The position numbers and the translations under genes were made by a program. From NCBI GenBank assembly GCA_964592745.1, contig CAZQFL010000008.1, positions 747-64,746 on the forward strand: a DNA stretch of 64,000 nt, written 5' to 3'. This document shows positions 1 through 64,000 of the stretch, one piece after another (within the stretch, counting starts at the first letter, position 1; the number at the start of each line of letters is the position of its first letter). The notes beneath the pieces are model-generated. The model ran no database searches. It was not told where the DNA came from and saw only the letters and a program-made list of their open reading frames with translations. The stretch comes from an uncultured Desulfurococcaceae archaeon. GTDB taxonomy: Archaea > Thermoproteota > Thermoprotei_A > Sulfolobales > NBVN01.

Positions 1-329
1 TTTTCAAGTACTGTTAACCTATTAACTAGGTTAAAGAATTGAAAAACAAAACCTATCCTTCTATTCCTTATCTTAGCAATTACTGAACTCTTAAGCCTTG
101 ATGTAGGTAAGCCATCAATAAATACCTCACCTTTTGTCGGTTTATCAAGTAAGCCCATAATATTAAGAAGTGTTGTCTTACCTGAGCCTGAGGGACCCAT
201 TACAGCTAAAAAGTCCCCTCTCCTTACCTCCAAGTTAACGTTCCTTAAGCCCCAGGTAATTATGTTACCAACCCTGTATATTTTACTGACGTTCACTAGC
301 CTTACTATAACTTCATTATTTGATTGCAT
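1..329 (-). CDS. ABC transporter ATP-binding protein (MacB/LolD-like), partial; C-terminus beyond window edge
   Basis: Not in the ORF track because it runs off the window. My translation of the minus strand from ATG at 329-327 gives MQSNNEVIVRLVNVSKIYRVGNIITWGLRNVNLEVRRGDFLAVMGPSGSGKTTLLNIMGLLDKPTKGEVFIDG...RRIGFVFQFFNL. It has Walker A GPSGSGKT and a Q-loop region. Confidence 0.85.
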   Translation of the reverse strand, partial: MQSNNEVIVRLVNVSKIYRVGNIITWGLRNVNLEVRRGDFLAVMGPSGSGKTTLLNIMGLLDKPTKGEVFIDGLPTSRLKSSVIAKIRNRRIGFVFQFFNLVNRLTVLE

Positions 330-445
330 TTAGGTACTACCTACACTAGATCTATATGAAGCTTTATAAACCTCATTTAAGTGCGACCATAATCTTATAT
401 AGTAAGGTTTAAATAACTTAGTTTGACGGTTAGCTCGGTGCTTGT

Positions 446-1843
446 ATGAGTGATATTAATGTCCTGAGGGACTTCTTATTAAGATTATCTGAAGAGATAG
501 TCGATAAAGGTGCTGTATTCGCCGATTTTAGACTTGAGTCATACTTGATATCCTCATTTTCAATAGTTGACGGCTCAGTTAAGGATGTAACTTACGGTAT
601 TGATTCAGGACTAGCAGTTCGTGTATTATATAGGGGTTTTTGGGGTTTCTCGGTAACTAGTAAATTGGACAAGGAGAGTATAAAGGCAGCTGCTAACGAA
701 GCATTTAATGCAGCTAGAGCATTATCTACAAAGGGTGAAGGGAAATCTGATGTCTATATTCTTGAGGCATTAAGAGATGACGTTAAAGCTGCAGTGAAGG
801 TAGATCCTAGAAGTGTAGGATTTGATGTGAAAGTTAAAGATTCATTGAGACTTAATGATTTACTCTACAAAGAGAGTAATGTTAAGTCTGTAACCATAAG
901 GTACGCTGACATCATAGGAGATACTGTCTACGTAAGCTCTGAGGGGCGAGATATAAGGCAAGAGCTATGTTATACATGGATTTACATATGGGTTACAGGT
1001 CGCGAGAACACAATCGCAGCATCTGTCAGAGATGAATTAGGAAGTATTGATGGCTATACTGTGTGGAACATGAATCCTCAAGAAGCAATAGCTGAGAAGT
1101 TAATTAAACGACTTAAGATGCAACTAAGAGCGAGAACACCACGTGGTGGTAACTACCCTGCAATACTAGCACCTGAAGTTGTTGGTGTATTTGCTCATGA
1201 AGCCTTTGGCCATTTAAGTGAAGCTGATCTAACTATGTCCGGTTCAGCAATAATGGATAAAATAGGAAAGAAAATAGCGTCCGAGAAGGTAACTATAGTC
1301 GACGATCCAACAATACCAGGTGGTTTTGGGACATTTAAATATGACGATGAAGGTGTTGAGACAAGACCTGTTTACTTAATAAGAAAAGGTGTTATTGAAG
1401 AGTTAATGGTTAATAGGGAATATGCTAAACTACTTAACATTGAGCCTACAGGTAACGCTAGAGCTGAGTCATATAAGGTACCACCATTGATAAGGATGAG
1501 AAATACTGTGATCTTACCAGGTGATTACTCTATCGATGAATTGTTTGAGGACGTAAAGTTTGGTTACTACCTGGTATCGTATAGAGGTGGTCAAGCAAAT
1601 CTTGATGGAACTTTCCAGGTAGGTATTCAAGAAGCATATGAAGTAGTTAATGGTGAAATAGGCGAACCTGTTAGAAATATGAGCATATCCGGCAATACCC
1701 TCGAAACACTCTCATTAGTTGATGCTGTAGCTAAGGACTTTAAGATAGGTCATGGTAGATGCGGTAAAGGGCAGACGATATTTGTATCAGATGGAGGACC
1801 ACACATTAGAGTTAAGAGAATAACTATAGGTGGTTGGGAGTAG
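446..1843 (+). CDS. tldD: TldD-family metalloprotease (stand-alone, no adjacent PmbA)
   Basis: 465-aa ORF with the TldD/PmbA-family layout and metalloprotease motif HEAFGH (VVGVFAHEAFGHLSEAD). A TATA-like TTTAAATAA at 408-416 lies about 30 nt upstream of the ATG. Confidence 0.85.
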   Translation: MSDINVLRDFLLRLSEEIVDKGAVFADFRLESYLISSFSIVDGSVKDVTYGIDSGLAVRVLYRGFWGFSVTSKLDKESIKAAANEAFNAARALSTKGEGKSDVYILEALRDDVKAAVKVDPRSVGFDVKVKDSLRLNDLLYKESNVKSVTIRYADIIGDTVYVSSEGRDIRQELCYTWIYIWVTGRENTIAASVRDELGSIDGYTVWNMNPQEAIAEKLIKRLKMQLRARTPRGGNYPAILAPEVVGVFAHEAFGHLSEADLTMSGSAIMDKIGKKIASEKVTIVDDPTIPGGFGTFKYDDEGVETRPVYLIRKGVIEELMVNREYAKLLNIEPTGNARAESYKVPPLIRMRNTVILPGDYSIDELFEDVKFGYYLVSYRGGQANLDGTFQVGIQEAYEVVNGEIGEPVRNMSISGNTLETLSLVDAVAKDFKIGHGRCGKGQTIFVSDGGPHIRVKRITIGGWE

Positions 1844-1899
1844 TTTACAACGAGTCTAACCGTGAATTATAAGTTAAAAGCTTAATTTAGTGAAGGAGA

Positions 1900-3249
1900 T
1901 CATCGTATTAAAGCTTTAATGACATCATTAACTACCTTTACATCTACATACCCTATAATCAGTACTCCTACATCCTTATTATCACTCCATATAAGCATAG
2001 CCGGCGTACCTGCAATACCGTACCTTCTAGCTTGTTCATTAAATTCATTAAGTATTGACGTCGTATTACACTTACTAAATAACTTAATACTACTAACATT
2101 GGTAAGCATCTCAAAGTCATTCATGGATATAGACTTGCCCTCAATAACTAATCCATATAGCTTGAGTAGTAATTCATAGTAGTCCTTACCGTCTCTCTTC
2201 AATAAGTAATAGCATGTCAGCGCTTCATGGAGTTTCCTGGATTCTTCATGAACTGTTAATATATTGAAAATCATCGTAAGGTAACCCTTATTTACATACT
2301 TAGAGTAAATCACTGGTAAGGTATTATTAAATAGTCTAGCACAATAAGGGCAGTTAATGTCCTCAAACACTATAATCTTTATTGGTGCATTCATATTGCC
2401 TACGTATGGTCCCTTAAATGATGGCTTAGAATGAACTTCAAGCATTATGTTACCCATAGAGATGTTTAATATATATGGGAGAAGATTTGTGTTGTACCAT
2501 AATGGTTCATATACGAACGTGTTATTACTTAAGCTAATCACTATTGGAGAGTATTCTGACACGTTTATATTCTCCAAAGGTCTAATAATTATTGATGGAT
2601 AGTATGGAAGATTAGGGTATTGATTATATTCAACTTTCTTAATCTCTATAACCCTAGTTGATGATGTCCATGAAAGTACATCCTTTAATTCCTCAACATT
2701 TTCTATATGGATTCCTAAGTTAGGGATATTAATGGAGCTCTTAACTATGTAGGCTTTAGAGCTAAATACATACTCCATACTTACTCCACCGCCACCGCTT
2801 TGTACTAAGTAGTAGAGGTATGGTGGCTTCAATAACCAGTGATTACTTGATAATCTGAGAAACGCCTCGCTTAAATCACCTGGTAAAGTGCTAGACTCAA
2901 CTATTAACGCTGGATATACAGGTATGGTGTAATTACTGACTTCATTCTTACTTAAGAATTTATACCCTTGACACTCAACACCACCCCTACTCAAGTACCG
3001 TGAAATTACTGATGCAATGCTCACTAGTAACTTCTTACCTGTTTCATTTAATTCCTTATCATAAATTATGAGGAACCTACATACCTCAGCTTCCTCATGT
3101 GCTGGTGTTAACGTTTGTGAAGGAATACCTTGAGATATTAAGAACATACCAATCGCTATTAATACCATGGATGCGATAGCTAGTATGATCACATACCTAG
3201 ATGCCAAGTTAGCACCTATCTTCAATCGATTCAGAACTATTAAGTTCAT
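1900..3249 (-). CDS. Membrane-anchored DsbA-like thiol:disulfide oxidoreductase with large N-terminal extracytoplasmic domain
   Basis: N-terminal TM helix (YVIILAIASMVLIAIGMFLI). C-terminal thioredoxin-fold segment with a CPYC active site (FEDINCPYCARLF) and a cis-Pro loop-like GIAGTPAM. Confidence 0.6.
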   Translation of the reverse strand: MNLIVLNRLKIGANLASRYVIILAIASMVLIAIGMFLISQGIPSQTLTPAHEEAEVCRFLIIYDKELNETGKKLLVSIASVISRYLSRGGVECQGYKFLSKNEVSNYTIPVYPALIVESSTLPGDLSEAFLRLSSNHWLLKPPYLYYLVQSGGGGVSMEYVFSSKAYIVKSSINIPNLGIHIENVEELKDVLSWTSSTRVIEIKKVEYNQYPNLPYYPSIIIRPLENINVSEYSPIVISLSNNTFVYEPLWYNTNLLPYILNISMGNIMLEVHSKPSFKGPYVGNMNAPIKIIVFEDINCPYCARLFNNTLPVIYSKYVNKGYLTMIFNILTVHEESRKLHEALTCYYLLKRDGKDYYELLLKLYGLVIEGKSISMNDFEMLTNVSSIKLFSKCNTTSILNEFNEQARRYGIAGTPAMLIWSDNKDVGVLIIGYVDVKVVNDVIKALIR

Positions 3250-3290
3250 AGATTATTTAATCCTCCCTAATTCATTAATAGGGGTTTAGG

Positions 3291-3980
3291 ATGATCAAGG
3301 TGTTAGGAATTAATGGTTCACCAAGGAAGTACGGTAATACGTATAAAGCATTAATGTTGGCATTGGAAGGAGCTAAAAATGAAGGTGCTGAAGTAAAACT
3401 TGTTAACCTCTATGATCTCAAGATAGAGCACTGTATGGGCTGTATTAGTGATAATATTAAATCATGTAAGTATCCATGCCCTATAGATGACGACATGAAG
3501 AAGCTTCAGGAGGAGGTACTTAAAAGTGATGTACTCATTATAGCGACGCCTATATATTGGTACAATGTTAGTAGTGCCTTGAAGGCGTTCATTGATAGAT
3601 TGACTGTATTTGAAAATATGATAGTTATTGAGGGTAGGTCGTGGGTTGAAGGTAAGATAGCTGGCTTCATAGCTATCGGTAACGATACTGGAGCCATAGC
3701 TGTTATTCAGAATCTAATGGTCACATTTAATAGCATGGGCTTCATAATACCTCCATGGGCTCTAGCATACTACACTGAAATGGGTGATGTAACCGAAAGT
3801 GAGAACGCAGTTCTGGATGCAGTTAATGTAGGTCGCGTAACAGTAATTATGGCTAAGGTAATTAAGGGTCTGGAAAGACCACCTAAAGTATGGTATAGAG
3901 CTGATGCTGGATATAGGAATTTTGCTCTTAAAAAAGCTAGGGAAGTAAGAGAGTTTGTTTTAGATAGATTAACCAGTTGA
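3291..3980 (+). CDS. NADPH-dependent FMN reductase / flavodoxin-fold flavoprotein
   Basis: The N-terminus MIKVLGINGSPRKYGNTYKAL and the segment IIATPIYWYNVSSALKAFIDR are typical of the FMN_red / iron-sulfur flavoprotein family. Confidence 0.7.
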   Translation: MIKVLGINGSPRKYGNTYKALMLALEGAKNEGAEVKLVNLYDLKIEHCMGCISDNIKSCKYPCPIDDDMKKLQEEVLKSDVLIIATPIYWYNVSSALKAFIDRLTVFENMIVIEGRSWVEGKIAGFIAIGNDTGAIAVIQNLMVTFNSMGFIIPPWALAYYTEMGDVTESENAVLDAVNVGRVTVIMAKVIKGLERPPKVWYRADAGYRNFALKKAREVREFVLDRLTS

Positions 3981-3988
3981 TTTTTGAG

Positions 3989-4462
3989 TTAACTCTTCAT
4001 CTTTAATAACTTATCAACCCTACTCAAGAATCTAGCGTTTTTCACGCAATCCTTACTCACCTCAATAACCGCACCTTTAGTAAGGACTAAATGTCTACGT
4101 TTGACTTTACTATCTAAACCCATAATCTTAAATATCTCCTCAACCATGAAGTGTAATTGCACACAATGCATTGAGCCATCAACACTTAAAACAATCACTT
4201 CCTTATAGTTACCACGTGCAAGTATTCCTGCCAACTTAAATCCTACATGATTTATGTGCTCCTCTTCAGGACAAACCGTAAGTATCGCACATTTCTCTTT
4301 AAATCCTTCAATTGCTTCAGGATGTTCTAACTCTATGCACCTACTTAAGATTAATAATGATTCACGATTTCTTATTAATTTAGATTTAGCGTTTACATCT
4401 ATTAATTTAGGTAATCTATATATGCACATACCTAACCACGTGTAAGAATTTACTTGAGACAT
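3989..4462 (-). CDS. Hypothetical Cys/His-containing protein
   Basis: 157-aa ORF with no family recognised. Contains CAILTVCPEEEH and SMHCVQLH segments. The true start may be an internal Met. Confidence 0.4.
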   Translation of the reverse strand: MSQVNSYTWLGMCIYRLPKLIDVNAKSKLIRNRESLLILSRCIELEHPEAIEGFKEKCAILTVCPEEEHINHVGFKLAGILARGNYKEVIVLSVDGSMHCVQLHFMVEEIFKIMGLDSKVKRRHLVLTKGAVIEVSKDCVKNARFLSRVDKLLKMKS

Positions 4463-4510
4463 TATTTTAGGATTAAAGTTAAGTTAATAAATCCCCTATC
4501 TCTACACTCT

Positions 4511-5647
4511 ATGAGGGTATGTGTATTGAAAAAATATAGGGTGATGCTTGTATTCCTTTCGTTACTTGCGTTATCACTATTAGTACTTTCAGTATTATGG
4601 TTATTACTCGCAGCGATCCTTCCTGAATACTCTCCCTTTACTCCTATTGGATTCTTCTGGTTATGGTGGGTTGTCGATGCTTTAGGTTACGGTATCGCTA
4701 TAGCAACGTTAATTATTGCTGGTGGATTAATCGGTAAATATATAAAGACTAGGACTCCATTAAGCATTTATGAGTTGAAGTCATCAATGATTACTACAGC
4801 AACAGCCGTTATATCATCAGCATTATTGATAATTTTCTTAGTAGCTGAGATACTTGGATTAGGTACCTTAAGCCTAATAGCAATTATTGCTTTATGTTTC
4901 GCATTAATACCTGCTCTAATATCGTGGCTTTTCGCTCCAGCAATAATTAATACTGTGTACTCAGCACGTTATAGCCCACAGCTCCAAGAGATAGTTAACG
5001 AAGTAGCCAAGAATGCTGGAATCAAACCTCCAAAGGCAGTGATTGTACCAGCACCCTATCCTAATGCATTTGCTTACTCATCACCGATTTACGGTAGCTA
5101 CGTAGCAGTCACCGAAGGCTTATTAAGGAGGATGACAAGAGATGAACTAAAGGCCGTTATAGGTCACGAACTGGGGCATCATAAACATAGAGATATGCAT
5201 TTAATGTTGCTCCTAGGAATAGTACCTACATTTATTTACTACTTAGGCAGATTTCTACTATTCTCAGGTATAGCTGGTGGAGGTAGGAGGAATGAGAGAG
5301 GAGGTTCAGCATTACTCCTAGCTGTAGGTATTGGCGTAATAGTTGCTAGTATATTGATGGAGCTTGGAGTATTAGCATTCTCAAGGCTTAGGGAATTCTT
5401 CGCTGATGCACATGGAGCTAAAGTTACATCACCATGGACTATGATTTCAGCACTCAGGAAAATTCATGAATATTACTCCCATTCATTTAGAAGTAGGGAG
5501 TATATAGAGCATAGTAAAATTAAGACACTCTTTATATATGCATTTACAGAACCATTTATAGATTTAAGCGAGGTACTAGCTACACATCCGCCCATACATA
5601 AAAGGATAAGATTCCTCCAATCAATCACTGACTTCAGCAATGTTTAG
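4511..5647 (+). CDS. htpX: HtpX-like M48 zinc metalloprotease (membrane)
   Basis: HELGHHKHRD zinc motif with several TM helices before and after it, and a C-terminal THPPIHKRI. I start at ATG 4511 because the track start at 4454 overlaps the divergent neighbour. ATG 4544 is also possible. Confidence 0.85.
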   Translation: MRVCVLKKYRVMLVFLSLLALSLLVLSVLWLLLAAILPEYSPFTPIGFFWLWWVVDALGYGIAIATLIIAGGLIGKYIKTRTPLSIYELKSSMITTATAVISSALLIIFLVAEILGLGTLSLIAIIALCFALIPALISWLFAPAIINTVYSARYSPQLQEIVNEVAKNAGIKPPKAVIVPAPYPNAFAYSSPIYGSYVAVTEGLLRRMTRDELKAVIGHELGHHKHRDMHLMLLLGIVPTFIYYLGRFLLFSGIAGGGRRNERGGSALLLAVGIGVIVASILMELGVLAFSRLREFFADAHGAKVTSPWTMISALRKIHEYYSHSFRSREYIEHSKIKTLFIYAFTEPFIDLSEVLATHPPIHKRIRFLQSITDFSNV

Positions 5648-5777
5648 GGACTTCTAAATTCACGATAGCTAGCAAATTAAGTATAATCAACAATGAAACA
5701 CTTAAGATGAAAGGATAATTAATATGATCTTCATCTTTAATTGGAATTAAGTATAGAGGTAAGTAAAGTAGCTTAAC

Positions 5778-6158
5778 TTATTCTTGATTTATTAAGGAAT
5801 ACTTAGGTAACCTTATGGTTACCTTTATATACTCCTTAATCGCATATCTATATACTTTAGATACATACTTAGCATCTTTGGTAAAACTCTCACCACTTAA
5901 CTCAACGACTAGCTTATAACCTTCAACAAGAGCGCTCAGGTCAAGAAGTAATTTATTTTTATTGATTAAGGCATTATAATACCCTTTTTGAAGAATATCT
6001 GTATATTCTTGACTCTTAGGGATGAATATGTCTATATGATTATATTTAGCTTTACACTTCCTAGCCTCATGGTAGTATACCTTAGCATTAAGTTTATGGC
6101 ATGTACCACCAGGATCTACTATTATTACCTTAGCCTTGAGTTTTCTTCTGCACTTCAT
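5778..6158 (-). CDS. Hypothetical basic (Lys-rich) protein
   Basis: 126-aa ORF. GGTGA lies about 8 nt upstream of the ATG and a TATTTAAAT-like box further upstream on the minus strand. No recognisable domain. Confidence 0.45.
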   Translation of the reverse strand: MKCRRKLKAKVIIVDPGGTCHKLNAKVYYHEARKCKAKYNHIDIFIPKSQEYTDILQKGYYNALINKNKLLLDLSALVEGYKLVVELSGESFTKDAKYVSKVYRYAIKEYIKVTIRLPKYSLINQE

Positions 6159-6273
6159 GCCTTAATCACCAGCTATGTAATTCACAATCATGATTTAAAT
6201 AACATACTCTTCTTACGAGCTTAAATAGTAATGAACTTCATAAACTCTACAGCTAATTATTTCATAGATCTGG

Positions 6274-7113
6274 GTGTTACTAGTGTCATACAAAATATTA
6301 ATCGTTAATGATGATAGTTACCTATCACCGGGTCTTTACATACTATATGATGCTGTTAAGGATCTAGGTGATGTAATAATTACTTCAACAATGCTTCCTA
6401 GATCAGCCATAGGCCATACAATATCATTTAATAAGCCCTTAAGATTACAAAAGATAAGGTTTGAATCATATGATGTCTACGTAACTGATGGCACACCTAT
6501 AGACGCTCTTCACCTCGCAATTTCAGTTCTTAATTTTAAACCTAATGTAGTCCTATCGGGTGTTAATGTTGGTGAGAATCTCTCACTGCAACATACATAC
6601 TACAGCGGGACGTTAGCTATAGCTATTGAGGCGGCTCTATTAGGTATTCCTTCAATAGCTTTTTCAGCTGATATATTACTATTTGAAGACTTTAAGAATG
6701 AAGTACTAAGGAATGTGATAAAGGTGTTGGCTAGGGAACTAACTAGGTATGTGTTAAATAACGGATTACCTAATAATGTTGATCTACTCTCAGTAAATAT
6801 CCCATCACCTAGTAAATTTAACAAATGTGTTAAACTTACTAAGCTAGCAAAACTTAGATGGAGAGCTGAATTTGAGATGAGATATGATACAAGAGGACGC
6901 CCATATTACTGGCTTCAAACAAAACCTATCGAACCTGCAAAAGGGACTGACGTCTACGCCACATTGGTAGAGGGCTGTATATCTGTGACGCCATTAAGTA
7001 TAGATATAAATGCCTTAACAAGCCCGGATATCATAGAGTCTTTAAGTGTTGTAACAAAGAATTTAGAGTGTAGGTTTAAACTTAATACTACATGCTTGAC
7101 CCCTAGTAAGTAA
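6274..7113 (+). CDS. surE: 5'/3'-nucleotidase SurE
   Basis: ILIVNDDSYLSPGL, SGVNVGENL and YSGTLAIAIEAALLGIPSIAFS are hallmark SurE motifs. Confidence 0.9.
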   Translation: MLLVSYKILIVNDDSYLSPGLYILYDAVKDLGDVIITSTMLPRSAIGHTISFNKPLRLQKIRFESYDVYVTDGTPIDALHLAISVLNFKPNVVLSGVNVGENLSLQHTYYSGTLAIAIEAALLGIPSIAFSADILLFEDFKNEVLRNVIKVLARELTRYVLNNGLPNNVDLLSVNIPSPSKFNKCVKLTKLAKLRWRAEFEMRYDTRGRPYYWLQTKPIEPAKGTDVYATLVEGCISVTPLSIDINALTSPDIIESLSVVTKNLECRFKLNTTCLTPSK

Positions 7114-7128
7114 AAGGAGGAACAAATC

Positions 7129-9078
7129 TTGTATAAAATATTAGGTAGGGAATGCACTAAGAATCGATGCGGTAAATATATAGTAGAATTTAGTATCCCA
7201 TGGCCTAGGAACGCCAAAACAGTGCATCTATTAATGGACTTAAGCTCCTGGATGCCGGGACTATTTCCCTTAACTAAAATAGGTAGTAGAGGCTACATTA
7301 GATTAAAGTTATGGGAAGGTGTATACCTGTATGCATTCATGGTTAACTTAAATGAATTGATAGTGGACCCTGAGAATGACTTCTTTATAAAGGGCTTAAA
7401 GGTGCATTACCTTAATAAAACAGTTGATGCATCAATAGCTAGAGTAGGTGTTGATGAGATAGTTGAAGTCCTTATGAAGAGTAAGGATGTGAATGAACTT
7501 ATAGCTCATATTGAACATGATCAAGTATATGTTAGTAAGCTAGGTAATTACTGGAATGTAAGGATAAGATTACCCAGGGATTTTGTACAAAATGTTTATC
7601 TCGATTACAGATGTGGTGTAAGGAACGGCGTTATAGAAATGGAGAAAGTTCATAGTGATGATATCTTTGATTATTATGAGTGCCTTATTTTATGTAATGA
7701 TAATTTAAGCTATAGATTTAGGTTAGTACTCAAGAGTAAGCGTAGAACAGTATACTATGGCTATGAAGGCATAGATAATATGGAATATTTAAATTTAAGA
7801 ATTAATGAAGTAAATCCTTTAATTAATAACGAATTACTCGGTAATGTAGTTCTGGAAGTGAGTCTAGAGGATATCATGGATAGGTGTGATGATGTGATTA
7901 GTTCATTAAAGTATCTCTTCATAGATCACGTATTCGTAAGGTTACCCCCAGTAACTATAGTAAAACCTGAAGAGATGATTAAGGTAAATAACGGTATAGC
8001 TCCTGACATAGTGGATAGTATAGAATTATTTATACAGAAAGGGTATAAAGTACTCATTGAGATTCCATTAACTTATGTGTCACCATGCTTTAACGGATTC
8101 ATAGACGTAATTGAGAGAGGGGTTGAGTCGAAATATTGGGATTGGTTCTTAATATTTGATGAGAGTTTAGGTAAGGGCTTAAGTAGCGGTAAAGTCACGC
8201 ATAGTATTAAGGGTTCATGCTACATGGTGTATGAGATATTGAAGGAGTTAGCTAACTTCAATAGTGTAGCATTTGAGGATAGAGCAACATCGTTGCTTAG
8301 ACTAAATGTGGAGTCACCTAGAGTGTTAAGAGTTATTGAGGAAACAGTAAAGTTCTGGACTAAATTAGGTGTTACTGGATTAGTTATTAAGAGGTGCTTC
8401 ACAATACCTCAACACTTGATAAATGCCATAGTTACAACTGCTAAGGATATTAATCCTAATATAATGATATTTGGTGAGTCATTAGGCAATCCCTATTACC
8501 TTGCCAATGAGACTTTGCTTGATGGTATAATTGATAACTATTTAGGTAATTCAATAGCATCACTAATAACAGGTACATTAACATGTAGAGAATTTTGTAG
8601 AATAGTATCACATAACTATATACTTAAGCCTTTCATCAAAAACATAACAACATATCCGACATTACCGAAGGAAGTAGGATGCGGTGTTTTAGATGAAACA
8701 GAAATGAAATTACTGTACTTACTAACTACATCGCTTACAGGTATTATCCCGATAAGATTTACTGACATAATTAGTTGTGGTAAGAAGTTTAGGAAGTATA
8801 TACGTTCGTTAGTGAAGTTAACTAAGACTCTAGATGTAATGAGACTTGGTAGAGTAACCGTAAAATGTATTAATAAGAACGTGTTAATAGTTAAACGCGC
8901 ATTACTTAATGAGGTAGTTCATATATTATTAAACTTAAGTAGGGTTAGAGTAAATATTAATTTAAACATGTTACATATAAGACATAGTAAATCCTGCAGA
9001 AATCTCATTGACATGAGTAAAGTTAAGGGTACGGTGAAATTAAATCCTAAGTCAGGAGCTATAATTAAGGACTTATAA
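7129..9078 (+). CDS. Alpha-amylase-family-like protein with N-terminal E-set/CBM48-like domain; catalytic motifs look degenerate
   Basis: The N-terminus (VEFSIPWPRNAKTVHLLMDLSSWMP...YIRLKLWEGVYLYAFMVNLNELIVDPEN) resembles glycogen-binding E-set/CBM48 modules. The later segments KVLIEIPLTYVS, GVTGLVIKRC and IMIFGESLG sit where GH13 regions I-III would be, but they lack the Asp nucleophile. Confidence 0.45.
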   Translation: MYKILGRECTKNRCGKYIVEFSIPWPRNAKTVHLLMDLSSWMPGLFPLTKIGSRGYIRLKLWEGVYLYAFMVNLNELIVDPENDFFIKGLKVHYLNKTVDASIARVGVDEIVEVLMKSKDVNELIAHIEHDQVYVSKLGNYWNVRIRLPRDFVQNVYLDYRCGVRNGVIEMEKVHSDDIFDYYECLILCNDNLSYRFRLVLKSKRRTVYYGYEGIDNMEYLNLRINEVNPLINNELLGNVVLEVSLEDIMDRCDDVISSLKYLFIDHVFVRLPPVTIVKPEEMIKVNNGIAPDIVDSIELFIQKGYKVLIEIPLTYVSPCFNGFIDVIERGVESKYWDWFLIFDESLGKGLSSGKVTHSIKGSCYMVYEILKELANFNSVAFEDRATSLLRLNVESPRVLRVIEETVKFWTKLGVTGLVIKRCFTIPQHLINAIVTTAKDINPNIMIFGESLGNPYYLANETLLDGIIDNYLGNSIASLITGTLTCREFCRIVSHNYILKPFIKNITTYPTLPKEVGCGVLDETEMKLLYLLTTSLTGIIPIRFTDIISCGKKFRKYIRSLVKLTKTLDVMRLGRVTVKCINKNVLIVKRALLNEVVHILLNLSRVRVNINLNMLHIRHSKSCRNLIDMSKVKGTVKLNPKSGAIIKDL

Positions 9079-9089
9079 GTATGGTGATC

Positions 9090-9794
9090 TTACTCTCTTT
9101 TAATTAATTTAATTACGTTGATGAGGTGTCGTATATGTGGTATTATGTGTATTGAATCACCTATGCTTATAGGTTTTTCAACCCTGTCACTTATTAATAC
9201 AGCCTTAAAGCCAACACTTAAAGCCCCACCTAGGTCCTCAGAGATACCGTCACCAACATGTATTACTTCCTCAGGTTCAACACTTAGTACTTTACATATT
9301 ATTAGAAACGCCTTACTATCAGGCTTTTGAACACCTACTTCATCAGCGTAGAATTGAGCATCAAAATACTTACTTATTCCTACACTTTCTAGTAATTTCC
9401 TAGTGTATGTACTTGGCCAGAAGAGTACATTACCTAATATGACAGTTCTTAGTCCTAACTTCTTAATATATTTAAGTATGGTAGGAACATCTTCAATGAG
9501 TACTTCATTTGTCTTTAGGAGTAGGAATGACTTAGTTATTAAATTCGTCAATACTTCTTCCTTTAACCCTAGGTATTCAGCCATGAGGGATCTAGATCTC
9601 TCAACAACTTCACTCGCTTTCACTTTACCTAATCTTCTTAATTTCTTGGCTTCTTTATATGCCTTAAGTATTTTATTCAGTGCTTCCTCTTTACTCATAC
9701 TTGAGACAGTGCCCACTAACTCAGCTAATCTTACGTATACCCTATCTAGTCGTAACAGTGTATTCCACACATCAAATGATACAACCTTAACCAA
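9090..9794 (-). CDS. HAD-superfamily hydrolase (haloacid-dehalogenase-like subfamily)
   Basis: Motif I VVSFDVWNTLL, where the second Asp is replaced as in the DxYGT type. Motif IV is VGDGISEDLGGA. Confidence 0.8.
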   Translation of the reverse strand: MVKVVSFDVWNTLLRLDRVYVRLAELVGTVSSMSKEEALNKILKAYKEAKKLRRLGKVKASEVVERSRSLMAEYLGLKEEVLTNLITKSFLLLKTNEVLIEDVPTILKYIKKLGLRTVILGNVLFWPSTYTRKLLESVGISKYFDAQFYADEVGVQKPDSKAFLIICKVLSVEPEEVIHVGDGISEDLGGALSVGFKAVLISDRVEKPISIGDSIHIIPHIRHLINVIKLIKRE

Positions 9795-9920
9795 CTCATG
9801 CCACCCTATAAGGGTTTAGACCTTCTGATACTATCCTACGTATGTTTAACCCAACTGTAGTAGGTTAACAGGAATATATATCCTTATCATGTAAAGAACT
9901 ACTTAATTTATGAGCCTAGG

Positions 9921-9969
9921 TCATTCCGCTGAAGGTTCATCACTATTCAGCCAACTCGGCACCTATCAT
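9921..9969 (-). ncRNA. Candidate C/D-box sRNA (perfect internal D'/C' boxes, degenerate terminal boxes)
   Basis: Minus strand reads AUGAUAG-12nt(GUGCCGAGUUGG)-CUGA-AUA-GUGAUGA-12nt(ACCUUCAGCGGA)-AUGA. Spacing is exactly 7-12-4-3-7-12-4, but the terminal C and D boxes deviate from RUGAUGA/CUGA. Confidence 0.35.
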
Positions 9970-10034
9970 CCCTTATTATTTCTAGTTTAAGGACTTTTAA
10001 TTACTAAAAGGGTACTTCTTAAGGGATTAATTAC

Positions 10035-10862
10035 ATGGGTATTGAAGCTAACTTTGTGAGATTGCGTGACTTGAACATAACTTTATGGAAGTTGATAAGG
10101 AACTTATACCTTAGCGATACATTAACTCATGCATACTTAATGTATGATCTTATTTATGATCTAGAGAGAACTGAAGCTGTATTCGCTATAAGGTCTGGAG
10201 AAGTGATAGCGTATTTATTGTGTTGGAAAGGGCCTAGGGTTTACGGACTACACTTATGGGGCATTAAGGACCTATTTATTGAATTATTAAATTTAGGAGG
10301 AGAATGCCTCAACTATTCAAGACTTTATATACAGCTCTATAATGACGATCTAAGTTGTGTTAGAGAATTAGCTGTTTACCTTAATGATCTCGGCTTTAAT
10401 GTTAAAGTAAGTAGGTATTTAGACATGGTCACTGATGAGTATAAATTTAGGAGTTATGGTGGGGAACGGGCACGTAGATTAGGGATCGAGGACTTAGATG
10501 AGTTCATCAGACTTAAGACCGTGCAAGGTACGATAATTAATAAGGATTTGGCCAGGGAGTTGATCAGTAAGTGGAGATATTACGGTCTCTTTATTAATGG
10601 CCGCTTAGTATCCATCGCTTGTAGGTATATAGCTTTACCTGACATATGGATTATTGGTGATGTATTCACTCATCCAGATTTCCGTGGTAAAGGATATGCC
10701 AAGATAGTTACGTCAGCAATAACAAGAGATGCAGTGGTATCCGGTGCTAAGGCCTTGCTACATGTAAGAGAGGATAACATACCAGCTATTAGAGTCTATA
10801 AGAGATTAGGCTACGAAGTCATCAGAAGAAGACTTTGGGTTCACGCCATCAAAGAACAGTAA
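10035..10862 (+). CDS. GNAT-family N-acetyltransferase
   Basis: The C-terminal half carries the acetyl-CoA binding signature HPDFRGKGYAKIVTSAI and then RVYKRLGYEV. Confidence 0.8.
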   Translation: MGIEANFVRLRDLNITLWKLIRNLYLSDTLTHAYLMYDLIYDLERTEAVFAIRSGEVIAYLLCWKGPRVYGLHLWGIKDLFIELLNLGGECLNYSRLYIQLYNDDLSCVRELAVYLNDLGFNVKVSRYLDMVTDEYKFRSYGGERARRLGIEDLDEFIRLKTVQGTIINKDLARELISKWRYYGLFINGRLVSIACRYIALPDIWIIGDVFTHPDFRGKGYAKIVTSAITRDAVVSGAKALLHVREDNIPAIRVYKRLGYEVIRRRLWVHAIKEQ

Positions 10863-10998
10863 TGTAACGGTAATATCATCACATAGTGTAATGCTTATGT
10901 ACAAGCTTAAAGTTATGAGTACTTGTGGGAGTTAATTATAAATACTTATGCATACATATTTATGAAGGTATAAGTGTAAAGTATTCATTCCTTAAGTA

Positions 10999-11436
10999 AT
11001 GAGTGGAAGTAGGATGTATTCAGGAATTAATAACGTTAAGGATATTGTGGAGTACTTAGTACTTAGGAGACTAATTAGTGACATAACCACAGTACTTCTC
11101 CTTAAAGAGTACTTTGTAGATGGTAACTCACCTAGCGATATCTCGAGGAAGTATAGCATTTCAGCACATACAGTTAGAGGCTACGTTGAGAGATTAATAG
11201 AGAAGGCTGGTTCACCACATATAATACCGGGTATAATAAAGAGAGTACTACCTTACATTATGAACATCGAACCATTAATAATAATAGTCAGTGGTAAATA
11301 TTATTGCCTTGAATGCGAGATAACCCTGTCCAATAAGCAGGCAGCAATAAATCATATTAAGAGACGTCACAGAGATAAACTCAATAGAATAGTGAATGAG
11401 GTTTTAACAAAGATAAAACAACAAAGTAGATACTAG
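10999..11436 (+). CDS. Putative DNA-binding protein: HTH + classical C2H2 zinc finger
   Basis: HTH-like segment SPSDISRKYSISAHTVRGYVERL. The C-terminal YYCLECEITLSNKQAAINHIKRRH fits C-x2-C-x12-H-x4-H exactly. Confidence 0.6.
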   Translation: MSGSRMYSGINNVKDIVEYLVLRRLISDITTVLLLKEYFVDGNSPSDISRKYSISAHTVRGYVERLIEKAGSPHIIPGIIKRVLPYIMNIEPLIIIVSGKYYCLECEITLSNKQAAINHIKRRHRDKLNRIVNEVLTKIKQQSRY

Positions 11437-11650
11437 AAAACACGTAACGAGTTAGAAACCTTAACTGAAATAACAAGCTCTTCAAACCGAATTATTAATA
11501 TTAGTTTTAAACACTAAAGCATTGAGTATTCTGCGACAATAAGTATAACTCCTGATTGTCGTTATCTCAAAGACGCATAGGGTCATGCCAAAGAATGATC
11601 GTCTAAAATAATTATTACTTATTAAATTATCTGCTTAGGCGTGATTACAT

Positions 11651-12205
11651 ATGATTATATTTGAAAGGGATTTACTCAATGATTTAGCCTTAGACTATTT
11701 AAGCAGGTACATAAGTAGAAGTACAGGTTTAAATGGTTTTATAAGGATTAAGTCGAGAAATATTCTCCTAGCTAAGGAGTTAAGGAGACTATCAATCACT
11801 ATTCCCATAGTAATTATTTATATCAGTATGTTATCAAGCATGTCAAGAAGCGATAATAAGGCAATAGACATTATGGTAATACCAGATATCTCCTCAGCTA
11901 CGAAATTACTTAAGGTACTTAATCACTCACTTAATACTGATCATTACCTCAATATGTTATTATCGTCGTTAAGAGAGTTAGGCAAAATGTTTCTTAACGC
12001 CATTACATCAGCTTTAGTGACCACTAAGAGAGTTAGAGTCCTACACGCATCGCTTAAAACCCTTATTACAGATGATGATGAAATATTAAGAGTTTTGCTG
12101 AGATCAAAAGTACATAGTAAATATGTTGATAAATATAAATTAGAATTCTGTTCCGAGAATGGCGAGTCTGTTATCAAATTCACGATATTACTTTTTAATA
12201 ATTAG
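11651..12205 (+). CDS. Hypothetical protein
   Basis: 184-aa ORF with one internal hydrophobic stretch (LSITIPIVIIYISMLSS). No recognisable domain. Confidence 0.4.
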   Translation: MIIFERDLLNDLALDYLSRYISRSTGLNGFIRIKSRNILLAKELRRLSITIPIVIIYISMLSSMSRSDNKAIDIMVIPDISSATKLLKVLNHSLNTDHYLNMLLSSLRELGKMFLNAITSALVTTKRVRVLHASLKTLITDDDEILRVLLRSKVHSKYVDKYKLEFCSENGESVIKFTILLFNN

Positions 12206-12308
12206 CTACAGTAAATCTCAAGATTAAACGTTAGGTATGTGTCTTCGTGATTTCGACAGTTAGTCGTTAATTTAACCATTACTTTTTCTAACTCCTTACT
12301 ATGATACT

Positions 12309-13130
12309 ATGGAGAAGGTGATGAGATGGAGATGTGAATGCCCTATATGTAAGATAGTTGTACATCCCATTTTAAAAGCTATAATTCGTACTAAGGAGGT
12401 TAAGAATGTTGAAGAAGGTGGCAATAAAGGTACTGAGATAATAACTACTAGGAAAGAAGCTGAACAAATCGATAAGTACGAAGGCATAGATTTAGGTAAG
12501 GTATCACGAACACCTCACGCAACCAGTACTGGTGCGGCAATAGATGTAGCTACACAATTACCAACTAATGTAGTAGCTGCTACCGAGATTGAGAGTATAG
12601 GTGGCTCATCCAGGGAGGAAGAACAGAAACAAGAAGGTGAGAAGGTAAGTAAAACTGAGGTTAAGATACCTTCAGAAATCTTAGATAAGATTAAATTACT
12701 TGAAGATGAGTTAGCTAAGGTAAGAGACTACGTAAATGCAAACATAAATGACATTAAGTCAGCACTTATAGAGATAAAATCCTCCATAGAGGAACTTAGT
12801 ACCCCATTTACAATGAAGAAAGAAGTAAAAGATAGGAGTATTAAGCATATTGATGAAGGGTTAAGGAGTGAGAGTGTAAGTTTAGATCTAAAATCATTGA
12901 GGGATATAACCTTATGGCTGAATAAGGTCTTAAGCATGGTGGGACTAAGCAAGCTGAAGAAACTCATAGATAGCTATGTTGAGGCAGGGATACTGAATGA
13001 GACTTTAGGTAATGCTTTAAGAAGTATGGCCTTAGTTGTTGACAGCTTAAGGAATGAGAACGTAAGACCTGAAGTTCAAGCTCAAATAATAACCGAGCTA
13101 TTAACTTTAATTAAGCGCGGGAAGGTGTAG
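12309..13130 (+). CDS. FlaD/E (ArlD/E)-like coiled-coil protein
   Basis: N-terminal CxCxxC, an acidic low-complexity linker and a coiled coil (KLLEDELAKVRDYVNANINDIKSALIEIKSSIEEL). The C-terminal ITLWLNKVLSMVGLSKLKKLIDSYVEAGILNETLGNAL resembles the conserved FlaD/E C-terminal domain pattern (W-L-x-F-L...G...Y...GWIS). Its stop is 2 nt before the FlaH-like gene. Confidence 0.5.
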   Translation: MEKVMRWRCECPICKIVVHPILKAIIRTKEVKNVEEGGNKGTEIITTRKEAEQIDKYEGIDLGKVSRTPHATSTGAAIDVATQLPTNVVAATEIESIGGSSREEEQKQEGEKVSKTEVKIPSEILDKIKLLEDELAKVRDYVNANINDIKSALIEIKSSIEELSTPFTMKKEVKDRSIKHIDEGLRSESVSLDLKSLRDITLWLNKVLSMVGLSKLKKLIDSYVEAGILNETLGNALRSMALVVDSLRNENVRPEVQAQIITELLTLIKRGKV

Positions 13131-13132
13131 GT

Positions 13133-13867
13133 GTGTCTCACATGTCGTTAAGTAGGCAAGGCGAAAGAGTTGTTGTACCAACAGGTAATGAGGAACTCGA
13201 TATGAGACTAGGGGGTGGTATTCCATACCCGTCACTATTAATTATAGAAGGTGATCATGGATCAGGAAAGACAGTACTTTCTCAGCAGATAATCTATGGT
13301 GCACTTAAGTCAGGCTTTAGAGTTACGTACTTAACCACCGAACTAGGTGTTAAGGAGTTCATAATTCAGAGTATGAGGGTAAGTCTCGATGTTAGTAAAG
13401 AATTTTTAAAGGGGTTTCTCAAAGTCATTCCGCTACATGTAGAAAGCATCAACTGGGACTCAATAACCTCTGAATACCTGCTTAAAACTATTAGCGATTA
13501 CATGGTTAAGAACTTAGAAACTTACGACATATTCGTTGTAGATTCATTAAGTGTATTAATTATTAATTTAAGTTTAAGCTCTCTACTGAATTTCTTAACG
13601 AAAACCAGAACGTTAGTAAAGCATGGTAAGCTAATAATACTAACATTGCATCCTAACGTAGTACCTGAAGATGTCATAGTTAAGATTAGAGCTATCAGTG
13701 ATGGCTACATAAAGCTAGGTTTTGCTGAGATAGGTGGTAAGTTAATAAAGGTTATGAAGATAGTTAAACTTCGTGGAGCTATCTCAGCTCCAGACGCTAG
13801 TATAGCATTTGATGTCGACCCAGCATTTGGTGTAAAGGTTGTCCCCTTAGCCTTAGCTAAAGCATAA
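13133..13867 (+). CDS. flaH: FlaH/ArlH-like KaiC/RecA-superfamily ATPase
   Basis: 244 aa with Walker A GDHGSGKT and Walker B DIFVVDSLS. The N-terminus VPTGNEELDMRLGGGIPYPSLLIIEG is typical of single-domain KaiC-like FlaH. GTG start preceded by GGTGTAGGTG. Confidence 0.75.
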   Translation: MSHMSLSRQGERVVVPTGNEELDMRLGGGIPYPSLLIIEGDHGSGKTVLSQQIIYGALKSGFRVTYLTTELGVKEFIIQSMRVSLDVSKEFLKGFLKVIPLHVESINWDSITSEYLLKTISDYMVKNLETYDIFVVDSLSVLIINLSLSSLLNFLTKTRTLVKHGKLIILTLHPNVVPEDVIVKIRAISDGYIKLGFAEIGGKLIKVMKIVKLRGAISAPDASIAFDVDPAFGVKVVPLALAKA

Positions 13868-13880
13868 AGTAATTACATAA

Positions 13881-15149
13881 CTAATACAAATCTAGTGGAT
13901 TAACTAATTTAACATTAACTATTTCACCTGCCTCATAGCCCTCAACATCAGGTGGTATTACCACTACTCCATTACCTCTTATCAATGTAGATAGCACTCC
14001 TGACCCAGTAATCCTTAAAGGTTCAGCACATACTTCATTGCCGCATTTAAATACCTTAACCCTGGCATACGAAGTATAACCTGTAACGTTTACTAACCTC
14101 CTCACAAGTTTAGCCTTAATGTGTGGCTCCTCCATTTCCTTTATATTAAGGACCTTCTTTATGGTGGGAATGAAAATTAAGTCTAATGCTGCAAGAGCTG
14201 CTACTGGAAAACCTGATAGTACGAATACAGGTTTCCCATCAATTATTACAGCACTTGCTGGACGTCCAGGCCTTATAGCTACACCCCTAAATACTAATTT
14301 TGAGTTAGGAAGTGTTGTTAAGGTTTTTACAACTAAATCCTTCCTTCCAATACCGCTACCACCGACAGTTATAATTATATCGTGATTAATTGTTAAGTCA
14401 GATATTACGGACCTTATTTTAGCTTCATCATCAGGTAAAGGCTCAACCCTTGTTACGGAGACATACTTACGATTTCTTAGGTAAGATGATATTAAGTAGG
14501 ATGTACCTTCATATATCTTACCCGGTAATGGCGGTTTAGGTTCTTCTGGCTCTATTAACTCAGAACCTATGGGTATTACTGCTATCCTTAACTTTCTAAA
14601 GACTTTAATGCGGGAAAAGCCGTAAGAGGCTAGTGCTGCTATATGCCACGCCTGTATGACTTCACCCTTACTAAGTATCTTTTGTGACGCCTCGAAGTCC
14701 TCACCTATTCTCGCTACATTAGCCCATTTAGCTACAGGTTTATAAACCAAGATTCTATCATTACTAATTTTCTCTGTATCTTCATACATGATTACTGCAT
14801 TAGCTCCCTTAGGTAAAGGTGCCCCTGTAGAGATCTCAACTGCTGTAAAGGGCTCTAACTCTGGTAAATTCTCAGGACTTGAGCCTATATCTATTGAGCC
14901 TATGACTCTTAACTCTATGGGATTAGTATGTGACGCACCGTACGTATCCTCTGCTCTAACAGCATAACCATCAACAACGGACTTATTAAAATAGGGTAAA
15001 CTGTAGGGTGCATATATGTCATTAGAAGATATAAGCCCTAAAGCATCATCAAGCTTGACATTGACAACATCCAAACTTAACCTTATATTACTCTTTAATC
15101 TTTCTATAGCTTCATCAACACTCACGAGCTCCTTTAAGAACTCCCCCAT
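13881..15149 (-). CDS. moeA: Molybdopterin molybdenum/tungsten transferase MoeA
   Basis: 422 aa with MoeA signatures SVVDGYAVRAEDTYGAS, ISTGAPLPKGANAVIMYED and TVGGSGIGRKD. Confidence 0.9.
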   Translation of the reverse strand: MGEFLKELVSVDEAIERLKSNIRLSLDVVNVKLDDALGLISSNDIYAPYSLPYFNKSVVDGYAVRAEDTYGASHTNPIELRVIGSIDIGSSPENLPELEPFTAVEISTGAPLPKGANAVIMYEDTEKISNDRILVYKPVAKWANVARIGEDFEASQKILSKGEVIQAWHIAALASYGFSRIKVFRKLRIAVIPIGSELIEPEEPKPPLPGKIYEGTSYLISSYLRNRKYVSVTRVEPLPDDEAKIRSVISDLTINHDIIITVGGSGIGRKDLVVKTLTTLPNSKLVFRGVAIRPGRPASAVIIDGKPVFVLSGFPVAALAALDLIFIPTIKKVLNIKEMEEPHIKAKLVRRLVNVTGYTSYARVKVFKCGNEVCAEPLRITGSGVLSTLIRGNGVVVIPPDVEGYEAGEIVNVKLVNPLDLY

Positions 15150-15269
15150 AATCTAGCACCTAATACATCATTTTCAATATCGGAATAAAGTATTTTGAAT
15201 GTTTGAAGATCGGTATTTCATAATTTCATATATTAACTTCTTCGCTGTGATTAGGATGGTTAGGGTTTT

Positions 15270-17240
15270 ATGAGTGGTAGGAAGCTGTTTCATAAATTAA
15301 GTAGTATTGACGATGTAATTAGTAAATTATCTAAATATCTAGAGCTAAAACCTAAGGGTATTGAGTATGTAAATCTAGATGAAGCTCTTAATAGAGTCTT
15401 AGCTGAAGACATATATTCACCACTTGATTACCCACCATTTGATAGATCTGAGGTTGATGGTTATGCTGTTAGAGCAGAGGATACGTACGGTGCTGATGAG
15501 GAACACCCTATAAGGCTTAAGCTTATAGGGTATGTGGAGGTAGGTCAAGTACCTAAATGTGAAGTTATTAAAGGTACTGCTGTGGAAGTTGCAACTGGAG
15601 CATTAATACCTAAAGGAGCTAATGCAGTAATTATGGAGGAATATACCCATAAGGTTGGTAATGAAGTCTTAGTGTATAGGTATGTAGCACCTGGGGAGAA
15701 TATAGCATTAACATCCTCAGATATTTCGATGGGTGACTTAGTATTAAGGAAGGGAACTAAGTTAGAGCCTTACCATATAGCTCTCTTAGCTGGTTTAGGT
15801 GTGGGAAGAGTTAAGGTCTATAGGAAGGTTAAGGTTGCTGTATTTTCAACGGGTAATGAGGTTATTAAACCAGGTGAGCCGCTTAAGCTGGGAATGATTT
15901 ATGATTCAAATAGCTACTACTTAATAAGTGCTTTACGAAAGCTAGGTGCTGAAGCTGAATTTGTTACACATCTACCTGATAACTATGATTTAATGCTTAA
16001 GGAACTATCTAGAGCACTAGATAAATATGACGTGATAATTACAAGCGGAGGTACGTCTGCTGGAATAGGTGATCTAACTTATAAAGTTTTTGACTCACTC
16101 GGTAATCCTGGCGTAGTAATTCATGGCTTAAAGGTTAAACCAGGAAAACCCACAGTGTTTGCTGTGGTTAATGATAAGTTACTTATAGGTATGCCTGGCT
16201 TTCCATTATCATGTACTATGGTATTCCATAAGGTTGTTAGACCTATAATAGCAAGGCTGTTAGGTATTGAGGTTATTGATGATGTAAGTGTTAAGGCTGT
16301 GCTACCCTATAGATTAAGAGTAGGTAAGGGTCGCTCATGGCTCATACCTGTTTCATTAGTTAGTGATGGTAAGAAGCTAATAGCATATCCGGTAACCTTC
16401 TCATCAGGGTCTATAGCTGCTTTAACTTACGCGGACGGGTACATCTACGTAAGCGAAGATAAAGAGCTACTAATGGAAGGTGAAGAAGTCAATGTCTATC
16501 TATTTAAGGACTCAATAAAAATACCTGAATTAACGATCATAGGAAGTCATGATATAGCACTATGGAGGATATTAGTAAGATCAGGACTCATAACCAAGTC
16601 CAAGGTACTACACACGGGTTCACTAAGAGGATGGTATGCTGTAAAGAATGGTGAAGCAGACATAGCTCCTACACATCTTCTTGACGAGAAAACCGGAGAG
16701 TATAATATTCCATTTCTTAGTAAGATGAGACTCAAGGGAGCAGCAGTAATAATTCGAGGTTATAAAAGAAGAATAGGATTCATAGTTGCTAAGGGTAACC
16801 CTAAAGGAATATATACATTTAAGGATTTACTCAGGAATGATGTAATCTTTGTTAATAGGGTTAAAGGTTCAGGTATTAGAGTTTTTATAGATCTTCAACT
16901 TAAGAAACTATCTAAACAGCTAGGGTTAAAATTTAGTGACCTCACATCCAAAATTAATGGCTACAATTATGAAGTAAAGACCCATACAGCAGTAGCAGCA
17001 GCTGTAGCACAGGGCAGGGCCGATGTAGGTATTGCTGCTGAAATAGCTGCGAGAATGTATGATTTGGAGTTCATACCTCTAGCTACGGAGATCGTAGACT
17101 TTCTAATTAGGAAGGATAGATTAGCTAAGAAAAGCGTTGCAGAATTCATAAACATTATGAGAAGCGATATTGTTAAAGAGCTATTGAATGAGTTACCAGG
17201 TTATGAAACCCTTAAGGATACCGGAAAGATTTTTGAGTAA
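15270..17240 (+). CDS. moeA: MoeA fused to a C-terminal periplasmic-binding-protein-like (PBP-like) domain
   Basis: The N-terminal ~410 aa is a second MoeA (SEVDGYAVRAEDTYGAD, TSGGTSAGIGD). The C-terminal ~240 aa (ELTIIGSHDIAL...GEADIAPTHLL...GRADVGIAAE) looks like a type-2 PBP / LysR-substrate-like anion-binding fold. Confidence 0.85.
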   Translation: MSGRKLFHKLSSIDDVISKLSKYLELKPKGIEYVNLDEALNRVLAEDIYSPLDYPPFDRSEVDGYAVRAEDTYGADEEHPIRLKLIGYVEVGQVPKCEVIKGTAVEVATGALIPKGANAVIMEEYTHKVGNEVLVYRYVAPGENIALTSSDISMGDLVLRKGTKLEPYHIALLAGLGVGRVKVYRKVKVAVFSTGNEVIKPGEPLKLGMIYDSNSYYLISALRKLGAEAEFVTHLPDNYDLMLKELSRALDKYDVIITSGGTSAGIGDLTYKVFDSLGNPGVVIHGLKVKPGKPTVFAVVNDKLLIGMPGFPLSCTMVFHKVVRPIIARLLGIEVIDDVSVKAVLPYRLRVGKGRSWLIPVSLVSDGKKLIAYPVTFSSGSIAALTYADGYIYVSEDKELLMEGEEVNVYLFKDSIKIPELTIIGSHDIALWRILVRSGLITKSKVLHTGSLRGWYAVKNGEADIAPTHLLDEKTGEYNIPFLSKMRLKGAAVIIRGYKRRIGFIVAKGNPKGIYTFKDLLRNDVIFVNRVKGSGIRVFIDLQLKKLSKQLGLKFSDLTSKINGYNYEVKTHTAVAAAVAQGRADVGIAAEIAARMYDLEFIPLATEIVDFLIRKDRLAKKSVAEFINIMRSDIVKELLNELPGYETLKDTGKIFE

Positions 17241-17341
17241 GTATTGATACGTTAAATCACGATTTATGTAAGGGTGCTAAATCCGCACTCTCATATACTT
17301 ATTACCTGAAAACTTTATGATGAAATTAAAGCAAAGTATAA

Positions 17342-18721
<1,380 letters not shown>

Positions 18722-18729
18722 GGTTACTC

Positions 18730-18735
18730 TTTTTT
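18730..18735 (+). terminator. T-run candidate archaeal terminator after the aminotransferase gene
   Basis: CTTTTTTATT begins 9 nt after the stop codon. Oligo-T tracts act as archaeal termination signals. Confidence 0.3.
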
Positions 18736-18760
18736 ATTAAAATTACTTAGAATTAGTTAG

Positions 18761-20611
18761 GTGACTTCTATGAAGGGTTGGAATGGTAGAGGTTTACTCA
18801 TAGATTTAAGTGAGAGGAAATTCAAGTATTTCGATATTGATGTAACAATCCTTAAAGAATACATCGGTGGTAGAGGTCTAGCAATAAGGCTATTATGGGA
18901 TTTAAATCCTGTAGGTGTTGACCCTCTCTCACCTGATAACCACCTAATATTTGCTGTAGGTCCGTTAACAGGCTATCCTTTACCCTCGTCAGGTAAGCTC
19001 GTTGTGGCGTCGAAATCGCCTTTAACAGGAGGTTATGGTGACGGTAATATTGGTGTTAAAGCAGCTGTTGAGATGAGGAAGGCTGGTATAGATGCACTCA
19101 TACTTAAGGGTAGAGCAGAGAAACCTACACTTATCCATATAACTAGTAAGGGTGTAGAATTCATTAATGCTGATGATTTATGGGGGCTTACAACATATGA
19201 TGCTGAGGATAGAATACGTAAAGTATATGGTAAGAACGTCGGTGTATTACTAATAGGACCTGCTGGTGAGAACTTAGTAAGATATGCAACAGTAGTTGCT
19301 GAGTATGGAAGATCCGGTGGGCGTCCTGGTATGGGAGCTGTTATGGGCTCTAAGAATGTTAAGGCGATTGTTATTGAAGGAGATAAACTTCCTGAACCTC
19401 ATGATCCAGCAAAACTTAGAGAGTTAGGTGCTGAAGCTTATAGGAAGGTTAAGGAATCACCAAACTATGGTTTCTGGATGAGGCAAGGAACTATGGCAAC
19501 AATAGAGTGGTCCCAAAAAGCTTCAGTATTACCTACATACAATTTCAGCGAGGGTGTATTTGACTATGCAGACAAGATAAGTGGTTACGTAATGGAATCT
19601 AAGAGAGTACTACAGAAGGGATGCCCACTCTGTAACATGCCATGCGGTCATACAGTCAAGTATGGTGTAAGTGAGGAGGGCATTGAAGGTAAGGCTGAAT
19701 TAGACTATGAGAATGTGGCTATGCTGGGATCGAACTTAGGTATCGGTGATTTAGATAAGGTTTCACATCTAAATAGGCTTGCAGATGAGTATGGTATCGA
19801 TACCATAAGCCTCGGTAATGTCTTAGGCTTTACTATGGAAGCAACAGAGAAAGGTATCATAAAGGATGAAGGTATTGAGTGGGGCGATTTTAAGGGAGCT
19901 ATTGAATTGATCAGAAAAATAGTATTTAGAGAGGGTATAGGGGAAATACTATCATTGGGTGTTAGGGAGGCATCTAAGAGGTTAGGTAAGGATTCATACA
20001 AGTTCGCTATGCAGGTTAAGGGACTTGAAATATCTGCTTATGACTGTCATGCAGCACCGGCCATGGCACTAGCTTACGGTACTTCACCTATAGGTGCTCA
20101 TCACAAGGATGCTTGGATTATTGCTTACGAAGTACAAACAGATAGGTTCGCTTATAGTGAGGAGAAGGTTAAGAGGCTTATATGGCTACAGAACGTTAGG
20201 GGAGGAGTATTCGAGTCATTAGTTACTTGTAGGTTACCATGGGTTGAGGTGGGTCTCGACCTAGACTTCTATCCTAAGCTATTACAAGCAGCTACTGGTG
20301 TGACTTATACATGGGACGATCTAGAACTAGTTGCTAATAGGATATATGCGTTAATCAGAATGTTTTGGATTAGAGAATACAGAGCAGCAGGTATTGAGTG
20401 GGGTAAACACTTAGACTACCCACCAGATAAGTGGTTTGAGAGACCATTAACTAAGGGTCCATTAGCTGGAGCTAAGTTGGATAGGGAGAAATACGACTCA
20501 ATGTTAATGAAGTATTACGAATTAAGAGGATGGGATAAGAGAGGCATACCTAAACGCGAAACTTTAGAGAAATTAAACCTAAGGTTTACCTTGAAGTATA
20601 TTACCTCATAA
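18761..20611 (+). CDS. aor: Aldehyde:ferredoxin oxidoreductase (tungstopterin AOR family)
   Basis: 616 aa with the AOR N-terminal domain (YIGGRGLAIRLLW, GPLTG) and the Fe-S/pterin region KGCPLCNMPCGH. Overall length and pattern match the AOR family. ATG 18770 is an alternative start. Confidence 0.9.
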   Translation: MTSMKGWNGRGLLIDLSERKFKYFDIDVTILKEYIGGRGLAIRLLWDLNPVGVDPLSPDNHLIFAVGPLTGYPLPSSGKLVVASKSPLTGGYGDGNIGVKAAVEMRKAGIDALILKGRAEKPTLIHITSKGVEFINADDLWGLTTYDAEDRIRKVYGKNVGVLLIGPAGENLVRYATVVAEYGRSGGRPGMGAVMGSKNVKAIVIEGDKLPEPHDPAKLRELGAEAYRKVKESPNYGFWMRQGTMATIEWSQKASVLPTYNFSEGVFDYADKISGYVMESKRVLQKGCPLCNMPCGHTVKYGVSEEGIEGKAELDYENVAMLGSNLGIGDLDKVSHLNRLADEYGIDTISLGNVLGFTMEATEKGIIKDEGIEWGDFKGAIELIRKIVFREGIGEILSLGVREASKRLGKDSYKFAMQVKGLEISAYDCHAAPAMALAYGTSPIGAHHKDAWIIAYEVQTDRFAYSEEKVKRLIWLQNVRGGVFESLVTCRLPWVEVGLDLDFYPKLLQAATGVTYTWDDLELVANRIYALIRMFWIREYRAAGIEWGKHLDYPPDKWFERPLTKGPLAGAKLDREKYDSMLMKYYELRGWDKRGIPKRETLEKLNLRFTLKYITS

Positions 20612-20622
20612 AGTCATGACTA

Positions 20623-20628
20623 TTTTTT
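20623..20628 (+). terminator. T-run candidate terminator after aor
   Basis: TATTTTTTAA lies 12 nt downstream of the aor stop, in the 32-nt gap between convergent genes. Confidence 0.3.
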
Positions 20629-20643
20629 AATTACTAACGTAAC

Positions 20644-21741
20644 TCACGTAACTACGCTATCAAGCTCTCCTCTTTCAATAGCTAACTTAATTTCACGTGC
20701 TATTCTCCTACCGGTACTCATGGGTTCATCCCAGTAAAGGAATGAGTACGGACTTCCCTGTATGTACAGATTTGTACCGGCAACGATCCTTCCTGAAAAT
20801 TCAAAGATCTTAATATTTAAATTATCCTCAATTATACCTTCAAGACAGAATGGACCTATAATACCTGGTGGTAAGAGTTCTCTAGTCACTTTAACGAATC
20901 TTAAACCATAATCATAGACTTTATAAAGTAGGCTCTCCCTTAACACCATGGGTATGTTACCTACGACAACGAATGATGTCTCAATACCTAATCTCTCTAA
21001 CACGTTGTGCTTAAGCCTCCTTAAACCATCAACGTTAGATTCATACCTTATATCAGCACCTAAGATCTCAAGTCTATTAAATATGGGGCTGAAGAAGAAG
21101 TGAAAGTATGCTGGTACACCTACTATATACTCCTGAATTAACGCATCACTTAGTTTATTTATTAAACCTTGATTAATAGCTCTTTCGATACCCTCAATAA
21201 TTTCGTCCTTAGATAATGCTAAGAAGTACCCTTTACCCCCCTTAGCTCCGGGTAACTTAACTATCACTGGACCATTGATTTCCTCATCTAAACTATAATG
21301 CTTAGGTGTAGGTATGCCGGCCTTAGCTAGAAGATCCATCTTTAAGTGCTGATTAGCTTCAACTCTAAATATTGATCTAAGACCGAAGAGTGGTATCTCA
21401 ATATTTTCGGCACAATCAAGTCCTACATATTCTACAAAACTACCATGAGGAATAAATATTGAATTTAATTCAATAAGTTTCTTGACAATTTGCTCCTTAC
21501 ATAGATCACTCCACTTATTAACTACTATGAAGAAGTCTATGAGGTGTTTAAATTGCTCGTAAAACTGTCTTCTATCCTCAGTAATTATCAGTGCAGTTCT
21601 AAAACCCTCCTTCTTAGCTCCGTGAACTAGTTGAAGTGCTGAATGACTCGCTAAGGTTGCTACAGTTATTCTGTCAAGATCATACCCGGCAATAACCTTT
21701 CTGATACTTACACCCACATACACACCCAAGATCCTATCCAT
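20644..21741 (-). CDS. purP: 5-formaminoimidazole-4-carboxamide ribonucleotide (FAICAR) synthetase PurP, copy 1
   Basis: ATP-grasp protein with the N-terminus [25 protein letters not shown], characteristic of archaeal PurP. It is paralogous to ORF 32552-33664 and divergent from purC. Confidence 0.85.
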
Positions 21742-21767
21742 TACCTAATTTATTAAAATTATCACCT

Positions 21768-21807
21768 AATTAACATATTTATGTAAATTTACATAAATAT
21801 GTTAATT
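21768..21807. promoter_or_regulatory. Perfect 40-bp palindrome in the purP/purC divergent promoter region (candidate operator)
   Basis: AATTAACATATTTATGTAAA|TTTACATAAATATGTTAATT. I checked the arms base by base and they are exact reverse complements. With one bulged T the arms extend to CCT/AGG (21765-21811). The palindrome overlaps the expected purP TATA position. Confidence 0.6.
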
Positions 21808-21828
21808 TAGGAGAGAAGAGACTCAGTG

Positions 21829-21835
21829 TTTATAA
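21829..21835 (+). promoter_or_regulatory. TATA-box candidate for the purC operon
   Basis: TTTATAA lies 34 nt upstream of the GTG start of purC. Confidence 0.4.
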
Positions 21836-21868
21836 CCCCTGCTTCGTGAGTTAACATGTGAGAGAGCC

Positions 21869-22612
21869 GTGTATACTCATACTTATATACTCATCTATGA
21901 AGGTAAGAGTAAACGTATTTATGTAAAAAACCAGGATGAGCTTATTTTGGAGTTCAAGGATGAAGTAACAGCTAGAGACGGGGCTCTTAAATCTTTTATA
22001 AGAGGTAAAGGAATAATCAATGCTAGAGTCTCAGCATATTTCTTCTCAATATTAAATGAAAAAGGCATAGATACACATTTCCTAAACTATGATGGAGCTA
22101 GGAGAATGACTGTTAAGAAGTTAAGAATGTTACCTCTTGAAGTAATCGTTAGGAATTATGCTTATGGATCACAGCTCAAGAGAATGCCCTTACTTAAGCC
22201 TTTACAAGAACTTAACCCACCAGTTGTAGAGTTTCACTATAAAGATGACTCACTTCACGACCCCCTAATAATTGTGGATGACATAATAAACTCAGGAATA
22301 GCAACTCATGATGAGCTAAACTTCATAATTAAGACCTCACTAAGAATTAACAATATACTACGTGGAATCTTCTCTGAAGCTAAGTTAAAACTCATAGACT
22401 TTAAGATAGAATTCGGTCATGATAAAGATAATAAGCTAATACTAGCTGATGAAATCTCAGGTGATACCTTCAGAGTACTTGATGAGAATGGTAAACACCT
22501 AGATAAGGAGGTCTTCAGGAGAACCGGTGACCCTAAGTTGCTAATTGATGCTTACCTAAAGTTATGTGAGAGGCTTGGAATTAAGGTGGATGATATTGAT
22601 TTTCATGGTTGA
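21869..22612 (+). CDS. purC: SAICAR synthetase PurC
   Basis: IYEGKSKRIYV...LILEFKDEVTARDG, LEVIVRNYAYGS and ILADEISGDTFR are PurC motifs. GTG start. Confidence 0.9.
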   Translation: MYTHTYILIYEGKSKRIYVKNQDELILEFKDEVTARDGALKSFIRGKGIINARVSAYFFSILNEKGIDTHFLNYDGARRMTVKKLRMLPLEVIVRNYAYGSQLKRMPLLKPLQELNPPVVEFHYKDDSLHDPLIIVDDIINSGIATHDELNFIIKTSLRINNILRGIFSEAKLKLIDFKIEFGHDKDNKLILADEISGDTFRVLDENGKHLDKEVFRRTGDPKLLIDAYLKLCERLGIKVDDIDFHG

Positions 22613-22850
22613 GGCAATCATTACTAATAAACGTAGCGTAAGAGATCCTGAAGGAGAGACCATACATAGATTCTTAGTGTTGAGAAGGGGCTACAATAGT
22701 GTTAAAGGTATTAGGACTGGTAAATACTTGCTATTTAATGTTGAAGCTTCAAGTCCTAATGAGGCATTGAGTAAGGTTAAGGAGATTTGTGAGAAGTTAA
22801 GAATATACAATCCCATTGTTCACGACATCGAGGTGAGATTACGTGCATAA
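22605..22850 (+). CDS. purS: FGAM synthase subunit PurS
   Basis: Small protein MVEAIITNKRSVRDPEGETI... typical of PurS. I use ATG 22605, which overlaps the purC stop by 8 nt. The track start at 22566 is an in-frame extension inside purC. Confidence 0.85.
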   Translation: MVEAIITNKRSVRDPEGETIHRFLVLRRGYNSVKGIRTGKYLLFNVEASSPNEALSKVKEICEKLRIYNPIVHDIEVRLRA

Positions 22851-23532
22851 GGTTGCAATAATAAAGTTTCCTGGAACTAACTGTGATGAGGATGTTTTAT
22901 GGGTTATTAAGCATGTGGCTGGACTTGACGCTAGTATCGTTTGGTATAAGAATTTCTCACTTAGTGCATGGGATGCCATCATAATACCTGGGGGCTTTAG
23001 TTTCGGTGATTGGCTTAGAGCTGGCGCTATAGCTGCTCGTACAGAAGCTATTGAGGAGTTAAGTAAGGTCTTGGATTACGGGATACCTGTTCTCGGTATA
23101 TGTAACGGGTTTCAAGTACTTGTAGAGGCAGGTCTGCTACCAGGAGCTTTGCTGCCTAACGAGAGTGGTAAGTTCATTTGTAGGTGGGTTAGAGTAAGAG
23201 TTGAAAGACCTAAGGGTCCATGGTTAAGGCTCGTTAACGATGGTGACGTACTCGATATGCCAATAGCTCATGCTGAAGGTAGGTACTACGTCGATGATGA
23301 CACCTATAACTCACTCGTAGTTAAATCGCCCTTACTTAGGTACGTTAATGGATATAATTTTAATGGGAGTTCATACGACATAGCAGGTATAGCTACACCT
23401 GATGGCTTAGTCCTAGGATTAATGCCTCATCCTGAGCGTGCATCTGAAGATGTTATAGCTCCCAGGGGATTCAAGGCTAGTGGTAAGGTAATCTTCGAGA
23501 GCTTAGCTAAATCACTTAAAGAGGGTTGGTGA
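22843..23532 (+). CDS. purQ: FGAM synthase glutaminase subunit PurQ
   Basis: KVAIIKFPGTNCDEDV, catalytic Cys context GICNGFQVLVEAGLLPG, and MPHPER. Confidence 0.9.
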   Translation: MHKVAIIKFPGTNCDEDVLWVIKHVAGLDASIVWYKNFSLSAWDAIIIPGGFSFGDWLRAGAIAARTEAIEELSKVLDYGIPVLGICNGFQVLVEAGLLPGALLPNESGKFICRWVRVRVERPKGPWLRLVNDGDVLDMPIAHAEGRYYVDDDTYNSLVVKSPLLRYVNGYNFNGSSYDIAGIATPDGLVLGLMPHPERASEDVIAPRGFKASGKVIFESLAKSLKEGW

Positions 23533-23533
23533 C

Positions 23534-25723
23534 ATGCCTTTATCAAGTGAAGAGATCGAGGCTATAAAAAAGATACTTGGTAGGGACCCAAGACCTGAAG
23601 AATTAGCTATGTTTGAGGCTCAATGGAGTGAGCACTGCTCATATAAGAGTAGTAGGAAGTTGCTTAAGCTATTACCGACTAAGAAAGATTACGTAATTCT
23701 TGGTCCAGGTAGGGATGCACCAGCAGTTGAGGTATTCCCTGGTATCTCTGTTATATTTAAGATTGAAAGTCATAATCACCCTTCAGCTGTTGACCCATAC
23801 AATGGTGCAGCAACAGGTATTGGAGGTATTGTGAGAGATATACTAACCTTAGGAGCTAAACCCATAGCATTACTAGACCTACTCTACTTAGGTAATCCAA
23901 GCAATCCACACGCTAATTGGTTAATAAGAGGTATAGTCAAGGGTATAAGCGATTACGGTAATAGAATCGGAGTACCTACAGTCGCTGGCGATACATGGTT
24001 TGACGACACATTTAACAAGCAACCACTAGTAAATGTGGCATGCGTTGGTATAGCAAGTAGCAATAAGTTAGTACTTGAAGGCCCCAAACCTGGGGACGCC
24101 ATAGTAATAATAGGTAATGCGACAGGTAAGGACGGTATTTTAGGTAGTAGTTTCGCGTCAAAGCCTCTATCCGAAGATACAGATAAGGAAATTGGAGCTG
24201 TTCAAGTAGGTGATCCGCTAACTGAGAAAGCACTTATAGATGTTCTTCAAGAGCTGACTTCAAAGTCACTTGTTAGATACATTAAGGATTTAGGTGGTGG
24301 AGGTCTAACCACGGCTGTATCTGAGAGTGCCGCTGATTACGGGTTAGGAGCTACTATCCATCTCGATAAATTACACTTAAGGGAAAAACTAACACCGTTA
24401 GAGATGCTTATCTCAGAGAGTCAAGAAAGAATGCTATTAGCCGTTGAGCCCAAGAAATTAAGTGAGGTTATCAATATTCTTAACAAGTACGACCTTGCAT
24501 ATAGCGTTATAGGTTATTTTGATAATAGCGGTAGGGTAAGAGTTTACTATAAAGGTAAGTTAGTGGCTGATGTACCTGCTAAGGAGCTAGCTAGACCTCA
24601 AGCCTTGAGAAGAGACTCAAGACCTCCTCAAGAGGCTCTTAAAGGCTTAACACCCATAGTGAGATTACCTGAGGTCGTTATCGAAGATGCGGTAGTTAAG
24701 TTAATATCATCACCTAACATCGCATCAAAGAGGTGGATCTATGAGCAATATGACCATGAAGTAGGTATTAGGACTGTCATTAAGCCTGGTCATGGAGATG
24801 CGGCAGTTCTAAGAATACTTGATGGTTCTAGAAGAGGTATCGCTGTAAAAGGTGACGCGAATCCTAGATATACATCTCTAGACCCATTCAATGGAGCAGC
24901 AAACTCCGTTGCTGAATGCTTTAGGAACCTAGTATCAGTTAATTCTACACCATTGGCCATAGTTGATGAACTTAATGCCGGAAACCCCGAGAAGCCCGAG
25001 CAATTCTGGTACTTTGAGGAAATGGTTAAGGGTATTGCATGGATGTCGAGTGAATTAGGGTTACCAGTAGTTGGTGGTAAGGTGAGCTTCTATAACGAAG
25101 ATGAGAGGGGACGTCAAATCAAGCCTACAGCTACGATCGTAGGTATTGGTAGAGTTGATGACGTATCTAAATCTACAGGTTTAGCACTTAATGAAGCTGG
25201 TAACTACATAGCTGTAGTGGGGGTTACGTACCCTGAACTGGGTGGGAGTGAGTATCTCTATAGGGTTCATGGCTTAGAGCTAGGTGAGATACCTAGACCT
25301 AGACCCGCTAGTGAGTTGAGGCATGCTGAATTCATTAGACACTTAGTAAAAGAAGGTATTGCTGCATCAGTTCACGACATTAGCGTCGGAGGATTAGTTA
25401 TAGCTGCTATTGAAATGGCTGTAGCTGGAGGTTTAGGTATAGAGCTACACGTTGATAGGATACCTACCAGGGGTACTGAACGTATTGATGAAGTACTGTT
25501 TTCAGAGACGCAAGCAAGGTACATTGTTGAGATTAAGGCCGGCAAGGTCACAGAGTTTAAGGAGTTAATTAGAAAGTATAGTATTGAAAGCAATGTCATA
25601 GGTAAGGTTCTAGGTAAGGAAGTTATAGTAATAACTAACGGTGAGAAAACTATTACCTTACTCAACCTTCCTGACATAGCCGATCTATACGATAATAGCC
25701 TTAAGAAGCTCATGGAGTGGTGA
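23534..25723 (+). CDS. purL: FGAM synthase II large subunit PurL
   Basis: 729 aa with FEAQWSEHCSYKSS, ESHNHPSAVDPYNGAATGIGGIVRD and duplicated AIR-synthase-like domains. Confidence 0.95.
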   Translation: MPLSSEEIEAIKKILGRDPRPEELAMFEAQWSEHCSYKSSRKLLKLLPTKKDYVILGPGRDAPAVEVFPGISVIFKIESHNHPSAVDPYNGAATGIGGIVRDILTLGAKPIALLDLLYLGNPSNPHANWLIRGIVKGISDYGNRIGVPTVAGDTWFDDTFNKQPLVNVACVGIASSNKLVLEGPKPGDAIVIIGNATGKDGILGSSFASKPLSEDTDKEIGAVQVGDPLTEKALIDVLQELTSKSLVRYIKDLGGGGLTTAVSESAADYGLGATIHLDKLHLREKLTPLEMLISESQERMLLAVEPKKLSEVINILNKYDLAYSVIGYFDNSGRVRVYYKGKLVADVPAKELARPQALRRDSRPPQEALKGLTPIVRLPEVVIEDAVVKLISSPNIASKRWIYEQYDHEVGIRTVIKPGHGDAAVLRILDGSRRGIAVKGDANPRYTSLDPFNGAANSVAECFRNLVSVNSTPLAIVDELNAGNPEKPEQFWYFEEMVKGIAWMSSELGLPVVGGKVSFYNEDERGRQIKPTATIVGIGRVDDVSKSTGLALNEAGNYIAVVGVTYPELGGSEYLYRVHGLELGEIPRPRPASELRHAEFIRHLVKEGIAASVHDISVGGLVIAAIEMAVAGGLGIELHVDRIPTRGTERIDEVLFSETQARYIVEIKAGKVTEFKELIRKYSIESNVIGKVLGKEVIVITNGEKTITLLNLPDIADLYDNSLKKLMEW

Positions 25724-25728
25724 TTAAA

Positions 25729-27105
25729 ATGTGCGGCATAGCTGCATATGTAGGCAGCAGCGATGTTAGCGACATAGTACTTGAATTGTTGATTGAACTT
25801 CAGCATAGAGGTCAGGAATCTGCAGGTATTGCCTTAGTAACTTATCAAGGACATATGAATGTTATCAGAGGTAGAGGTTTAGTATTTGATGTTTTAACAC
25901 CCGATACTTTAGAGGGACTTAAAAATAAGGGTAATATATTTGCAGGAATTGGTCATGTAAGATACTCAACTAGTGGTGGTTTTCTCGATTCCGTACCCCA
26001 ACCATTCGCTGTTGGTGATGGATTTAAGATAGCGATAGCATTCAATGGTACTATAGCTAATTACGTACAATTAGCTAGGAGTTTAGGTTTAAAGAAAGCA
26101 TTAAATGATACACATGTCTTAGCTGAAACCATCTACAGACTTACAAAGGAATACCATGGAGATGTCGTTGAAGCGTTACGTGAACTCCCTAACTACGTAA
26201 TAGGTAGCTATAGTATGGTAGTATTAACAACAGAGCCTAGACTCATAATAGCACGTGATCCTAGAGGTTTTAGACCTCTTGCATATGTATTTAATGACTC
26301 ACTATACGTAGCATCTGAGACTGCCGCTCTCAATGTAGTTGCAGGTGATATGTGGAGGGAAGTTAGTCCTGGTGAAATAATATCATTTGATGGATTTTCT
26401 TTAGAGAGGAGTAGGGTTAGAACATCCGTAACACCAACCCCATGTATATTTGAGTACGTCTACTTTGCTAGACCTGACACGGTATTTAATGGTGTGTCAA
26501 TTTATGAAGCACGTATCAGAATGGGTATTGAGTTAGCTAAGACTTCATCTGTTGATGCGGATGTGGTCATACCCGTACCTGAAAGTGGTAGATATGCTGC
26601 CATGGGGTATAGTAGAGCTTCGGGAATTCCCTTAGAGGAGGGTCTCTTCGTTAATAGATACCTCGGTAGAGGCTTCATAATGCCACCAATAATACGTAGG
26701 AAAGTATCTGAGTTGAAGTATGGTGTCGTTAGAAGAGTTATTGAAGGTAAGAGAGTCGTCCTTGTAGATGATTCAATAGTTCGTGGAACAACCATGAAGA
26801 GCCTCATACTTAAGCTTAGAAACTCAGGTGCTAGAGAAGTTCATGTAAGAATAGCTAGTCCACCATTCAAGTATCCTTGCTTCATGGGTATAGACATAGC
26901 TTCTAGAAGGGAGCTACTCATTAATAGGTCTAGGAGTATTGATGAAATGGCTAAGTATATGGGAGCTGACAGTTTAGGCTATAATACGTTAGGAGGCTTA
27001 ATGAGAGCTGTAGGCTTAGTAAGTGTTTGTCATGCATGCTTTTCAGGCTTATACCCATTCCCCGGACTAAATGCTGAGAAACTCGAAAAGATTTTTTCAA
27101 GGTGA
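25729..27105 (+). CDS. purF: Amidophosphoribosyltransferase PurF
   Basis: The start is set at the Met preceding the obligatory N-terminal nucleophile Cys (MCGIAAYVG). Other motifs: LQHRGQESAGIA, PRPP loop VVLVDDSIVRGTT, and Fe-S Cys residues (CIFEYVYFARPD, YPCFMGID, CHACFSG). Confidence 0.9.
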   Translation: MCGIAAYVGSSDVSDIVLELLIELQHRGQESAGIALVTYQGHMNVIRGRGLVFDVLTPDTLEGLKNKGNIFAGIGHVRYSTSGGFLDSVPQPFAVGDGFKIAIAFNGTIANYVQLARSLGLKKALNDTHVLAETIYRLTKEYHGDVVEALRELPNYVIGSYSMVVLTTEPRLIIARDPRGFRPLAYVFNDSLYVASETAALNVVAGDMWREVSPGEIISFDGFSLERSRVRTSVTPTPCIFEYVYFARPDTVFNGVSIYEARIRMGIELAKTSSVDADVVIPVPESGRYAAMGYSRASGIPLEEGLFVNRYLGRGFIMPPIIRRKVSELKYGVVRRVIEGKRVVLVDDSIVRGTTMKSLILKLRNSGAREVHVRIASPPFKYPCFMGIDIASRRELLINRSRSIDEMAKYMGADSLGYNTLGGLMRAVGLVSVCHACFSGLYPFPGLNAEKLEKIFSR

Positions 27106-28391
27106 TAGTTATGGGTGGTCTCTTAGCCCTATATGCGTTTGATGACCTATGGAACCTATCTAACCACGTATACTATGGATTGACAGCTCTAGATCATAGA
27201 GGCTCAGAAAAATATGTGGCTTGCACTATAGGTAATGGTAAAGTTAAATGTTATAAAGGTAGTAAAGAGAGGATTTCCAAAGAAATTACAACACCTCTAG
27301 CAATTGCTGCAACATACAGTAATGAGGATAGGGATATTTACCTAGGTACCTATTCCACCAATGACTTAGAGTTCGTCATGATGGGGGATAGATACTCTAA
27401 AATAATGGATGTAGTGGGCGAAGAGGTTGCCTCAAGATTAAGCTCATCAAATACTCCAATAGCTAATAAAGTATTGTCAGCATTTAAGGAAGTACTTGAT
27501 GAGTTCAAAGATAAAGACATACCATCATTCATAGCTATCACAAGTAAGGGTGAAATTCTAGCTTATAGGAGTAATATAGGTTTAACCTCCCTAACTCTTG
27601 GAGGCTATGGTTTTGATTTAGCATTAATATCCTCCGAGTCAAGAGCTATAGATATACTCGGTGGTGAGGTAAGAAAATGGTTAAGACCTAATGAATTACT
27701 ATACTTATCGAAATATGCTGTCAAGAATGTACGGGTTAATGGTAATGGTGTGGAGCATTTATGCGCATTCGAGCTTCTATACATGGCTAGACATGACTCA
27801 ATAGTTGATGGTGTAAGTGTCTATGAATTCAGGAAGTTTTTAGGAAGTATATTAGCTAAGAATCTAAACGCTAATGTAGATATAGTCGTTGGTGTCCCCG
27901 AGACCGCAATACCTTATGCTGTAGGTCTTGCACAAGCAATTAACAAGCCATTTGAAATAGGGTTTGTGGGTACAGGTAGGCATATGAGGTCAGCTTTAAG
28001 GATAGATCCTCTTCAGAAGCTCATAGCAATACACCTCAAGATGAACCCCGTGGTTCATGTACTTGAAGGTAAGAGGGTAGCTTTAGTTGATGATAGCATG
28101 GTTACTGGGGCTACAATGAAGACTGTTAGTCAAATATTAAGGTATAGGGTTGGTGTTGAGGAATTACATGTAGTTATAGCTAGTCCACCTCTAATAAGGA
28201 GCTGTCCTTATAAGCTCATGCCAATAGATGTTAAGAGTCTCTTAGCAGCTAATTTAGATACTGAAAATGCTGTAAAGTATCTTGAGGTAGACTCACTAAC
28301 TTGGATTAAACCAGAGGTAATAAGTGAGGTTGCTAGATCATTTAACATAAGGCTTTGCGGGAAGTGCTTTGGTGTGGATTTTGTTGGGTGA
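27102..28391 (+). CDS. PurF paralogue lacking the N-terminal catalytic Cys
   Basis: N-terminus is MIVMGGLLALYAF, with Gly where PurF has Cys1, and LDHRGSEKYVAC replaces LQHRGQESAGI. It retains the PRTase loop VALVDDSMVTGATMKT and the cluster-type Cys contexts (CAFELLYMARHDS, SCPYKLMPID, CGKCFG). Confidence 0.75.
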   Translation: MIVMGGLLALYAFDDLWNLSNHVYYGLTALDHRGSEKYVACTIGNGKVKCYKGSKERISKEITTPLAIAATYSNEDRDIYLGTYSTNDLEFVMMGDRYSKIMDVVGEEVASRLSSSNTPIANKVLSAFKEVLDEFKDKDIPSFIAITSKGEILAYRSNIGLTSLTLGGYGFDLALISSESRAIDILGGEVRKWLRPNELLYLSKYAVKNVRVNGNGVEHLCAFELLYMARHDSIVDGVSVYEFRKFLGSILAKNLNANVDIVVGVPETAIPYAVGLAQAINKPFEIGFVGTGRHMRSALRIDPLQKLIAIHLKMNPVVHVLEGKRVALVDDSMVTGATMKTVSQILRYRVGVEELHVVIASPPLIRSCPYKLMPIDVKSLLAANLDTENAVKYLEVDSLTWIKPEVISEVARSFNIRLCGKCFGVDFVG

Positions 28392-28397
28392 GTTGCA

Positions 28398-29894
28398 ATG
28401 AAGGTGTTACTCATAGGATCAGGTGGTAGGGAGCACGCAATTGCGTTAATGATCTCTAGAAGTACTTACAATCCTAAACTCTATGTGGTATCAGATCATA
28501 ATAATCCAGGACTATCCAGGATAGCTAGGAGTACTGGCGGTAAGCTATATAGAGCTAAGACCACGAATCCGCAAGAAGTACTTAAGGTTGCGAAAGAAGT
28601 ATCTCCTGACGTAGTAGTCATAGGTCCTGAGGAACCGCAATTCGCTGGAGTTCCTGACCTACTACGTGATAAGGGCTTCAGTGTATTTGGTGCTAGTTCT
28701 CGATGTGCTGAGATAGAGAGGAGTAAGGTGTTTGCTAGAACTCTCATGTGGAAGTATTCTATACCTGGTAGGTTATACTTCAGAGCTTTCTCATCTCTTG
28801 AGGAGGCACGTAAGTTTGTTGAGTATGCTGGTGACGTAGTTGTGAAGCCTGCAAGACAGGTTGGTGGTAAGGGTGTTAAGGTGCTACGTGAAAATCAAGC
28901 GTACTTATTGGAGGAATATCGTGATGTTAAGAAGGACTTCGTCGTGAAGCTCTTTAAAGAGATGACTAAGTATGTTGATATAGATGCTAAGGTGCTCATA
29001 GAGCAGAGAGTTGAAGGTGTTGAGTACACAGCAATGACGGTAACTGATGGTAGCTACGTACTAGCTCTCCCATTAGTTCAGGATCATCCACATGTTTATG
29101 AGTATGACATAGGTCCTGAAACCGGAGGTATGGGTAGTATATCTGGTCCTGGCTGGGTCTTACCATTCATAGAAGTTGATGAGTTTAAGAGAACTATCGA
29201 AATAATCGATAATGTTGTTAAGGCTTTGCAAACTGAGGTAAAGGATAGATATGTAGGTGCTTTAGCAGGTCAAATGATGCTTACAGCATTGTGGGGTCCT
29301 ACAGTTATTGAGTTTTACAGTAGGTTTGGCGATCCTGAGATATCCAATATGGTTCCGGTAATCACTAGTGACTTCTTAGAGATGATTGAAAGAACCGTTG
29401 ATGGTAGATTAGCAGGGTATAAGCTTGAGATTAGGGATGACGTAGCGGTAGTAGTTAAAGCAGTTGCCCCGGCTGGTTACCCATTAAATAAGAAAGTAGC
29501 AGCTAACCACCCGGTTAGCGTTGATGAAGGTAAGATTAGGGAACTTGGCTGTACACTACTCTACGCTAGTGTTGAGGAGCTTGGAGATGGTACGTTACGT
29601 ACTCACGGATCTAGAGCATTTGAAATCGTATGCTATGATGAAAGTCACGAGAAAGCCTCTAAAAAGGCTGAACTAGCTATATCCTATATCAAATCCTTAG
29701 ATGGTTGGCCATTAATACATAGGAGTGATATAGGATCCATCGAACTCCTTAAGCAGAGACATCACCTGGCTATGCGTATTAGAAGAACCTACAAGGCTAG
29801 AGCACGTAGAGGCCTATTAGGTACTTCAATTGTATGGGTTCCGGGTAAGGGCATATTCTTTGATCCTTTCGCTTCACCTGTAATGACTAGGTGA
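28398..29894 (+). CDS. purD: Phosphoribosylamine-glycine ligase PurD
   Basis: MKVLLIGSGGREHAIA N-terminus, an ATP-grasp core, and SRFGDPE. Confidence 0.9.
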   Translation: MKVLLIGSGGREHAIALMISRSTYNPKLYVVSDHNNPGLSRIARSTGGKLYRAKTTNPQEVLKVAKEVSPDVVVIGPEEPQFAGVPDLLRDKGFSVFGASSRCAEIERSKVFARTLMWKYSIPGRLYFRAFSSLEEARKFVEYAGDVVVKPARQVGGKGVKVLRENQAYLLEEYRDVKKDFVVKLFKEMTKYVDIDAKVLIEQRVEGVEYTAMTVTDGSYVLALPLVQDHPHVYEYDIGPETGGMGSISGPGWVLPFIEVDEFKRTIEIIDNVVKALQTEVKDRYVGALAGQMMLTALWGPTVIEFYSRFGDPEISNMVPVITSDFLEMIERTVDGRLAGYKLEIRDDVAVVVKAVAPAGYPLNKKVAANHPVSVDEGKIRELGCTLLYASVEELGDGTLRTHGSRAFEIVCYDESHEKASKKAELAISYIKSLDGWPLIHRSDIGSIELLKQRHHLAMRIRRTYKARARRGLLGTSIVWVPGKGIFFDPFASPVMTR

Positions 29895-31114
29895 TATATA
29901 TGAAAAAGAGAGAGTATTTGTCAACACCCATGTTTGAAGGATCAATAAAGATCTTACTACTTGGTGGTGGTGAGTTAGGTAAGGAGGTAGCTATAGAGGC
30001 TCAAAGACTAGGCGTTGAGGTTACCGTTGTTGATAGGTATGACTGGGCTCCAGCAATGCATGTTGCTCATAGGAGATATGTGGTTAATTTAGGTGATGCT
30101 GGAGCTTTAAAAGCCATAATTAGGAGGGAGAAGCCTGACGTCATAATACCTGAGATTGAAGCAATAGCTGTTGAAGCTCTTAAGGAGTTAGAGAGTGAGG
30201 GCTACTTAGTCATACCTAACGCTAAAGCTATTGAGATTTCAATGAATAGAATAAAACTTAGAAGATTTGCTGCCGAAGAACTTAGTCTACCGACAACACG
30301 GTATGCCTTTGCTGAAAATCCTGATGAAGCTGTTGATGCATGTGATAAAGTTGGATATCCATGCTTGATAAAGCCTGAAATGAGTAGTTCAGGCCATGGT
30401 CATGTGAGGATTAAGGAGCCATCACCTAATAAGATAAGGGAGGCATATAACTATGCAATAAGGCATGCACGTGGTAGTAGTAAGAGAGTTATTGTTGAGG
30501 AATTCGTAGACTTAGAGGCTGAATTCACGGCGCTCTCATACAGGTATGTTGGTGATAACGGTATTAAAACTGATGTATGTGAACCCGTTGAACACTGGAG
30601 ATATGGTGAGTACCATTACATAGAGTCATGGCAGCCATCCATTAAGCCCGTATCGATAATTGATAAAGTAAAAGAGATAGGTATTAAAGTTGCTGAGGGT
30701 CTTGGAGGTCTAGGCATATTTGGTGTTGAAGTGTTCTTGACTAAGGATGGTAGAGTATTGTTTAGTGAGGTAGCACCTAGACCTCACGATACAGGTATGG
30801 TCACTATGGTTACTCAAGAACTTAGTGAATTTGCCATACATGTTAGAGCTGTCTTGGGGTTACCCATACCTAAACCAAAGGTAATATCACCTGGTGCTAG
30901 CTTAGCAATATATGTTGAGAAGGAAGGAATATGGGCACCTAAATTCTGTGGCGTCTATGATGCTTTAAGGATACCTGGTGTAGATCTTAGAGTCTTCGGA
31001 AAGCCTTTCACTTATGCTGGACGTAGAATGATGGTACTTTTAGCACGTGGTCCATCCGTTAACGAAGCAAGACGTAAGGTATGGGAAGCATCTAAGTATA
31101 TAAAGATGTGCTAA
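29891..31114 (+). CDS. purT: Formate-dependent GAR transformylase PurT
   Basis: [24 protein letters not shown], an ATP-grasp core, and [15 protein letters not shown], typical of PurT. Confidence 0.9.
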
Positions 31115-31115
31115 G

Positions 31116-31550
31116 GTGAGGGCTATGAGTAAGTGTAAAGGTAAAGTGGCAATAATTGTTGGTAGTAAGAGAGACTTAGAGTATGCTGAGAGAGCAGCTA
31201 AAGTGCTTTCAGAGCATGGCGTGGGCTACGATATCAGAGTTTTAAGTGCTCATAGAAACCCAAAGGAACTTGAGGAATACATAGTTAAGAGTGATGCAGA
31301 TATATTTATAGCAATGGCAGGTCTAGCAGCACACTTACCAGGCTTCATAGCCTCTAGGTCTGAGAAGCCCGTGATTGGTGTACCATTAAATGTTGCTTTA
31401 GGAGGTCTTGACTCATTATTAAGTATTGTGCAAATGCCCAAGGGAATTCCAGTAGCTACTGTTGGGATAAATAATCCTGAAAACGCTGCTTACCTAGCTA
31501 TAAGGATCTTGAAGTTATGCATGAAGATGTGCGGTGAGACCCGTGAGTGA
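31116..31550 (+). CDS. purE: N5-CAIR mutase-type PurE (class I signature)
   Basis: [17 protein letters not shown] (class I has SAHR, class II has SAHK), AGLAAHLPG and [16 protein letters not shown]. Confidence 0.9.
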
Positions 31551-32562
31551 GGTTTGGACATATAAAAAAGCAGGTATTGACTTATCTAAGCATAAGCTCA
31601 TGCATAAAAGAGCACTTAACGCTATTAAGGAATTAGCTAAGAAGTTAAGTATTAATGTTAAAGATCTAAGTGGTTATGCATCTTCAATAGTATATAAAGA
31701 TAGAGAGATAGTTCTCCATGTGGATGGTGTTGGAACTAAGACATTGGTTCTTCAAAGGTTGAATAAGCTTGAAGTTATAGGTTGGGACTGTGTAGCTATG
31801 AATGTTAATGATGTTGTATGCGTTGGTGCTAAACCATTAGCTCTGCTCGACTATATAGTACTTCCTGAGAGTAATGAGGAGATATTCAATAGAGTAATTA
31901 ATGGTATTATTGAGGCCTCTAGGGTAAGTAATGTAGCTATAGTAGGTGGTGAAACAGCCATCATGCCGGATCTAGTCGCTGGTGTTGATGCTGCATGCTT
32001 TGTTATGGCCGAAAGACTCTATGATATACCTAAAAGAAATTTGGATGGTCATACGATCATAGGTATAGAGAGTTGGGGCCTTCATGCTAACGGATACACA
32101 CTACTTAGGAAGATCATTGAGAGTAAATTAGGTAGTTATAGTATGAAATTGGAAGGCATAGATATTGGTGAGGAGGTAAGTAAACCAACAGCTATATACT
32201 CTAACTTAATACTTGATGCATTAAGCAGGGGATTAATATCATCAGCAACACATATAACTGGCGGTGCGTTCACGAAGTTAAAGAGGATACTTAACAGCTC
32301 CTTCGACATAATCTTAAAGATGCCTGAGCCAAAGCCTATATTCAAATTAATAGCTAAACTAGGTAACGTACCGCCGACTGAGATGTATAGAGTTTTCAAC
32401 ATGGGTATAGGAATGGTTGTTACAGCACCTAAGGATTGTGTTGAGGAGTTTATGAACTTAACCTCAAAATATGGTTTTAAATCATGGGTTTTAGGTGATA
32501 TACGTTCAGGTAAAGGTAAGATATATATCAAAACATTTACAGGTGATGTAATTGAGTACTAA
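31534..32562 (+). CDS. purM: AIR synthetase PurM
   Basis: [41 protein letters not shown] and [19 protein letters not shown]. Confidence 0.9.
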
Positions 32563-33664
32563 ATCGTTTAAGGAATTAATCAGTGGTTATCCAAGAGATA
32601 TTAAAAACGTATCGATCGCGGCAATAGCTAGCCACTCAGCTTTAGACGTATTTGATGGTGCTAAAGATGAAGGCTTTAGAACCATTGCGATATGCCAGAA
32701 GGGTAGAGAGAAACCTTACTTAAGATTTGATAGGGTTGTTGATATACCAATAATACTTGAAAGATTTGCTGATGTCTTAAGGAGTGATGTCATAGCTAAG
32801 TTGAAGGAGCTTAATGCTATATTCGTACCCAACAGAAGCTTCTCTGTTTATGTTGGTTATGATAATATAGAGAACAGGTTCCCAATACCTATATTTGGTA
32901 ATAGATACTTACTAAGGTATGAAGAAAGGACTGGTGATAAAAATTATTATAGATTACTTGATGAGGCAGGAATTAGAAGACCTAAGACCTTTACTAACCC
33001 TGACGAAATTGATAGACCGGTCATGGTCAAGATGCCTCATGCTAGGAAGAGAGTTGAGAGGGGATTCTTTATTGCTGTAGATCGTGATGACTTTTGGAGG
33101 AAGTTTAGAGACTTAGTTAATAAGGGTATAGTTCGTGAGGATGACTTACCTAAAGCTTCGATAGAGGAGTTAGTTGTGGGCGCTCACTTCAATGTTAACT
33201 ACTTCTACAGTGTTGCTAGGAGGAGGTTAGAATTATTAAGTATAGATAGAAGAATCCAGACAAATCTTGATGGCTTCTTGAGAATGCCTGCTGATGTGCA
33301 GATAGAGGTTAGTAAGGTTTTAGATATTGAGATGGTTGAGATAGGTCATGAAGCAGTAACGATTAGGGAGAGGATGTTAGGTAAGCTATTCGATATTGGG
33401 GAGTCGTTCATCAATGCTGCAAAGAAGATTGAACCACCTGGTGTGATAGGCCCCTTCACTTTACAACTCATGGTGACACCAGATCTTGATGTCGTAGTAT
33501 TCGATGTAGCTTTAAGAATTGGTGGTGGTACGAATATATACATGGGTATAGGTAGTCAATACAGTAAGCTATACTTTGGGAGACCAATTAGCATGGGTAG
33601 GAGAATAGCAATGGAAATCAGAGAATGTATTGAAAAAGAATGTCTTAGTGACATACTCACATAA
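32552..33664 (+). CDS. purP: PurP, copy 2 (last gene of the pur operon)
   Basis: [25 protein letters not shown]-terminus and an ATP-grasp core. Clear paralogue of ORF 20644-21741. Confidence 0.85.
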
Positions 33665-33699
33665 AGTTATATATAAACGAAAGTTTTTAATCAATAACA

Positions 33700-34257
33700 T
33701 TAAAATTCAACCTTAACCTCCTCTTCTCTAACACCTAATACTTTATTTACGTATAAGGCTAAGATGTAGAGGTAATCACTTAGCCTATTAATATACTTAA
33801 TAATACCACCACATACGAGACTTGGTATATCCTCACTTAAAGCTACGATTCTCCTCTCTAACCTCCTACAAACGGTTCGAGCGATATGAAGTATTGATGC
33901 TACCTCATGCCCTCCTGGTAAGACGAATTTATCCGTAGATATTGTGCTCGAGTAATGGTCTATCCTAGCTTCAATCCACTTACTTTCACTCTCATCTATA
34001 CATTCACTTATAGTTTTTGCTTTAGCTATCAATGCTCCAATTCTAAATAAGTTAATCTGTACTCTTCTTAACTCTTCACATAGTTTCATTAATTCCTTAT
34101 ATTGTCCTAACTTTGACTTAGCAAGACCTATGAAGGAATTTAGTTCATCTATGGTACCTATAACTTCGAATACCATGTGACTTTTAGGTACCTTCACACC
34201 CTTAAATGCGGGTATGTACGACTTACCATCATCTCCTTGCTTAGTATATATTGGCAT
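33700..34257 (-). CDS. ATP:cob(I)alamin adenosyltransferase, PduO type
   Basis: MPIYTKQGDDGKSY... N-terminus (the TK-GD-G motif) and a helical bundle, about 185 aa. Start moved to the Met of MPIYT. Confidence 0.85.
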   Translation of the reverse strand: MPIYTKQGDDGKSYIPAFKGVKVPKSHMVFEVIGTIDELNSFIGLAKSKLGQYKELMKLCEELRRVQINLFRIGALIAKAKTISECIDESESKWIEARIDHYSSTISTDKFVLPGGHEVASILHIARTVCRRLERRIVALSEDIPSLVCGGIIKYINRLSDYLYILALYVNKVLGVREEEVKVEF

Positions 34258-34339
34258 GTTAATCACCAACTCTTTAGTACTGAATTACTTATAATTTCTT
34301 TAATAAGTCTTAAGTAGCTAAGCATTTATCAAGCTTGGT

Positions 34340-35110
34340 GTGATAACCTCTTGGGGTAGTTCATTGGCCTATCAGATGGGTAGGAAGCAATACGCCCTAA
34401 CAATAGCCTACGGCCAGTCAATGATAGCCTTATTAGTGGTTCTTAACGTGTTTTATCCTCAATACCTTAGCTATACATTCATAATTTTCATTGTAGCTAT
34501 GGTGATATTCACAGCCATAACTATGAGAACACAATTAAAACATATAGTTGGTAAGGAGGCTAAGGAAATTAAGGAGGGTAGAAGGTTATTCTCAATGGAC
34601 TCTAAGGATGTAATGGCTATTCAAAGTACTGATACTCAAGTGATTAGTGAGTTAAAGCCCATGTTTAAGGCCACGATGATATCGTTTCTATCTCTCATAG
34701 TGCTTTTCGCCTGGTATCCTCTCTACTTCGGATATGCAAGGTCTATAGCGTCAGCTGAGGGTGTTGACGTACTAACTAAGGTCTTAGTATTTCTGGCAGG
34801 ATATGAGATACCTTATGCATCATTCATGATAATTAATAGACTTACACAGAGGTCTTTAAGAGAGATAGTTCAAGTTGTGACTAAGTATGAAGTATACGAT
34901 AAGGGTATTGTAGGTACGGGTATAACAATAAAATTCCCACTCAATGATAATTACTCCATCAAGGTAAATAGTAGGAGAAAATTTATGGACATAATAATGA
35001 GCAGAGGTAGAGTTAAAGTAAGGTATAGGTTCTATACGAAGAATCCAACGAGATTAGTAGACATAGTTAAGAGGTATGGAAATCCGAAAAAGGTTGAGTT
35101 TGAAAGATGA
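34340..35110 (+). CDS. Integral membrane protein of unknown function
   Basis: Four predicted TM helices plus a basic C-terminal soluble domain. There is a 4-nt overlap with the downstream gene. Confidence 0.6.
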   Translation: MITSWGSSLAYQMGRKQYALTIAYGQSMIALLVVLNVFYPQYLSYTFIIFIVAMVIFTAITMRTQLKHIVGKEAKEIKEGRRLFSMDSKDVMAIQSTDTQVISELKPMFKATMISFLSLIVLFAWYPLYFGYARSIASAEGVDVLTKVLVFLAGYEIPYASFMIINRLTQRSLREIVQVVTKYEVYDKGIVGTGITIKFPLNDNYSIKVNSRRKFMDIIMSRGRVKVRYRFYTKNPTRLVDIVKRYGNPKKVEFER

Positions 35111-36516
35111 AGGGAGAAATATCAATACTACTCATAATTGTCTTATTACTTAACTCAACTTTAATAGGTAGCAATGTGACGCCATCTTATTATAGTACAT
35201 CAACTTTAAACGAAGTAGGTAAAAATATCATAGTTAAGGATTTCATAAGTATTAATGATACGTATATCCTAGTACTACCGTTAAGAGTAATTATGATATT
35301 GGATGAAACATTCTACACTATAGTGCCTAAACTCGAAAAAAGTCTTAACATGAGCTTTAATACTGCTCTATACATTCCCAGCAATGATTTGCTCATATTT
35401 GCGGGAGTGTTTAATAATAAGCCATTTATTGGCGTAATTAAAGGAGTAAACACTTACGGATCAGGAGTTCATGAAGTAACTATAAAGGTACTAATGTTAG
35501 ACATTAATGGCACGATAAACGATATTACATTATTGTCCAATAATGATATTCTACTTATTGGTACGGTTAAGGTTAATGACACAAAATACGGATTCTACGG
35601 GTATTTAACACTAAATAACATAATGAATCCAACGATGAGCGCAATGAACGTAAATTTAATTAAAGGTATGGATTTAGTGGGAATAACCAACTGCGAAGGC
35701 AAGTTATGCTTAATTAGTTACCAGGTTGATATCTTTGGAAGAAGCATTAGAATATCTCTACTAGGGTACAGTAGAAATCTTAGTAATGTAACATATTATG
35801 ATACCTTCAGCATCCCATGCCCTGAATGCACTACTTCATCTAAACTCACCGTTATGCCTTATTATAATAACTCGTTATTAATAGGGATTACCAGTGATAA
35901 CAAACTTTCATTGAAGTGTTTGAATATATTTAACCAATTACTTACATCCTCCACTATAGTGCTTAAGAAACCCATAACTGAGCTATCCCTTATTAATGCT
36001 ATAGGTAATGGTGAAGTTGCTATACTATTACACTTTAACGATTTGAGTGAGTCCTTGTTAATAAACATAACAGGAAATGTGTGCAAGATACTGACCTTGA
36101 ATAAATCTGTCATAGCGGTAATAGGTATGGATAGACATGTATTAGCTATTGATTTAAGTGGCGAGGCTACCCTTCTTACTTCAACACTTGGTAAATCGTG
36201 CGTGCTAAGTAACATAAGCTACATAATAATTAATGGTATTATGTCAAGAACAAATGTGCTAAAATTTAAGTTATCTATCAGTCAAGAGACTATTAACTTA
36301 CTGATAGTGGCTAAGCCGTATCTAGTTAAGAAAGAGTTAGTATTCACCGAGAGATACACTACTGTGAAGAGAGTAAATCAGACATTAGTACTCAATGTAA
36401 CACCTATTAGACTTAGTGAGGGAGTTAGCAGAAGATCCGCAGGTCTGCTGCTACTCATAACAGGAATTATATTACTTGTCATTTATATAGTTTTAAGACA
36501 TCACATTAGGGTATAA
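35107..36516 (+). CDS. Secreted, C-terminally membrane-anchored, sequon-rich surface protein
   Basis: Signal-like N-terminus (ISILLIIVLLLNSTLIGS) and a C-terminal TM + basic tail (LLLLITGIILLVIYIVLRHHIRV). Many N-x-S/T sequons (NST, NVT, NDT, NGT, NLS, NIT...). Confidence 0.6.
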   Translation: MKGEISILLIIVLLLNSTLIGSNVTPSYYSTSTLNEVGKNIIVKDFISINDTYILVLPLRVIMILDETFYTIVPKLEKSLNMSFNTALYIPSNDLLIFAGVFNNKPFIGVIKGVNTYGSGVHEVTIKVLMLDINGTINDITLLSNNDILLIGTVKVNDTKYGFYGYLTLNNIMNPTMSAMNVNLIKGMDLVGITNCEGKLCLISYQVDIFGRSIRISLLGYSRNLSNVTYYDTFSIPCPECTTSSKLTVMPYYNNSLLIGITSDNKLSLKCLNIFNQLLTSSTIVLKKPITELSLINAIGNGEVAILLHFNDLSESLLINITGNVCKILTLNKSVIAVIGMDRHVLAIDLSGEATLLTSTLGKSCVLSNISYIIINGIMSRTNVLKFKLSISQETINLLIVAKPYLVKKELVFTERYTTVKRVNQTLVLNVTPIRLSEGVSRRSAGLLLLITGIILLVIYIVLRHHIRV

Positions 36517-36567
36517 ACACATTAAATTAGCTATACGTAGTGAGTAAAAGGGCTAGGTGGTAATGGA

Positions 36568-37245
36568 ATGAACATAATCAAGGAGGCTATGGAGAAATTA
36601 CTTGATGGCAAACCCGTATTGATATACGATGATAGAAAACGTGAAAATGAGGTAGATATGGTATTTTACGCACCTAAAGTAACTCCTAAGCATATAGCCA
36701 TGATGAGGAGTTTAGCAGGTGGGCTCATATGCTATGTAATGCCTAGAAGTGTAGGTGAGGTCTTAGGACTTAAGTATATGGACGACATACTAAGGCTTTC
36801 AGGTTATGTGGAATTAAGCAGGAAAAGACTGAGATATGGGGACCCACCAAACTTTAGTTTATGGGTTAATCATGTAGATGTTGAAACAGGTATACGTGAC
36901 ACTGATAGAGCTAAAACAATAAGGGAGTTAGATAGAGTTGTTGAGTTGGTTCTTAAAGGTGAGGTTGAGAGAGCTAGGAGGAAGTTCTATGAGGAGTTCG
37001 TCTCACCGGGACACGTACCCATACTTTTAGGTAGGAGCTTAAAGGAGAGGAAGGGCCATACAGAATTATCGATAGCTTTAGCTCAATTAGTAAGCTTAAG
37101 ACCTAGTTTGGTAATTGTTGAAATGTTAAAGGAAGGTGGAGCTTTGAGTGTTGATGAAGCTAGGAAGATAGCGTTAAGGCTTAACACTGTCCTTATAGAG
37201 GGTAGTGCTATCATTAATGAGTGGAATAAGTTGATGGTTAGGTAA
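36568..37245 (+). CDS. ribB: 3,4-dihydroxy-2-butanone-4-phosphate synthase RibB
   Basis: PVLIYDDRKRENEVDMVFYA, GGLICYVM and GHTELSIALA are DHBP-synthase motifs. Confidence 0.9.
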   Translation: MNIIKEAMEKLLDGKPVLIYDDRKRENEVDMVFYAPKVTPKHIAMMRSLAGGLICYVMPRSVGEVLGLKYMDDILRLSGYVELSRKRLRYGDPPNFSLWVNHVDVETGIRDTDRAKTIRELDRVVELVLKGEVERARRKFYEEFVSPGHVPILLGRSLKERKGHTELSIALAQLVSLRPSLVIVEMLKEGGALSVDEARKIALRLNTVLIEGSAIINEWNKLMVR

Positions 37246-37246
37246 G

Positions 37247-37297
37247 TCAGTGAAGGGGGATGACTCATCACAGCTCAGTTACCGTGAGCCTCATCAA
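37247..37297 (-). ncRNA. C/D-box sRNA (antisense to the 3' flank of ribB)
   Basis: Minus strand reads UUGAUGA-12nt(GGCUCACGGUAA)-CUGA-GCU-GUGAUGA-14nt(GUCAUCCCCCUUCA)-CUGA. The core is 51 nt. The D-guide spacer is 14 nt rather than 12, and the first C-box position is U. Confidence 0.6.
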
Positions 37298-37365
37298 CCA
37301 TTTATACTGTAGTTTGAGAGGCTTAACTCTTAAGGATTGATACGAAGAATATATGGGTAGTATTC

Positions 37366-38094
37366 GTGCCTAGATTAGTGATCAATATACCTTATGAAAT
37401 ACTGGAGAAGGTAATGAAGAAGTACCCTAACCTACCACCCGAGGAGGCCTTAAGATCCTTCATAATCGATGCCGTGAGCGGTAAAGTTGAAGGATTGAAG
37501 GTAACTAAAGTTGTTGAGGGGGTATCTAAGGGTGTAAGTAGGGATGACATAATTAGACTGCAGCGAACTATTCAGGATATACTGAATCCCTATAGTGCTA
37601 AAGTTGACATGTTAGCTAGGAGAATAGGAGATATGATAGAAATTCTTGAAGCACTTAGCGAGAAGGTTACTACATTAGAGGAAGAGATTAAGAAGTTAAG
37701 AGAGATGAGAGCTGAAGTTGTAGTACCTACACCATCATACGCTAAGGAGAGGGGTAGGGAGCGTGTTAGGAGGTCAGCTGTTGAGATACTTAAAGAGCAG
37801 AAGGTAATGTTTGAGTCTGATATTGCCTCAAAGATAAAGAATAGGGATGCATTCTTTGAGAGATTAAAGAGGGATGGAGCAGTAGTTCTTGAATTACTTA
37901 ATGAGAGAGTTGCTGTTGACCCGGAATTCTGGAGTGAATTCAAGGATAAGCTAAGAACTATTAGAACATCTAACGAAGCTGAGATAGCTAAGATATTAGG
38001 TAGGGAGGGTTTAGCACTACTCAAGGCTTTAAGTAAGAGTGCTCAAGCATATTTCGATGCTTCAAAGAAAATGTGGATACTACTTACTGAGTAA
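37366..38094 (+). CDS. Hypothetical protein, possible N-terminal ribbon-helix-helix + coiled coil
   Basis: MPRLVINIPYEILEKVMKK looks like an RHH beta-strand/helix start. The central region is heptad-rich (LEALSEKVTTLEEEIKKLREM). No family recognised. Confidence 0.5.
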   Translation: MPRLVINIPYEILEKVMKKYPNLPPEEALRSFIIDAVSGKVEGLKVTKVVEGVSKGVSRDDIIRLQRTIQDILNPYSAKVDMLARRIGDMIEILEALSEKVTTLEEEIKKLREMRAEVVVPTPSYAKERGRERVRRSAVEILKEQKVMFESDIASKIKNRDAFFERLKRDGAVVLELLNERVAVDPEFWSEFKDKLRTIRTSNEAEIAKILGREGLALLKALSKSAQAYFDASKKMWILLTE

Positions 38095-39027
38095 TTTTTC
38101 GTGGCCTCTGAGTATGACTTTACCGTCTGAAGATAGAGCGGCCCAAGGCATGGCTATAGTATTGAATGACGCTCCTATAAAGCCCTCATTATCTACTACT
38201 ATAATACCTGCGGTATCCTTACCATGAACTCTTGAATGACCCTCTATAACTTTATTAGCTGCTTCATCGGCCTTCAACCCTTCTTCAACGAGTGTTACAG
38301 CACGTAGTGTTAGGAAACTCTTTATTATAGTCTCACCTATACCCGTAGCTACTGCTGCAGCTTTTCTTGATGCATAAAAACCAGCACCAGGAATAGCTGA
38401 ATCACCTACACGACCCGGTAATTTCATAATGACACCGCCGGTACTTACAGCTGCTGCAAGCATACCGTTGCTATCTAAAGCAACAGCACCTACGGTATCT
38501 CCTAAATCCCATAACTTACGTGCTAATTCATAACTATGTCTAAACCATGATGGCGGATTACCTCTTAGTGCTTCCCTTAAAAGCTCTTCGTAACGTTTCT
38601 TCACACGCTCCGTAGGACCTGGATGTTTTTCTAGACCTAGCCTCTTAGCCAACTCATCAGCACCTGAACCAACTATTAGTACGTGGTCTGTGTATTCCAT
38701 GACGTACTTAGCTAGCAATATGGGATTTCGAGGGTAGCTTACATTCGCTACAGCACCTATTTTACCGTCTGAAGTCATAACTCCAGCATCCATACCTATA
38801 CCTCCAAGTATATCGGTTACGCTGCCTAGTCCAGCATTAAGTACTCCAGAGTCTTCCATTATCTTAACAGCCTCAACAACAGCCTCTAGGGCTGAAGCAT
38901 TCTTCAAAATCTTGAAGCCTTCACTAACAGCTTTTTCAAGAACTTTATGCGCTCTCCTAACCAGGTCTAATGAACGCCAAGAACCCGCACCACCGTGTAC
39001 TAAGATTATGGGAGGTTTTAATCTCAT
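38080..39027 (-). CDS. Isoaspartyl peptidase / plant-type L-asparaginase (Ntn hydrolase)
   Basis: ILVHGGAG, autoprocessing/nucleophile context GDTVGAVALD, and STGGVIMKLPGRVGDSAIPGAGFYA. Confidence 0.9.
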   Translation of the reverse strand: MRLKPPIILVHGGAGSWRSLDLVRRAHKVLEKAVSEGFKILKNASALEAVVEAVKIMEDSGVLNAGLGSVTDILGGIGMDAGVMTSDGKIGAVANVSYPRNPILLAKYVMEYTDHVLIVGSGADELAKRLGLEKHPGPTERVKKRYEELLREALRGNPPSWFRHSYELARKLWDLGDTVGAVALDSNGMLAAAVSTGGVIMKLPGRVGDSAIPGAGFYASRKAAAVATGIGETIIKSFLTLRAVTLVEEGLKADEAANKVIEGHSRVHGKDTAGIIVVDNEGFIGASFNTIAMPWAALSSDGKVILRGHEKLLSK

Positions 39028-39099
39028 GGAGGAACCCCAAATAGAGAGTTAGTTGAAGTATAAAAGGATAGCTATTTAAATTATTATAGCAATCATTTA

Positions 39100-40245
39100 G
39101 TGAAGATCATGGTAGAATCTAATGAAGCAATAAGACTTTATGAATTAAAAATTAGGGTGCGTGAGGAATTAGGCTCCATACTCAGCGAAAATTCTAAAAA
39201 GAAAGCTTCAAGAGATCCCCATTCAAGGAGAAAACCTAGACCATGCGGTATAACAATACATCCCGGACATGGATGCGTATTCGGATGCATATATTGTTAC
39301 GTACCTGACATGGGATTCCCTTCAAGCGAGGTTAAACCATACCCGTTGAGTAGTTTAGAGCTTGTTTATGCACTATCTCTTAACCCTTATGTAGTACCTG
39401 AAAGAACTTTAGCAGCTTATGGATCTGTAACTGAACCCCTACTACCTAAAATAGTAAATAAAACATTGAGCTACATAAGGGATGTATGGAAATGGTTAAG
39501 ACTACCATCACAGATTAGTACAAAGGAAATCATACGTGAAGATATCGCTAAAAAACTTAAGGATTATGAACCAAGAATAAGCATCTTAATAACAATAATT
39601 AGTATAAATAAAAGTAAAATCTTAGAACCTAGAGCTCCTGACCCTCTTCTAAGACTTAGAGGAGCTAAAGTAGCCTCTAGCCTCGGTCTAAGAGTTGACT
39701 TATTTCTAAGACCTATAATACCCGGCATTACAGACAGGGAATACATGGATATCTTGAAACTCGCAGTAAGTCATGGTATAAAGGGTGTCGTTACTGGTTC
39801 TTTAAGAGTTACTCAAGGCATAATTGATCGATTAAAGAAATCAGGTATAGGTATTAATACAATAATCAATAGGCTGACAAGAAGTCCTAGAAGTAAGAGT
39901 GATCAGGTGCCTATATCAACACTAGATATTAAATTAAGAGTTGATGAATATGCAAGAAGGCTCGGTATGGATGTTATGCAATCGGCATGCGCAGCAAACA
40001 TATTATCACATGGTATGAGCTGCAGATTATGTGACTTTGGTCCCTGTGGTATGAAGTTTTACAAGCCTAGTGAGCGTGAATTAAGGGAATTCCTTGAATA
40101 CTTAGGAGTTAAGGTAGCAGAATTAGTAAATAGTGGTAGTGAGTTTAGTATCCTCATTAAGAAATCTAGGAGGTTCAGCACTACTTGGTTAAAGTATTAT
40201 CTATCGGAAGTATATAAGATGAGGTTTAAAATCATTGAGGAATAG
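39100..40245 (+). CDS. Radical SAM protein (SplB/COG1533-like), unknown substrate
   Basis: The CxxxCxxC motif lies in GHGCVFGCIYCYVP. There is an extra C-terminal Cys cluster CAANILSHGMSCRLCDFGPCG. Confidence 0.75.
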   Translation: MKIMVESNEAIRLYELKIRVREELGSILSENSKKKASRDPHSRRKPRPCGITIHPGHGCVFGCIYCYVPDMGFPSSEVKPYPLSSLELVYALSLNPYVVPERTLAAYGSVTEPLLPKIVNKTLSYIRDVWKWLRLPSQISTKEIIREDIAKKLKDYEPRISILITIISINKSKILEPRAPDPLLRLRGAKVASSLGLRVDLFLRPIIPGITDREYMDILKLAVSHGIKGVVTGSLRVTQGIIDRLKKSGIGINTIINRLTRSPRSKSDQVPISTLDIKLRVDEYARRLGMDVMQSACAANILSHGMSCRLCDFGPCGMKFYKPSERELREFLEYLGVKVAELVNSGSEFSILIKKSRRFSTTWLKYYLSEVYKMRFKIIEE

Positions 40246-40246
40246 G

Positions 40247-41356
40247 TTAAAGTATGACTGAACCTTCTCTTAGTATATTATCGCTTATTTCCTTGTAAGG
40301 TAATATTATTACATTTTTAGCTATGAGTACTTCATCATTTATTGTAACTTCATCACCTAAAACACTACCATCACATACCCTTACCCACTTACCTACGTAT
40401 GTAGCTCTACCAACAATACTACCCTCAATTAATGATGAACCCTCAATTACAACTCCATCAAGTAATATAGACTTATATATTCGTGTTTGAGGACCTATGC
40501 GCGACTTCCTACCTATAACTGCTAGTGGTCCTACCTTAGACTCTTTGTCAATAGTTACACTATCACCTATGTAGACCGGTTGCTCTAACTCTACGTCAGC
40601 TGATATTTCAGCCTCCTTACTTATGTAACCATTAGGATAGAAGTGAAGTAATGCCTCAAAGTTAGCTCTCTTATAGTCACTAGGTACTCCTATATCTGAC
40701 CATATACCCTCATATATGTAACCATATATTATACCTTCACTAACAAGTTTAGGTATGACATCCTTAGAGAGTTTTGAAGGAGTTTTTTCAGGGAAGTATT
40801 TAAGTACTTCAGGTTCAAAGATATATATGCCTGCATTAACTAAGTTTGACTTAGCTTTAGCTCTAGGAGGCTTTTCAACGAACTCCTTAATTCTAAACTC
40901 ATCATCTATTACCGCAACTCCGTATCTTGAAGGATCTTCAACTCTCGTAAGTACTAATGTTGCTATACTACCTCTAGACTTATGAAATTCTATAACCTTG
41001 CTTAACTCTATATCAGTAAATATATCTCCATACATTATGACAAAGGTACTATCTAAGTTATACTTTGACGCAATAACGGGGATAGGGCCAGCATCACCTA
41101 AAGGCTTAACTTCTTCAGCATAATCTATCCTTACATTAAATGATGACCCATCACCGTATCTATCCTTTATCATATTAGCTAAGTATCTGACCGATAAAAT
41201 TATATTCTTAATTCCTGACTTAGCTAAAGACTCGATAATCCAGTCCAGCAATGGTTTATCAAGTATGGGTAGTAAAGCCTTAGGACGTGTAAGTGTCAAA
41301 GGTCTTAACCTAGTAGCAAACCCTCCAGTAAGTATGATTGCTGTAATATCCCTCAA
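40247..41356 (-). CDS. Sugar-1-phosphate nucleotidyltransferase with C-terminal left-handed beta-helix domain
   Basis: AIILTGGFATRLRPLTLTRPKALLPI N-terminus and C-terminal hexapeptide-like repeats. TTG start. Confidence 0.85.
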   Translation of the reverse strand: MRDITAIILTGGFATRLRPLTLTRPKALLPILDKPLLDWIIESLAKSGIKNIILSVRYLANMIKDRYGDGSSFNVRIDYAEEVKPLGDAGPIPVIASKYNLDSTFVIMYGDIFTDIELSKVIEFHKSRGSIATLVLTRVEDPSRYGVAVIDDEFRIKEFVEKPPRAKAKSNLVNAGIYIFEPEVLKYFPEKTPSKLSKDVIPKLVSEGIIYGYIYEGIWSDIGVPSDYKRANFEALLHFYPNGYISKEAEISADVELEQPVYIGDSVTIDKESKVGPLAVIGRKSRIGPQTRIYKSILLDGVVIEGSSLIEGSIVGRATYVGKWVRVCDGSVLGDEVTINDEVLIAKNVIILPYKEISDNILREGSVIL

Positions 41357-41529
41357 GAAACCACCGAGAACTAATATTATAGCCCATTAATTTAAGTCTT
41401 TAATTACAATGTGGAGAATGTACTAGTGCTTCCCAAGAACCCTATACTAATTATCTATAACAACTATGGAAGAATACTTGATCAAATTTTGTTGTCAAAG
41501 AAGGAAGCTTAACTAGATCCTACCTTAAT

Positions 41530-42546
41530 TTAATACACGTTCAGTATTCTTCTTGGAGTTAACGGTAATGCCTCAACAATTCTATACTTACAAGGTAATT
41601 TCTTAGCAATATCAACGCTGATTACAACCACGTTATTTACTTTAAATGCTATACCATACTCTATTAACTTACTAGTTAACTCTTTAGGACACTCAGTTAA
41701 TTCAGCCCACTTAACCAAACCATTACTAAGTACTTCATAAGGTTTTAACGTGGTTTTAGCTCTTAAACTTAACCTTAACCTGTATTGATATTTGTCCTTA
41801 AACCTTGCTGGACAATAATGTAGGTTGATATGTAGGCCTTCATTAATTACCCATTCAATAACCTTTAGTGCTGTATCTTCAGAGCCTATAGCTGCGACTC
41901 CATCAGGTTTAGGTCTTAATCCTCTCATTAATAATTTATCATAATTACTCTCACTAAATTCCAATTCATTCATGTTTATGAACTTGACGCCCAGCTTAAG
42001 ACCATTTAGGATTATTTTCTTAAATTCATTAAGGCCATTAGGAATTACGGGATTTTCTATACCAACATCTATGGGATACTCTATGGCTCTTTTCAATGCC
42101 TTCCAGGAATGATTACCAGTTATATGCAATCTTATTTCATCTAAACCAGCATCAACTAATTTACTTAATTTTTCATCTGTGAGTATCAAGCCAGTAGTAT
42201 ATAGGTGGATATGGAATCTCCTTCCGAAGAACTCCTTTAGCATTTTAATGTAGTTCAGTAATCTATCGAATTTAAGTAATGGATCACCTCCTGTTATGCC
42301 GACACCTTTTGATTTGGACAAGAGTACTTCAAGTAGTATGTCTGTATTTTCTTTAACTTTTACATCATTAATTAAGGTTACATCCTTACCCCTTCTCTCA
42401 GGTGATATGGGGCAATAGTAGCAATGCTCTAAACAGAGCCCAGTAATGAAGAGTACGGATTTAAAGCCCTCCTTACATAGTTTACATCCTTGAGCTAATT
42501 CGCCAATCCAACATCCATATTCTTTGCAGTTACCTTCTAGTTTCAT
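41530..42546 (-). CDS. Radical SAM protein (PflA-related, COG2108-like)
   Basis: CxxxCxxC in TGLCLEHCYYCPIS, then GITGGDPLL, plus an N-terminal Cys-rich segment CKEYGCWIGELAQGCKLC. Confidence 0.8.
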   Translation of the reverse strand: MKLEGNCKEYGCWIGELAQGCKLCKEGFKSVLFITGLCLEHCYYCPISPERRGKDVTLINDVKVKENTDILLEVLLSKSKGVGITGGDPLLKFDRLLNYIKMLKEFFGRRFHIHLYTTGLILTDEKLSKLVDAGLDEIRLHITGNHSWKALKRAIEYPIDVGIENPVIPNGLNEFKKIILNGLKLGVKFINMNELEFSESNYDKLLMRGLRPKPDGVAAIGSEDTALKVIEWVINEGLHINLHYCPARFKDKYQYRLRLSLRAKTTLKPYEVLSNGLVKWAELTECPKELTSKLIEYGIAFKVNNVVVISVDIAKKLPCKYRIVEALPLTPRRILNVY

Positions 42547-42563
42547 CCTTTAACCTAAGTCAT

Positions 42564-45023
42564 TTAGGACTCTTTAATATACTTTACATATATTCCATTA
42601 CCTAAATCCTCATCCCATTCAGAAGGCTTACCTAACTTTACATTAATTACTCTATGTAGTACTCTAATATCTTCAGCTATATCTCGAGCTTTCTCAGGTA
42701 TATACAGTATAGCTCTCAGCTCATCAGAGAATCGAATATTTAACCTCTTCTTTAGTTTCCATATAGCTGAATTCACCTTAACTAGGAAATCTATTAACTC
42801 CTCTTTACCTTCACTAACATCTAGCTCCTCTTCTCTTATTTTCTCTCTATGGACGCTTACGCCTGCATTCATGTGACGCCATATGTAGTCTGTCACGAAT
42901 GGCATTATTGGCGATAATAGCTTAATTATCAATTTAAAGACTTTATAGAGCGTATGTATGGCACCGTTGATTTCCTCATTACTAAATTCTCCTTTACCGT
43001 AAATCCTAGGCTTTACAGTTTCTAAGTAGTTTGAAGCGAAGATATTCCATGCTAAGTCGTAAAGCTTATGTATGGGCTCAAATACGTCAAGTTCTTTATA
43101 GGACTCAATGACCTCCCTAGCAATTTTTGATGCATACTTAAGCATTGCCTTATCTAACTCTCTAAGTCTATACTCACCACTCTTTGGCTCCCTGAATGAT
43201 GTGATGAATCTAGCTATGTTTATAAGCTTAGTACAGAACATTAACCCTGTCTTGACTAAGTTTAATGACCATCTATAGTCACTACCAAGCTTACCTGAAG
43301 CTGCAGCCCAGTATCTGAATGCATCTGCACCATACTTTTCAAGGTAAGGTTCAGGATATATGACGTTACCTAGCGACTTATGCATAGCTCTACCCTTCTC
43401 ATCCAAGCCCATGCCCGTAATCCTAACCCACTTAAATGGTGGCTTACCCGTTAGTAGCCATACTCTAAGTACGCTGTAATATAGCCACGTTCTTATGATG
43501 TCATAGCCTTGAGGTCTTAAAGCATGCTCAAGAGCCTTTAATGCTGCTTCTCTATCATCGAGCCATTTAGTCACGTAAAGAACACTTATTGATGAGTCAA
43601 ACCATGTATCAAAAGTCCTAGTCTCACCAACTATTTCACTCTTAGGAGCACCGCATTTAGGACATGAATTAACTGGTGGTGGATCTTTCCAAGGCCTTAC
43701 ATACTTGCCAGGCTCTGGAAGTATGACATAACCACACTTCCTACATCTCCAAATAGGTACTTCAGTACCATAGTACCTAGTCCTCGATATCGGCCAGTCC
43801 ATAGCTAAAGACTCAACCCAAACCTCAAGCTTCTTCTTATGTTCAAGTGGTCTAAATATCATTTTATTTGCTACCTTCAGGACTTCATCCTTAAAATCTA
43901 ATTGCTTAAGAAAGTACTCCTTAGTGTGTATAAATTCTATAGGTGTCTTACACCTCCAACAAACAGGTATCTCACCCTCGTAATCCTCAACCTTAACGAG
44001 ATAGCCTTCATCCTTAAGCTTCTCAACTATAACTTCCCTAGCTTTATCAACCTTTAACCCTTTAAGGAAACCAGCCTCCTCATTCATGGTTCCATCAGGG
44101 TTTATCAGGATCTTAGGTTTTAGATTCATTTCCCTAAAGAACCATATATCCTTAGTATCTCCATAAGAACACATCATTACTAATCCAGTACCAAATTCAG
44201 GTTTAGCGAATTCATGCTCCATGATTGGTACTTCATCACCGTATAGAGGAATTATTGCGTGTTTACCCTTCAGGTATTTGTACCTATTATCTCTAGGGTT
44301 ATAAATTACCGCACCACAGGCTTTAAGTAATTCAGGTCTTGTGGTAGCTATTACTATGTCTTCTCCTGTCTCTTTAACCTTGAACCTTATGTAGTAGAGC
44401 TTCCTCTTAGTCTTAATGAACTCAATCTCAGCTTCAGCTAAGGTAGTACCGCATCTAGGACACCACATGACAGGCTTATATGACTCATATATTAGACCCT
44501 TCTTCCATAACTCAATGAATGTTGCTTGAGTTATTCTTCTATACTTCGGTGAATCCGTGCCATCCCTCCAATACTCAAAAGAGCATCCCAATCTTCTCCA
44601 TACATTTACTAAGTTCCTCTCATACTCATCAAGCACTTCCTTAACCATTTTAAGGAATTTCTCCCTACCCTCAGGTGTCTTAGCTATTTCATGTGCTGAA
44701 ATACCGTACTCCTTCTCAACGGTAACCTCAGCAGGTAAGCCATTTCTATCAGCATAAAACGGTACTAATACCTTATAGCCTAGAAGTCTAAATGCTCTAG
44801 CAATCATATCTATTTGAGCGTAGTGAGCGGCTTGAGCAACACCCCATCTACCTGACGGATATGGGGGTGGTGTATCTATCACAACGTACTTTTCATCCCT
44901 CCTAAAGTCCACGATCTCCTTATAGAGTTGCTCCTTATCCCAAATTTTTAGTAACTCAAGTTCTATCGATGGATCCCAACGCTTAATTGGTATGATGCTT
45001 CTACCCTCCACAAGAGCACCCAA
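42564..45023 (-). CDS. valS: Valyl-tRNA-synthetase-like class Ia protein with non-canonical HIGH and KMSKS motifs
   Basis: 819 aa with IDTPPPYPSG..., WCPRCGTTLAEAEIEF, CP1 editing motifs ATTRPELL and FGTGLVMMCSYGD, and YGADAFRYW. At the HIGH position the sequence reads GVAQ (SGRWGVAQAAHY), and the KMSKS position reads AMHKS (GRAMHKSLGNV). Confidence 0.8.
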   Translation of the reverse strand: MGALVEGRSIIPIKRWDPSIELELLKIWDKEQLYKEIVDFRRDEKYVVIDTPPPYPSGRWGVAQAAHYAQIDMIARAFRLLGYKVLVPFYADRNGLPAEVTVEKEYGISAHEIAKTPEGREKFLKMVKEVLDEYERNLVNVWRRLGCSFEYWRDGTDSPKYRRITQATFIELWKKGLIYESYKPVMWCPRCGTTLAEAEIEFIKTKRKLYYIRFKVKETGEDIVIATTRPELLKACGAVIYNPRDNRYKYLKGKHAIIPLYGDEVPIMEHEFAKPEFGTGLVMMCSYGDTKDIWFFREMNLKPKILINPDGTMNEEAGFLKGLKVDKAREVIVEKLKDEGYLVKVEDYEGEIPVCWRCKTPIEFIHTKEYFLKQLDFKDEVLKVANKMIFRPLEHKKKLEVWVESLAMDWPISRTRYYGTEVPIWRCRKCGYVILPEPGKYVRPWKDPPPVNSCPKCGAPKSEIVGETRTFDTWFDSSISVLYVTKWLDDREAALKALEHALRPQGYDIIRTWLYYSVLRVWLLTGKPPFKWVRITGMGLDEKGRAMHKSLGNVIYPEPYLEKYGADAFRYWAAASGKLGSDYRWSLNLVKTGLMFCTKLINIARFITSFREPKSGEYRLRELDKAMLKYASKIAREVIESYKELDVFEPIHKLYDLAWNIFASNYLETVKPRIYGKGEFSNEEINGAIHTLYKVFKLIIKLLSPIMPFVTDYIWRHMNAGVSVHREKIREEELDVSEGKEELIDFLVKVNSAIWKLKKRLNIRFSDELRAILYIPEKARDIAEDIRVLHRVINVKLGKPSEWDEDLGNGIYVKYIKES

Positions 45024-45069
45024 ACAATATTAATACAAGCTTTATGAAGCTAACTATAATCATTAGTGA

Positions 45070-46047
45070 CTAAGAATCGTATTGCAGTTTTAATAATTCC
45101 TTAGGAGGTCTCATGGCTATGTATGCTGCACCTATGAGTACGGCATCATCACCTAACGGTGTTAATGTTAATTTAGGCATTCTGTTAGTTACGTACCTCT
45201 TAACAACTCTAAATATTAGCTTCACAAAATCGGGATTCTTGAGCGCTATACTACCTCCAACACTCACTACTTCAGGATCATAAACATTAATTACTGAAGC
45301 CATACCTGCAGCATTCACCTTAATTAAGTCCTTTACTATACTACGTGCAAATACATCACCAGCTCTCCAAAGGCTAAATAGGTCTTCAGGTCTCAACAAA
45401 CCTGCTAATGCCTTTTCATAAGCAATGGTGTCTCTACCCTTCCACCTCCTAGCCTTAAGTAGTGCATAGCGAGGTATCGCTGAACCTGAGGCTATACTCT
45501 CCCAATGGCCTAACCCTCCACAACCGCATCTTATCTTACATTTAAAATCAATAACTATGTGCCCTACCTCATGAGCATTCCCGTCCTTACCTAAGAGTAA
45601 GTGATCATTAACTATAACACCAGCACCAATACCTGTACTTAACGTTATGTAAACAACGTTTGAATAACCCCTACCAACTCCAACTAGGTATTCACCCCAT
45701 ACAGCAGCAACACAATCATTAACTACGTAGGTACTTACATTAAACATCTTTGTTAATGGCTCCTTAAGCTTGAACCTCCTTAAGGGATTATTAGGAGTAT
45801 TTACTACTTCACCCTTCCTAATGTCTAAAGGCCCTATAGTACCTATACCTATACTGACTAATTTCACTTTACCTACCTCACTTACGAGCTTACTACCAAT
45901 ACGGTATATTTCCTTAGCTACGGTGTAATCATCACCGATAGTGGGAGTTCTTACGACTTCCTTGTATAGGATATTGCCGCTCAAGTCAAATAAGGCTATG
46001 CGTAGATTTGTGGCACCTACATCTACTGCTAGTACTGTTTCCAGTAT
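45070..46047 (-). CDS. ROK-family sugar kinase (glucokinase-like); start codon non-canonical/uncertain
   Basis: ROK signature CGCGGLGHWESIASG and DNDCVAAVWGE-like NDCVAAVWGE. The ATP phosphate-1 loop LAVDVGATNLRIALFD is encoded at 45985-46032, upstream of the TTG used by the ORF track. The frame is open only to 46050 and has no ATG/GTG/TTG in that stretch. Confidence 0.75.
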   Translation of the reverse strand: MLETVLAVDVGATNLRIALFDLSGNILYKEVVRTPTIGDDYTVAKEIYRIGSKLVSEVGKVKLVSIGIGTIGPLDIRKGEVVNTPNNPLRRFKLKEPLTKMFNVSTYVVNDCVAAVWGEYLVGVGRGYSNVVYITLSTGIGAGVIVNDHLLLGKDGNAHEVGHIVIDFKCKIRCGCGGLGHWESIASGSAIPRYALLKARRWKGRDTIAYEKALAGLLRPEDLFSLWRAGDVFARSIVKDLIKVNAAGMASVINVYDPEVVSVGGSIALKNPDFVKLIFRVVKRYVTNRMPKLTLTPLGDDAVLIGAAYIAMRPPKELLKLQYDS

Positions 46048-46592
46048 TACTCACCTCTAGGATGCTCCTTTAAGTACTTACATACCTCACTAGCTAAGCT
46101 CTTTGGGTCATTAATTACCTTAATCGTACTTGTCCTTCTCTCATCAATGTATGGAGAAAACACGGTAAGTTTGTCTGTAGGTAGTCCCGTCATACCTAGT
46201 ATGTATATAGGTACACCTTCCGCATAAGCAGTTATGACTTCCTGTATAGTACCTGAAGCACCACCTAACGCTACAAGTACTTCGGATGTCCTAACGAGAA
46301 ACACACTTCTAACCCTAAACGAGGTACCAGTCCTAACTACTATGGCGTCTGAAGGAAACCTAACATCCTCCATCTCCAAAGGCGGTAATATTAAAACCTT
46401 AAATCCTAACTTTAATGCTTCATCAACAATAATCCTCATTAAACCCCAATAACCACCTATTACTAATACTATAGATGATGGTTCAAAACATAGAGCCAGC
46501 GTCTCAATAAACTCTACTGCAGCTTCCCTTAGAGAGTCGGAGGGGGGTCCAGAATATGCAGCAATACCTACATACCTGAGCATGTATACCAC
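46047..46592 (-). CDS. LOG/TIGR00725-family Rossmann-fold protein (lysine-decarboxylase-like)
   Basis: GGYWGLMR (GGxxGxM) and ALGGASGTIQE (GGxGTxxE) motifs, 181 aa. Confidence 0.7.
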   Translation of the reverse strand: MVYMLRYVGIAAYSGPPSDSLREAAVEFIETLALCFEPSSIVLVIGGYWGLMRIIVDEALKLGFKVLILPPLEMEDVRFPSDAIVVRTGTSFRVRSVFLVRTSEVLVALGGASGTIQEVITAYAEGVPIYILGMTGLPTDKLTVFSPYIDERRTSTIKVINDPKSLASEVCKYLKEHPRGE

Positions 46593-46650
46593 ATCAATTA
46601 CTTAAACTTAAAACGTATTTAAACTAGTTCACAATCAACTAACGGTAGTA

Positions 46651-47550
46651 TCAGCTAACGATATTTAAAAGTGACTTTATCATATCTTGAATTCTTAAGA
46701 AGGGATATCTTATGTACACCTTAATTATATTGTTTACTTCTATTGTCTCTTCAATGATATTACCGAACATTTTCATAAAATTAGTGAATTTATCCTCAGG
46801 TAGTCCCATGAACTCCAACTTAGTCACTTTATCGTTCTTTACTCCGAGGGTGATAATTTTCGTATAACCCTCTCTAATTAACTCATCTATCACCTCACTA
46901 ACATAAACCCTCTCTAAGCTGTGCACATTATAATAAATTAACGTATAATCCTTTACCCTAATCGCTCTACCCCTTATCTCCGCGACATAACGTGTCTCAT
47001 TCTTATTATATTCATCAATTAATTCTTCTAAGATAGTCCTTAGCTCTTCTAAGTCACTTCTCTCAATAGATTCAATAATTTTAAAGAAATAGCTGGGCTT
47101 TACTAGTGCTGTTAATGAAGCTTTACTTAAATTATCCAAGGTTAGACCTGGTAAGGTACCCTCAGCTAATGAAGATAGCACTTCAGTTTCTGACACCTTA
47201 AGCTTTAATATATTAGATACTAACCTAGTTACTGATCTCATAGCTGGATAAACATCTACGGGTTCTAAGGAGTTCTTACTCCTCCTATACACGCCACTAT
47301 ATTGTTCATTAGCAAGCACTACTAAGGGTTTAGAGTCTTCACATACCCTCTTTAATTCTGTACTTAGACAGACTAAAACGTAATTACTTGATATTTGTAG
47401 ATGTCTAAGTGAATCAATACTATCTAATATTATTATAGGTTCGAAGCCTTCTGTCAGGAGTTCCCTAGCAAGTAACGCTGAAGCTATAACACAATCCATC
47501 GGTGGTGGGGAGACTATTATATCAGTATCGATGAAGTATTTAGGTAACAA
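46651..47550 (-). CDS. Hypothetical protein, possibly a catalytically degenerate DHH-fold protein
   Basis: DIIVSPPPMDCVIASALLAREL resembles DHH motif I with PPMD in place of DxD. IIILDSID could be motif II. VVLANEQ sits where the DHH triad would be. Confidence 0.45.
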   Translation of the reverse strand: MLPKYFIDTDIIVSPPPMDCVIASALLARELLTEGFEPIIILDSIDSLRHLQISSNYVLVCLSTELKRVCEDSKPLVVLANEQYSGVYRRSKNSLEPVDVYPAMRSVTRLVSNILKLKVSETEVLSSLAEGTLPGLTLDNLSKASLTALVKPSYFFKIIESIERSDLEELRTILEELIDEYNKNETRYVAEIRGRAIRVKDYTLIYYNVHSLERVYVSEVIDELIREGYTKIITLGVKNDKVTKLEFMGLPEDKFTNFMKMFGNIIEETIEVNNIIKVYIRYPFLRIQDMIKSLLNIVS

Positions 47551-47696
47551 AAACTCACCAAATTAAGTGATGCTAAATTGAAATATAAATTAATTCAGTA
47601 CGGTGTGAAGAGTGATTGCTTCTAAAAGCTATGAGTTAACCATTTAGATGGAAAAATATTAATATTTTCTCGTAAAATGCGGTTTTAGGTGCATAT

Positions 47697-49145
47697 ATGG
47701 TTCTAAATGAAGACCTAATATTTAAGGTATTAGACGTAGCCTTAGACATGGGAGCAAGTTATGCAGAGGTAAGGTATCAACGTGATGAATTCTCAGAAGT
47801 TGCTTTAAGGAATGGGAATGTCATAGGCTTTGGTAAGGACGTTAGTGAGGGTATAGGTATTAGAGTGATTGTTGATGGAGCCTTAGGATTTGCATCAACA
47901 AATATGTTAACTATTGATGAAGCAAGAAGAGCAGCTGAGAGAGCAGTCAATAGAGCAAAAGCATTAGCAAAGTTAATGAAGGAGCCGATAGCTTTCAGTG
48001 AAGAAAGAGTTGGTCGAGCAACATATAATTTAGTTCCTAAGAAGGATCTTAGTGAATTATCCATAGAGGATAGGATAGCCTTAGGTGCGGAGATTCATAA
48101 ATCAATAGTTAGTACGGTAAGAGAGGTTAAGGTTGCCGTTACAGCGTTCTTTATTAGAGATCATATTCAGGAGAAGTTTATAGTTAATAGTGATGGTGCG
48201 TATATAAGATCGTACATACCAAGACTCTCAATAATAGTGAACTTCGTACTGGCACACCCTCAGAAAGGAACTCTCCAAAGGTATATTAGCTATGGGGCTT
48301 CAGGAGGTTCCGAATTAATTAAGGAATGGAAGCCCGAGGATGAGATAGTTAATGAAGTTAAGAATTTAGAGAAAGTACTTGTGAAGGGGAAGGAACCCCC
48401 GAAAGATGAGATAGATGTGGTGATTGGACCTGAAGTTGTTGGTCTAATAGTTCATGAATCAGCAGGTCATCCCATGGAGGCTGACAGGATACTTGGTAGG
48501 GAGGCAGCTCAAGCTGGTGAATCATTCGTTAAGCCTGAAATGATAGGTAAGTATAGAATAGGGACAGAATTAGTGACCATAATTGAAGACCCAACAATAC
48601 CCGGTAGCTATGGCTATTACCTATATGATGAAGAAGGAGTCCCAGCTAGACCTAGGTACTTATATTATAAGGGAATAATTAATGAGCCATTACATAATAG
48701 ACATACAGGTAAGATATTTGGTGTAGGGAGTAATGGGGCTGCTAGAGCTATGGACTATAAATCTGAACCTATCATAAGGATGAGCAATACATACTTCAAA
48801 CCTGGTAACATGGAGTTTGATGAATTAATTGAGGATATAAGACTTGGTGTTTACATAAAGTCATTTATGGAGTGGAACATAGATGATATACGTTGGAATC
48901 AGAGATATGTTGGTCTTGAAGCTTACATTATAAGGGATGGTGAGGTTAGAGAGGATGAGCCAGTTAAGAATCCAGTACTAGAGATAACAACTCAGGGATT
49001 CTATTCGAGAGTTACTGGAGCTGATAAGAATCTAAGGTTTTACCCAGCAACATGTGGTAAAGGTGAGCCAGCTCAAGGCGTCCCTGTATGGATTGGCGGT
49101 CCTAACGTACGTGTTTCAAGAATTAAGTTAGGGGTGAGAATGTGA
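47697..49145 (+). CDS. tldD: TldD metalloprotease
   Basis: 482 aa with the HESAGHPMEAD zinc motif and a TldD-type C-terminus (CGKGEPAQGVPV). Confidence 0.9.
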   Translation: MVLNEDLIFKVLDVALDMGASYAEVRYQRDEFSEVALRNGNVIGFGKDVSEGIGIRVIVDGALGFASTNMLTIDEARRAAERAVNRAKALAKLMKEPIAFSEERVGRATYNLVPKKDLSELSIEDRIALGAEIHKSIVSTVREVKVAVTAFFIRDHIQEKFIVNSDGAYIRSYIPRLSIIVNFVLAHPQKGTLQRYISYGASGGSELIKEWKPEDEIVNEVKNLEKVLVKGKEPPKDEIDVVIGPEVVGLIVHESAGHPMEADRILGREAAQAGESFVKPEMIGKYRIGTELVTIIEDPTIPGSYGYYLYDEEGVPARPRYLYYKGIINEPLHNRHTGKIFGVGSNGAARAMDYKSEPIIRMSNTYFKPGNMEFDELIEDIRLGVYIKSFMEWNIDDIRWNQRYVGLEAYIIRDGEVREDEPVKNPVLEITTQGFYSRVTGADKNLRFYPATCGKGEPAQGVPVWIGGPNVRVSRIKLGVRM

Positions 49146-50473
49146 TAGAACTCATACATAACGCTAAGAAAGCATCGGATAAGCTTAAGATAAAGTTTGA
49201 TGATGTAGCCATAAAAATGGTGCTTAAGGACTCAGTAATGGTTAAGATATGGAATAATCAGATAAGTGTTACTCAATCGTGGAGGACTATAGAGTCTCGA
49301 ATATATCTGGCTAAAGATAAGAGGATACTTGAGTTAAGCTTGAGTCTTGAGAGGCCTGAAGATATAGTTAAGGTATGTGATGAAATGAGTAAGTACGTTG
49401 GTGTAATGAAGGAGTCAGAAATTTATGCACCATTACCTGAGCCAACGGCGTATAAGCCCCTTAAAGACTTAACTGATGTTAAAATTCGTGACTATATGGA
49501 TAATCCCTTACCATTAGTTGAGGGTCTAATAGGTAGTGCATTAGATAATGGTGCTCAAAGAGTTGCTGGAACATTAGAACTCTCAATTGAAAGAAAGGCG
49601 CTTGTTACAAGTAAAGGGTTTGAAGGTGAAGAGGAAGGTAGTGAGGTTATGTGTTATCTAAGGGCATTTAAAGGAGATGTTAGTGGTCATTGGGCATACG
49701 GTAGTAGAAGGGTTAATAAGGAAAGCATAGAGTATGTTGGAAGGAGGGCAGCGGAGATAGCTACTTTAAGTAAGGGTAAAGTAAGTGTGGAACCAGGTAA
49801 GTATGATGTCATATTATCACCTCTTGTTGTAGGTAACTTATTAAATGATGTAGCTATGATGGCTTCAGGTCTTTATATAATGATGGGCTTCTCCATGTTT
49901 ATGAAGTTTAAAATAGGTGATGTCATAGCGTCAGGCATGGTATCACTATACGACGTACCCAGAAACATAGAGCTAGCTAGATCTACATCATTTGATGATG
50001 AGGGTATAGAGACATACGATAAACCAATAATAGAAGGAGGTAAGTTTACGAATATATTACATAATGTTAAAACTAGTAGTAAACTTGGTGGTAAAACTAC
50101 AGGTAATGCTGGCTGGATTACTCCCCTACCTTGGAATATAGAGTTAAAGCCTGGAGACTATAGTGAGGAGGAATTAATTAGGGAGGTAAGGAGGGGGCTA
50201 CTAATGACTAATAATTGGTACACTAGACTCCAGAACTACGTTGAAGGTCAGTTCTCAACAGTTAGCAAGGATGCAGTATTCTATATAGAGAATGGAGAAA
50301 TTAAAGGATATACTGAGAGGATAAGAATAGCCGACACGTTCGTAAACCTTTTGAGGAATGTGAGGGCTATAGGTAAGACTCAATACTTAATAAGATGGTG
50401 GGAGGTAAGGATTCCATCTAAAGTTCCCTACTTACTAGCAACAAATGTAAATATTACTAAGCCTTATGCTTAA
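49142..50473 (+). CDS. pmbA: PmbA/TldE (partner of TldD)
   Basis: 443 aa in the TldD/PmbA family with no HExxxH. The GTG start overlaps the tldD stop by 4 nt and is preceded by GGGGTGA. Confidence 0.85.
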   Translation: MIELIHNAKKASDKLKIKFDDVAIKMVLKDSVMVKIWNNQISVTQSWRTIESRIYLAKDKRILELSLSLERPEDIVKVCDEMSKYVGVMKESEIYAPLPEPTAYKPLKDLTDVKIRDYMDNPLPLVEGLIGSALDNGAQRVAGTLELSIERKALVTSKGFEGEEEGSEVMCYLRAFKGDVSGHWAYGSRRVNKESIEYVGRRAAEIATLSKGKVSVEPGKYDVILSPLVVGNLLNDVAMMASGLYIMMGFSMFMKFKIGDVIASGMVSLYDVPRNIELARSTSFDDEGIETYDKPIIEGGKFTNILHNVKTSSKLGGKTTGNAGWITPLPWNIELKPGDYSEEELIREVRRGLLMTNNWYTRLQNYVEGQFSTVSKDAVFYIENGEIKGYTERIRIADTFVNLLRNVRAIGKTQYLIRWWEVRIPSKVPYLLATNVNITKPYA

Positions 50474-50484
50474 GGTAGTATTAT

Positions 50485-51561
50485 CTAAATACTATCCTCG
50501 ATTTTTCCATACTCACCTGAATATTCATCACCTACTTCCTCTTCATACCATCCCTTAGGACAGCCCTTACCATACCTTATGATTGATTTCTTGAGTTTGG
50601 TTAATAATACCACTCTTGATGGTATTGAGTATGATGCAACTCTGTAACCCATGGACTCTGATAATCTCTTAGCGAATTCTAAGACCTCCTTGAATGACGG
50701 CATATTATCTCTACTAAGCCTCTCTATTGAACCCCCAACGTGCATGTACGCTTTGACTTCTATATACGTAGGTTCAGCTATGCTTAATATTCTACTAAAG
50801 CTGCTAACAGCTTTCTCATCCATGTTAAAACCTCTTAGAACTGTTACCCTTATTACCGTGGGGCACGTAAATGATGGTAAAATCTCCAGCGTCTCTAATG
50901 TTCTATCCCAACCCCTACTCGTTAATGGTCTATTGAAGTAATCATACATCTCCTTATTCCATGCCTCAATCGATACATATAATTGTGTAGGTTCTTCATC
51001 TAATGATGCAAGAACTTCAGGTCTAATACCTCTAGTTACTAAGAACGTAGTTAAGCCCCTCTTATGGAATGCCTTAATTAACTCCCCTAAACGTGGGTAA
51101 AGTGTTGCTTCACCAGTTAATGATATAGCTACATGCTTAGGATCCATAGCCTCCTTCCATAACTTCTCAGACGTCCTATGCCTGTAACCACTAACAGTTC
51201 TCCTATGCTCATGTATAGCCATTTCAGCTATGAAGTCTGGATCGTCAACATATGGTAGTCTCGTTAAGTCACTATATGTGAACCCGTAATCTTGGGGTCT
51301 AACTCTCCAACAATGTAAGCATGCGTTCCAGCACCATAGAGTTGATGGTGTGAATTGTATGCATCTATGTGATTCAATACCGTAAAACTTACACTTATAG
51401 CAGAACCTACCCTCAACTAATGCATTATGAACCCATAAACACTTCTTTATGGCTGAATGAGTACCTATTAAGTGATATTTTTGATTCTTAAGCCTATTAA
51501 TTATTAACGTTAATGGGTCTCTTAATATCTCACTCCTAACTCCATTCTTTAACACTGTCAA
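50485..51561 (-). CDS. taw1: tRNA 4-demethylwyosine synthase Taw1/TYW1 (radical SAM)
   Basis: CYKCKFYGIESHRCIQFTP, then WCWNACLHCWR (cluster motif), then ISLTGEATLYPRL. Typical Taw1 architecture. Confidence 0.85.
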   Translation of the reverse strand: MTVLKNGVRSEILRDPLTLIINRLKNQKYHLIGTHSAIKKCLWVHNALVEGRFCYKCKFYGIESHRCIQFTPSTLWCWNACLHCWRVRPQDYGFTYSDLTRLPYVDDPDFIAEMAIHEHRRTVSGYRHRTSEKLWKEAMDPKHVAISLTGEATLYPRLGELIKAFHKRGLTTFLVTRGIRPEVLASLDEEPTQLYVSIEAWNKEMYDYFNRPLTSRGWDRTLETLEILPSFTCPTVIRVTVLRGFNMDEKAVSSFSRILSIAEPTYIEVKAYMHVGGSIERLSRDNMPSFKEVLEFAKRLSESMGYRVASYSIPSRVVLLTKLKKSIIRYGKGCPKGWYEEEVGDEYSGEYGKIEDSI

Positions 51562-51602
51562 TCCCTACCGCTTCATACTTTGTAAACCAGCTTTTATAAT
51601 CT

Positions 51603-52592
51603 GTGTCAAGACTAAGAATATGTGAGAGTGTCTTGAGGCATGGAATAGTGTGTCACGGTGATTGTGATGGAGTTATCTCGGCCTTCATATATATAAAACA
51701 CTACATGCGTGACTTCTATCCAGGGAGAATAGACATAGTATTTACACAACCATGGAGAGCCCACATAGATGCTAGAAGAGTAAGTAGCGATATAGATGCG
51801 CTTGTTTTATTAGATCTCGCTCTAAGCAATGAATTAATTAGCTTCATCAAATTAATAAGTAAAAGCGTTAATAAAATAATAGTCATAGATCACCACGTCA
51901 GTTCTAAGACCTTCCTAAATGAGTTAAACATAAGTAATGTTAAAATTATTTGGAGTAAAGCTTCATCAACGCCACACCTAATTAAGGATGTCTTAAAGCC
52001 CCTCATGAATCCATACGAGGAATTCCTAGTTGAGGTTGCTGATGTATGTGAGGGTAATGAAACAAGGAATCCTGATGTAGCTAAGGTTGCGGACTTAATT
52101 AAACTTTCCATAGCTAGAGATCCAAGTGATTTAGATTACATGAAGTACTTGGTTGATATAATGCTTAAGAATAAGGACATAAGTAATGATAATGAAGTCA
52201 TTAAGAGAGCTAAGGTAGCTAAATTCTTATTGAAGAGGTTACTGAAGTTGTTAAGTGAGAGATCTCTTGAGATTTCAGATATTAAGATAGCTGCATTAGA
52301 CCTTTCTGAATCAAGAATATATGCTGGACTACTCGGTATTGCTGCAACGGAGTTCTCGAAGATGTGTAAGAAGGATGTAATTTTGATTAGAAGGGAAGAG
52401 GGCAAGATAGTAGTCACTGCTAGGTCTGTTAGTGATAGAGCATTCAAGATATGTCAGCTACTCTCAAAAAGGTTAAAAGGTAAATTCGGGGGTCATGCTG
52501 AAGCAGCATCAACTACTTTACCTGATATGTCGCTGGATAATGCTATTAAGTTAATTATTGAGGTTGCTAGAGATGTCGTTAAGCGTAGTTGA
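51603..52592 (+). CDS. DHH-family phosphoesterase (RecJ/NrnA-like) with DHHA1-type GGH
   Basis: Motif I CHGDCDGVISAF, motif II LLDLA, motif III VIDHH, and C-terminal FGGHAEAAS. Confidence 0.75.
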   Translation: MSRLRICESVLRHGIVCHGDCDGVISAFIYIKHYMRDFYPGRIDIVFTQPWRAHIDARRVSSDIDALVLLDLALSNELISFIKLISKSVNKIIVIDHHVSSKTFLNELNISNVKIIWSKASSTPHLIKDVLKPLMNPYEEFLVEVADVCEGNETRNPDVAKVADLIKLSIARDPSDLDYMKYLVDIMLKNKDISNDNEVIKRAKVAKFLLKRLLKLLSERSLEISDIKIAALDLSESRIYAGLLGIAATEFSKMCKKDVILIRREEGKIVVTARSVSDRAFKICQLLSKRLKGKFGGHAEAASTTLPDMSLDNAIKLIIEVARDVVKRS

Positions 52593-53277
52593 ATATTCAG
52601 GTTATACCTCATTAAATGAGCTTAATGCTCTAATACGAAGATACTTTAAAGTTGCTACTATCGTAATAATAGCTAAATGTAGTGTAGAATATAGAGGAAG
52701 AGCTAGTAGTAAAGCTGGAGTTGCGAGGAGATTAATAATAATTAAGGAAGACGGTACGGTGCTTATCCATGAAGGTAAGGGCAGAGAACCCATTAACTGG
52801 CAACCACAATCACACATATCTGCAACATTAAGTAATGAAAAGTTATTGATAAATGCTATAAGAATAAGACCTAGGGAGGAGTTAAAGATATACATAGAGA
52901 ATACCCCCTTCATAGTAGTAACTAGACTAACAACAGCTAAGTTTATACTTGAGGGTGCTGAAAGAGACTTAATTAACATGATTGCATCTAATCCATCATT
53001 AATAGAGGATGGTGCTAAGCTTGTATCAAGGGAGGTTAGTACACCACATGGTAGAGTTGACGTCATCCTTAGAGGTAAGGATGGTAAATTAATAATTGTT
53101 GAAGTCAAGAGATCCCAAGCAGACATAGATGCGGTGTATCAATTAAAGAGATATGTTGAATACTATAGATCTCTAGGTATAGAAGTGAGAGGTGTCATAG
53201 CATCTCCTAAGATAACCCCTCGAGCACTTAAAATGCTTCATGAATTTAATCTAAATTACGTTAAAATAGGTACGTAG
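52573..53277 (+). CDS. nucS: Endonuclease NucS/EndoMS
   Basis: N-terminal KCSVEYRGRASSKAGVARRLIIIKEDGTVLIHE and a C-terminal RecB-like nuclease motif GRVDVILRGKDGKLIIVEVKR...YQLKRYVE. The start is uncertain (52558 or 52573). Confidence 0.85.
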   Translation: MSLSVVEYSGYTSLNELNALIRRYFKVATIVIIAKCSVEYRGRASSKAGVARRLIIIKEDGTVLIHEGKGREPINWQPQSHISATLSNEKLLINAIRIRPREELKIYIENTPFIVVTRLTTAKFILEGAERDLINMIASNPSLIEDGAKLVSREVSTPHGRVDVILRGKDGKLIIVEVKRSQADIDAVYQLKRYVEYYRSLGIEVRGVIASPKITPRALKMLHEFNLNYVKIGT

Positions 53278-54033
53278 GTGTATGATATGTTCATTGACTC
53301 ACACGTACATATGCACGAATATAGTGAAGATGAAATAATGAAGTACTGTAGTATGGCTGATTACATATTTCTAGCTGTCTCAGACGATTATGAGTCATCA
53401 CTTAAGACCCTAAATATTGCTAAGAAATGTAGTAATGTCATACCAGCAATAGGTATTCATCCATGGGAAGTAGGGAAGACAAGCGTGAATGAGTTAGATA
53501 AGGTGGTGAAATTAGTGGATAATGCTTACTTCTTAGGCGAGGTAGGTCTAGATAAGAAGTTCGTCCCACAAACGTTTGATCATCAATTAGACATTTTCAG
53601 AAGGTTTGTGGAGATAGCCAAGGAATATGATAAAGGGTTATCAATACACGCAGCAGGTGCTTGGAGGGAAGTATTGAATATATTATATAAGTATGATATT
53701 AGGATAGCAATAATTCATTGGTACACAGGGCCTCCAGAATTACTTAAGGACATTGAATCTTTAGGCTATTACATAGGCGTTAATGTTGCGCTAAAAATAC
53801 AGAAAAAGATGAGATTAATTATTAAGAAAGCTCCTCTTGAAATAATGATTACGGAATCTGATGGGCCATATGAATATAGAGGTATGAAATTAAACCCAGA
53901 ATTAATACCTGAAGCGATTAATGAAATAGCTAAAATTAAGGGGGTAAGTAGAGATCATGTTGTCAAGGTAATAAGTGAGAACTTTAAAAATTTGATGAAA
54001 AAATTGAGTAGGGAAGTAAAATCTTATGAGTGA
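53278..54033 (+). CDS. tatD: TatD-family metal-dependent hydrolase/DNase
   Basis: FIDSHVHM, GIHPWE, GEVGLD, SIHAAGA, IIHWYTG and TESDGP are the TatD metal-ligand motifs. The start immediately follows the nucS stop. Confidence 0.85.
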   Translation: MYDMFIDSHVHMHEYSEDEIMKYCSMADYIFLAVSDDYESSLKTLNIAKKCSNVIPAIGIHPWEVGKTSVNELDKVVKLVDNAYFLGEVGLDKKFVPQTFDHQLDIFRRFVEIAKEYDKGLSIHAAGAWREVLNILYKYDIRIAIIHWYTGPPELLKDIESLGYYIGVNVALKIQKKMRLIIKKAPLEIMITESDGPYEYRGMKLNPELIPEAINEIAKIKGVSRDHVVKVISENFKNLMKKLSREVKSYE

Positions 54034-54084
54034 TGAATGACCTGGTTACTGATATGTGATGAACAATGCAGGATCTGACGTAAG
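54023..54084 (+). ncRNA. C/D-box sRNA (canonical dual-guide), overlapping the tatD stop codon
   Basis: GUGAUGA(54030-36)-12nt AUGACCUGGUUA-CUGA(54049-52)-UAU-GUGAUGA(54056-62)-12nt ACAAUGCAGGAU-CUGA(54075-78). The flanking 5-bp terminal stem is CUUAU(54023-27)/GUAAG(54080-84). Confidence 0.85.
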
Positions 54085-54145
54085 TAAGATCATAATTTAA
54101 ACTTAGAGCTAATTAAGGTTAACACATTTTTATGTAGGTGCTGTT

Positions 54146-55087
54146 ATGGGTGAGGTTAATGTCGCACTTGTAGGCGTTGGTAGATGGGGTCGCAATATCT
54201 TAAGGGTTCTAAAGGAACTTGAGAATGAGGGACTAGTAAAGATAGCTGCATTAGTTGATGTAGACTTAGAAAATGTTAGGGAGTTAGCTAAGAAGTATAA
54301 CATAGGATTATATTTCACTGATTATCTTAAGTTATCATCTATCGATGTGGATGCAGCCATCATAGCTGTCCCTATTCATGAGTTAATTAATGTAGCTAAG
54401 AGCTTAGCTTCACTGGGTCTTCACATATTTGTAGAGAAACCAGTAGCTCTTAATTCTAATAATATAGCTGAGCTTGAAGCTATAGCTAAGTCCTCCAACG
54501 TAATTGTTCAGCCAGGATTTATAGTTAGGTTTGACCCAGTTACGTATGAAATTAAGAAGTTAATGAGGCGTTACGGTGGTCCTAAATACATGATTTTTAA
54601 GAGGTTATCTAAAAGACCTGAACGTTTAAGGAAGTACTCAATTATTTATGATTTAACAATACATGATATCGATTTAACACATTACTTCCTAGGTAATAGA
54701 AAATGGAGTGTTAAATTTGTTGATATATTAGAGAGTGAGAATTCAGTCGTTCAAACCGTAAATGCTGTGCTAAATTACGGTGATGTCTTAATCTCGTATA
54801 TAACTGATGGTAATCTTCCCATAAAGATTAGGGAAGTAGATATCGCTTTTAATGAGGCATATGTTATTGCTGATTATGTTAAAAGTAGGATATACATCAG
54901 AGAGCCTAATAGCGAGAAAAGGTATGAAGTGAGTGGCGAGGAACCGTTAAGGAGGGAGCTTTACTCATTTATAATGAGAATTAAGGGTGAGAACATATCT
55001 GAAGTACCTACATTGAAAGACGCGTATATAGCTCTAAAAATAGCTGAGGAAATCAGTATGACGGCTAATAGTAAGGCCTGTTCTTAG
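54146..55087 (+). CDS. Gfo/Idh/MocA-family NAD(P)-dependent oxidoreductase
   Basis: N-terminal Rossmann segment VALVGVGRWGRN and the EKPVAL motif (HIFVEKPVAL). Confidence 0.8.
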   Translation: MGEVNVALVGVGRWGRNILRVLKELENEGLVKIAALVDVDLENVRELAKKYNIGLYFTDYLKLSSIDVDAAIIAVPIHELINVAKSLASLGLHIFVEKPVALNSNNIAELEAIAKSSNVIVQPGFIVRFDPVTYEIKKLMRRYGGPKYMIFKRLSKRPERLRKYSIIYDLTIHDIDLTHYFLGNRKWSVKFVDILESENSVVQTVNAVLNYGDVLISYITDGNLPIKIREVDIAFNEAYVIADYVKSRIYIREPNSEKRYEVSGEEPLRRELYSFIMRIKGENISEVPTLKDAYIALKIAEEISMTANSKACS

Positions 55088-55163
55088 GTAATTCGTAAGT
55101 GGGAAAATCTTCAAGACTACAATAAAAAATTTTTATTCGTAAACAACATATAGTACGCGGTTG

Positions 55164-56498
55164 ATGCTATTGAGAAAGCGAGTATTAATATTGGGTGCAG
55201 GAGGTCGTGACTTTCATAATTTTAATGTTGTATTCAGAAACAATCCTGAGTACGAGGTTGTAGCCTTCGCGTTTACGCAAATACCTGGTGTTGAGAGGCG
55301 TAGATATCCTCCTGAATTAGCTGGTGCTCAATACCCTGATGGTATACCGATAATTCCTTATAAAGACTTAGGTAGGATAATTAAGGAATATAAAGTTGAT
55401 GAAGTCGTATTATCATTTAGTGACATAACCTATGATGAATTAGGTAAGATAGCTTCAGAAGTATTGGCAGCGGGTGCTGAGTTCAGACTTCTACCACCAT
55501 CAGAGACTTACATAAAGTCCTTCAGGCCTGTAATAGCTGTTACAGCAGTTAGGACTGGTGCTGGTAAATCAACTGTTTCTAGAGCTGTAGCTAGGGAGCT
55601 ACTTAGACGCAACATAAGGTTTGTTGTTGTAAGGCATCCTATGGCTTACGGAGACCTAAGTAAGATGCGCATACAGATATTCGAGAAGGTTGAGGACATG
55701 GATAAGTGGGGCTTAACTATAGAGGAGAGAGAAGAGTATGAGCATTACCTACTCATGGATATTAAAGTACTTGCTGGTGTTGATTATGGCGCAATCCTAA
55801 GGGAGGCTGAGAGAATGGCTGATATCATATTATGGGATGGAGGTAATAATGATACACCATTCTATACTCCCGACTACTTAGTAACCGTAGCTGATGCTAT
55901 GAGACCTGGTCAGGAGGTGTCTTCTTATCCCGGTGAGATAAATGCCAGGTTAGCTGATGTAGTGATAGTGAATAAGGTTAGTCAAGCCCCTGAAGAGAAT
56001 GTTAAGAAGGTAATTAATAACATAAAGAGGATTAATCCCAAAGCGAAGATAACTTTAGCTGATATGGAGGTCTACGTGGAAAAACCTGAGCTAATCAGGG
56101 GTAAGAGAGTAGTTGTCATCGAGGATTCACCATCAGTAACTCACGGCTCCCTACCCTATGGTGCAGGCTACGTAGCCGCATTGAAGTATGGTGCTAAGGA
56201 AATAGTTGATCCTAGACCCTACGCTGTAGGTATAATTAAGGAGATGTATGAGAAGTACCCACATATGAAGGAGGTACTACCGTCAACGGGCTATACTGAG
56301 TATCAGTTAAGGGATCTCGAGGAGACCATAAAGAGAATAGATGCTGATACGGTGATCATAGGATCACCAGCAGATGTTAGTAGGGTTGTAAGGATTGATA
56401 AGCCCGTAATTAAGGTTAAATGGGAGCTAAAGGTATTAGAAGGGCCAACAATAAAGGATATAGTTGATGAATTCCTTGAGAGAGTAGGTATGAAGTAA
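55164..56498 (+). CDS. P-loop NTPase of unknown function (COG2403 'predicted GTPase'-like)
   Basis: N-terminal Rossmann-like VLILGAGGRDFHNF and Walker A in VTAVRTGAGKST. The family assignment is from memory and is tentative. Confidence 0.45.
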   Translation: MLLRKRVLILGAGGRDFHNFNVVFRNNPEYEVVAFAFTQIPGVERRRYPPELAGAQYPDGIPIIPYKDLGRIIKEYKVDEVVLSFSDITYDELGKIASEVLAAGAEFRLLPPSETYIKSFRPVIAVTAVRTGAGKSTVSRAVARELLRRNIRFVVVRHPMAYGDLSKMRIQIFEKVEDMDKWGLTIEEREEYEHYLLMDIKVLAGVDYGAILREAERMADIILWDGGNNDTPFYTPDYLVTVADAMRPGQEVSSYPGEINARLADVVIVNKVSQAPEENVKKVINNIKRINPKAKITLADMEVYVEKPELIRGKRVVVIEDSPSVTHGSLPYGAGYVAALKYGAKEIVDPRPYAVGIIKEMYEKYPHMKEVLPSTGYTEYQLRDLEETIKRIDADTVIIGSPADVSRVVRIDKPVIKVKWELKVLEGPTIKDIVDEFLERVGMK

Positions 56499-56515
56499 GG
56501 CTGTAGGTTAACTTC

Positions 56516-56809
56516 ATGGGCAACACGGTAGAGGATAGGTATAGTAGGGATATAGTCAATTACACTAAATTACTAATTTTAAACTATAGAAGGTACTTCG
56601 GAAGGAGAGGTGTACTAAACTCTGATGGTTTAAGACTATTAAATGAATTAGTGAGAATTGTGGTTGCGCATAGGCCGGAATTATCAAGGATAATTAAAGA
56701 GGTTCGTAAGAATCCGACCATAGAAAACTTCATGAAGTTTGCTGAGAGGGTATTAGGTAATGAGGCTTACGAGCTACTATACTTATCAATTAATAATTAC
56801 TATGTTTAA
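56516..56809 (+). CDS. Hypothetical small protein
   Basis: 97-aa ORF, 17 nt after the preceding gene. No recognisable motif. Confidence 0.4.
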   Translation: MGNTVEDRYSRDIVNYTKLLILNYRRYFGRRGVLNSDGLRLLNELVRIVVAHRPELSRIIKEVRKNPTIENFMKFAERVLGNEAYELLYLSINNYYV

Positions 56810-56831
56810 CGGTATTGCTTCGCATTTTTAT

Positions 56832-58001
56832 TTAGTAATAGTTGCCTAAGAGCCATTCATTACCTATGAATATGCGCTTCAGACCTGCTTCCTTAGCCTT
56901 TCTTAGAGCTCCTAATGCGTGATTTAGACTCGTTGGTGGTAAATCTCTTAAGAGGTGGTCAGGATGAAACGCTAGTAGTACGTATGGTATTTCATTACTT
57001 AGTGAGGAGATGTATTCAGCTATCTTACCTACCTCATATTCATCAACGTAGCCTGGGACTAGTAAAGTGCTGACAACTAGTAGTGGCACTTCAGGTCTTT
57101 CTTTACCTAGATCAGCCACTATCTTAGCGTTAGTTTTTAATCTCTCTACAGCTTTAACTCCGTCAATACCCGTCAATGCTTGATATATTGGTGGTGACCA
57201 AGCTTTCCAATCAATCTTCACAATACCCCCGCTAATCAGGCTTAGTTTAGCCATCTCACGCATGATTGCAGGGTTAACTAATCCGTTAGTCTCCCAGCAT
57301 ATCCTCTTGATGAGTCCCTTCCTTGAAGCATACTCAACGATCCTTCGTGAAGCCTTAATAGCGTAGAGAATGTGGGGACCTGGATCGCCACCGAAGAAAC
57401 ATACACAGGTTATTCTATCATTCCCTAACGCTTCCTCAACTAAGTCATCAACGCTTCTTACGTACTTAACCCTTAATCTCTCACTAGCTATCATTTCTTT
57501 ATGCTCCCAATTCTGACAGAATAGACAGTCTAGGTTACAACCTGCAAAGAATACTGCAAGGTTGAACATGCCGTACTCAGGCCCCTTAACAAGTGTGTAC
57601 TTAGGGTATCCAGCTCCTGTTGCTGCTGGACATACAGGTGTTGCAACACAGTTTGTTGGTAAAGGATCTAAATACCAATAAACTACTGCTTTATCCCAAC
57701 CAATAATGGGCTTTAACCTCCCCTCACTATTAGACCATAAACCGCAGAAGCCCTTACCACCCGGTGGTATTAGGCATTCATTAACGCATAACGAACACCT
57801 TAAACACTTCTCACCAGCTCGCGGTGGTTCAGGCGGTAAACCTAATGATTCTCTATAATTTACATGAGCCTTTAACGCTATCTTAAGTGACTCACTAGGA
57901 TTTCGCCTTAAACATGAAGCACATACACCTATAACATCACTAATGACCCTAGACTTACTACCACATAGTAAGCAGCTACCCATACTCCCTAGCTTCAGCA
58001 T
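56832..58001 (-). CDS. Radical SAM enzyme, pyruvate-formate-lyase-activase-like, with N-terminal Cys-rich domains
   Basis: FFAGCNLDCLFCQNWEH (CxxxCxxC). An N-terminal zinc-ribbon-like CLLCGS...CASC and a CLRCSLCVNEC ferredoxin-like motif. Confidence 0.8.
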   Translation of the reverse strand: MLKLGSMGSCLLCGSKSRVISDVIGVCASCLRRNPSESLKIALKAHVNYRESLGLPPEPPRAGEKCLRCSLCVNECLIPPGGKGFCGLWSNSEGRLKPIIGWDKAVVYWYLDPLPTNCVATPVCPAATGAGYPKYTLVKGPEYGMFNLAVFFAGCNLDCLFCQNWEHKEMIASERLRVKYVRSVDDLVEEALGNDRITCVCFFGGDPGPHILYAIKASRRIVEYASRKGLIKRICWETNGLVNPAIMREMAKLSLISGGIVKIDWKAWSPPIYQALTGIDGVKAVERLKTNAKIVADLGKERPEVPLLVVSTLLVPGYVDEYEVGKIAEYISSLSNEIPYVLLAFHPDHLLRDLPPTSLNHALGALRKAKEAGLKRIFIGNEWLLGNYY

Positions 58002-58059
58002 GCACCAAACCTAATAATCTTAAATATTGAGAGACAGCGGTAGATATAGGTTGTAAGAC

Positions 58060-58371
58060 GTGAATCACGAGCTTCGTGTGAAAGCACTAAAACTCTTGAA
58101 TAGCGGCGTATTCACTATAGATACCTTAGCAAGTAAGCTAGGTATAGATAAGTACATAGCTAAGGAACTGATAGATTACCTAGTAATTAGAGGGTATGTG
58201 AATGAAGTTGAGATAGGACCTGAGTGTAGGGGTGAATGTGCAACATGCCGAATAGCTAAGTCATGTCCGTTCTATAAGCTCAACTTAAATACTAAAATTA
58301 AGATTTACGTCATAACTGAGAAGGGTGTAGACTACATTAAGAGGTACACTAAGGTAAGCTATTCCTCTTAA
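58060..58371 (+). CDS. Small winged-helix-like protein with CX3CX2CX5C cluster
   Basis: FTIDTLASKLGIDKYIAKELIDYLVIRGYV is a wHTH-like segment and is followed by CRGECATCRIAKSC. The gene is divergent from the radical-SAM gene. Confidence 0.5.
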   Translation: MNHELRVKALKLLNSGVFTIDTLASKLGIDKYIAKELIDYLVIRGYVNEVEIGPECRGECATCRIAKSCPFYKLNLNTKIKIYVITEKGVDYIKRYTKVSYSS

Positions 58372-58391
58372 TTATTTTATAGTTCTTAAGT

Positions 58392-58804
58392 CTATAACAC
58401 GTATTTCAGTTCTTTTGAGTGCTTTATTATGTACTTATCACTTGTTAATAATGGTGAATTGTAATATCCTGCGTTGCAACGTTATAAGTCAAAGTAATGC
58501 TGCTTTCTTGACCCTCCATGTTCCATATAGTATTTTAGTGCTTGAGTTACTATTTCAGGGTATAGAGGTAATGGCTTATGTGGTATTTTCGATATCGCAC
58601 TTATAAACTCGACCACCTTACTTAATGATACACCATTACTTCTAAGTGTTGATATTACATCATCGTATATTTCTGAAGATACATAAGCTAAGATTTTACC
58701 TATGACTAATACTCAATTACCTTTGTATTGAACTTAAATAAGTTATCGAGAGTGAGATAGAATATAAATACATCAGCATCAAGTAAAACACGTCTAGGTA
58801 TCAA
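58392..58804 (-). pseudogene. vapC: PIN-domain toxin VapC, disrupted (one frameshift + one in-frame stop)
   Basis: My translation of the minus strand gives LIPRRVLLDADVFIFYL... (frame A, stop at 58708-58706). It continues in another frame as ...ILAYVSSEIYDDVISTL...HYFDL*(TAA 58484-58482)RCNAGYYNSPLLTSDKYII. All four PIN acidic positions are recognisable. It starts 5 nt after the vapB stop. Confidence 0.7.
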
Positions 58805-58809
58805 GGAAG

Positions 58810-59052
58810 TTATAATCCTCTTTCTCTCTTTATAAATCTCTCCTGCCTTTCCTCGAGCTCCTCTAAATCCTTATGCTTAAGTAGGTCCTTGAACTTACCA
58901 GCCAATTCTAGGACTTCACTAGCTATTGGCTTCAATACTATGGTGCCATCACTCATTAACTCTAAAGCAAAGAACTTGGTCTTAACCTTCCCTCTAATAT
59001 CTTTCGGGATAAGAATTCTACCACGTTCATCCATAGATACTACAAGTCTCAT
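58810..59052 (-). CDS. vapB: AbrB/SpoVT-type antitoxin VapB
   Basis: MRLVVSMDERGRILIPKDIRGKV is a swapped-hairpin AbrB/MazE-like N-terminus. The gene is intact. The start is set at the internal Met of the track ORF. Confidence 0.75.
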   Translation of the reverse strand: MRLVVSMDERGRILIPKDIRGKVKTKFFALELMSDGTIVLKPIASEVLELAGKFKDLLKHKDLEELEERQERFIKRERGL

Positions 59053-59224
59053 ACCCACTGCCCACATAAATAATCCCTAAATCTCTGAAGTATATTTCAC
59101 CCTTCCCCACCACTCACATGTCTGAATCAAAAACGCAAGACATGATGTGTAGCTTTTAAGTTCTTACGTATCTTAATGTTTAGGTGATACTACGGTTAAT
59201 AAGCTTAAGGAGTTAATAGCTATA

Positions 59225-60280
59225 ATGGAGAAAAGAGGATGTGATGCCTCAGTATTTGTTAGTGAAAGTAACGTGTACTACGTATCAAGGTTCCCACGAC
59301 CAATGGGTTCGTACGTTGTTATATTTAAGGATGGTAGTTCTTACCTATTAACACCGCTGCTTGACTTCTCACGTGCTAGGGATATAGTTAGGGGTACTGA
59401 GGTAAGGCCTTATGCACCATATGCGGTACCTGATGTTGAGGAGGAGTTAGGGATTAAGCTTAAGGATATTAAAGATACATTTAAGGAATTATTGTCTAAT
59501 GTTAAGGTAATATGTACAGATGAACCGCGGAGAGTCAAGTCTCTAGTTACTGTAGAGAGGATCGAAGATATTACTGATGATATCATGGAGCTTAGATCTA
59601 TAAAGACATCCGAGGAGGTGAGCTTCATGAAGAAAGCACTTCAGATAACTGAGGAAGCTTTATGGAGAGTCCTTGAGTCTCTAATACCTGGGTTAAGAGA
59701 GTATGAAGTAGCTGGGATGCTTGAGGGTGTTATGAGATACTTAGGTGCTGATGGTTACGCATTCGAAACAATAGTTGCGTCAGGACCAAACTCTGCATAC
59801 CCACATGCAGTCCCAACAAGTAGGGAGCTTAGACAGGGGGATGTAGTTGTCATAGACTTAGGTGCTAAGTATAATGGATACTCATCGGACATGACTAGAA
59901 CCATAACTATGGGTTCAGTACCTAAGGAGGTTAAGAACGCGCTCGAAGTAATTAGTGAAGCAGTCAATAATGCCATAGACGTGGCTTGCGACGGTGTTGA
60001 TGCACGTACAGTTGATTCAGCAGCTAGGGATACCTTAAAGAGGTATGGGTTATCTAAGTACTTCATACACTCAACAGGTCATGGTGTAGGTATAGATGTT
60101 CATGAAAAACCAAGACTATCACAGAGTTCTAAAGAAATTCTAAGAGAAGGTATGATAGTAACTATAGAACCTGGTATATACATTCACGGTAGGTACGGTA
60201 TTAGGATTGAGAATATGATATTGATTAAGAAGAGAAAGTCTGAAGTATTGAATAAGAAACCCCTCATCTATACGGGCTAG
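59225..60280 (+). CDS. pepQ: Xaa-Pro dipeptidase / M24B aminopeptidase
   Basis: Pita-bread fold metal ligands appear in VVVIDLGAKYNGYSSDMTRT, HSTGHGVGIDVHE and VTIEPGIY...IRIEN. Confidence 0.9.
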   Translation: MEKRGCDASVFVSESNVYYVSRFPRPMGSYVVIFKDGSSYLLTPLLDFSRARDIVRGTEVRPYAPYAVPDVEEELGIKLKDIKDTFKELLSNVKVICTDEPRRVKSLVTVERIEDITDDIMELRSIKTSEEVSFMKKALQITEEALWRVLESLIPGLREYEVAGMLEGVMRYLGADGYAFETIVASGPNSAYPHAVPTSRELRQGDVVVIDLGAKYNGYSSDMTRTITMGSVPKEVKNALEVISEAVNNAIDVACDGVDARTVDSAARDTLKRYGLSKYFIHSTGHGVGIDVHEKPRLSQSSKEILREGMIVTIEPGIYIHGRYGIRIENMILIKKRKSEVLNKKPLIYTG

Positions 60281-60304
60281 TAGCGTGTAACTATTTTCGT
60301 TCAG

Positions 60305-60309
60305 TTTTT
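60305..60309 (+). terminator. T-run candidate terminator after pepQ
   Basis: CTATTTTCGTTCAGTTTTTGG lies in the 39-nt convergent gap after the pepQ stop. Confidence 0.3.
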
Positions 60310-60319
60310 GGTACATACT

Positions 60320-61720
60320 TTATGTGTGCTGCCCCTTAATGTGTATGGGCTTACCGAGACCTAAATGCGCTACTTCACCTATCATTTCGGAGTATGTTGG
60401 GTGTGCGTAGATGACTTCAGAGAGATCTTTCAATGTAAGTCTCTTCTGTATAGCTAGTGCTAGTACATGAATGAGTTCCGAAGCCATATTACCAACAATA
60501 ACTCCACCTATAATCCTCTTAGTACTTCCCTCAACTATTAGTTTAATGAATCCTTCAGGTGTCCTCTCTAGTACTGTATAGTCTCTAGGAACTGCTGCAT
60601 ATGGGTACTTCACTATTTGAACATTAATCTTTGCCTCCTTAGCCTTAAGTTCAGTAATGCCTACAACGCCTACTTCAGGAGTTGTATATATAACCTCAGG
60701 TATGGGCTCCTTGGGTGGTACTTCCTCTGCACCAGCAATTACGTCAGCAGCTATAATGGCCTCCCTATAAGCCTTGTGGGCAAGAAGTGGTGGGCCAGTT
60801 ACATCACCTGCCGCATATATGTTCCCCACATTAGTTTTCTGTCTCTCATTAACGATTATGTAGCCCTTCTCATGAGTCTTCACACCAACATTTTCTAAGC
60901 CTATACCCTTAGTATTATACTTCCTACCAACAGCTATGAGTACCTTCTCAACATTAACATCTGTAGATTCACCATCTTTACTAACAATTCTTGCTCGAAC
61001 AACCCCATCACTTACCTCAATCCTCTTCACCGTTGATCTTAAATATACCTTAACCCCAAATCTCTTTAAGTACTTCATGATGGTGCTTGACACGTCAGGA
61101 TCATACATACTTATGATTCTGTCCAGTATTTCAACTATATATACCTCAGTACCAAGTCTTGCCAACGCACTCCCTAATTCAACACCTATGATGCCACCAC
61201 CAACTATCAGTATGGATGATGGTATCTCCTTTAACTCAAAGAAATCCCTATTACTTAATACGTACTCGCCGTCGAACCTCACACCTGGTATTTCTGATGG
61301 CTCTGTTCCTGTAGCTATTATTATATTCTTACCCTCAATAACTTCCCTACCCTCCCTTCTCCTAACTATGACTTCATTTCTACTCTTTAGTGAGGCCTCA
61401 CCTTCATACAGGTCAACATCACTAACCAAATACTTAATGCCCTCCCTAGACCTTAGAACTACCCTCTTAATCCACTCCAGAATCTTAGACCTATTAACCT
61501 CACTTATTCCTATGTTGATACCTACTCTTCTTAATTGTTTAGCGATACTTAATCCATGTGTAATCTCAATTAATGCTTTAGATGGGATACAGCCCCAATT
61601 AGTACACTCACCGCCAAGATACCTTCTCTCAACTAATGCCACCTTAAATCCGTATGAAGCTAGTCTCACAGCTGTAACGTAACCTGCAGGTCCTCCACCT
61701 ATTACTATTGCATCATACAT
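60320..61720 (-). CDS. lpdA: Dihydrolipoamide dehydrogenase-like pyridine nucleotide-disulfide oxidoreductase
   Basis: YDAIVIGGGPAGY, redox disulfide GGECTNWGCIPSK, a second Rossmann segment LIVGGGIIGVELG, and C-terminal HPTYSE. Confidence 0.85.
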   Translation of the reverse strand: MYDAIVIGGGPAGYVTAVRLASYGFKVALVERRYLGGECTNWGCIPSKALIEITHGLSIAKQLRRVGINIGISEVNRSKILEWIKRVVLRSREGIKYLVSDVDLYEGEASLKSRNEVIVRRREGREVIEGKNIIIATGTEPSEIPGVRFDGEYVLSNRDFFELKEIPSSILIVGGGIIGVELGSALARLGTEVYIVEILDRIISMYDPDVSSTIMKYLKRFGVKVYLRSTVKRIEVSDGVVRARIVSKDGESTDVNVEKVLIAVGRKYNTKGIGLENVGVKTHEKGYIIVNERQKTNVGNIYAAGDVTGPPLLAHKAYREAIIAADVIAGAEEVPPKEPIPEVIYTTPEVGVVGITELKAKEAKINVQIVKYPYAAVPRDYTVLERTPEGFIKLIVEGSTKRIIGGVIVGNMASELIHVLALAIQKRLTLKDLSEVIYAHPTYSEMIGEVAHLGLGKPIHIKGQHT

Positions 61721-61821
61721 GGGATTCACCAAAACATATTAGAGGTAAGAATAAAATTACTTACCTACGTAAGCTAACTATGTGAATAACATTAATATTA
61801 TCATAAGTTATAGTTAAGTAG

Positions 61822-62220
61822 GTGCTACCCATGAGTCTAGGACGTTGTGGCGAGAAGGTAGCTCACTTTACTTCTGTACAAGAGAAGCCTTTAGATCCTA
61901 AATTCGGGACTAAGGCGTATATTAGGTGGTTAATAAGTAAAGACGATGGTGCCAAGACATACTCAATGAGATTATTCCGTATTGATGTTGGTGGACGCAT
62001 AAATGAGCATACGCATCCTTGGGAGCATGAAATATTTGTTATCAAGGGCTCCATGAAGGTTAGGATTGGTAGTAAGTGGTATAAAGTTAGTGAGGGCTAC
62101 TTCCTATACATACCGCCGAATGTCGAACATGAGTACGTTAATGATGGTAATCAAGAATCATTATTCATATGCGTAATCCCCAATAAACCAACAGCAGAAA
62201 AGAAAATTGTTAAGTGTTAA
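61822..62220 (+). CDS. Cupin-domain protein
   Basis: Cupin motif 1 is GGRINEHTHPWEHEIFVIKG and motif 2 is YIPPNVEHEYVN. Confidence 0.75.
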   Translation: MLPMSLGRCGEKVAHFTSVQEKPLDPKFGTKAYIRWLISKDDGAKTYSMRLFRIDVGGRINEHTHPWEHEIFVIKGSMKVRIGSKWYKVSEGYFLYIPPNVEHEYVNDGNQESLFICVIPNKPTAEKKIVKC

Positions 62221-62224
62221 GGGC

Positions 62225-62599
62225 TTATCCACTCAGGTGCATCATTAATGCCTTCACTTTCTCAACTTTTTCCTTTATTTTAGATAGTAATTCGTCATCA
62301 TTTAACGCTATAACGTAGAGTCCGTAAGGCGAATACTTTACCTCGTCACATGTCCATGACACACTTCCTAACTTACTTGAGGGTACTATCTTAGACACAT
62401 ACTTAGCTCCAAATGACCCCCCAGCTATAGTTATTAGAATTACATCATGCTGAAATTCAGCTATAATCACAGTACATCCATACTCACCCCTTACAATACA
62501 TTTCTTAGCTCCCAACGACTTCATCAACTCCTTAATATTATCTATAATTTGTTTAGGAACCTTCGAAATAAGCATCCCCAATACATAATTTAATAACAC
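62225..62599 (-). CDS. Hypothetical protein
   Basis: 124-aa ORF with no recognisable motif. Confidence 0.4.
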   Translation of the reverse strand: MLLNYVLGMLISKVPKQIIDNIKELMKSLGAKKCIVRGEYGCTVIIAEFQHDVILITIAGGSFGAKYVSKIVPSSKLGSVSWTCDEVKYSPYGLYVIALNDDELLSKIKEKVEKVKALMMHLSG

Positions 62600-62641
62600 T
62601 ATATTAACTTAAAGGAGGACTTAGTTAATAGGTACGGAAAA

Positions 62642-63256
62642 TTGAAATTTATGGTCATAATACCTTACACATTGGTGAGATTTGTAGCAGGTAAGGGAAA
62701 ACCAAAAGAAATTTGTGTTGATTCTTTTGCTTTAGCACACATATCAGATATTGTTAGATATCCCTTAGTTACTTATCTATGTAAGACTATTCGTAAATTC
62801 AGAATGGAGTACCAGAGCATTACTCATGACCTAGGAATTAAAATATTAAGAAGGGAGATTCCATCATATGAGGTATTAAGGAGGGTTGTAGAAATCTATA
62901 GGAAGTTAAGCTATGAGATAAGCGAACTAAGGAGAAACCTCAACTTAAGCCCAACTCACTCATTAATGTTCTGGTTAACACCTGTGAAGATTGAGGGGAA
63001 GAATGATGAGATGCTAATTAGGTTTACCAGGTTGGCAATGTCGGGACTTCTATTTGAGAGCTTACTAGGGAAGGAAGTACTTATGGAAGATCCCACTATT
63101 GAGACTTTAGAGGAATTCAACATAGGTTTACCTTTAGAAGTGCAACCTAATAGTGTGAAGTTTGTGGGTAAAGACATCGTAATCAAAATATATAATAAAT
63201 TGCTTGCTAATGATGAAGGTTATAAGAAGGCTTTACTTAGGGAGATTCACATTTGA
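62642..63256 (+). CDS. Hypothetical protein
   Basis: 204-aa ORF with no recognisable motif. Confidence 0.4.
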   Translation: MKFMVIIPYTLVRFVAGKGKPKEICVDSFALAHISDIVRYPLVTYLCKTIRKFRMEYQSITHDLGIKILRREIPSYEVLRRVVEIYRKLSYEISELRRNLNLSPTHSLMFWLTPVKIEGKNDEMLIRFTRLAMSGLLFESLLGKEVLMEDPTIETLEEFNIGLPLEVQPNSVKFVGKDIVIKIYNKLLANDEGYKKALLREIHI

Positions 63257-63290
63257 TGCTTTAATACCTGTACTACTTGATTACTATTGG

Positions 63291-63346
63291 ATGATGAGTT
63301 ACTCCCGGACTTGAATTAGTGAGATGATGTAAACTTACCCGACTGA
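63291..63346 (+). ncRNA. C/D-box sRNA (first of a tandem pair); both guides match conserved LSU rRNA as I recall it
   Basis: AUGAUGA(63291-97)-12nt GUUACUCCCGGA-CUUG (degenerate D')-10nt-AUGAUGU(63324-30)-12nt AAACUUACCCGA-CUGA(63343-46). A TATA-like TTTAATA lies about 26 nt upstream. Confidence 0.7.
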
Positions 63347-63390
63347 CTTTAGGATTAAAACCTTTGTAAAACAATTAATGATTGAAAGCT

Positions 63391-63440
63391 ATGATGAGTG
63401 GGTAGAGTCACTGACTAGTGATGCATACAGGCGGCTCTGA
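63391..63440 (+). ncRNA. C/D-box sRNA (second of the tandem pair)
   Basis: AUGAUGA(63391-97)-13nt GUGGGUAGAGUCA-CUGA(63411-14)-CUA-GUGAUGC(63418-24)-12nt AUACAGGCGGCU-CUGA(63437-40). Confidence 0.7.
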
Positions 63441-63465
63441 GCCCTTCTAAATAACATTACCATAC

Positions 63466-64000
63466 TTAAGGTGTTAAATGCACCTTAATTACGTCTCTAC
63501 GAAAGCTTTTCTCAAACGCTTCAAAGGCATTCCTTAGAGGGTACTTTGAAGTAAGTAACTTCCTAACGTTAACAATACCATCCCTAATTAACCTTATAGC
63601 TGGTTGGAATGGCCCACATCTTGAGCTAACGATTTTAAGTTCCTTAACCACACTTAATGTGTAATCAAAGGATACTTTAGAGCCGTGTGTTGATTTAGCG
63701 GCAATGATACCTCTCGGTCTTGCTATTCTTACAGCTAAATCAAGACCTTCAGGACTTCCTGTAGCTTCAACTACGTAATCAAAGCCTTGTCCTTCAGGTG
63801 TTTTCTCCTTTATATACTCGAGAACTGTGTTTGTATCTAATACTTCATCAGCACCTAACTCCTTAGCTAATGCTGCTTTAGGTGAGTTAGGACGTGTAAT
63901 GACGATTATATTCTTAGGCATCATCAACCTTAATACCTGAAGTGAGAGTAAGCCTATGGTACCAGCACCTAGTATTGCTATTGTGCTATTTGGTTCAGGA
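63466..64000 (-). CDS. Zinc-type (MDR) alcohol/polyol dehydrogenase, partial; N-terminus beyond window edge
   Basis: The reading frame stays open upstream of the track Met to the window end. My translation gives ...PEPNSTIAILGAGTIGLLSLQVLRLMMPKNIIV, which contains the GxGxxG Rossmann motif. The C-terminal part is typical of MDR dehydrogenases. Confidence 0.8.
   Translation of the reverse strand, partial: PEPNSTIAILGAGTIGLLSLQVLRLMMPKNIIVITRPNSPKAALAKELGADEVLDTNTVLEYIKEKTPEGQGFDYVVEATGSPEGLDLAVRIARPRGIIAAKSTHGSKVSFDYTLSVVKELKIVSSRCGPFQPAIRLIRDGIVNVRKLLTSKYPLRNAFEAFEKSFRRDVIKVHLTP

Follow-up and report, generated by a model that had tools for sequence, protein, structure and literature searches.

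ArlH is regarded as staying within its archaellum operon, and its role is still unclear. The question raised by the present locus is why genes for an ArlH-like ATPase and a coiled-coil partner should lie together on a stretch of DNA that encodes no other part of an archaellum. In the window, i.e. the whole 64-kb stretch that was analysed, two forward-strand ORFs at 12309..13130 (273 aa) and 13133..13867 (244 aa) are separated by a gap of 2 nt and followed by a convergent moeA at 13881..15149. This arrangement, given in a preliminary description of the locus, is borne out by the ORF coordinates, and the CxCxxC start, the Walker A (GDHGSGKT) and Walker B (IFVVDS) motifs and the C-terminal sequence quoted there are all present. 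The sizes of 273 and 244 aa correspond to ORFs that exist, but the start at 12309 was corrected to 12321, and that of the ATPase is probably 13142. The features of the locus are as follows.

10999..11436, forward strand: small putative regulator, 145 aa, with a weak HTH and a C2H2 zinc finger.
11651..12205, forward strand: CheC-like ORF, 184 aa, with remote CheC homology and a degenerate phosphatase motif.
12262..12320, forward strand: conserved non-coding block 5' of X', from the alignment of the window with the related loci L002 and L001.
12321..13130, forward strand: X', a predicted cytoplasmic protein of 269 aa, assigned to the ArlX/ArlCDE superfamily, Desulfurococcales type.
13142..13867, forward strand: ArlH' (FlaH), 241 aa, a predicted single-domain KaiC/RecA-like ATP-binding protein.

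The ATG at 12309 is not kept in L001; that at 12321 (MRWRCECP...) is kept and is likewise preceded there by GGAGAAGGTG, and the public gene call for X' (P0001) is also 269 aa. The predicted start of X' is the ATG at 12321, and 12309 is 12 nt too early. ArlH' probably starts at the ATG at 13142, which has a GGTG 8 nt 5' of it and gives the 241 aa called in databases; a GTG at 13133 is an alternative start. The non-coding block contains, in this order, AGTCGTTAATT, the TATA-like CCATTACTTTTTCTAAC, located 30-40 nt ahead of ATG 12321, and the SD-like GGAGAAGGTG, and we infer that it comprises the module's own putative promoter and ribosome-binding site. X' and ArlH' are real genes and not chance ORFs: both are found unbroken and in synteny in L001, with dN/dS values of 0.15 and 0.08, respectively.

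Searches with profile HMMs built from relatives found no FlaI, FlaJ, archaellins or FlaG/F in the 64 kb, in agreement with the earlier statement that the window holds no other archaellum gene. The relatives' HMMs for CheA, B, C/X, D, R, W and Y and for ParA/MinD-like ATPases also found nothing in the 64 kb, with the sole exception of a weak CheC-like match to the ORF at 11651..12205. Association with a type IV pilus locus was considered unlikely, as the window has no PilB/VirB11-type ATPase. PADLOC returned no defence-system match for the 273-aa protein.

The ATPase had been proposed to be FlaH/ArlH, and it scored 287.1 bits against NCBIfam PRK06067 (FlaH; cutoff 194), which it passes, and 207.8 bits against the ArlH equivalog NF052589, just under the cutoff of 215. 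Pfam KaiC covers residues 15-238 (E 2e-19). In the alignment with SaArlH, K46 of Walker A, T68-T69-E70 and D137-S138 of Walker B are spaced as K33, T55/T56/E57 and D122. In SaArlH, residues K33, T55/T56, E57 and D122 have been tied to ATP binding and autophosphorylation (bioRxiv 10.1101/2021.03.19.436134). As judged by this alignment, ArlH' retains the residues for both activities, and the ATPase is a true ArlH/FlaH. It is like ArlH/FlaH (arCOG04148; PRK06067, NF052589; e.g. that of S. acidocaldarius) in its length of ~240 aa, its single KaiC/RecA-like domain, its Walker A, T-T-E with the catalytic glutamate and RecA-type Walker B (D-S) motifs, and the position of its gene directly 3' of a scaffold gene. 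It differs in that no arlI or arlJ is adjacent and that it falls under the equivalog cutoff. The gene next to it is moeA, and the 64 kb contain no FlaI/FlaJ; an adjoining arlI is likewise missing from arlH in L006, L013, L014, L019 and L023-28.

ArlH' is 52-60% identical to the ArlH proteins of the clade, which are 57-88% identical among themselves, and the HMEGVRW loop, invariant in other ArlHs, is altered in it. In a neighbour-joining tree, ArlH' and its L001 copy form a separate long branch outside the clade of the presumed hosts. Horizontal transfer, an old paralogue or an artefact of long-branch attraction could each account for this position; the branch fits an old or fast-evolving paralogue, and long-branch attraction is possible. 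A recent tandem or segmental duplicate of an L023-type ArlH is unlikely, as ArlH' nests in that clade in 4% of bootstraps.

ArlX forms the scaffold ring of the crenarchaeal motor, and ArlC/D/E is the euryarchaeal switch complex that links CheF/CheY to the motor. X' begins with a W-x-C-x-C-P-x-C-x4-H knuckle, with C9, C11, C14 and H19 in the numbering of the 273-aa ORF, and a helix; an acidic linker leads to the long central helix, and the FlaD/E-like C-terminal domain of three helices terminates in ELLTLIKRGKV, which resembles the ELLxLIxxG end of its family. An AF2 model has helices at residues 12-35, 122-167 and 194-270, and the central helix and the three-helix C-terminal bundle were modelled with high confidence (C-terminal pLDDT >90). 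No TM segment was predicted in X' (Kyte-Doolittle 19-residue maximum 1.15 against a threshold of 1.6), as compared with 2.21 in a TM-bearing relative, P0216. Searches with X' itself gave coiled-coil noise only and no direct family match in Pfam and NCBIfam, GCN4 and adhesin coiled coils and one designed protein only in a PDB profile search, and nothing at E ≤ 1e-3 when the AF2 model was compared with the PDB using Foldseek. In particular, X' matched neither ArlX (PF24151 / NF058591) nor, at E up to 1, Pfam PF04659 (Arch_fla_DE). Close homologues of X' are very few, and its identity was reached via the neighbourhoods of the nearest ArlH homologues.

In L005 and L008, an unannotated protein of 350–396 aa heads an X–ArlG/F–ArlH–ArlI series that is followed by archaellins and ArlJ. 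X' aligns with the X proteins of relatives (alignments A1, A2 and A7) over three modules, namely the W-x-C-x-C-P-x-C knuckle, the central helix, which is highly conserved and has NPF at its end, and the helical C-terminal domain (WLNK…LIDSYV.AG.L…). It is a short member of this family, in which NILRKYAD and the second of the P/Q-rich linkers are missing. NILRKYAD is nearly invariant in the X-long alignment A2, and short X forms, also without this motif, occur in other Desulfurococcales lineages. In operons of the form che–X–ArlG/F–ArlH–ArlI, this unannotated Desulfurococcales family takes the place of ArlX.

An exhaustive search with the X-family profile gave 144 matches, and 100 of these were scanned against Pfam; ArlX was found in 16 and Arch_fla_DE in 16, the best ArlX match among the 100 remote profile matches having E 5e-9. 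The best X-family member reached 18.9 bits against the ArlX profile (cutoff 28.7), and the weak ArlX matches of family members fall on the central helix. The X protein of L006 scored 14 bits against Arch_fla_DE (gathering score 21) at the homologous C-terminal domain, P0142 has a precomputed Arch_fla_DE match, and P0216, P0221 and P0255 score 27-31 bits exactly where the X-family profile aligns with them (E 4e-24, 6e-22 and 6e-10, respectively). These intermediates support a relationship between the C-terminal domain of X' and FlaD/E in a transitive sense only, so that the likeness noted earlier stands via Arch_fla_DE in the family-profile matches and not as a direct Pfam match of X'. Because the profile matches carry ArlX or Arch_fla_DE, the X family appears to link ArlX, through the helix, with FlaD/E, through the C-terminal domain. 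The contrast drawn in the preliminary description between FlaX and FlaC/D/E is a false dichotomy, since the X family is linked to both (cf. PMC4858521). FlaX was found to be a diverged FlaC/D/E by Makarova et al. 2016 (PMC4858521), with which the link via the X family agrees.

The X family is like ArlX/FlaX (PF24151; NF058591) in its long coiled-coil-like central helix and, in relatives, in the position of its gene 5' of arlG/F/H, and by analogy X' would bind ArlH; unlike ArlX/FlaX, X' has a Cys knuckle and an amphipathic helix in place of the N-terminal TM helix. It is like ArlC/D/E (PF04659; FlaC_arch PF05377) in its predicted solubility and in the C-terminal helical domain, homologous through intermediates, and the relatives' X gene lies directly 3' of the che operon, X' in the window adjoining the CheC-like gene. 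It differs from ArlC/D/E in its fused architecture with the Cys knuckle, in the absence of a direct Pfam match, in having a dead CheC-like gene as the only che-type gene nearby, and in that its family occurs in Crenarchaeota (Desulfurococcales), from which ArlCDE are said in reviews to be absent.

The upstream 184-aa ORF gave no direct match in Pfam (CheC or CheX) or in the PDB, and an AF2 single-sequence model of it was unusable (mean pLDDT 38). It matched full-length to a custom CheC HMM made from relatives' che operons (E 6.6e-6), and hhalign of its alignment (A4) with that of the lineage CheC (A5) gave a probability of 91.9% and E 7e-7 over 153 columns. A5 represents CheC because it matches T. 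maritima CheC (PDB 1xkr) at E 5e-16; the link of the 184-aa ORF to CheC is by remote homology only, with 16% identity. The lineage CheC has an invariant active site, D-x3-E-x2-N-x22-P, and the phosphatase motif expected is D/S-x3-E-x2-N. The window has S-SLR-E-LG-K (N→K) and L001 has E-LLR-N-LG-G (E→N plus N→G), so that in the 184-aa ORF, remotely homologous to CheC, the active site is broken. Compared with CheC/CheX/FliY and the FliM middle domain (CheC-like fold), it aligns full-length with the lineage CheC and, like FliM, is without the catalytic residues; the catalytic Asn of CheC/CheX/FliY is replaced, and no CheD or CheY partner is nearby. The ORF is syntenic in L001 and L002 and probably belongs to the module as its third gene.

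The pair was found again in related loci, confirming the expectation that its pairing is conserved. Full clusters of the form che–X–ArlG/F–ArlH–ArlI(–archaellins–ArlJ), with the X-family gene directly 5' of arlG/arlF/arlH, are present in L005, L008, L011, L012, L015, L017, L020–22, L029, L030 and L037; in the window, X' is directly 5' of arlH only. X–ArlH without ArlG/F or ArlI lies behind a che operon in L014, L019 and L023–28, and not behind a che operon in L006, L013, the window and L001. At least five lineages other than that of the window have such pairs without arlI. The complement, ArlG/F–ArlI together with ArlJ and an archaellin-like gene but neither X nor ArlH, is found at L035, L036 and L038, of which L036 is from the same metagenome as L025, and L035 from the same one as L028. 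As X–ArlH recurs apart from arlI, orphan status alone does not imply a lost archaellum; separation from arlI is common for this sub-module and by itself no sign of archaellum loss.

Hence the suggestion of an undescribed system was not sustained, as the pair corresponds to the ArlX-slot and ArlH sub-module of Desulfurococcales arl clusters. The window trio appears to be a reduced, diverged variant of the che-linked X–ArlH arrangement and no new system. The che-linked X family in the related loci, outside the window, is a more surprising observation than the trio itself. Long X-family members directly follow che operons, and in many MAGs the operon that precedes them is a full one. According to reviews, ArlX is a TM-anchored, Crenarchaeota-only scaffold, and Crenarchaeota have neither ArlCDE nor chemotaxis (PMC8978795, PMC10117864). 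A family predicted to be soluble, Cys-knuckled, FlaD/E-related and often che-linked bears on this textbook view, and is a candidate route for CheY signals to the crenarchaeal motor. The che-linked context was partly anticipated, as che genes have been noted in two species of Desulfurococcales (PMC5556600).

Taken together, the locus is best explained as a diverged, dispensable archaellum scaffold/regulator module that acts on an ArlI encoded elsewhere, to which a probability of about 0.6 is assigned; this value covers jointly, as a motor-accessory module, the cases of a paralogue and of a displaced sole copy. The explanation is anchored in the homology of the three genes, their synteny, the purifying selection described below and the ATP-binding and autophosphorylation residues kept in ArlH', all established at the sequence level. 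The locus would derive from the che-proximal end of a Desulfurococcaceae che-arl supercluster (...CheC-CheD-CheR-X-[ArlG/F]-ArlH-ArlI...), of which the scaffold X', ArlH' and an inactive CheC-like protein would remain. If Sulfolobus ArlX/ArlH and Haloferax ArlCDE/ArlH are taken as models, X' would oligomerise via its central helix into a cytoplasmic scaffold and would hold ArlH' by its FlaD/E-like C-terminal domain. Because X' has no TM helix, the Cys-knuckle and the amphipathic N-terminus are proposed to keep this scaffold at the motor. ATP-bound, unphosphorylated ArlH' would then dock on an ArlI hexamer encoded elsewhere and gate assembly or rotation, while the CheC-like protein, predicted to be unable to dephosphorylate CheY-P, would serve as a structural adaptor only. 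Like other X-ArlH pairs of the clade, the module lies apart from arlI/arlJ, and it would be a second paralogue that is independent of che, or else the only copy to have survived the loss of chemotaxis.

Selection on the pair was assessed against the syntenic L001, from which the window is separated by a saturated dS (above 1.5). The dN/dS values of 0.15 for X' and 0.08 for ArlH' lie within the range for neighbouring genes (0.03-0.18), and in X' the folded modules are 69-84% identical and the linkers 31-33%. X' and ArlH' are thus under purifying selection in the window lineage. At comparable depth of divergence, canonical che-linked ArlH and X are 94% and 69% identical, as compared with 79% and 59% for the window type, so that the window pair evolves ~3 times faster than the canonical copies and is under weaker constraint. 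In L002, which has 93% nucleotide identity to the window, X' is frameshifted and ArlH' carries T47A in Walker A, a stop at Q52 and a frameshift. The module is predicted to be functional but dispensable, because this close relative has lost it.

The loss in so close a relative and the faster evolution, together with a destroyed CheC active site and the absence of CheD and CheR, would also be expected of the remains of a che-arl locus that has been lost or is degenerating, functionless and intact only by chance. This is improbable for the window, as dN/dS of 0.08-0.15 at saturated dS is incompatible with long neutral drift, the ArlH catalytic motifs are all intact, conservation is concentrated in the folded modules, and the promoter-like and SD-like sequences are conserved. 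The preliminary suggestion of a relic therefore fits L002, where both genes are broken, but not the window lineage.

Within the favoured explanation of a motor-accessory module, the comparison of genomes bears on whether the window pair is a second copy or the only one. Housekeeping proteins of the window cluster at at least 90% with those of Desulfurococcales archaeon ex4484_42, a MAG in which che–X–ArlH is present as well (P0135; L024). L024 and L002 come from one metagenome. The presence of this locus in the MAG favours the window pair being a second copy. A motif scan of species-representative genomes (NPFNILRK, IKATLVDLR) returned no L023-like che–X–ArlH locus, and the ex4484_42 bin could therefore mix two related populations. 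Both motifs are absent from X', so the scan could not return its own X'–ArlH' locus; a long-form X in the window's genome would have matched if that genome was in the collection. The tetranucleotide signature does not discriminate between sister lineages, since L013, of a different lineage, correlates at 0.965 with the window. The second-copy view is weakened by both the absent L023-like locus and the non-discriminating tetranucleotides. The contigs that carry che–X–ArlH have no housekeeping genes in common with the window, and a metagenome scan for FlaI gave no locus from 3300005265, the source of L002 and L024.

As the other sub-case of the motor-accessory module, X' and ArlH' would be the genome's only ArlX-type scaffold and ArlH, serving a normal, non-chemotactic archaellum with arlG/F-arlI-arlJ-archaellin genes elsewhere. 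Short X forms in other Desulfurococcales lineages and the lack of a canonical che-X-ArlH locus in the representative genomes are consistent with this, and FlaH-less ArlG/F-ArlI-ArlJ loci, raised at the outset as a possible counterpart of a displaced flaH, do exist in window-like metagenomic populations (TNF 0.895), but none was assigned to the window genome. A sole copy is nevertheless doubtful: the FlaH-less loci are found together with che-X-ArlH loci, from which X and ArlH would already be provided; an essential single copy should not evolve 3 times faster or vanish in a near relative; and MAG ex4484_42 holds the canonical pair as well.

A different fate, with the archaellum lost, would be the repurposing of the dead CheC-like protein, X' and ArlH' as a stand-alone KaiC-like ATP/phosphorylation switch with a non-archaellum target. 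Archaellum and che genes are absent from the 64 kb, the representative genomes gave no canonical locus, and purifying selection persists over dS above 1.5. ArlH', on its long separate branch, has changes at otherwise invariant sites (the HMEGVRW loop), and X' is without the NILRKYAD that is nearly invariant in A2, a feature that it shares with short X of other lineages. Repurposing is unlikely all the same, given that relatives with arlI commonly have X-ArlH pairs apart from it, that the module has no new partner gene conserved next to it, that a close relative has inactivated it, that a type IV pilus ATPase is absent nearby, and that ArlH has been described as a component dedicated to the archaellum (PMC4858521). 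The more general form, in which the trio would derive from the archaellum switch complex and make up a self-contained, KaiC-type signalling device, driven by ATP and autophosphorylation and with a non-motility output, whether retained after motor loss or alongside a motor, is unlikely. If true, it would provide the first case of an ArlH that acts outside the archaellum.

A scaffold–ArlH pair that has diverged, is accompanied by a dead, FliM-like CheC and is kept by selection apart from arlI amounts to a natural experiment on the contacts required by ArlH and its scaffold. Further upstream, the product of the 145-aa ORF matched GerE (E 3.7e-4) and zf-C2H2_jaz (E 0.003) in Pfam, both under cutoff. 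It appears to be a conserved neighbour, uncertain as a member of the module, with 94% identity and dN/dS of 0.03 in comparison with L001, and a homologue adjoins the arl cluster in L005.

In many Desulfurococcales MAGs, one of them a Staphylothermus sp., the gene for X, the protein family found in the ArlX slot, is immediately preceded by a complete che operon, which includes genes for CheW, a MinD/ParA-like ATPase, CheY, CheB, CheA, CheW, CheC, CheD and CheR.

Complete che operons before X (L008, L015, L020, full archaellum clusters; L014, L019, L023, X-ArlH pairs without ArlG/F or ArlI)
L008, 1-6296
L010, 781-9861
L014, 3-8304
L015, 232-8103
L019, 174-9484
L020, 472-9559
L023, 876-9973

According to current reviews, chemotaxis and ArlCDE are absent from Crenarchaeota (PMC8978795, PMC10117864), and a mention in passing for two species (PMC5556600) was the only literature found on che genes in the Desulfurococcales. 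The L012 lineage, which has a full arl cluster, carries two short ORF fragments upstream of X, apparently left over from a che operon that has degraded.

ORF fragments in L012
8033-8224 (-), CheA-like
9320-9499 (-), CheD-like

Long X proteins terminate in a nearly invariant acidic peptide, ELLxLIxGG, that follows a variable spacer, as in the examples from L008 (6418-7470) and L023 (10001-11290). We take this peptide to bear a loose resemblance to the CheY-binding peptides of bacterial switch proteins. The shorter X' of the window ends in ELLTLIKRGKV, and the spacer is missing.

In three loci the archaellum cluster is split and lacks both X and ArlH. ArlJ shares one strand with an archaellin-like gene; the opposite strand carries ArlG/F with ArlI immediately after it.

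Split archaellum clusters
L035, 74-2721
L036, 6286-12379
L038, 5718-11807

The metagenome that is the source of L036 is also that of L025, a che-X-ArlH locus, and L035 likewise shares its source metagenome with the che-X-ArlH locus L028. In several lineages ArlI, in both split and full clusters, contains a large intein inserted directly after the conserved ...IRGAEGNVAFQAMQ motif, and is 898-1055 aa long as compared with about 590 aa in intein-free relatives.

Intein-bearing ArlI
L008, 8786-11938
L011, 12852-15548
L012, 12266-15070
L020, 12046-15207
L036, 9212-12379
L038, 8667-11807

In L002, a 93%-identical relative of the window that comes from a metagenome of Guaymas type (JGI 3300005265), the same module is present in pseudogene form (10001-11560), and all the genes flanking it are intact. 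There, X' has a -1 frameshift, and ArlH' combines a T to A change in Walker A with a nonsense codon (CAG to TAG) and a -1 frameshift of its own.

Next to the module in the window lies a gene (10999-11436) whose 145-aa product shows a weak HTH and C2H2 zinc-finger signature and may be a regulator. This protein is highly conserved (94% identity to L001, the intact syntenic relative; dN/dS 0.03), and a homologue lies beside the full archaellum cluster of L005 (9765-10172 (-)). In three X-ArlH-only loci the gene right after ArlH encodes an unannotated protein of ~200 aa with no Pfam match. Two of these loci (L006, L016) come from one MAG, ex4484_217_1, and the third (L014) from a separate lineage.

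Unannotated protein after ArlH
L006, 8868-9458
L014, 11940-12548
L016, 2541-2918

The archaellin genes of the L005 cluster are adjoined by a gene for a 451-aa double-domain KaiC-like ATPase (8160-9515 (-)).

Follow-up and report, generated by a model that had tools for sequence, protein, structure and literature searches.

A perfect 40-bp palindrome between purP and the purC operon in uncultured Thermoprotei as a putative double operator of purine genes

Divergent purine genes and their core promoters

The window, by which we mean the whole 64-kb stretch of DNA that was analysed, contains two divergently oriented sets of purine genes. On the minus strand lies purP (20644-21741), encoding a formate-dependent AICAR formyltransferase (DUF1246/DUF1297), and on the plus strand purC, with a GTG start codon at 21869, heads an operon of 11 genes (21869-33664) in the order purC-purS-purQ-purL-purF-purF2-purD-purT-purE-purM-purP2, in which purF2 is a paralog of purF and purP2 a second purP. 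This is the gene arrangement that an earlier note on this DNA had described, and in the reading developed below purP is the divergent target and the operon the main target of regulation. No further purine genes are present in the window, and as the GC-skew trend is unchanged near 21.7 kb there is no sign of a replication origin there.

A candidate TATA box for purC read from the sequence (TTTATAA, 21829-21835, plus strand) is placed 34 nt upstream of the GTG at 21869 and has equivalents in relatives (CTTATAT/TTTATA). The candidate TATA box of purP, TTTTAATAAA (21749-21758, minus strand), is conserved in all clade members and is flanked by a direct repeat, ATTACCTAATT / ATCACCTAATT (21740-21750 and 21761-21771, 21 bp apart); the octamer ACCTAATT does occur twice, at 21743-21750 and 21764-21771, as had been noted. 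The earlier proposal that the palindrome described below covers the purP TATA box is doubtful, since this better and conserved TATA-like sequence separates the palindrome from purP. The annotated purP ATG is out of frame in three relatives (L004, L005, L006) and the true start is therefore probably GTG 21723 or 21717.

A 40-bp palindrome built from two abutting dyads

Between the two core promoters we confirmed a perfect palindrome at 21768-21807, in which AATTAACATATTTATGTAAA is followed directly by TTTACATAAATATGTTAATT, so that two arms of 20 nt are 100% complementary with no spacer. The extension of the arms to CCT/AGG (21765-21811, CCTAA-TTAAC...GTTAATTTAGG) also holds, with a single T unpaired. 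The element is a strong outlier, as the runner-up perfect palindromes in the 64-kb window have arms of only 9 nt, and comparable palindromes, whose abundance at random promoters would have counted against the earlier reading, were found nowhere else in the window. A window search with the 20-mer allowing up to 3 mismatches returned 3 occurrences against 0.01 expected. The recurrence of a 12-mer of the left arm at 21916-21927 is real and belongs to a 17/20 copy of the entire arm at 21908-21927.

The element is built from an 18-bp dyad, its functional unit, which has the consensus TTAACATAwwTATGTTAA. Dyad 1, the purP-proximal putative operator (21770-21787, TTAACATATTTATGTAAA), scores 22.9 bits with a position-weight matrix and has the internal symmetry TTAACATA/TATGTaAA. 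Dyad 2, the purC-proximal putative operator (21788-21805, TTTACATAAATATGTTAA), begins at -81 relative to the purC start codon, and the 40-bp palindrome consists of dyads 1 and 2 as abutting mirror copies. The third, an intragenic operator-like site (21910-21927, purC +41 to +58, TAAACGTATTTATGTAAA), scores 19.0 bits. Each arm takes the form TTAACATA-ww-TATGTaAA with 14/18 positions self-complementary, which is the two-fold symmetry over ~12-20 bp generic to dyad operators. The strongest positions of the symmetrised matrix are TT.AC.TA / TA.GT.AA, and the most conserved bases of the motif are the C/G of AAC/GTT. With an 18-bp dyad as the recognition unit the 40-bp element would be two sites and not one giant dimer site. 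The palindrome had been likened to a dimeric repressor or activator site; it does look like a putative operator, but presumably one that holds two dimers on two sites rather than a single dimer.

Conservation among relatives

Alignment of the orthologous purP-purC spacers, on which the earlier interpretation had been made to depend, places the element in 9/9 spacers of the clade, including a perfect 48-bp version in the orthologue L001. Across these nine lineages only one symmetric position pair varies within the 36-bp two-dyad core, although L002 and L004 have diverged from the window at 23-38% of fourfold-degenerate sites. The low variation of the core points to purifying selection on both dyads.

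At distant loci with 55-66% PurP identity the start of a matching dyad falls at -75 to -82 relative to the purC start codon while the other spacer sequence is unalignable, and the -81 of dyad 2 falls within this range. This places the dyad at a fixed distance from purC amid diverged flanks in at least 12 lineages (L008-L012, L016, L017, L021, L025, L039, L040, L059), the pattern of a phylogenetic footprint. The doubled dyad is restricted to the window's genus-level clade. In distant relatives the dyads are short and imperfect, with the sequence motif kept and the long-range pairing not. In L009 a different 44-bp palindrome surrounds the dyad.

The dyad also occurs at other purine genes: it lies in purC-purE spacers (three copies in L008, and L011), upstream of purE (L014, L146), in a guaA-purP spacer (L037) and, in a Sulfolobaceae MAG (L048), ahead of a purB-purP-purA operon. 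Motif-positive MAGs include JAWBTQ01, JAUQPH01, JAWBYA01, JANXEN01 and CAZAMI01. The motif tracks purine promoters and not purP as such. We measured its specificity with the window 18-mer, allowing up to 3 mismatches, at 79 loci outside the clade, where the purC promoter zones gave 13 matches in 5.5 kb against 4 in 485 kb elsewhere, a 286-fold enrichment (binomial p = 1e-22). This mismatch search is the non-circular test, since the position-weight matrix was trained on sites that it scores. Scanned with the matrix, the window itself gives three sites at 19-23 bits and every other site at or below 11.1 bits; a 10-bit match at 58729 was set aside as it falls in a degraded vapC remnant. In a sample of ~0.6 Mb around purP homologues the motif therefore recurs at related genes and is rare elsewhere, as would be the case for a regulon. 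The reading of the palindrome as a purine operator is thus supported, with the core motif present at purine-gene promoters of far relatives and nearly absent elsewhere.

Some of the weak matches may be promoter elements, given the A/T-rich and TATA-like character of the motif. Of the matches to the central 20-mer in metagenomes 33/37 are unrelated A/T-rich DNA. An 11-mer of the left arm at 10954-10964, to which attention had been drawn, proved to be at chance level (simulations gave 4.6 such matches where 4 were observed elsewhere in the window); for this reason, and because the outer TTAA parts of the motif are absent there, we rejected a link to the HTH/zinc-finger gene at 10999. A mobile or viral origin was likewise rejected, as the 21 18-mer matches in viral contigs are scattered and have neither pur context nor palindrome.

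The intragenic site in purC

The copy of the dyad within purC is probably a third operator. It is present at the same purC position in at least 10 lineages and is read there as the codons for S-K-R-I-Y-V-K, among them the rare CGT (7% of Arg) and AAA (37% of Lys). The Arg codon within the site is CGN in 13/13 motif-positive lineages, whereas CGN makes up 12% of Arg codons window-wide, and the Lys codon remains AAA at its 37% usage. Codon choice at the site suggests a constraint at the level of the DNA. Part of the conservation of the site is accounted for by the conserved peptide GKSKR(V/I)Y.

Concerted evolution of the two arms

Variation in the palindrome tends to appear in both arms at once. 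The A:T or G:C state is identical in both arms in all 8 aligned lineages, four with one and four with the other and none mixed; L121 also carries the G, and its sequence ends before the second arm. The strains L091, L004 and L006 are 99.3-99.8% identical over kilobases and their sole gaps are a G and a C at mirror positions of the palindrome, so that they form a series from a perfect 48 bp through an asymmetric version to a perfect 46 bp. Changes on both sides affect 2/23 pairs within the clade. Mutations of one arm, indels included, are thus mirrored in the other amid near-identical flanks, which is the signature of template switching, a process in which the two arms of an imperfect inverted repeat become homogenised as one is rewritten from the other (PMC7202029, PMC8604942). 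Both the L091, L004, L006 series and the A:T/G:C switch in both arms resemble such quasi-palindrome template switching, which is known from E. coli and yeast whereas here we infer it from natural variants alone. The perfection of the palindrome seems better explained by inverted-repeat mutation of this kind than by base-by-base selection. The element offers a clean natural example of concerted evolution in the arms of a putative regulatory palindrome, and it cautions against reading perfect symmetry as base-by-base selection.

Alternative explanations

The same symmetry could be maintained for the sake of pairing, with a cruciform or hairpin that would itself tune both divergent promoters or serve as a structural signal. 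Compensatory changes in both arms at two position pairs, indels corrected at mirror positions, symmetry that runs past both dyads to 46-48 bp in L001, L006 and L091, the different 44-bp palindrome around the dyad of L009 and a single-strand fold of -16.1 kcal/mol at 37 C (z = -9.4) would all fit selection on structure. We nevertheless consider it unlikely, because the short imperfect dyads of distant relatives could form no stable hairpin and it is their sequence, not their pairing, that is conserved, and because the third copy is a lone arm in a coding region. In addition 17/20 pairs are A:T and at 60-70 C the predicted stability is down to about -5 to -7 kcal/mol, the relatives being hyperthermophiles (figures for 80-90 C are extrapolation artefacts and were excluded), and with both inferred core promoters downstream of it the element is probably untranscribed. 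Rfam gave no match at gathering score over the whole window and at a permissive threshold returned only sub-threshold generic matches to miRNA hairpins (20-28 bits against cut-offs of 81-140).

That the palindrome is itself a core promoter, with opposed TATA/BRE-like elements from which TBP and TFB alone would initiate in both directions (for purP or an unannotated divergent transcript), has a somewhat slimmer chance. Its motif is confined to purine-gene promoters and is not general, better, conserved TATA candidates stand on either side (21749-21758 and 21829-21835), the top-conserved C/G of AAC/GTT are not TATA features and the copy at purC +41 is conserved via rare codons; these points weigh against the TATA-like ATATTTAT / TTTATGTAAA within each arm, the TATA box that a leaderless purP starting at ATG 21741 would place at the palindrome's left edge, and the arm 11-mer at the expected TATA position upstream of the gene at 10999. 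Least credible to us is that a mutational accident recently duplicated part of an A/T-rich spacer in inverted orientation, with a neutral effect on function. The doubled arrangement is indeed found only in the genus-level clade, and template switching can make and perfect palindromes without selection (PMC7202029, PMC8604942), but the core is invariant bar one symmetric pair despite 23-38% fourfold-site divergence and conservation of the underlying dyad, which is specific to purine promoters, reaches family level.

A model for purine regulation

We regard it as probable that the palindrome comprises two abutting mirror 18-bp operators for a sequence-specific, probably homodimeric transcription factor of the de novo purine genes. 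The host range of the operator would be a clade of uncultured hyperthermophilic Thermoprotei from hot springs (Desulfurococcaceae/Ignisphaera-like). Under this model the pair of dyads is flanked by the core promoters of purP and the 11-gene purC operon, which stand back to back, and each dyad would be occupied by one dimer. The upstream sites and the site past the transcription start may cooperate, either by looping or by spreading across the core promoter, and when purines are plentiful both promoters would be shut in response to an effector from the purine pathway, for instance PRPP. Purifying selection would act on the two dyads, while template switching from arm to arm would be the main reason why perfection is kept over 36-48 bp. 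The dyad presumably became doubled only in the window's genus-level clade.

As to the sign of regulation we lean to repression, with activation from the upstream position as the main alternative. In archaea a site upstream of BRE/TATA is associated with activation and one at or after the transcription start with repression (PMC4158304). In L040 (purP) and in L008 and L146 (purE) extra dyads overlie the start codon or the region of transcription start, as would suit repression, whereas the best-conserved dyad precedes the centre of the purC TATA box by 35-45 bp, as would suit activation. The sites are not consistently phased on the helix (18, 37-45, 54-70 and 117-123 bp).

The regulation of purine biosynthesis in archaea is poorly known, and in the literature searched we found no purine regulator or pur-gene operator described for Thermoprotei. 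The element is a defined and unusually strong bait, with a perfect double site and single-site variants from a dozen lineages, and the position-weight matrix is usable for regulon prediction in MAGs.

Comparison with known systems

Among bacterial regulators the LacI-family PurR of E. coli resembles the present case in that a dyad operator is common to dispersed purine genes. Some of its operators lie within coding regions (purB, purR) and block elongation (PMC3159470), a parallel to the site at purC +41. However the 16-bp PUR box ACGCAAACGTTTGCGT is matched with 7/16 mismatches at best, it usually sits between -35 and -10, and no LacI-family gene was seen in the window. TrmBL1/Tgr of Thermococcales (TGM) and TrmB of Halobacterium, which influences purine genes, are archaeal systems whose dyads came to light when functionally linked promoters were compared between genomes. 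They differ in phylum and signal (sugars), and the best matches to TGM TATCAC-N5-GTGATA (5/12 mismatches) and to TACT-N7-8-GAGTA (2/9) are at unrelated positions. The 15-bp Ss-LrpB box TTGYAWWWWWTRCAA has an odd-length A/T centre whereas the dyad here is even (18 bp), and it is matched with 4 mismatches at best; the SurR consensus gave no meaningful match.

A close parallel in arrangement is PurR of B. subtilis, of which a dimer binds each of two inverted PurBoxes just upstream of the core promoter of a 12-gene pur operon, with PRPP as effector; it represses from these upstream boxes because the protein extends over the promoter (PMC8789054). Paired inverted sites before a long pur operon are found here also, and the HTH + PRT architecture of PurR is shared by the candidate regulator considered below. 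The PurBoxes are spaced while our dyads abut, the promoter here is an archaeal BRE/TATA one, and the PurBox AWWWCCGAACWWT is not matched, its best hit in 21700-21960 having 3/13 mismatches and lying outside the palindrome. Both the presence of a PurR counterpart in the source genome and its binding to this DNA are hypothetical.

A candidate regulator family

No regulator gene was found in the window. Its sole HTH-like ORFs (10999-11436 and 58060-58371) give weak TrmB, wHTH-PRTase-associated and FeoC matches, all sub-cut-off, and were rejected as having neither a nearby dyad nor a pur link. We also clustered 344 non-pur ORFs around purP at 79 loci, where the recurrent neighbours were purB, purA, guaA, an FAD oxidoreductase and PRTases, and wider 10-kb contexts contained no consistent regulator neighbour. 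The sole classical transcription factor gene, which is of the Lrp/AsnC type and adjoins purP, was discarded as it occurs at three distant, motif-negative loci (L051, L067, L081).

In Desulfurococcus MAGs (L150, L156-L158) a protein with HTH and PRT domains closes the pur operon and the best PDB match of its PRT domain is PurR. The protein is absent from the window, and as regards autoregulation no dyad was found upstream of its gene in L151-L155. We tentatively raise the possibility that the dyad serves as operator to an archaeal counterpart of the PurR of Gram-positive bacteria, a family of ~240-aa HTH + PRT proteins that would sense PRPP or purine nucleotides and control the purC, purP, purE, guaA and purB promoters; our analysis thereby yields a concrete candidate family. 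If true, Thermoprotei would gain their first defined purine regulon, and archaea a second case, independent of GfcR, in which an HTH-PRT regulator is put to use; GfcR is the promoter-binding regulator of Haloferax volcanii in which an N-terminal HTH is joined to an effector domain of PRT fold (PMC10838023). The architecture of GfcR is that of the candidate family, although GfcR activates sugar catabolism and belongs to a PyrE-like branch, and the NCBIfam GfcR model scores the candidate at 19.8 bits against a cut-off of 300. The candidate HTH + PRT family is narrow and its members are currently annotated as 'adenine phosphoribosyltransferase'.

A perfect palindrome composed of two abutting dyads

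The earlier note described a perfect 40-bp palindrome between purP (20644-21741, minus strand) and a divergent operon headed by purC, and both the palindrome and its flanking genes are borne out. Positions 21768-21807 read AATTAACATATTTATGTAAA directly abutted by its own exact reverse complement, and when 0-6 nt were allowed between the arms, no other perfect palindrome in the window had arms of more than 9 nt, so that none comparable lies at its other promoters. The operon begins at a GTG at 21869 and runs purC-purS-purQ-purL-purF-purF2-purD-purT-purE-purM-purP2; besides purP and this operon the window annotation contains no purine genes. With up to 3 mismatches the 20-mer occurs three times in the window against 0.01 expected, as both arms and as a 17/20 copy at 21908-21927. 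Because each arm is near-symmetric by itself (TTAACATA-tt-TATGTaAA), the 40-mer is most readily taken as a pair of abutting 18-bp dyads (dyad 1, 21770-21787; dyad 2, 21788-21805), mirror images whose centres lie 18 bp apart. Dyad 3 lies at 21910-21927, +41 to +58 of the purC reading frame, and all remaining sites in a matrix scan of the window scored 11.1 bits or less.

The dyad is conserved at purine promoters of distant relatives

Conservation in distant relatives is the decisive evidence for the motif. A PurP-profile scan of species-representative genomes gave 80 loci (L-handles denote these and related loci from other genomes and metagenomes), and in those with purC divergent from purP or purE a dyad resembling that of the window begins between -75 and -82 relative to the purC start, which places it about 35-45 bp before the centre of the purC TATA box; the spacer around it is unalignable. 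Examples are TTAACGTATTTCTGTTAA (L009, L010), TTAACATATATAAGTTAA (L012), TTAACATTAATATGTAAA (L016), TTAACATAAATTTGTTAA (L040) and TTTACATATTTATGTATA (L008). At several loci there are one or two additional copies, at distances of 37-45, 54-58 or 70 bp, some of which overlap the divergent gene's start codon or transcription-start region (purP in L040, purE in L008 and L146). The dyad is also found upstream of purE (L014, L146), in a guaA-purP divergent spacer (L037) and, in two copies, ahead of the purB-purP-purP-purA operon of a Sulfolobaceae MAG (L048). The loci sampled from cultured Sulfolobaceae lack it, as do L018 and the Acidilobaceae loci L026 and L031. In a non-circular test, 79 loci outside the clade were searched with the 18-mer taken from the window itself, allowing up to 3 mismatches; 13 matches fell in purC promoter zones totalling 5.5 kb (in 10 of 19 loci) compared with 4 in 485 kb elsewhere, a 286-fold enrichment (p = 1e-22) that still exceeds 40-fold if just ~15% of the remaining sequence is intergenic. 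The dyad motif is shown to be conserved, specific to purine promoters and under purifying selection, which with some refinement supports the earlier reading of the palindrome as a purine operator; we consider that function probable.

Conservation within the clade

The window's genus-level clade is alone in having the doubled dyad. The earlier note had proposed checking orthologous purP-purC spacers, and the element occupies the same place in nine clade lineages (the window, L001, L094, L002, L117, L091, L004/L005, L121 and L006), the L121 sequence ending before the second arm. Compared with the window, fourfold-degenerate sites of purC and purP have diverged by 9-16% in L001 and by 23-38% in L002 or L004, so that roughly a dozen neutral changes should have accumulated in 40 bp. 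Yet the two-dyad core of 36 bp shows no variation apart from one pair of positions, with A on both sides in four of the eight lineages that align in full, G on both sides in the remaining four and no mixed case; L121 carries G. Because the purP and purC gene trees conflict on the placement of L117, either this A/G switch occurred at least twice or there was recombination at the palindrome. L117 (Ga0180301_10001598) is itself a mosaic around 2939-2974, its purP side being ~91% identical to the window's group and its purC side ~86% identical to that group and 89% to L002, a pattern suggestive of a recombination breakpoint in the palindrome or close to it.

The intragenic dyad

The +41 site encodes S-K-R-(V/I)-Y-V-K, a piece of a conserved PurC motif, so protein constraint adds to its conservation. 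Its codons are non-preferred, with CGT accounting for 7% of window Arg codons against 88% for AGA plus AGG, and AAA for 37% of Lys codons. At the Arg position CGN is used in 13 of 13 lineages with a strong upstream dyad, and lineages lacking the upstream motif have AGG, CTC, CTT or AAG there, with CGT in two. We read this codon usage as pointing to DNA-level selection for a third operator, for which the E. coli PurR operators inside purB and purR, which block elongation, are a precedent (PMC3159470).

Core promoters and flanking genes

A TATA-like candidate for purC, TTTATAA, lies at 21829-21835, 34 nt before the GTG, within a small palindrome (GTTTATAAC, inside CAGTGTTTATAACCCCTG; 21824-21841) that is kept across the clade. 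In L004, L005 and L006 the ATG annotated for purP falls out of frame, and similarity to distant PurP proteins begins at about codon 7-9, for which reasons the true purP start is probably a GTG at 21723 or 21717. The best purP TATA candidate, TTTTAATAAA (21749-21758, minus strand), is conserved, and together with the later predicted start it argues against the earlier suggestion that the palindrome covers the purP TATA box; the palindrome would instead lie between the two core promoters and upstream of each. A direct repeat (ATTACCTAATT / ATCACCTAATT, 21740-21750 and 21761-21771, 21 bp apart) brackets the purP TATA candidate. Both copies lack one C in L002, and recurrent loss of the G beside dyad 1 brings the second copy closer in sequence to the first; the repeat might be a second binding site or reflect slippage between repeats.

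The source organism is an uncultured archaeon of the Thermoprotei. Metagenomic proteins match the window PurP at 94, 86 and 85% identity, and MAG proteins from Ignisphaera, Desulfurococcaceae and 'Sulfolobales' do so at ~65%; among named genome records the nearest is that of an uncultured Desulfurococcaceae archaeon (L006). The paralog of this PurP closes the operon (32552-33664, plus strand), and such purP pairs are widespread among relatives, often side by side. The second purF-like gene (27102-28391, plus strand) starts MGG without the catalytic N-terminal Cys, the true PurF at 25717 starting MCG, and matches the C-terminal part of the purF model only (146 bits versus a cut-off of 350). It is kept beside purC or purD in many relatives (purC-purF2-purD) and could be a non-catalytic or regulatory PurF paralog.

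Origin of the perfect symmetry

The symmetry reaches past the dyads, with flanks that vary in mirror fashion (CCTAA/TTAGG versus CTTAA/TTAAG). L091, L004 and L006 are 99.3-99.8% identical over kilobases, and their sole indels fall at mirrored sites immediately flanking the dyads: with both the G and the C, L091 is a perfect palindrome of 48 bp; loss of the G leaves L004 asymmetric; and loss of both makes L006 perfect again, at 46 bp. Dyad position 6 accepts A, G or T among relatives, so that selection for binding does not obviously demand a joint switch of both arms. Arm-to-arm templated correction of quasi-palindromes has been described and mirror-position indels are its signature (PMC7202029, PMC8604942). 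Given the tolerance at position 6, the symmetry beyond the dyads and the mirror indels in near-clonal strains, we regard the perfection as a likely by-product of mutational processes working on a double operator under selection. A structural role as a cruciform is less likely, as distant relatives retain the sequence without the long-range pairing, A:T accounts for 17 of the 20 pairs and the predicted stability of -16 kcal/mol at 37 °C falls to about -5 to -7 kcal/mol at 60-70 °C. L009 has its own 44-bp palindrome (2925-2968; 18-nt arms, 8-nt spacer) centred on a single dyad with a different arm sequence, and its sister L010 is not extended in this way; it seems that this predicted operator has repeatedly given rise to long palindromes.

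Proposed function and candidate regulators

The dyad would serve as an operator for a dimeric transcription factor, and in the clade two dimers would occupy adjacent sites, offset by 18 bp (~1.7 helical turns) and therefore on different faces of the DNA, with a third downstream of the purC start. Under the archaeal rule of thumb that sites upstream of BRE/TATA activate and those at or after the start repress (PMC4158304), the main dyad would be activating and the start-proximal and +41 sites repressing. B. subtilis PurR boxes upstream of the promoter still repress, via extended occupancy (PMC8789054), and we lean slightly towards cooperative repression sandwiching the core promoters over activation. 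By analogy PRPP or purine nucleotides are suggested as effector. The arrangement would work like the paired PurBoxes of B. subtilis and the PUR boxes of E. coli but matches neither consensus, and comparison with the TGM, Halobacterium TrmB and Lrp-type consensus motifs gave no match. The literature searched describes no purine regulator or pur operator for Thermoprotei; a 2011 survey of archaeal purine genes noted unexplained purF and purP duplications and shared divergent promoters, and no regulator. The element is an uncharacterised regulon motif of a familiar type, notable for its unusually clean double-site form and the instructive concerted evolution of its arms.

The window contains no convincing regulator gene and clustering of gene neighbourhoods around purP gave no recurrent transcription factor. 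In Desulfurococcus sp. MAGs a pur operon in the window's gene order closes with purB, purP and a 239-aa protein (L150 5116-5835; L156-L158 10001-10720) annotated as a phosphoribosyltransferase, with an N-terminal HTH and a phosphoribosyltransferase (PRT) domain. In NCBIfam it falls just under the cut-off of 'adenine phosphoribosyltransferase PRK08558' with the B. subtilis pur operon repressor model second, and the best PDB sequence match of a homologue is PurR (1P4A/1O57, E = 5e-10). Its AlphaFold model (pLDDT 90.7, confident) has a five-helix N-terminal domain and a PRT fold, for which Foldseek places PurR at the top, level with adenine phosphoribosyltransferases. Haloferax GfcR is an archaeal precedent for this architecture (PMC10838023). 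The family is narrow, being confined to Desulfurococcales, Ignisphaera and Zestosphaera MAGs; one member appears to share a 183,525-bp contig with motif-positive L037. The gene is absent from the window and no dyad lies upstream of it in L151-L155, and we hold it to be a possible though rather doubtful purine regulator acting at the dyad. An Lrp/AsnC-family gene lies directly upstream of purP in a Desulfurococcales MAG (L051 308-787) and in two Nitrososphaeraceae MAGs (L067, L081); these three loci are without the dyad and may have a different purine control.

Other features of the window

Two small proteins have possible DNA-binding motifs. That at 58060-58371 (plus strand, 103 aa, adjoining a radical-SAM gene) has an N-terminal wHTH and a Cys-rich segment (CRGECATCRIAKSC) with weak sub-threshold matches to TrmB, 'wHTH-PRTase associated' and FeoC, and a search for a purine link found none. 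That at 10999-11436 (plus strand, 145 aa) has a weak GerE-type HTH match and a C-terminal C2H2-like motif (CLECEITLSNKQAAINHIKRRH), with no above-threshold family in Pfam or NCBIfam. An AbrB/VapB-like antitoxin ORF (58810-59067) followed by fragmented PIN/VapC-like remnants (58482-58804) is apparently a decayed toxin-antitoxin pair (58482-59067, minus strand) in an otherwise gene-poor 850-bp gap. Just upstream of purP, 13881-20611 is a tungsten/molybdenum-cofactor neighbourhood, syntenic in L004, with two MoeA genes (one fused to a periplasmic-binding-protein-like domain), a class III aminotransferase and an aldehyde:ferredoxin oxidoreductase. Three PmbA/TldD-family metallopeptidase genes are present in the 64 kb (446-1843, 47697-49145 and 49142-50473), two of them adjacent.

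Follow-up and report, generated by a model that had tools for sequence, protein, structure and literature searches.

Can a valyl-tRNA synthetase (ValRS) work when both of its class-I ATP-binding signatures deviate from the canonical pattern? This question is raised by a gene on the minus strand of the analyzed window (a 64-kb stretch of DNA from an uncultured archaeon of hot environments), whose product carries G-V-A-Q at the positions of the 'HIGH' motif and AMHKS at those of KMSKS. The original prediction offered two alternatives, a ValRS with a non-canonical active site and a pseudo-synthetase paralogue; the evidence gathered here favours the former and speaks against the latter.

The ORF is a full-length archaeal-type ValRS, composed as follows:

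42564-45023, minus strand: valS, archaeal-type ValRS (maximal ORF, 819 aa, from TTG 45023)
44451-44462, minus strand: first of four CxxC knuckles, C188/C191
43974-44423, minus strand: CP1 editing domain, approx. residues 201-350 (Pfam PF13603; alignment to the 1wka/1wk9 editing domains)
44331-44348, minus strand: Thr-rich ATTRPE motif within CP1, residues 226-231
44148-44192, minus strand: GTG...D289..D292 within CP1, residues 278-292
43950-43961, minus strand: CxxC knuckle C355/C358
43734-43745, minus strand: CxxC knuckle C427/C430
43653-43664, minus strand: CxxC knuckle C454/C457
42708-43154, minus strand: anticodon-binding helical domain, residues 624-772 (Pfam PF08264, E = 5.9e-30)

Homologues and public gene calls start at GTG 45011 (815 aa) rather than TTG 45023, and the former is probably the true start; residues are numbered throughout on the 819-aa ORF. 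All of the peptides quoted in the original prediction (IDTPPPYPSG, WCPRCGTTLAEAEIEF, ATTRPELL, GTGLVMMCSYGD, SGRWGVAQAAHYAQIDMIARA and GRAMHKSLGNV) are present in this ORF. Its assignment to the ValRS type of class Ia was borne out by the NCBIfam model NF009687 (archaeal-type valine-tRNA ligase equivalog), which matched residues 12-798 with 878.1 bits (cutoff 738), and by the top Foldseek match in the PDB, 1gax_A, the Thermus ValRS with tRNA (E = 9e-56, TM 0.85; pLDDT of the AF2 model, 91.8). The older, general model TIGR00422 scored just under its cutoff (588.7 against 612.1). The editing domain is intact, as had been supposed: ATTRPE, GTG, D289 and D292 are conserved, and CP1 residues T227, R229, P230, E231, G278, G280, D289 and D292 are all invariant, as are 8/8 Cys residues of the four knuckles.

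The deviating signatures and three further sites of interest are located as follows:

44832-44843, minus strand: G61-V62-A63-Q64, equivalent of the class-I H-x-G-H ('HIGH') motif, at the N-terminus of helix 62-80
44823-44825, minus strand: His67, signature position +7, invariant in the GVAQ clade and its HVGG sister clade
44739-44750, minus strand: D92-R93-N94-G95, invariant; Asp92 aligns with the Asp of Thermus GTDHAG
43374-43388, minus strand: A546-M547-H548-K549-S550, KMSKS-loop equivalent in the HMMER and MAFFT alignments
43356-43358, minus strand: Tyr556 (GNVI-Y-P), Asp in the sister clade and in Thermus

The placement of G-V-A-Q at the HIGH positions, made by eye in the original prediction, proved correct. 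The HMMER alignment to Thermus thermophilus ValRS (1gax) contains no gaps across either motif, pairing a 21-residue segment of the window protein with PPPYPSGRWGVAQAAHYAQID of 1gax in the HIGH region, and GQKMSKSKGNVIDP with GRAMHKSLGNVIYP in the KMSKS region. The register obtained by MAFFT for 197 full-length ValRSs is identical and leaves no histidines at the motif positions of the window protein, and in the AF2 model the signature helix begins at residue 62, with G61 as its N-cap. The class-I H-x-G-H signature is thus absent, its positions being occupied by GVAQ (codons ggt gtt gct caa, 44843-44832).

The same two alignments confirmed the reading of the KMSKS loop as AMHKS, in which the first Lys is replaced by Ala and the middle Ser by His, while the second Lys (K549) and the final Ser are kept. 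M547, H548, K549 and S550 are invariant in 114/114 GVAQ- and HVGG-type sequences. The pLDDT drops to 84 at this loop, which would fit a mobile element.

The substrate pocket surrounding these motifs is conserved. In a 46-sequence alignment P52-54, D92, D472, T473, W474, G506, I509 and W513 are invariant and D508 is nearly so (at least 90%); their counterparts in Thermus are the motifs PPP, GTDHAG, DTWF and GYDI..W. Going by the published ValRS structure, PPP, Asp92, DTW and G-x-D-I...W presumably form the valine/adenosine pocket, and the equivalent of Asp92 reportedly binds the substrate amino group. The adjacent Arg93 stands where canonical ValRS has His, Asp or Asn (DHAG, DxHG, DDNG), and with two exceptions it accompanies loss of the fourth signature His. 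Tyr556 co-varies with Gln at signature position 4, and His67 is a candidate part of the remodelled site.

The distribution of these changes among related ValRSs revealed that the unusualness of the window protein had been overstated in one respect. AMHKS or EMHKS and a missing fourth His (as HVGG, HVGA, HVGQ or HIAA) are common to 67/67 of the nearest Desulfurococcus-like ValRSs; AMHKS and HVGG are present in cultured Desulfurococcus amylolyticus and D. mucosus, so that cultured species carry these changes in the enzymes annotated as their ValRS. What does set the window protein apart is that the first His is gone (H61G, accompanied by G63A and G64Q), a change found in 47/47 sequences of its clade and 0/142 other aligned ValRSs; on these alignments, only this change is clade-specific.

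The 47 members are independent clusters at 90% identity from many metagenomes, and derive from MAGs of uncultured Desulfurococcales, "Sulfolobales" and Zestosphaera. As the original prediction had proposed checking, relatives do share the substitutions: G61, V62 and Q64 are fixed in all 47, although mean mutual identity is only 65%, and position 3 is Ala in 43/47 and Gly in 4/47. A related GVAQ lineage encodes, on one of its contigs, a CysRS with canonical HVGH and KMSKS, so the signature change is specific to ValRS. We found no report in the literature of AMHKS, EMHKS, HVGG or HIGA motifs, or of degenerate archaeal ValRS signatures.

The ValRS of D. amylolyticus (P0076/P0078; approx. 57% identity over the full length) shares with the window protein its domain order, DRNG, His67, the A/EMHKS loop, the four CxxC knuckles, the editing motifs and the anticodon-binding domain. 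Desulfurococcus has W-H-V-G-G, with the first His kept, where the window protein has W-G-V-A-Q; the latter differs further from the Desulfurococcus type by D556Y, F585W, P110A, A419G, F657L and H665N, and Lys59, just before the motif, is conserved in the sister clade and variable in the GVAQ clade. Only nine positions separate the two clades, and four of them belong to the signature motif (61, 63 and 64) or follow the loop motif by six residues (556).

The Q64 and Y556 pair also occurs in the HVGQ group, which never joins the GVAQ clade (0/100 bootstraps; all trees were built by neighbour-joining). HVGQ was therefore rejected as the direct precursor of GVAQ, and the pair, as judged from these trees, arose twice by convergence. 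Strict monophyly of the GVAQ state was also rejected (12-17% bootstrap), and a GVAQ group that includes the HVGA sequence P0061 (Methanomethylicia) received 92-95% support, with P0061 pairing in 83% of bootstraps with P0053, a GVAQ sequence of the 'type B' defined below. Sequences with HIGA and KMSKS (P0126, P0134) come from MAGs labelled Thermoplasmatota.

The rate of evolution was compared with that of the neighbouring genes. The immediate neighbours are:

46047-46592, minus strand: SLOG/TIGR00725-family protein, upstream, synteny conserved
45070-45984, minus strand: ROK-family sugar kinase, upstream, synteny conserved
41530-42546, minus strand: radical-SAM protein, downstream, 18 bp past the ValRS stop codon, kept in 9/9 related loci

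The order SLOG-ROK-ValRS-radical SAM is found in 7/9 related MAG loci, the other two loci being truncated at the ValRS gene or close to it. The D. amylolyticus locus (L011), which encodes a His-bearing ValRS, has no neighbours in common with the window, and positional orthology is demonstrable only inside the GVAQ clade.

Against the 92%-identical orthologue in locus L001, the whole gene had a dN/dS of 0.055, and residues 40-200, the Rossmann half bearing the altered HIGH motif, one of 0.024; the neighbouring genes gave 0.047 to 0.115. ValRS is the most conserved gene of the neighbourhood in 8/9 related loci (in L001 an NTP-transferase is marginally higher). Per-domain entropy in the GVAQ clade equals that of the His-bearing sister clade, both Rossmann halves being the most conserved parts, and the distances to eight outgroups exceed those measured for the sister clade by only 1-12%. 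By dN/dS, entropy, outgroup distances and pocket residues, then, the catalytic core shows neither loosened constraint nor faster evolution with loss of substrate-binding residues, and the gene does not resemble a pseudo-enzyme in decay.

These observations make it likely that the protein is a working, probably housekeeping, ValRS with a rebuilt ATP/transition-state site, in a clade for which the histidines of the near-universal HIGH motif, regarded as needed for catalysis, may be dispensable. Motif identities, their distribution and conservation, and the fold were observed directly; from purifying selection on the catalytic core we infer that the enzyme activates valine and charges tRNA-Val, and the residues named below as compensating are candidates. 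Unlike IleRS2, discussed below, the protein has no His at signature position 3, which is a point against a working enzyme.

The distribution of the motifs on the neighbour-joining tree suggests an order in which such a site could have arisen: (i) the fourth signature His would have been lost (H-x-G-G/A/Q/N) and an Arg gained beside the amino-group-binding Asp (DRNG), features of Desulfurococcus and of MAGs labelled Thermoplasmatota, Hodarchaeales, Nitrososphaeria and Fervidicoccaceae, (ii) KMSKS would have become A/E-M-H-K-S, with the catalytic second Lys kept and a His gained in the mobile loop, and (iii) in the clade of the window protein the first His would have been replaced too (H61G, G63A, G64Q), together with D556Y. 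In the resulting enzyme valine and ATP would bind to an unchanged pocket (PPP52-54, D92, W474, D508, I509 and W513) and Lys549 would still stabilise the transition state, while some mix of Gln64, the closing-loop residue His548, Arg93, Tyr556 and His67 would stand in for the lost imidazoles. Editing and tRNA binding would be unaltered.

More tentatively, and with rather less than even confidence, we propose that this is the first class Ia member to work with no His in the four-residue signature, its catalytic groups having moved to the His548 loop, Gln64, Arg93 and Tyr556, or activation having become tRNA-dependent. An adenylate-mimicking inhibitor present in hydrothermal communities may have driven this change, just as remodelling of the IleRS2 motif goes together with mupirocin resistance. 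In the HVGG-bearing GluRS, activation is tRNA-dependent.

A working enzyme need not be the only one in its genome. Two functional ValRS genes, a type A resembling that of the window and a type B (P0400-like, 61% identical), could divide the work between different conditions or provide resistance to adenylate-mimic inhibitors, as bacterial IleRS1 and IleRS2 do; IleRS2 motif remodelling does give antibiotic hyper-resistance. We know of no natural ValRS inhibitor. A pair of GVAQ-type ValRS genes is listed for each of two MAGs, a point against a sole housekeeping copy: ex4484_42 lists a type A gene (OYT48597.1, 97% identical to that of the window) along with OYT47204.1 and OYT47043.1, which are fragments of one type B gene, and the MAG with HDN75816.1 and HDN75972.1 lists one gene per type. 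In tetranucleotide composition the type B contigs come near the window (r = 0.94-0.96), although as a test of a shared genome this is ambiguous.

However, MAGs with type A genes 21% apart carry type B genes that are 99.5-100% identical, which fits a single co-occurring population mis-binned into both, and the type B genes lie on short contigs or contig ends. Among the best matches, moreover, there are two or three type B clusters against approx. 45 of type A, which argues that type B is not a clade-wide paralogue. GVAQ and AMHKS occur in both types, and so neither could serve as a canonical back-up. We consider a two-gene arrangement improbable.

Still less probable is the pseudo-synthetase paralogue, a protein with a dead synthetic site and a trans-editing, tRNA-binding or regulatory role beside a canonical ValRS elsewhere in the genome. 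The second LeuRS of Sulfolobus is reportedly a duplicated, inactive paralogue of this sort, and the window protein resembles it in being a full-length class Ia-like protein of a thermophilic archaeon in which loss of aminoacylation is suspected. In contrast to the LeuRS case, no canonical partner was found in the 64-kb window, where tblastn with the ValRS protein detected no second class Ia enzyme, and no relaxed constraint or marked rate acceleration is seen. A scan of GTDB genomes with query-specific patterns returned orthologues only (nine GTDB MAG loci), and among the best matches most clade organisms have no ValRS-type sequence attributable to them other than the GVAQ protein. As a weak test, among the 120 best database matches no clade member had a second close ValRS on its own long contig (0.34-1.41 Mb).

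The deviation of both class-I signatures, the intact editing residues and the TIGR00422 score below cutoff would all suit a pseudo-synthetase. So would the effect of losing the first His, which is reported to be strongly deleterious in other class I enzymes, with cited mutagenesis lowering the activation rate approx. 1000-fold in several of them (PMC10485003). Yet the Rossmann half with the altered motif is the most constrained region of the protein, Lys549 and the valine/adenosine pocket do not vary, no marked rate acceleration is seen, and the altered residues are themselves fixed rather than drifting. The NF009687 cutoff is exceeded by 140 bits, and the bulk of the deviation (AMHKS and the fourth His) is common to the ValRS of cultured Desulfurococcus.

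That the true protein has the signature histidines, and that a by-eye alignment or an error in sequencing or metagenome assembly conceals them, can be dismissed, since the register is the same from HMMER, MAFFT and the structure model, the motif recurs in 47 independent clusters and nine GTDB MAG loci, an identical protein is encoded on independent JGI and ENA contigs, and His to Gly requires two base changes and is therefore not a one-base error.

The preferred reading, a working ValRS with a rebuilt site, was compared with known synthetases. Thermus thermophilus ValRS (1GAX; 29% overall identity) shares the fold (TM 0.85), PPP, D92, DTWF, GYDI..W and the second Lys with the window protein. 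It differs in its HMGH, DHAG, KMSKS and GNVIDP motifs, in editing residues of the bacterial type (K-V-T-P-A-H-D) and in having a coiled coil at the C-terminus. A precedent in class Ia is bacterial IleRS2 with G/AxHH, a group of fully active housekeeping enzymes whose activity was nearly intact by experiment (Brkic et al. 2023, PMC10485003; PDB 8c8w), although the same GxHH swap abolishes the activity of IleRS1 (PMC10485003).

Like the GVAQ clade (G61 in 47/47), IleRS2 has a clade-wide Gly or Ala at signature position 1; natural reversion to HxGH is found in IleRS2, and the HVGA sequence P0061 nests in the GVAQ group. They differ in that the His of IleRS2 has moved to position 3, position 4 is still His and KMSKS is canonical, whereas the window protein has Ala and Gln at these positions, no His in the motif and an altered loop. 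Mupirocin resistance is the driver in IleRS2.

A second precedent is bacterial TrpRS, which is naturally active with TIGN instead of HIGH (PMC10201369). It too is a class I enzyme without either signature His and with an amide at position 4 (Asn, where the window protein has Gln), but it is a class Ic dimer that has no editing domain, Gly at position 3 and a canonical KMSKS. TIGN is family-wide in TrpRS, whereas GVAQ is a late change in a family whose other members keep the first His.

Within the class I signature, the first His of HIGH and its Gly are reported to be the best-conserved positions, and the authors who discovered G/AxHH in IleRS2 called it 'highly surprising' (PMC10485003). The GVAQ clade goes beyond IleRS2, with no His at positions 1, 3 and 4, Ala for Gly and an altered KMSKS loop, in a ValRS that, as far as can be judged from sequence comparison, shows every evolutionary sign of being essential. 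Its relatives supply a graded natural series (HxGH/KMSKS, HxGG/KMSKS, HVGG/AMHKS, HVGQ with Y556, and GVAQ with Y556), which makes the relocation of transition-state contacts in a class I enzyme testable by a few residue swaps. Annotation or quality filters that require HIGH and KMSKS would mislabel GVAQ-type genes as pseudo-enzymes.

The gene under study and the residue numbering used throughout are defined by the following ORF.

42564-45023, minus strand: ValRS ORF in its maximal form, TTG start at 45023, 819 aa

Every peptide quoted in the original prediction is present in this ORF. The start in the homologues (MEGRS...) and in the JGI and ENA gene calls is the GTG at 45011, four codons inside the TTG ORF, which gives a protein of 815 aa; identical copies of this protein are encoded by a 279-kb JGI contig and a 141,682-bp ENA contig (ERZ27248007). 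An A/T-rich stretch, ataaagcttgtattaatatt, lies approx. 15-35 nt upstream; it might serve as a TATA-like element, in which case the transcript would be almost leaderless. Pfam domains identified in the protein are the class I catalytic domain, a LeuRS-type editing-domain model and the anticodon-binding domain, and its score against NF009687 (the NCBIfam archaeal ValRS equivalog) was 878 bits (cutoff 738). An AlphaFold2 model built with 46 homologues as input had a mean pLDDT of 91.8, and its top PDB match was the tRNA-bound ValRS of Thermus thermophilus (1gax_A; TM 0.85).

The altered HIGH and KMSKS motifs originally noticed in this ValRS-type protein were confirmed, and their register proved correct. 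A HMMER alignment with 1gax, gapless over both signatures, placed G61-V62-A63-Q64 (signature positions 1-4) opposite HMGH, and A546-M547-H548-K549-S550 opposite KMSKS. A MAFFT alignment of 197 full-length ValRSs gave the same register, and in the model the signature helix begins at residue 62. The codons of residues 61-64 are ggt gtt gct caa; since a change from His to Gly requires two substitutions, a single-base error does not explain the motif.

Much of the deviation is not peculiar to this gene. Of 7,897 database homologues, the best 120 form two groups. The first (P0001-P0053; 60-94% identity to the window protein), from MAGs labelled Desulfurococcales, Desulfurococcaceae, "Sulfolobales", Acidilobales and Zestosphaera, carries W-G-V-(A/G)-Q-A-(A/G)-H-Y in every member with the N-terminus present. 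The second (P0054-P0120; 55-60% identity), whose members include a Thermogladius MAG and, as cultured species, Desulfurococcus amylolyticus and D. mucosus, has H-V-G-G, H-V-G-A, H-I-G-A or H-V-G-Q. In nearly all of these 120 sequences KMSKS is replaced by A/E-M-H-K-S (in one case by PMHKS). The KMSKS change and the missing fourth His therefore characterise this group of archaeal ValRSs as a family. More distant relatives, retrieved from 1.8 billion cluster representatives, carry the following motifs.

Signature and loop motifs of distant relatives, by source label
Fervidicoccaceae: signature HIAA, loop AMHKS
Nitrososphaeria: signature HVGA, loop AMSKS
Hodarchaeales: signature HLGG, loop KMSKS
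Thermoplasmatota MAGs: signature HIGA, loop KMSKS
Methanomethylicota: signature HMGN, loop MMHKS
Other relatives: signature HxGH, loop KMSKS

Among the 197 aligned sequences, 47 (all GV(A/G)Q) have no His at signature position 1; six 5′-truncated gene calls lack the region and one sequence is misaligned there, and all remaining ValRSs have this His. The specific novelty is therefore H61G, along with G63A and G64Q. Five JGI gene calls of the GVAQ clade (P0035, P0036 and P0038-P0040; 742 aa) begin at an internal Met (MVARALRLLG...), and so lose the N-terminal 70-odd residues, altered signature included; the actual start codons, GTG or TTG, were probably missed in these calls.

Neither a second class Ia synthetase nor a tRNA gene was found within the 64-kb window, and no second ValRS occurred among the best 120 hits on the same long contig (0.34-1.41 Mb) as a GVAQ gene, which excludes close paralogues only. 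Two MAGs do list both a window-like ValRS (type A) and a second GVAQ/AMHKS enzyme (type B, represented by P0400), which is 61% identical to the window protein. In MAG ex4484_42, OYT48597.1 (type A, 97% identical) is accompanied by the fragments OYT47204.1 and OYT47043.1, together 100% identical to P0400; in the other, HDN75816.1 (type A, 79%) occurs with HDN75972.1 (99.5% identical to P0400). The split type B gene of ex4484_42 and its neighbour are located as follows.

L013 2-1693 and L014 9409-10221 (JGI 3300005265; NCBI MAG ex4484_42): type B ValRS, split over two contig ends
L014 7849-9279, minus strand: CysRS adjoining the type B ValRS, with canonical HVGH and KMSKS

We consider it unlikely that both types belong to one genome. 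The type B sequences are 99.5-100% identical even where the type A genes of the two MAGs show a 21% difference, and they lie on short contigs or contig ends, which suggests that mis-binning of one co-occurring population is a more economical explanation than paralogy; the composition of the contigs is compatible with either reading. Since both types lack the first His, neither is a canonical back-up of the other. The canonical CysRS beside type B indicates that the motif remodelling is ValRS-specific and not lineage-wide.

Several independent measures argue for function of the GVAQ ValRS. The 47 GVAQ sequences average only 65% pairwise identity, yet G61, V62 and Q64 are invariant in 47/47. Comparison with the orthologue in the related locus L001 (92% identity) gave a dN/dS of 0.055 over the entire gene; the value was 0.024 in residues 40-200 (the Rossmann half with the altered motif) and ranged from 0.047 to 0.115 in neighbouring genes. 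Per-domain entropy is nearly equal in the GVAQ clade and its His-bearing sister clade, the two Rossmann halves being the most conserved in both, and the mean distance of the GVAQ clade to eight outgroups is only 1-12% above that of the sister clade. Invariant or nearly so in both clades are P52-54, D92-R93-N94-G95, D472-S478, G506, I509, W513, M547-S550 and the eight Cys of four CxxC knuckles; D508 is at least 90% conserved. The same applies to the editing residues T227, R229, P230, E231, G278, G280, D289 and D292. Seven of nine MAG loci share the arrangement SLOG protein, ROK kinase, ValRS, radical-SAM protein (the other two end at or near the ValRS gene), and ValRS is the best-conserved gene of the neighbourhood in 8/9.

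Such conservation would not be expected of a relaxed pseudo-enzyme, and the pseudo-synthetase paralogue first suggested is, given the low dN/dS, the invariant G61, V62 and Q64 and the barely longer outgroup distances, very improbable. Constraint on the catalytic core, conserved pocket and editing residues and conserved synteny favour the second reading originally offered, and the protein is, as judged from sequence, quite probably a ValRS with a non-canonical active site.

Otherwise, the window is unremarkable chromosomal DNA that carries genes for purine biosynthesis, MoeA, AOR and TldD/PmbA.

446-1843: TldD/PmbA-family metallopeptidase, single, at the left end (one of three in 64 kb)
13881-17240: two MoeA paralogues in divergent orientation, the second (15270-17240) fused to a periplasmic-binding-protein-like domain (PF12727)
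18761-20611: aldehyde:ferredoxin oxidoreductase, after the MoeA pair
20644-33664: purine-biosynthesis cluster, also holding PurD, a PurT/PurK-like ATP-grasp gene and PurM
20644-21741, minus strand, and 32552-33664, plus strand: DUF1246/DUF1297-domain paralogues, which may be PurP-type enzymes
23534-25723: PurL-like gene
25717-27105: first of two tandem PurF-like genes, glutamine amidotransferase domain
27102-28391: second PurF-like gene, only the phosphoribosyltransferase domain matched
47697-50473: tandem TldD/PmbA pair, near the ValRS locus
50485-51561, minus strand: radical-SAM protein carrying a wyosine-formation domain, at a distance of a few kb from ValRS; probably the tRNA-Phe modification enzyme Taw1/TYW1

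Four further radical-SAM genes are present (39100-40245, 41530-42546, 56832-58001 and in the neighbourhood of 50485-51561); no function could be assigned to the two closest to ValRS.

Only nine alignment positions cleanly separate the GVAQ clade from its sister clade (sister > GVAQ): 61 H>G, 63 G>A, 64 G>Q, 110 P>A, 419 A>G, 556 D>Y, 585 F>W, 657 F>L and 665 H>N. Tyr556 (43356-43358), six residues past the loop motif in GNVI-Y-P, corresponds to an Asp that Thermus and the sister clade have in common. It is paired with Gln64 (44832-44834): 41/47 GVAQ sequences have Tyr556, as do 5/5 of the HVGQ group (P0070, P0096, P0111-P0113). The latter is sister to HVGG-type sequences in 83/100 bootstraps and grouped with the GVAQ clade in none; the pair thus appears to have two separate origins, suggesting that these residues are functionally coupled. 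DRNG is found mainly in ValRSs whose signature position 4 is not His, two exceptions aside; at this site, most canonical ValRSs have DHAG, DxHG or DDNG. Sister-clade sequences conserve Lys59, just ahead of the motif; the position varies among GVAQ sequences.

With motif columns removed, the GVAQ sequences and P0061 (HVGA/AMHKS) formed a clade with 92-95% neighbour-joining (NJ) bootstrap, embedded in HVGG/AMHKS sequences. P0061 belongs to a cluster with the label Candidatus Methanomethylicia, which is another archaeal class; it falls within the GVAQ group, and 83% of replicates pair it with P0053 ("type B"), a divergent GVAQ sequence. This implies two origins of H61G, one reversion or horizontal transfer; natural reversion is likewise reported for the IleRS2 motif (PMC10485003).

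Transition-state contacts may have been relocated stepwise, in an order read from NJ trees and with compensating residues that are hypothetical: (i) the fourth His would have been lost and Arg93 gained, (ii) the first Lys of the loop lost and His548 gained, (iii) Gln64 and Tyr556 acquired, and (iv) the first His lost.

The nearest precedent is bacterial IleRS2 (G/AxHH). According to its authors, signature positions 1 and 3 are the most conserved, mutation of the first His costs other class I enzymes approx. 1000-fold, and IleRS2 tolerates the swap because the position-3 His takes over (PMC10485003). In contrast, the window ValRS has no His at positions 1, 3 or 4, and its KMSKS is altered as well. 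Bacterial TrpRS with TIGN demonstrates that signature histidines are not indispensable to a working class I enzyme (PMC10201369); unlike GVAQ in ValRS, TIGN is the rule throughout its family, which belongs to another subclass. No paper on AMHKS or such ValRS variants was found in the literature searched, which does not amount to evidence of absence. With the natural series of intermediates, the question of how dispensable the HIGH histidines are can be addressed directly.
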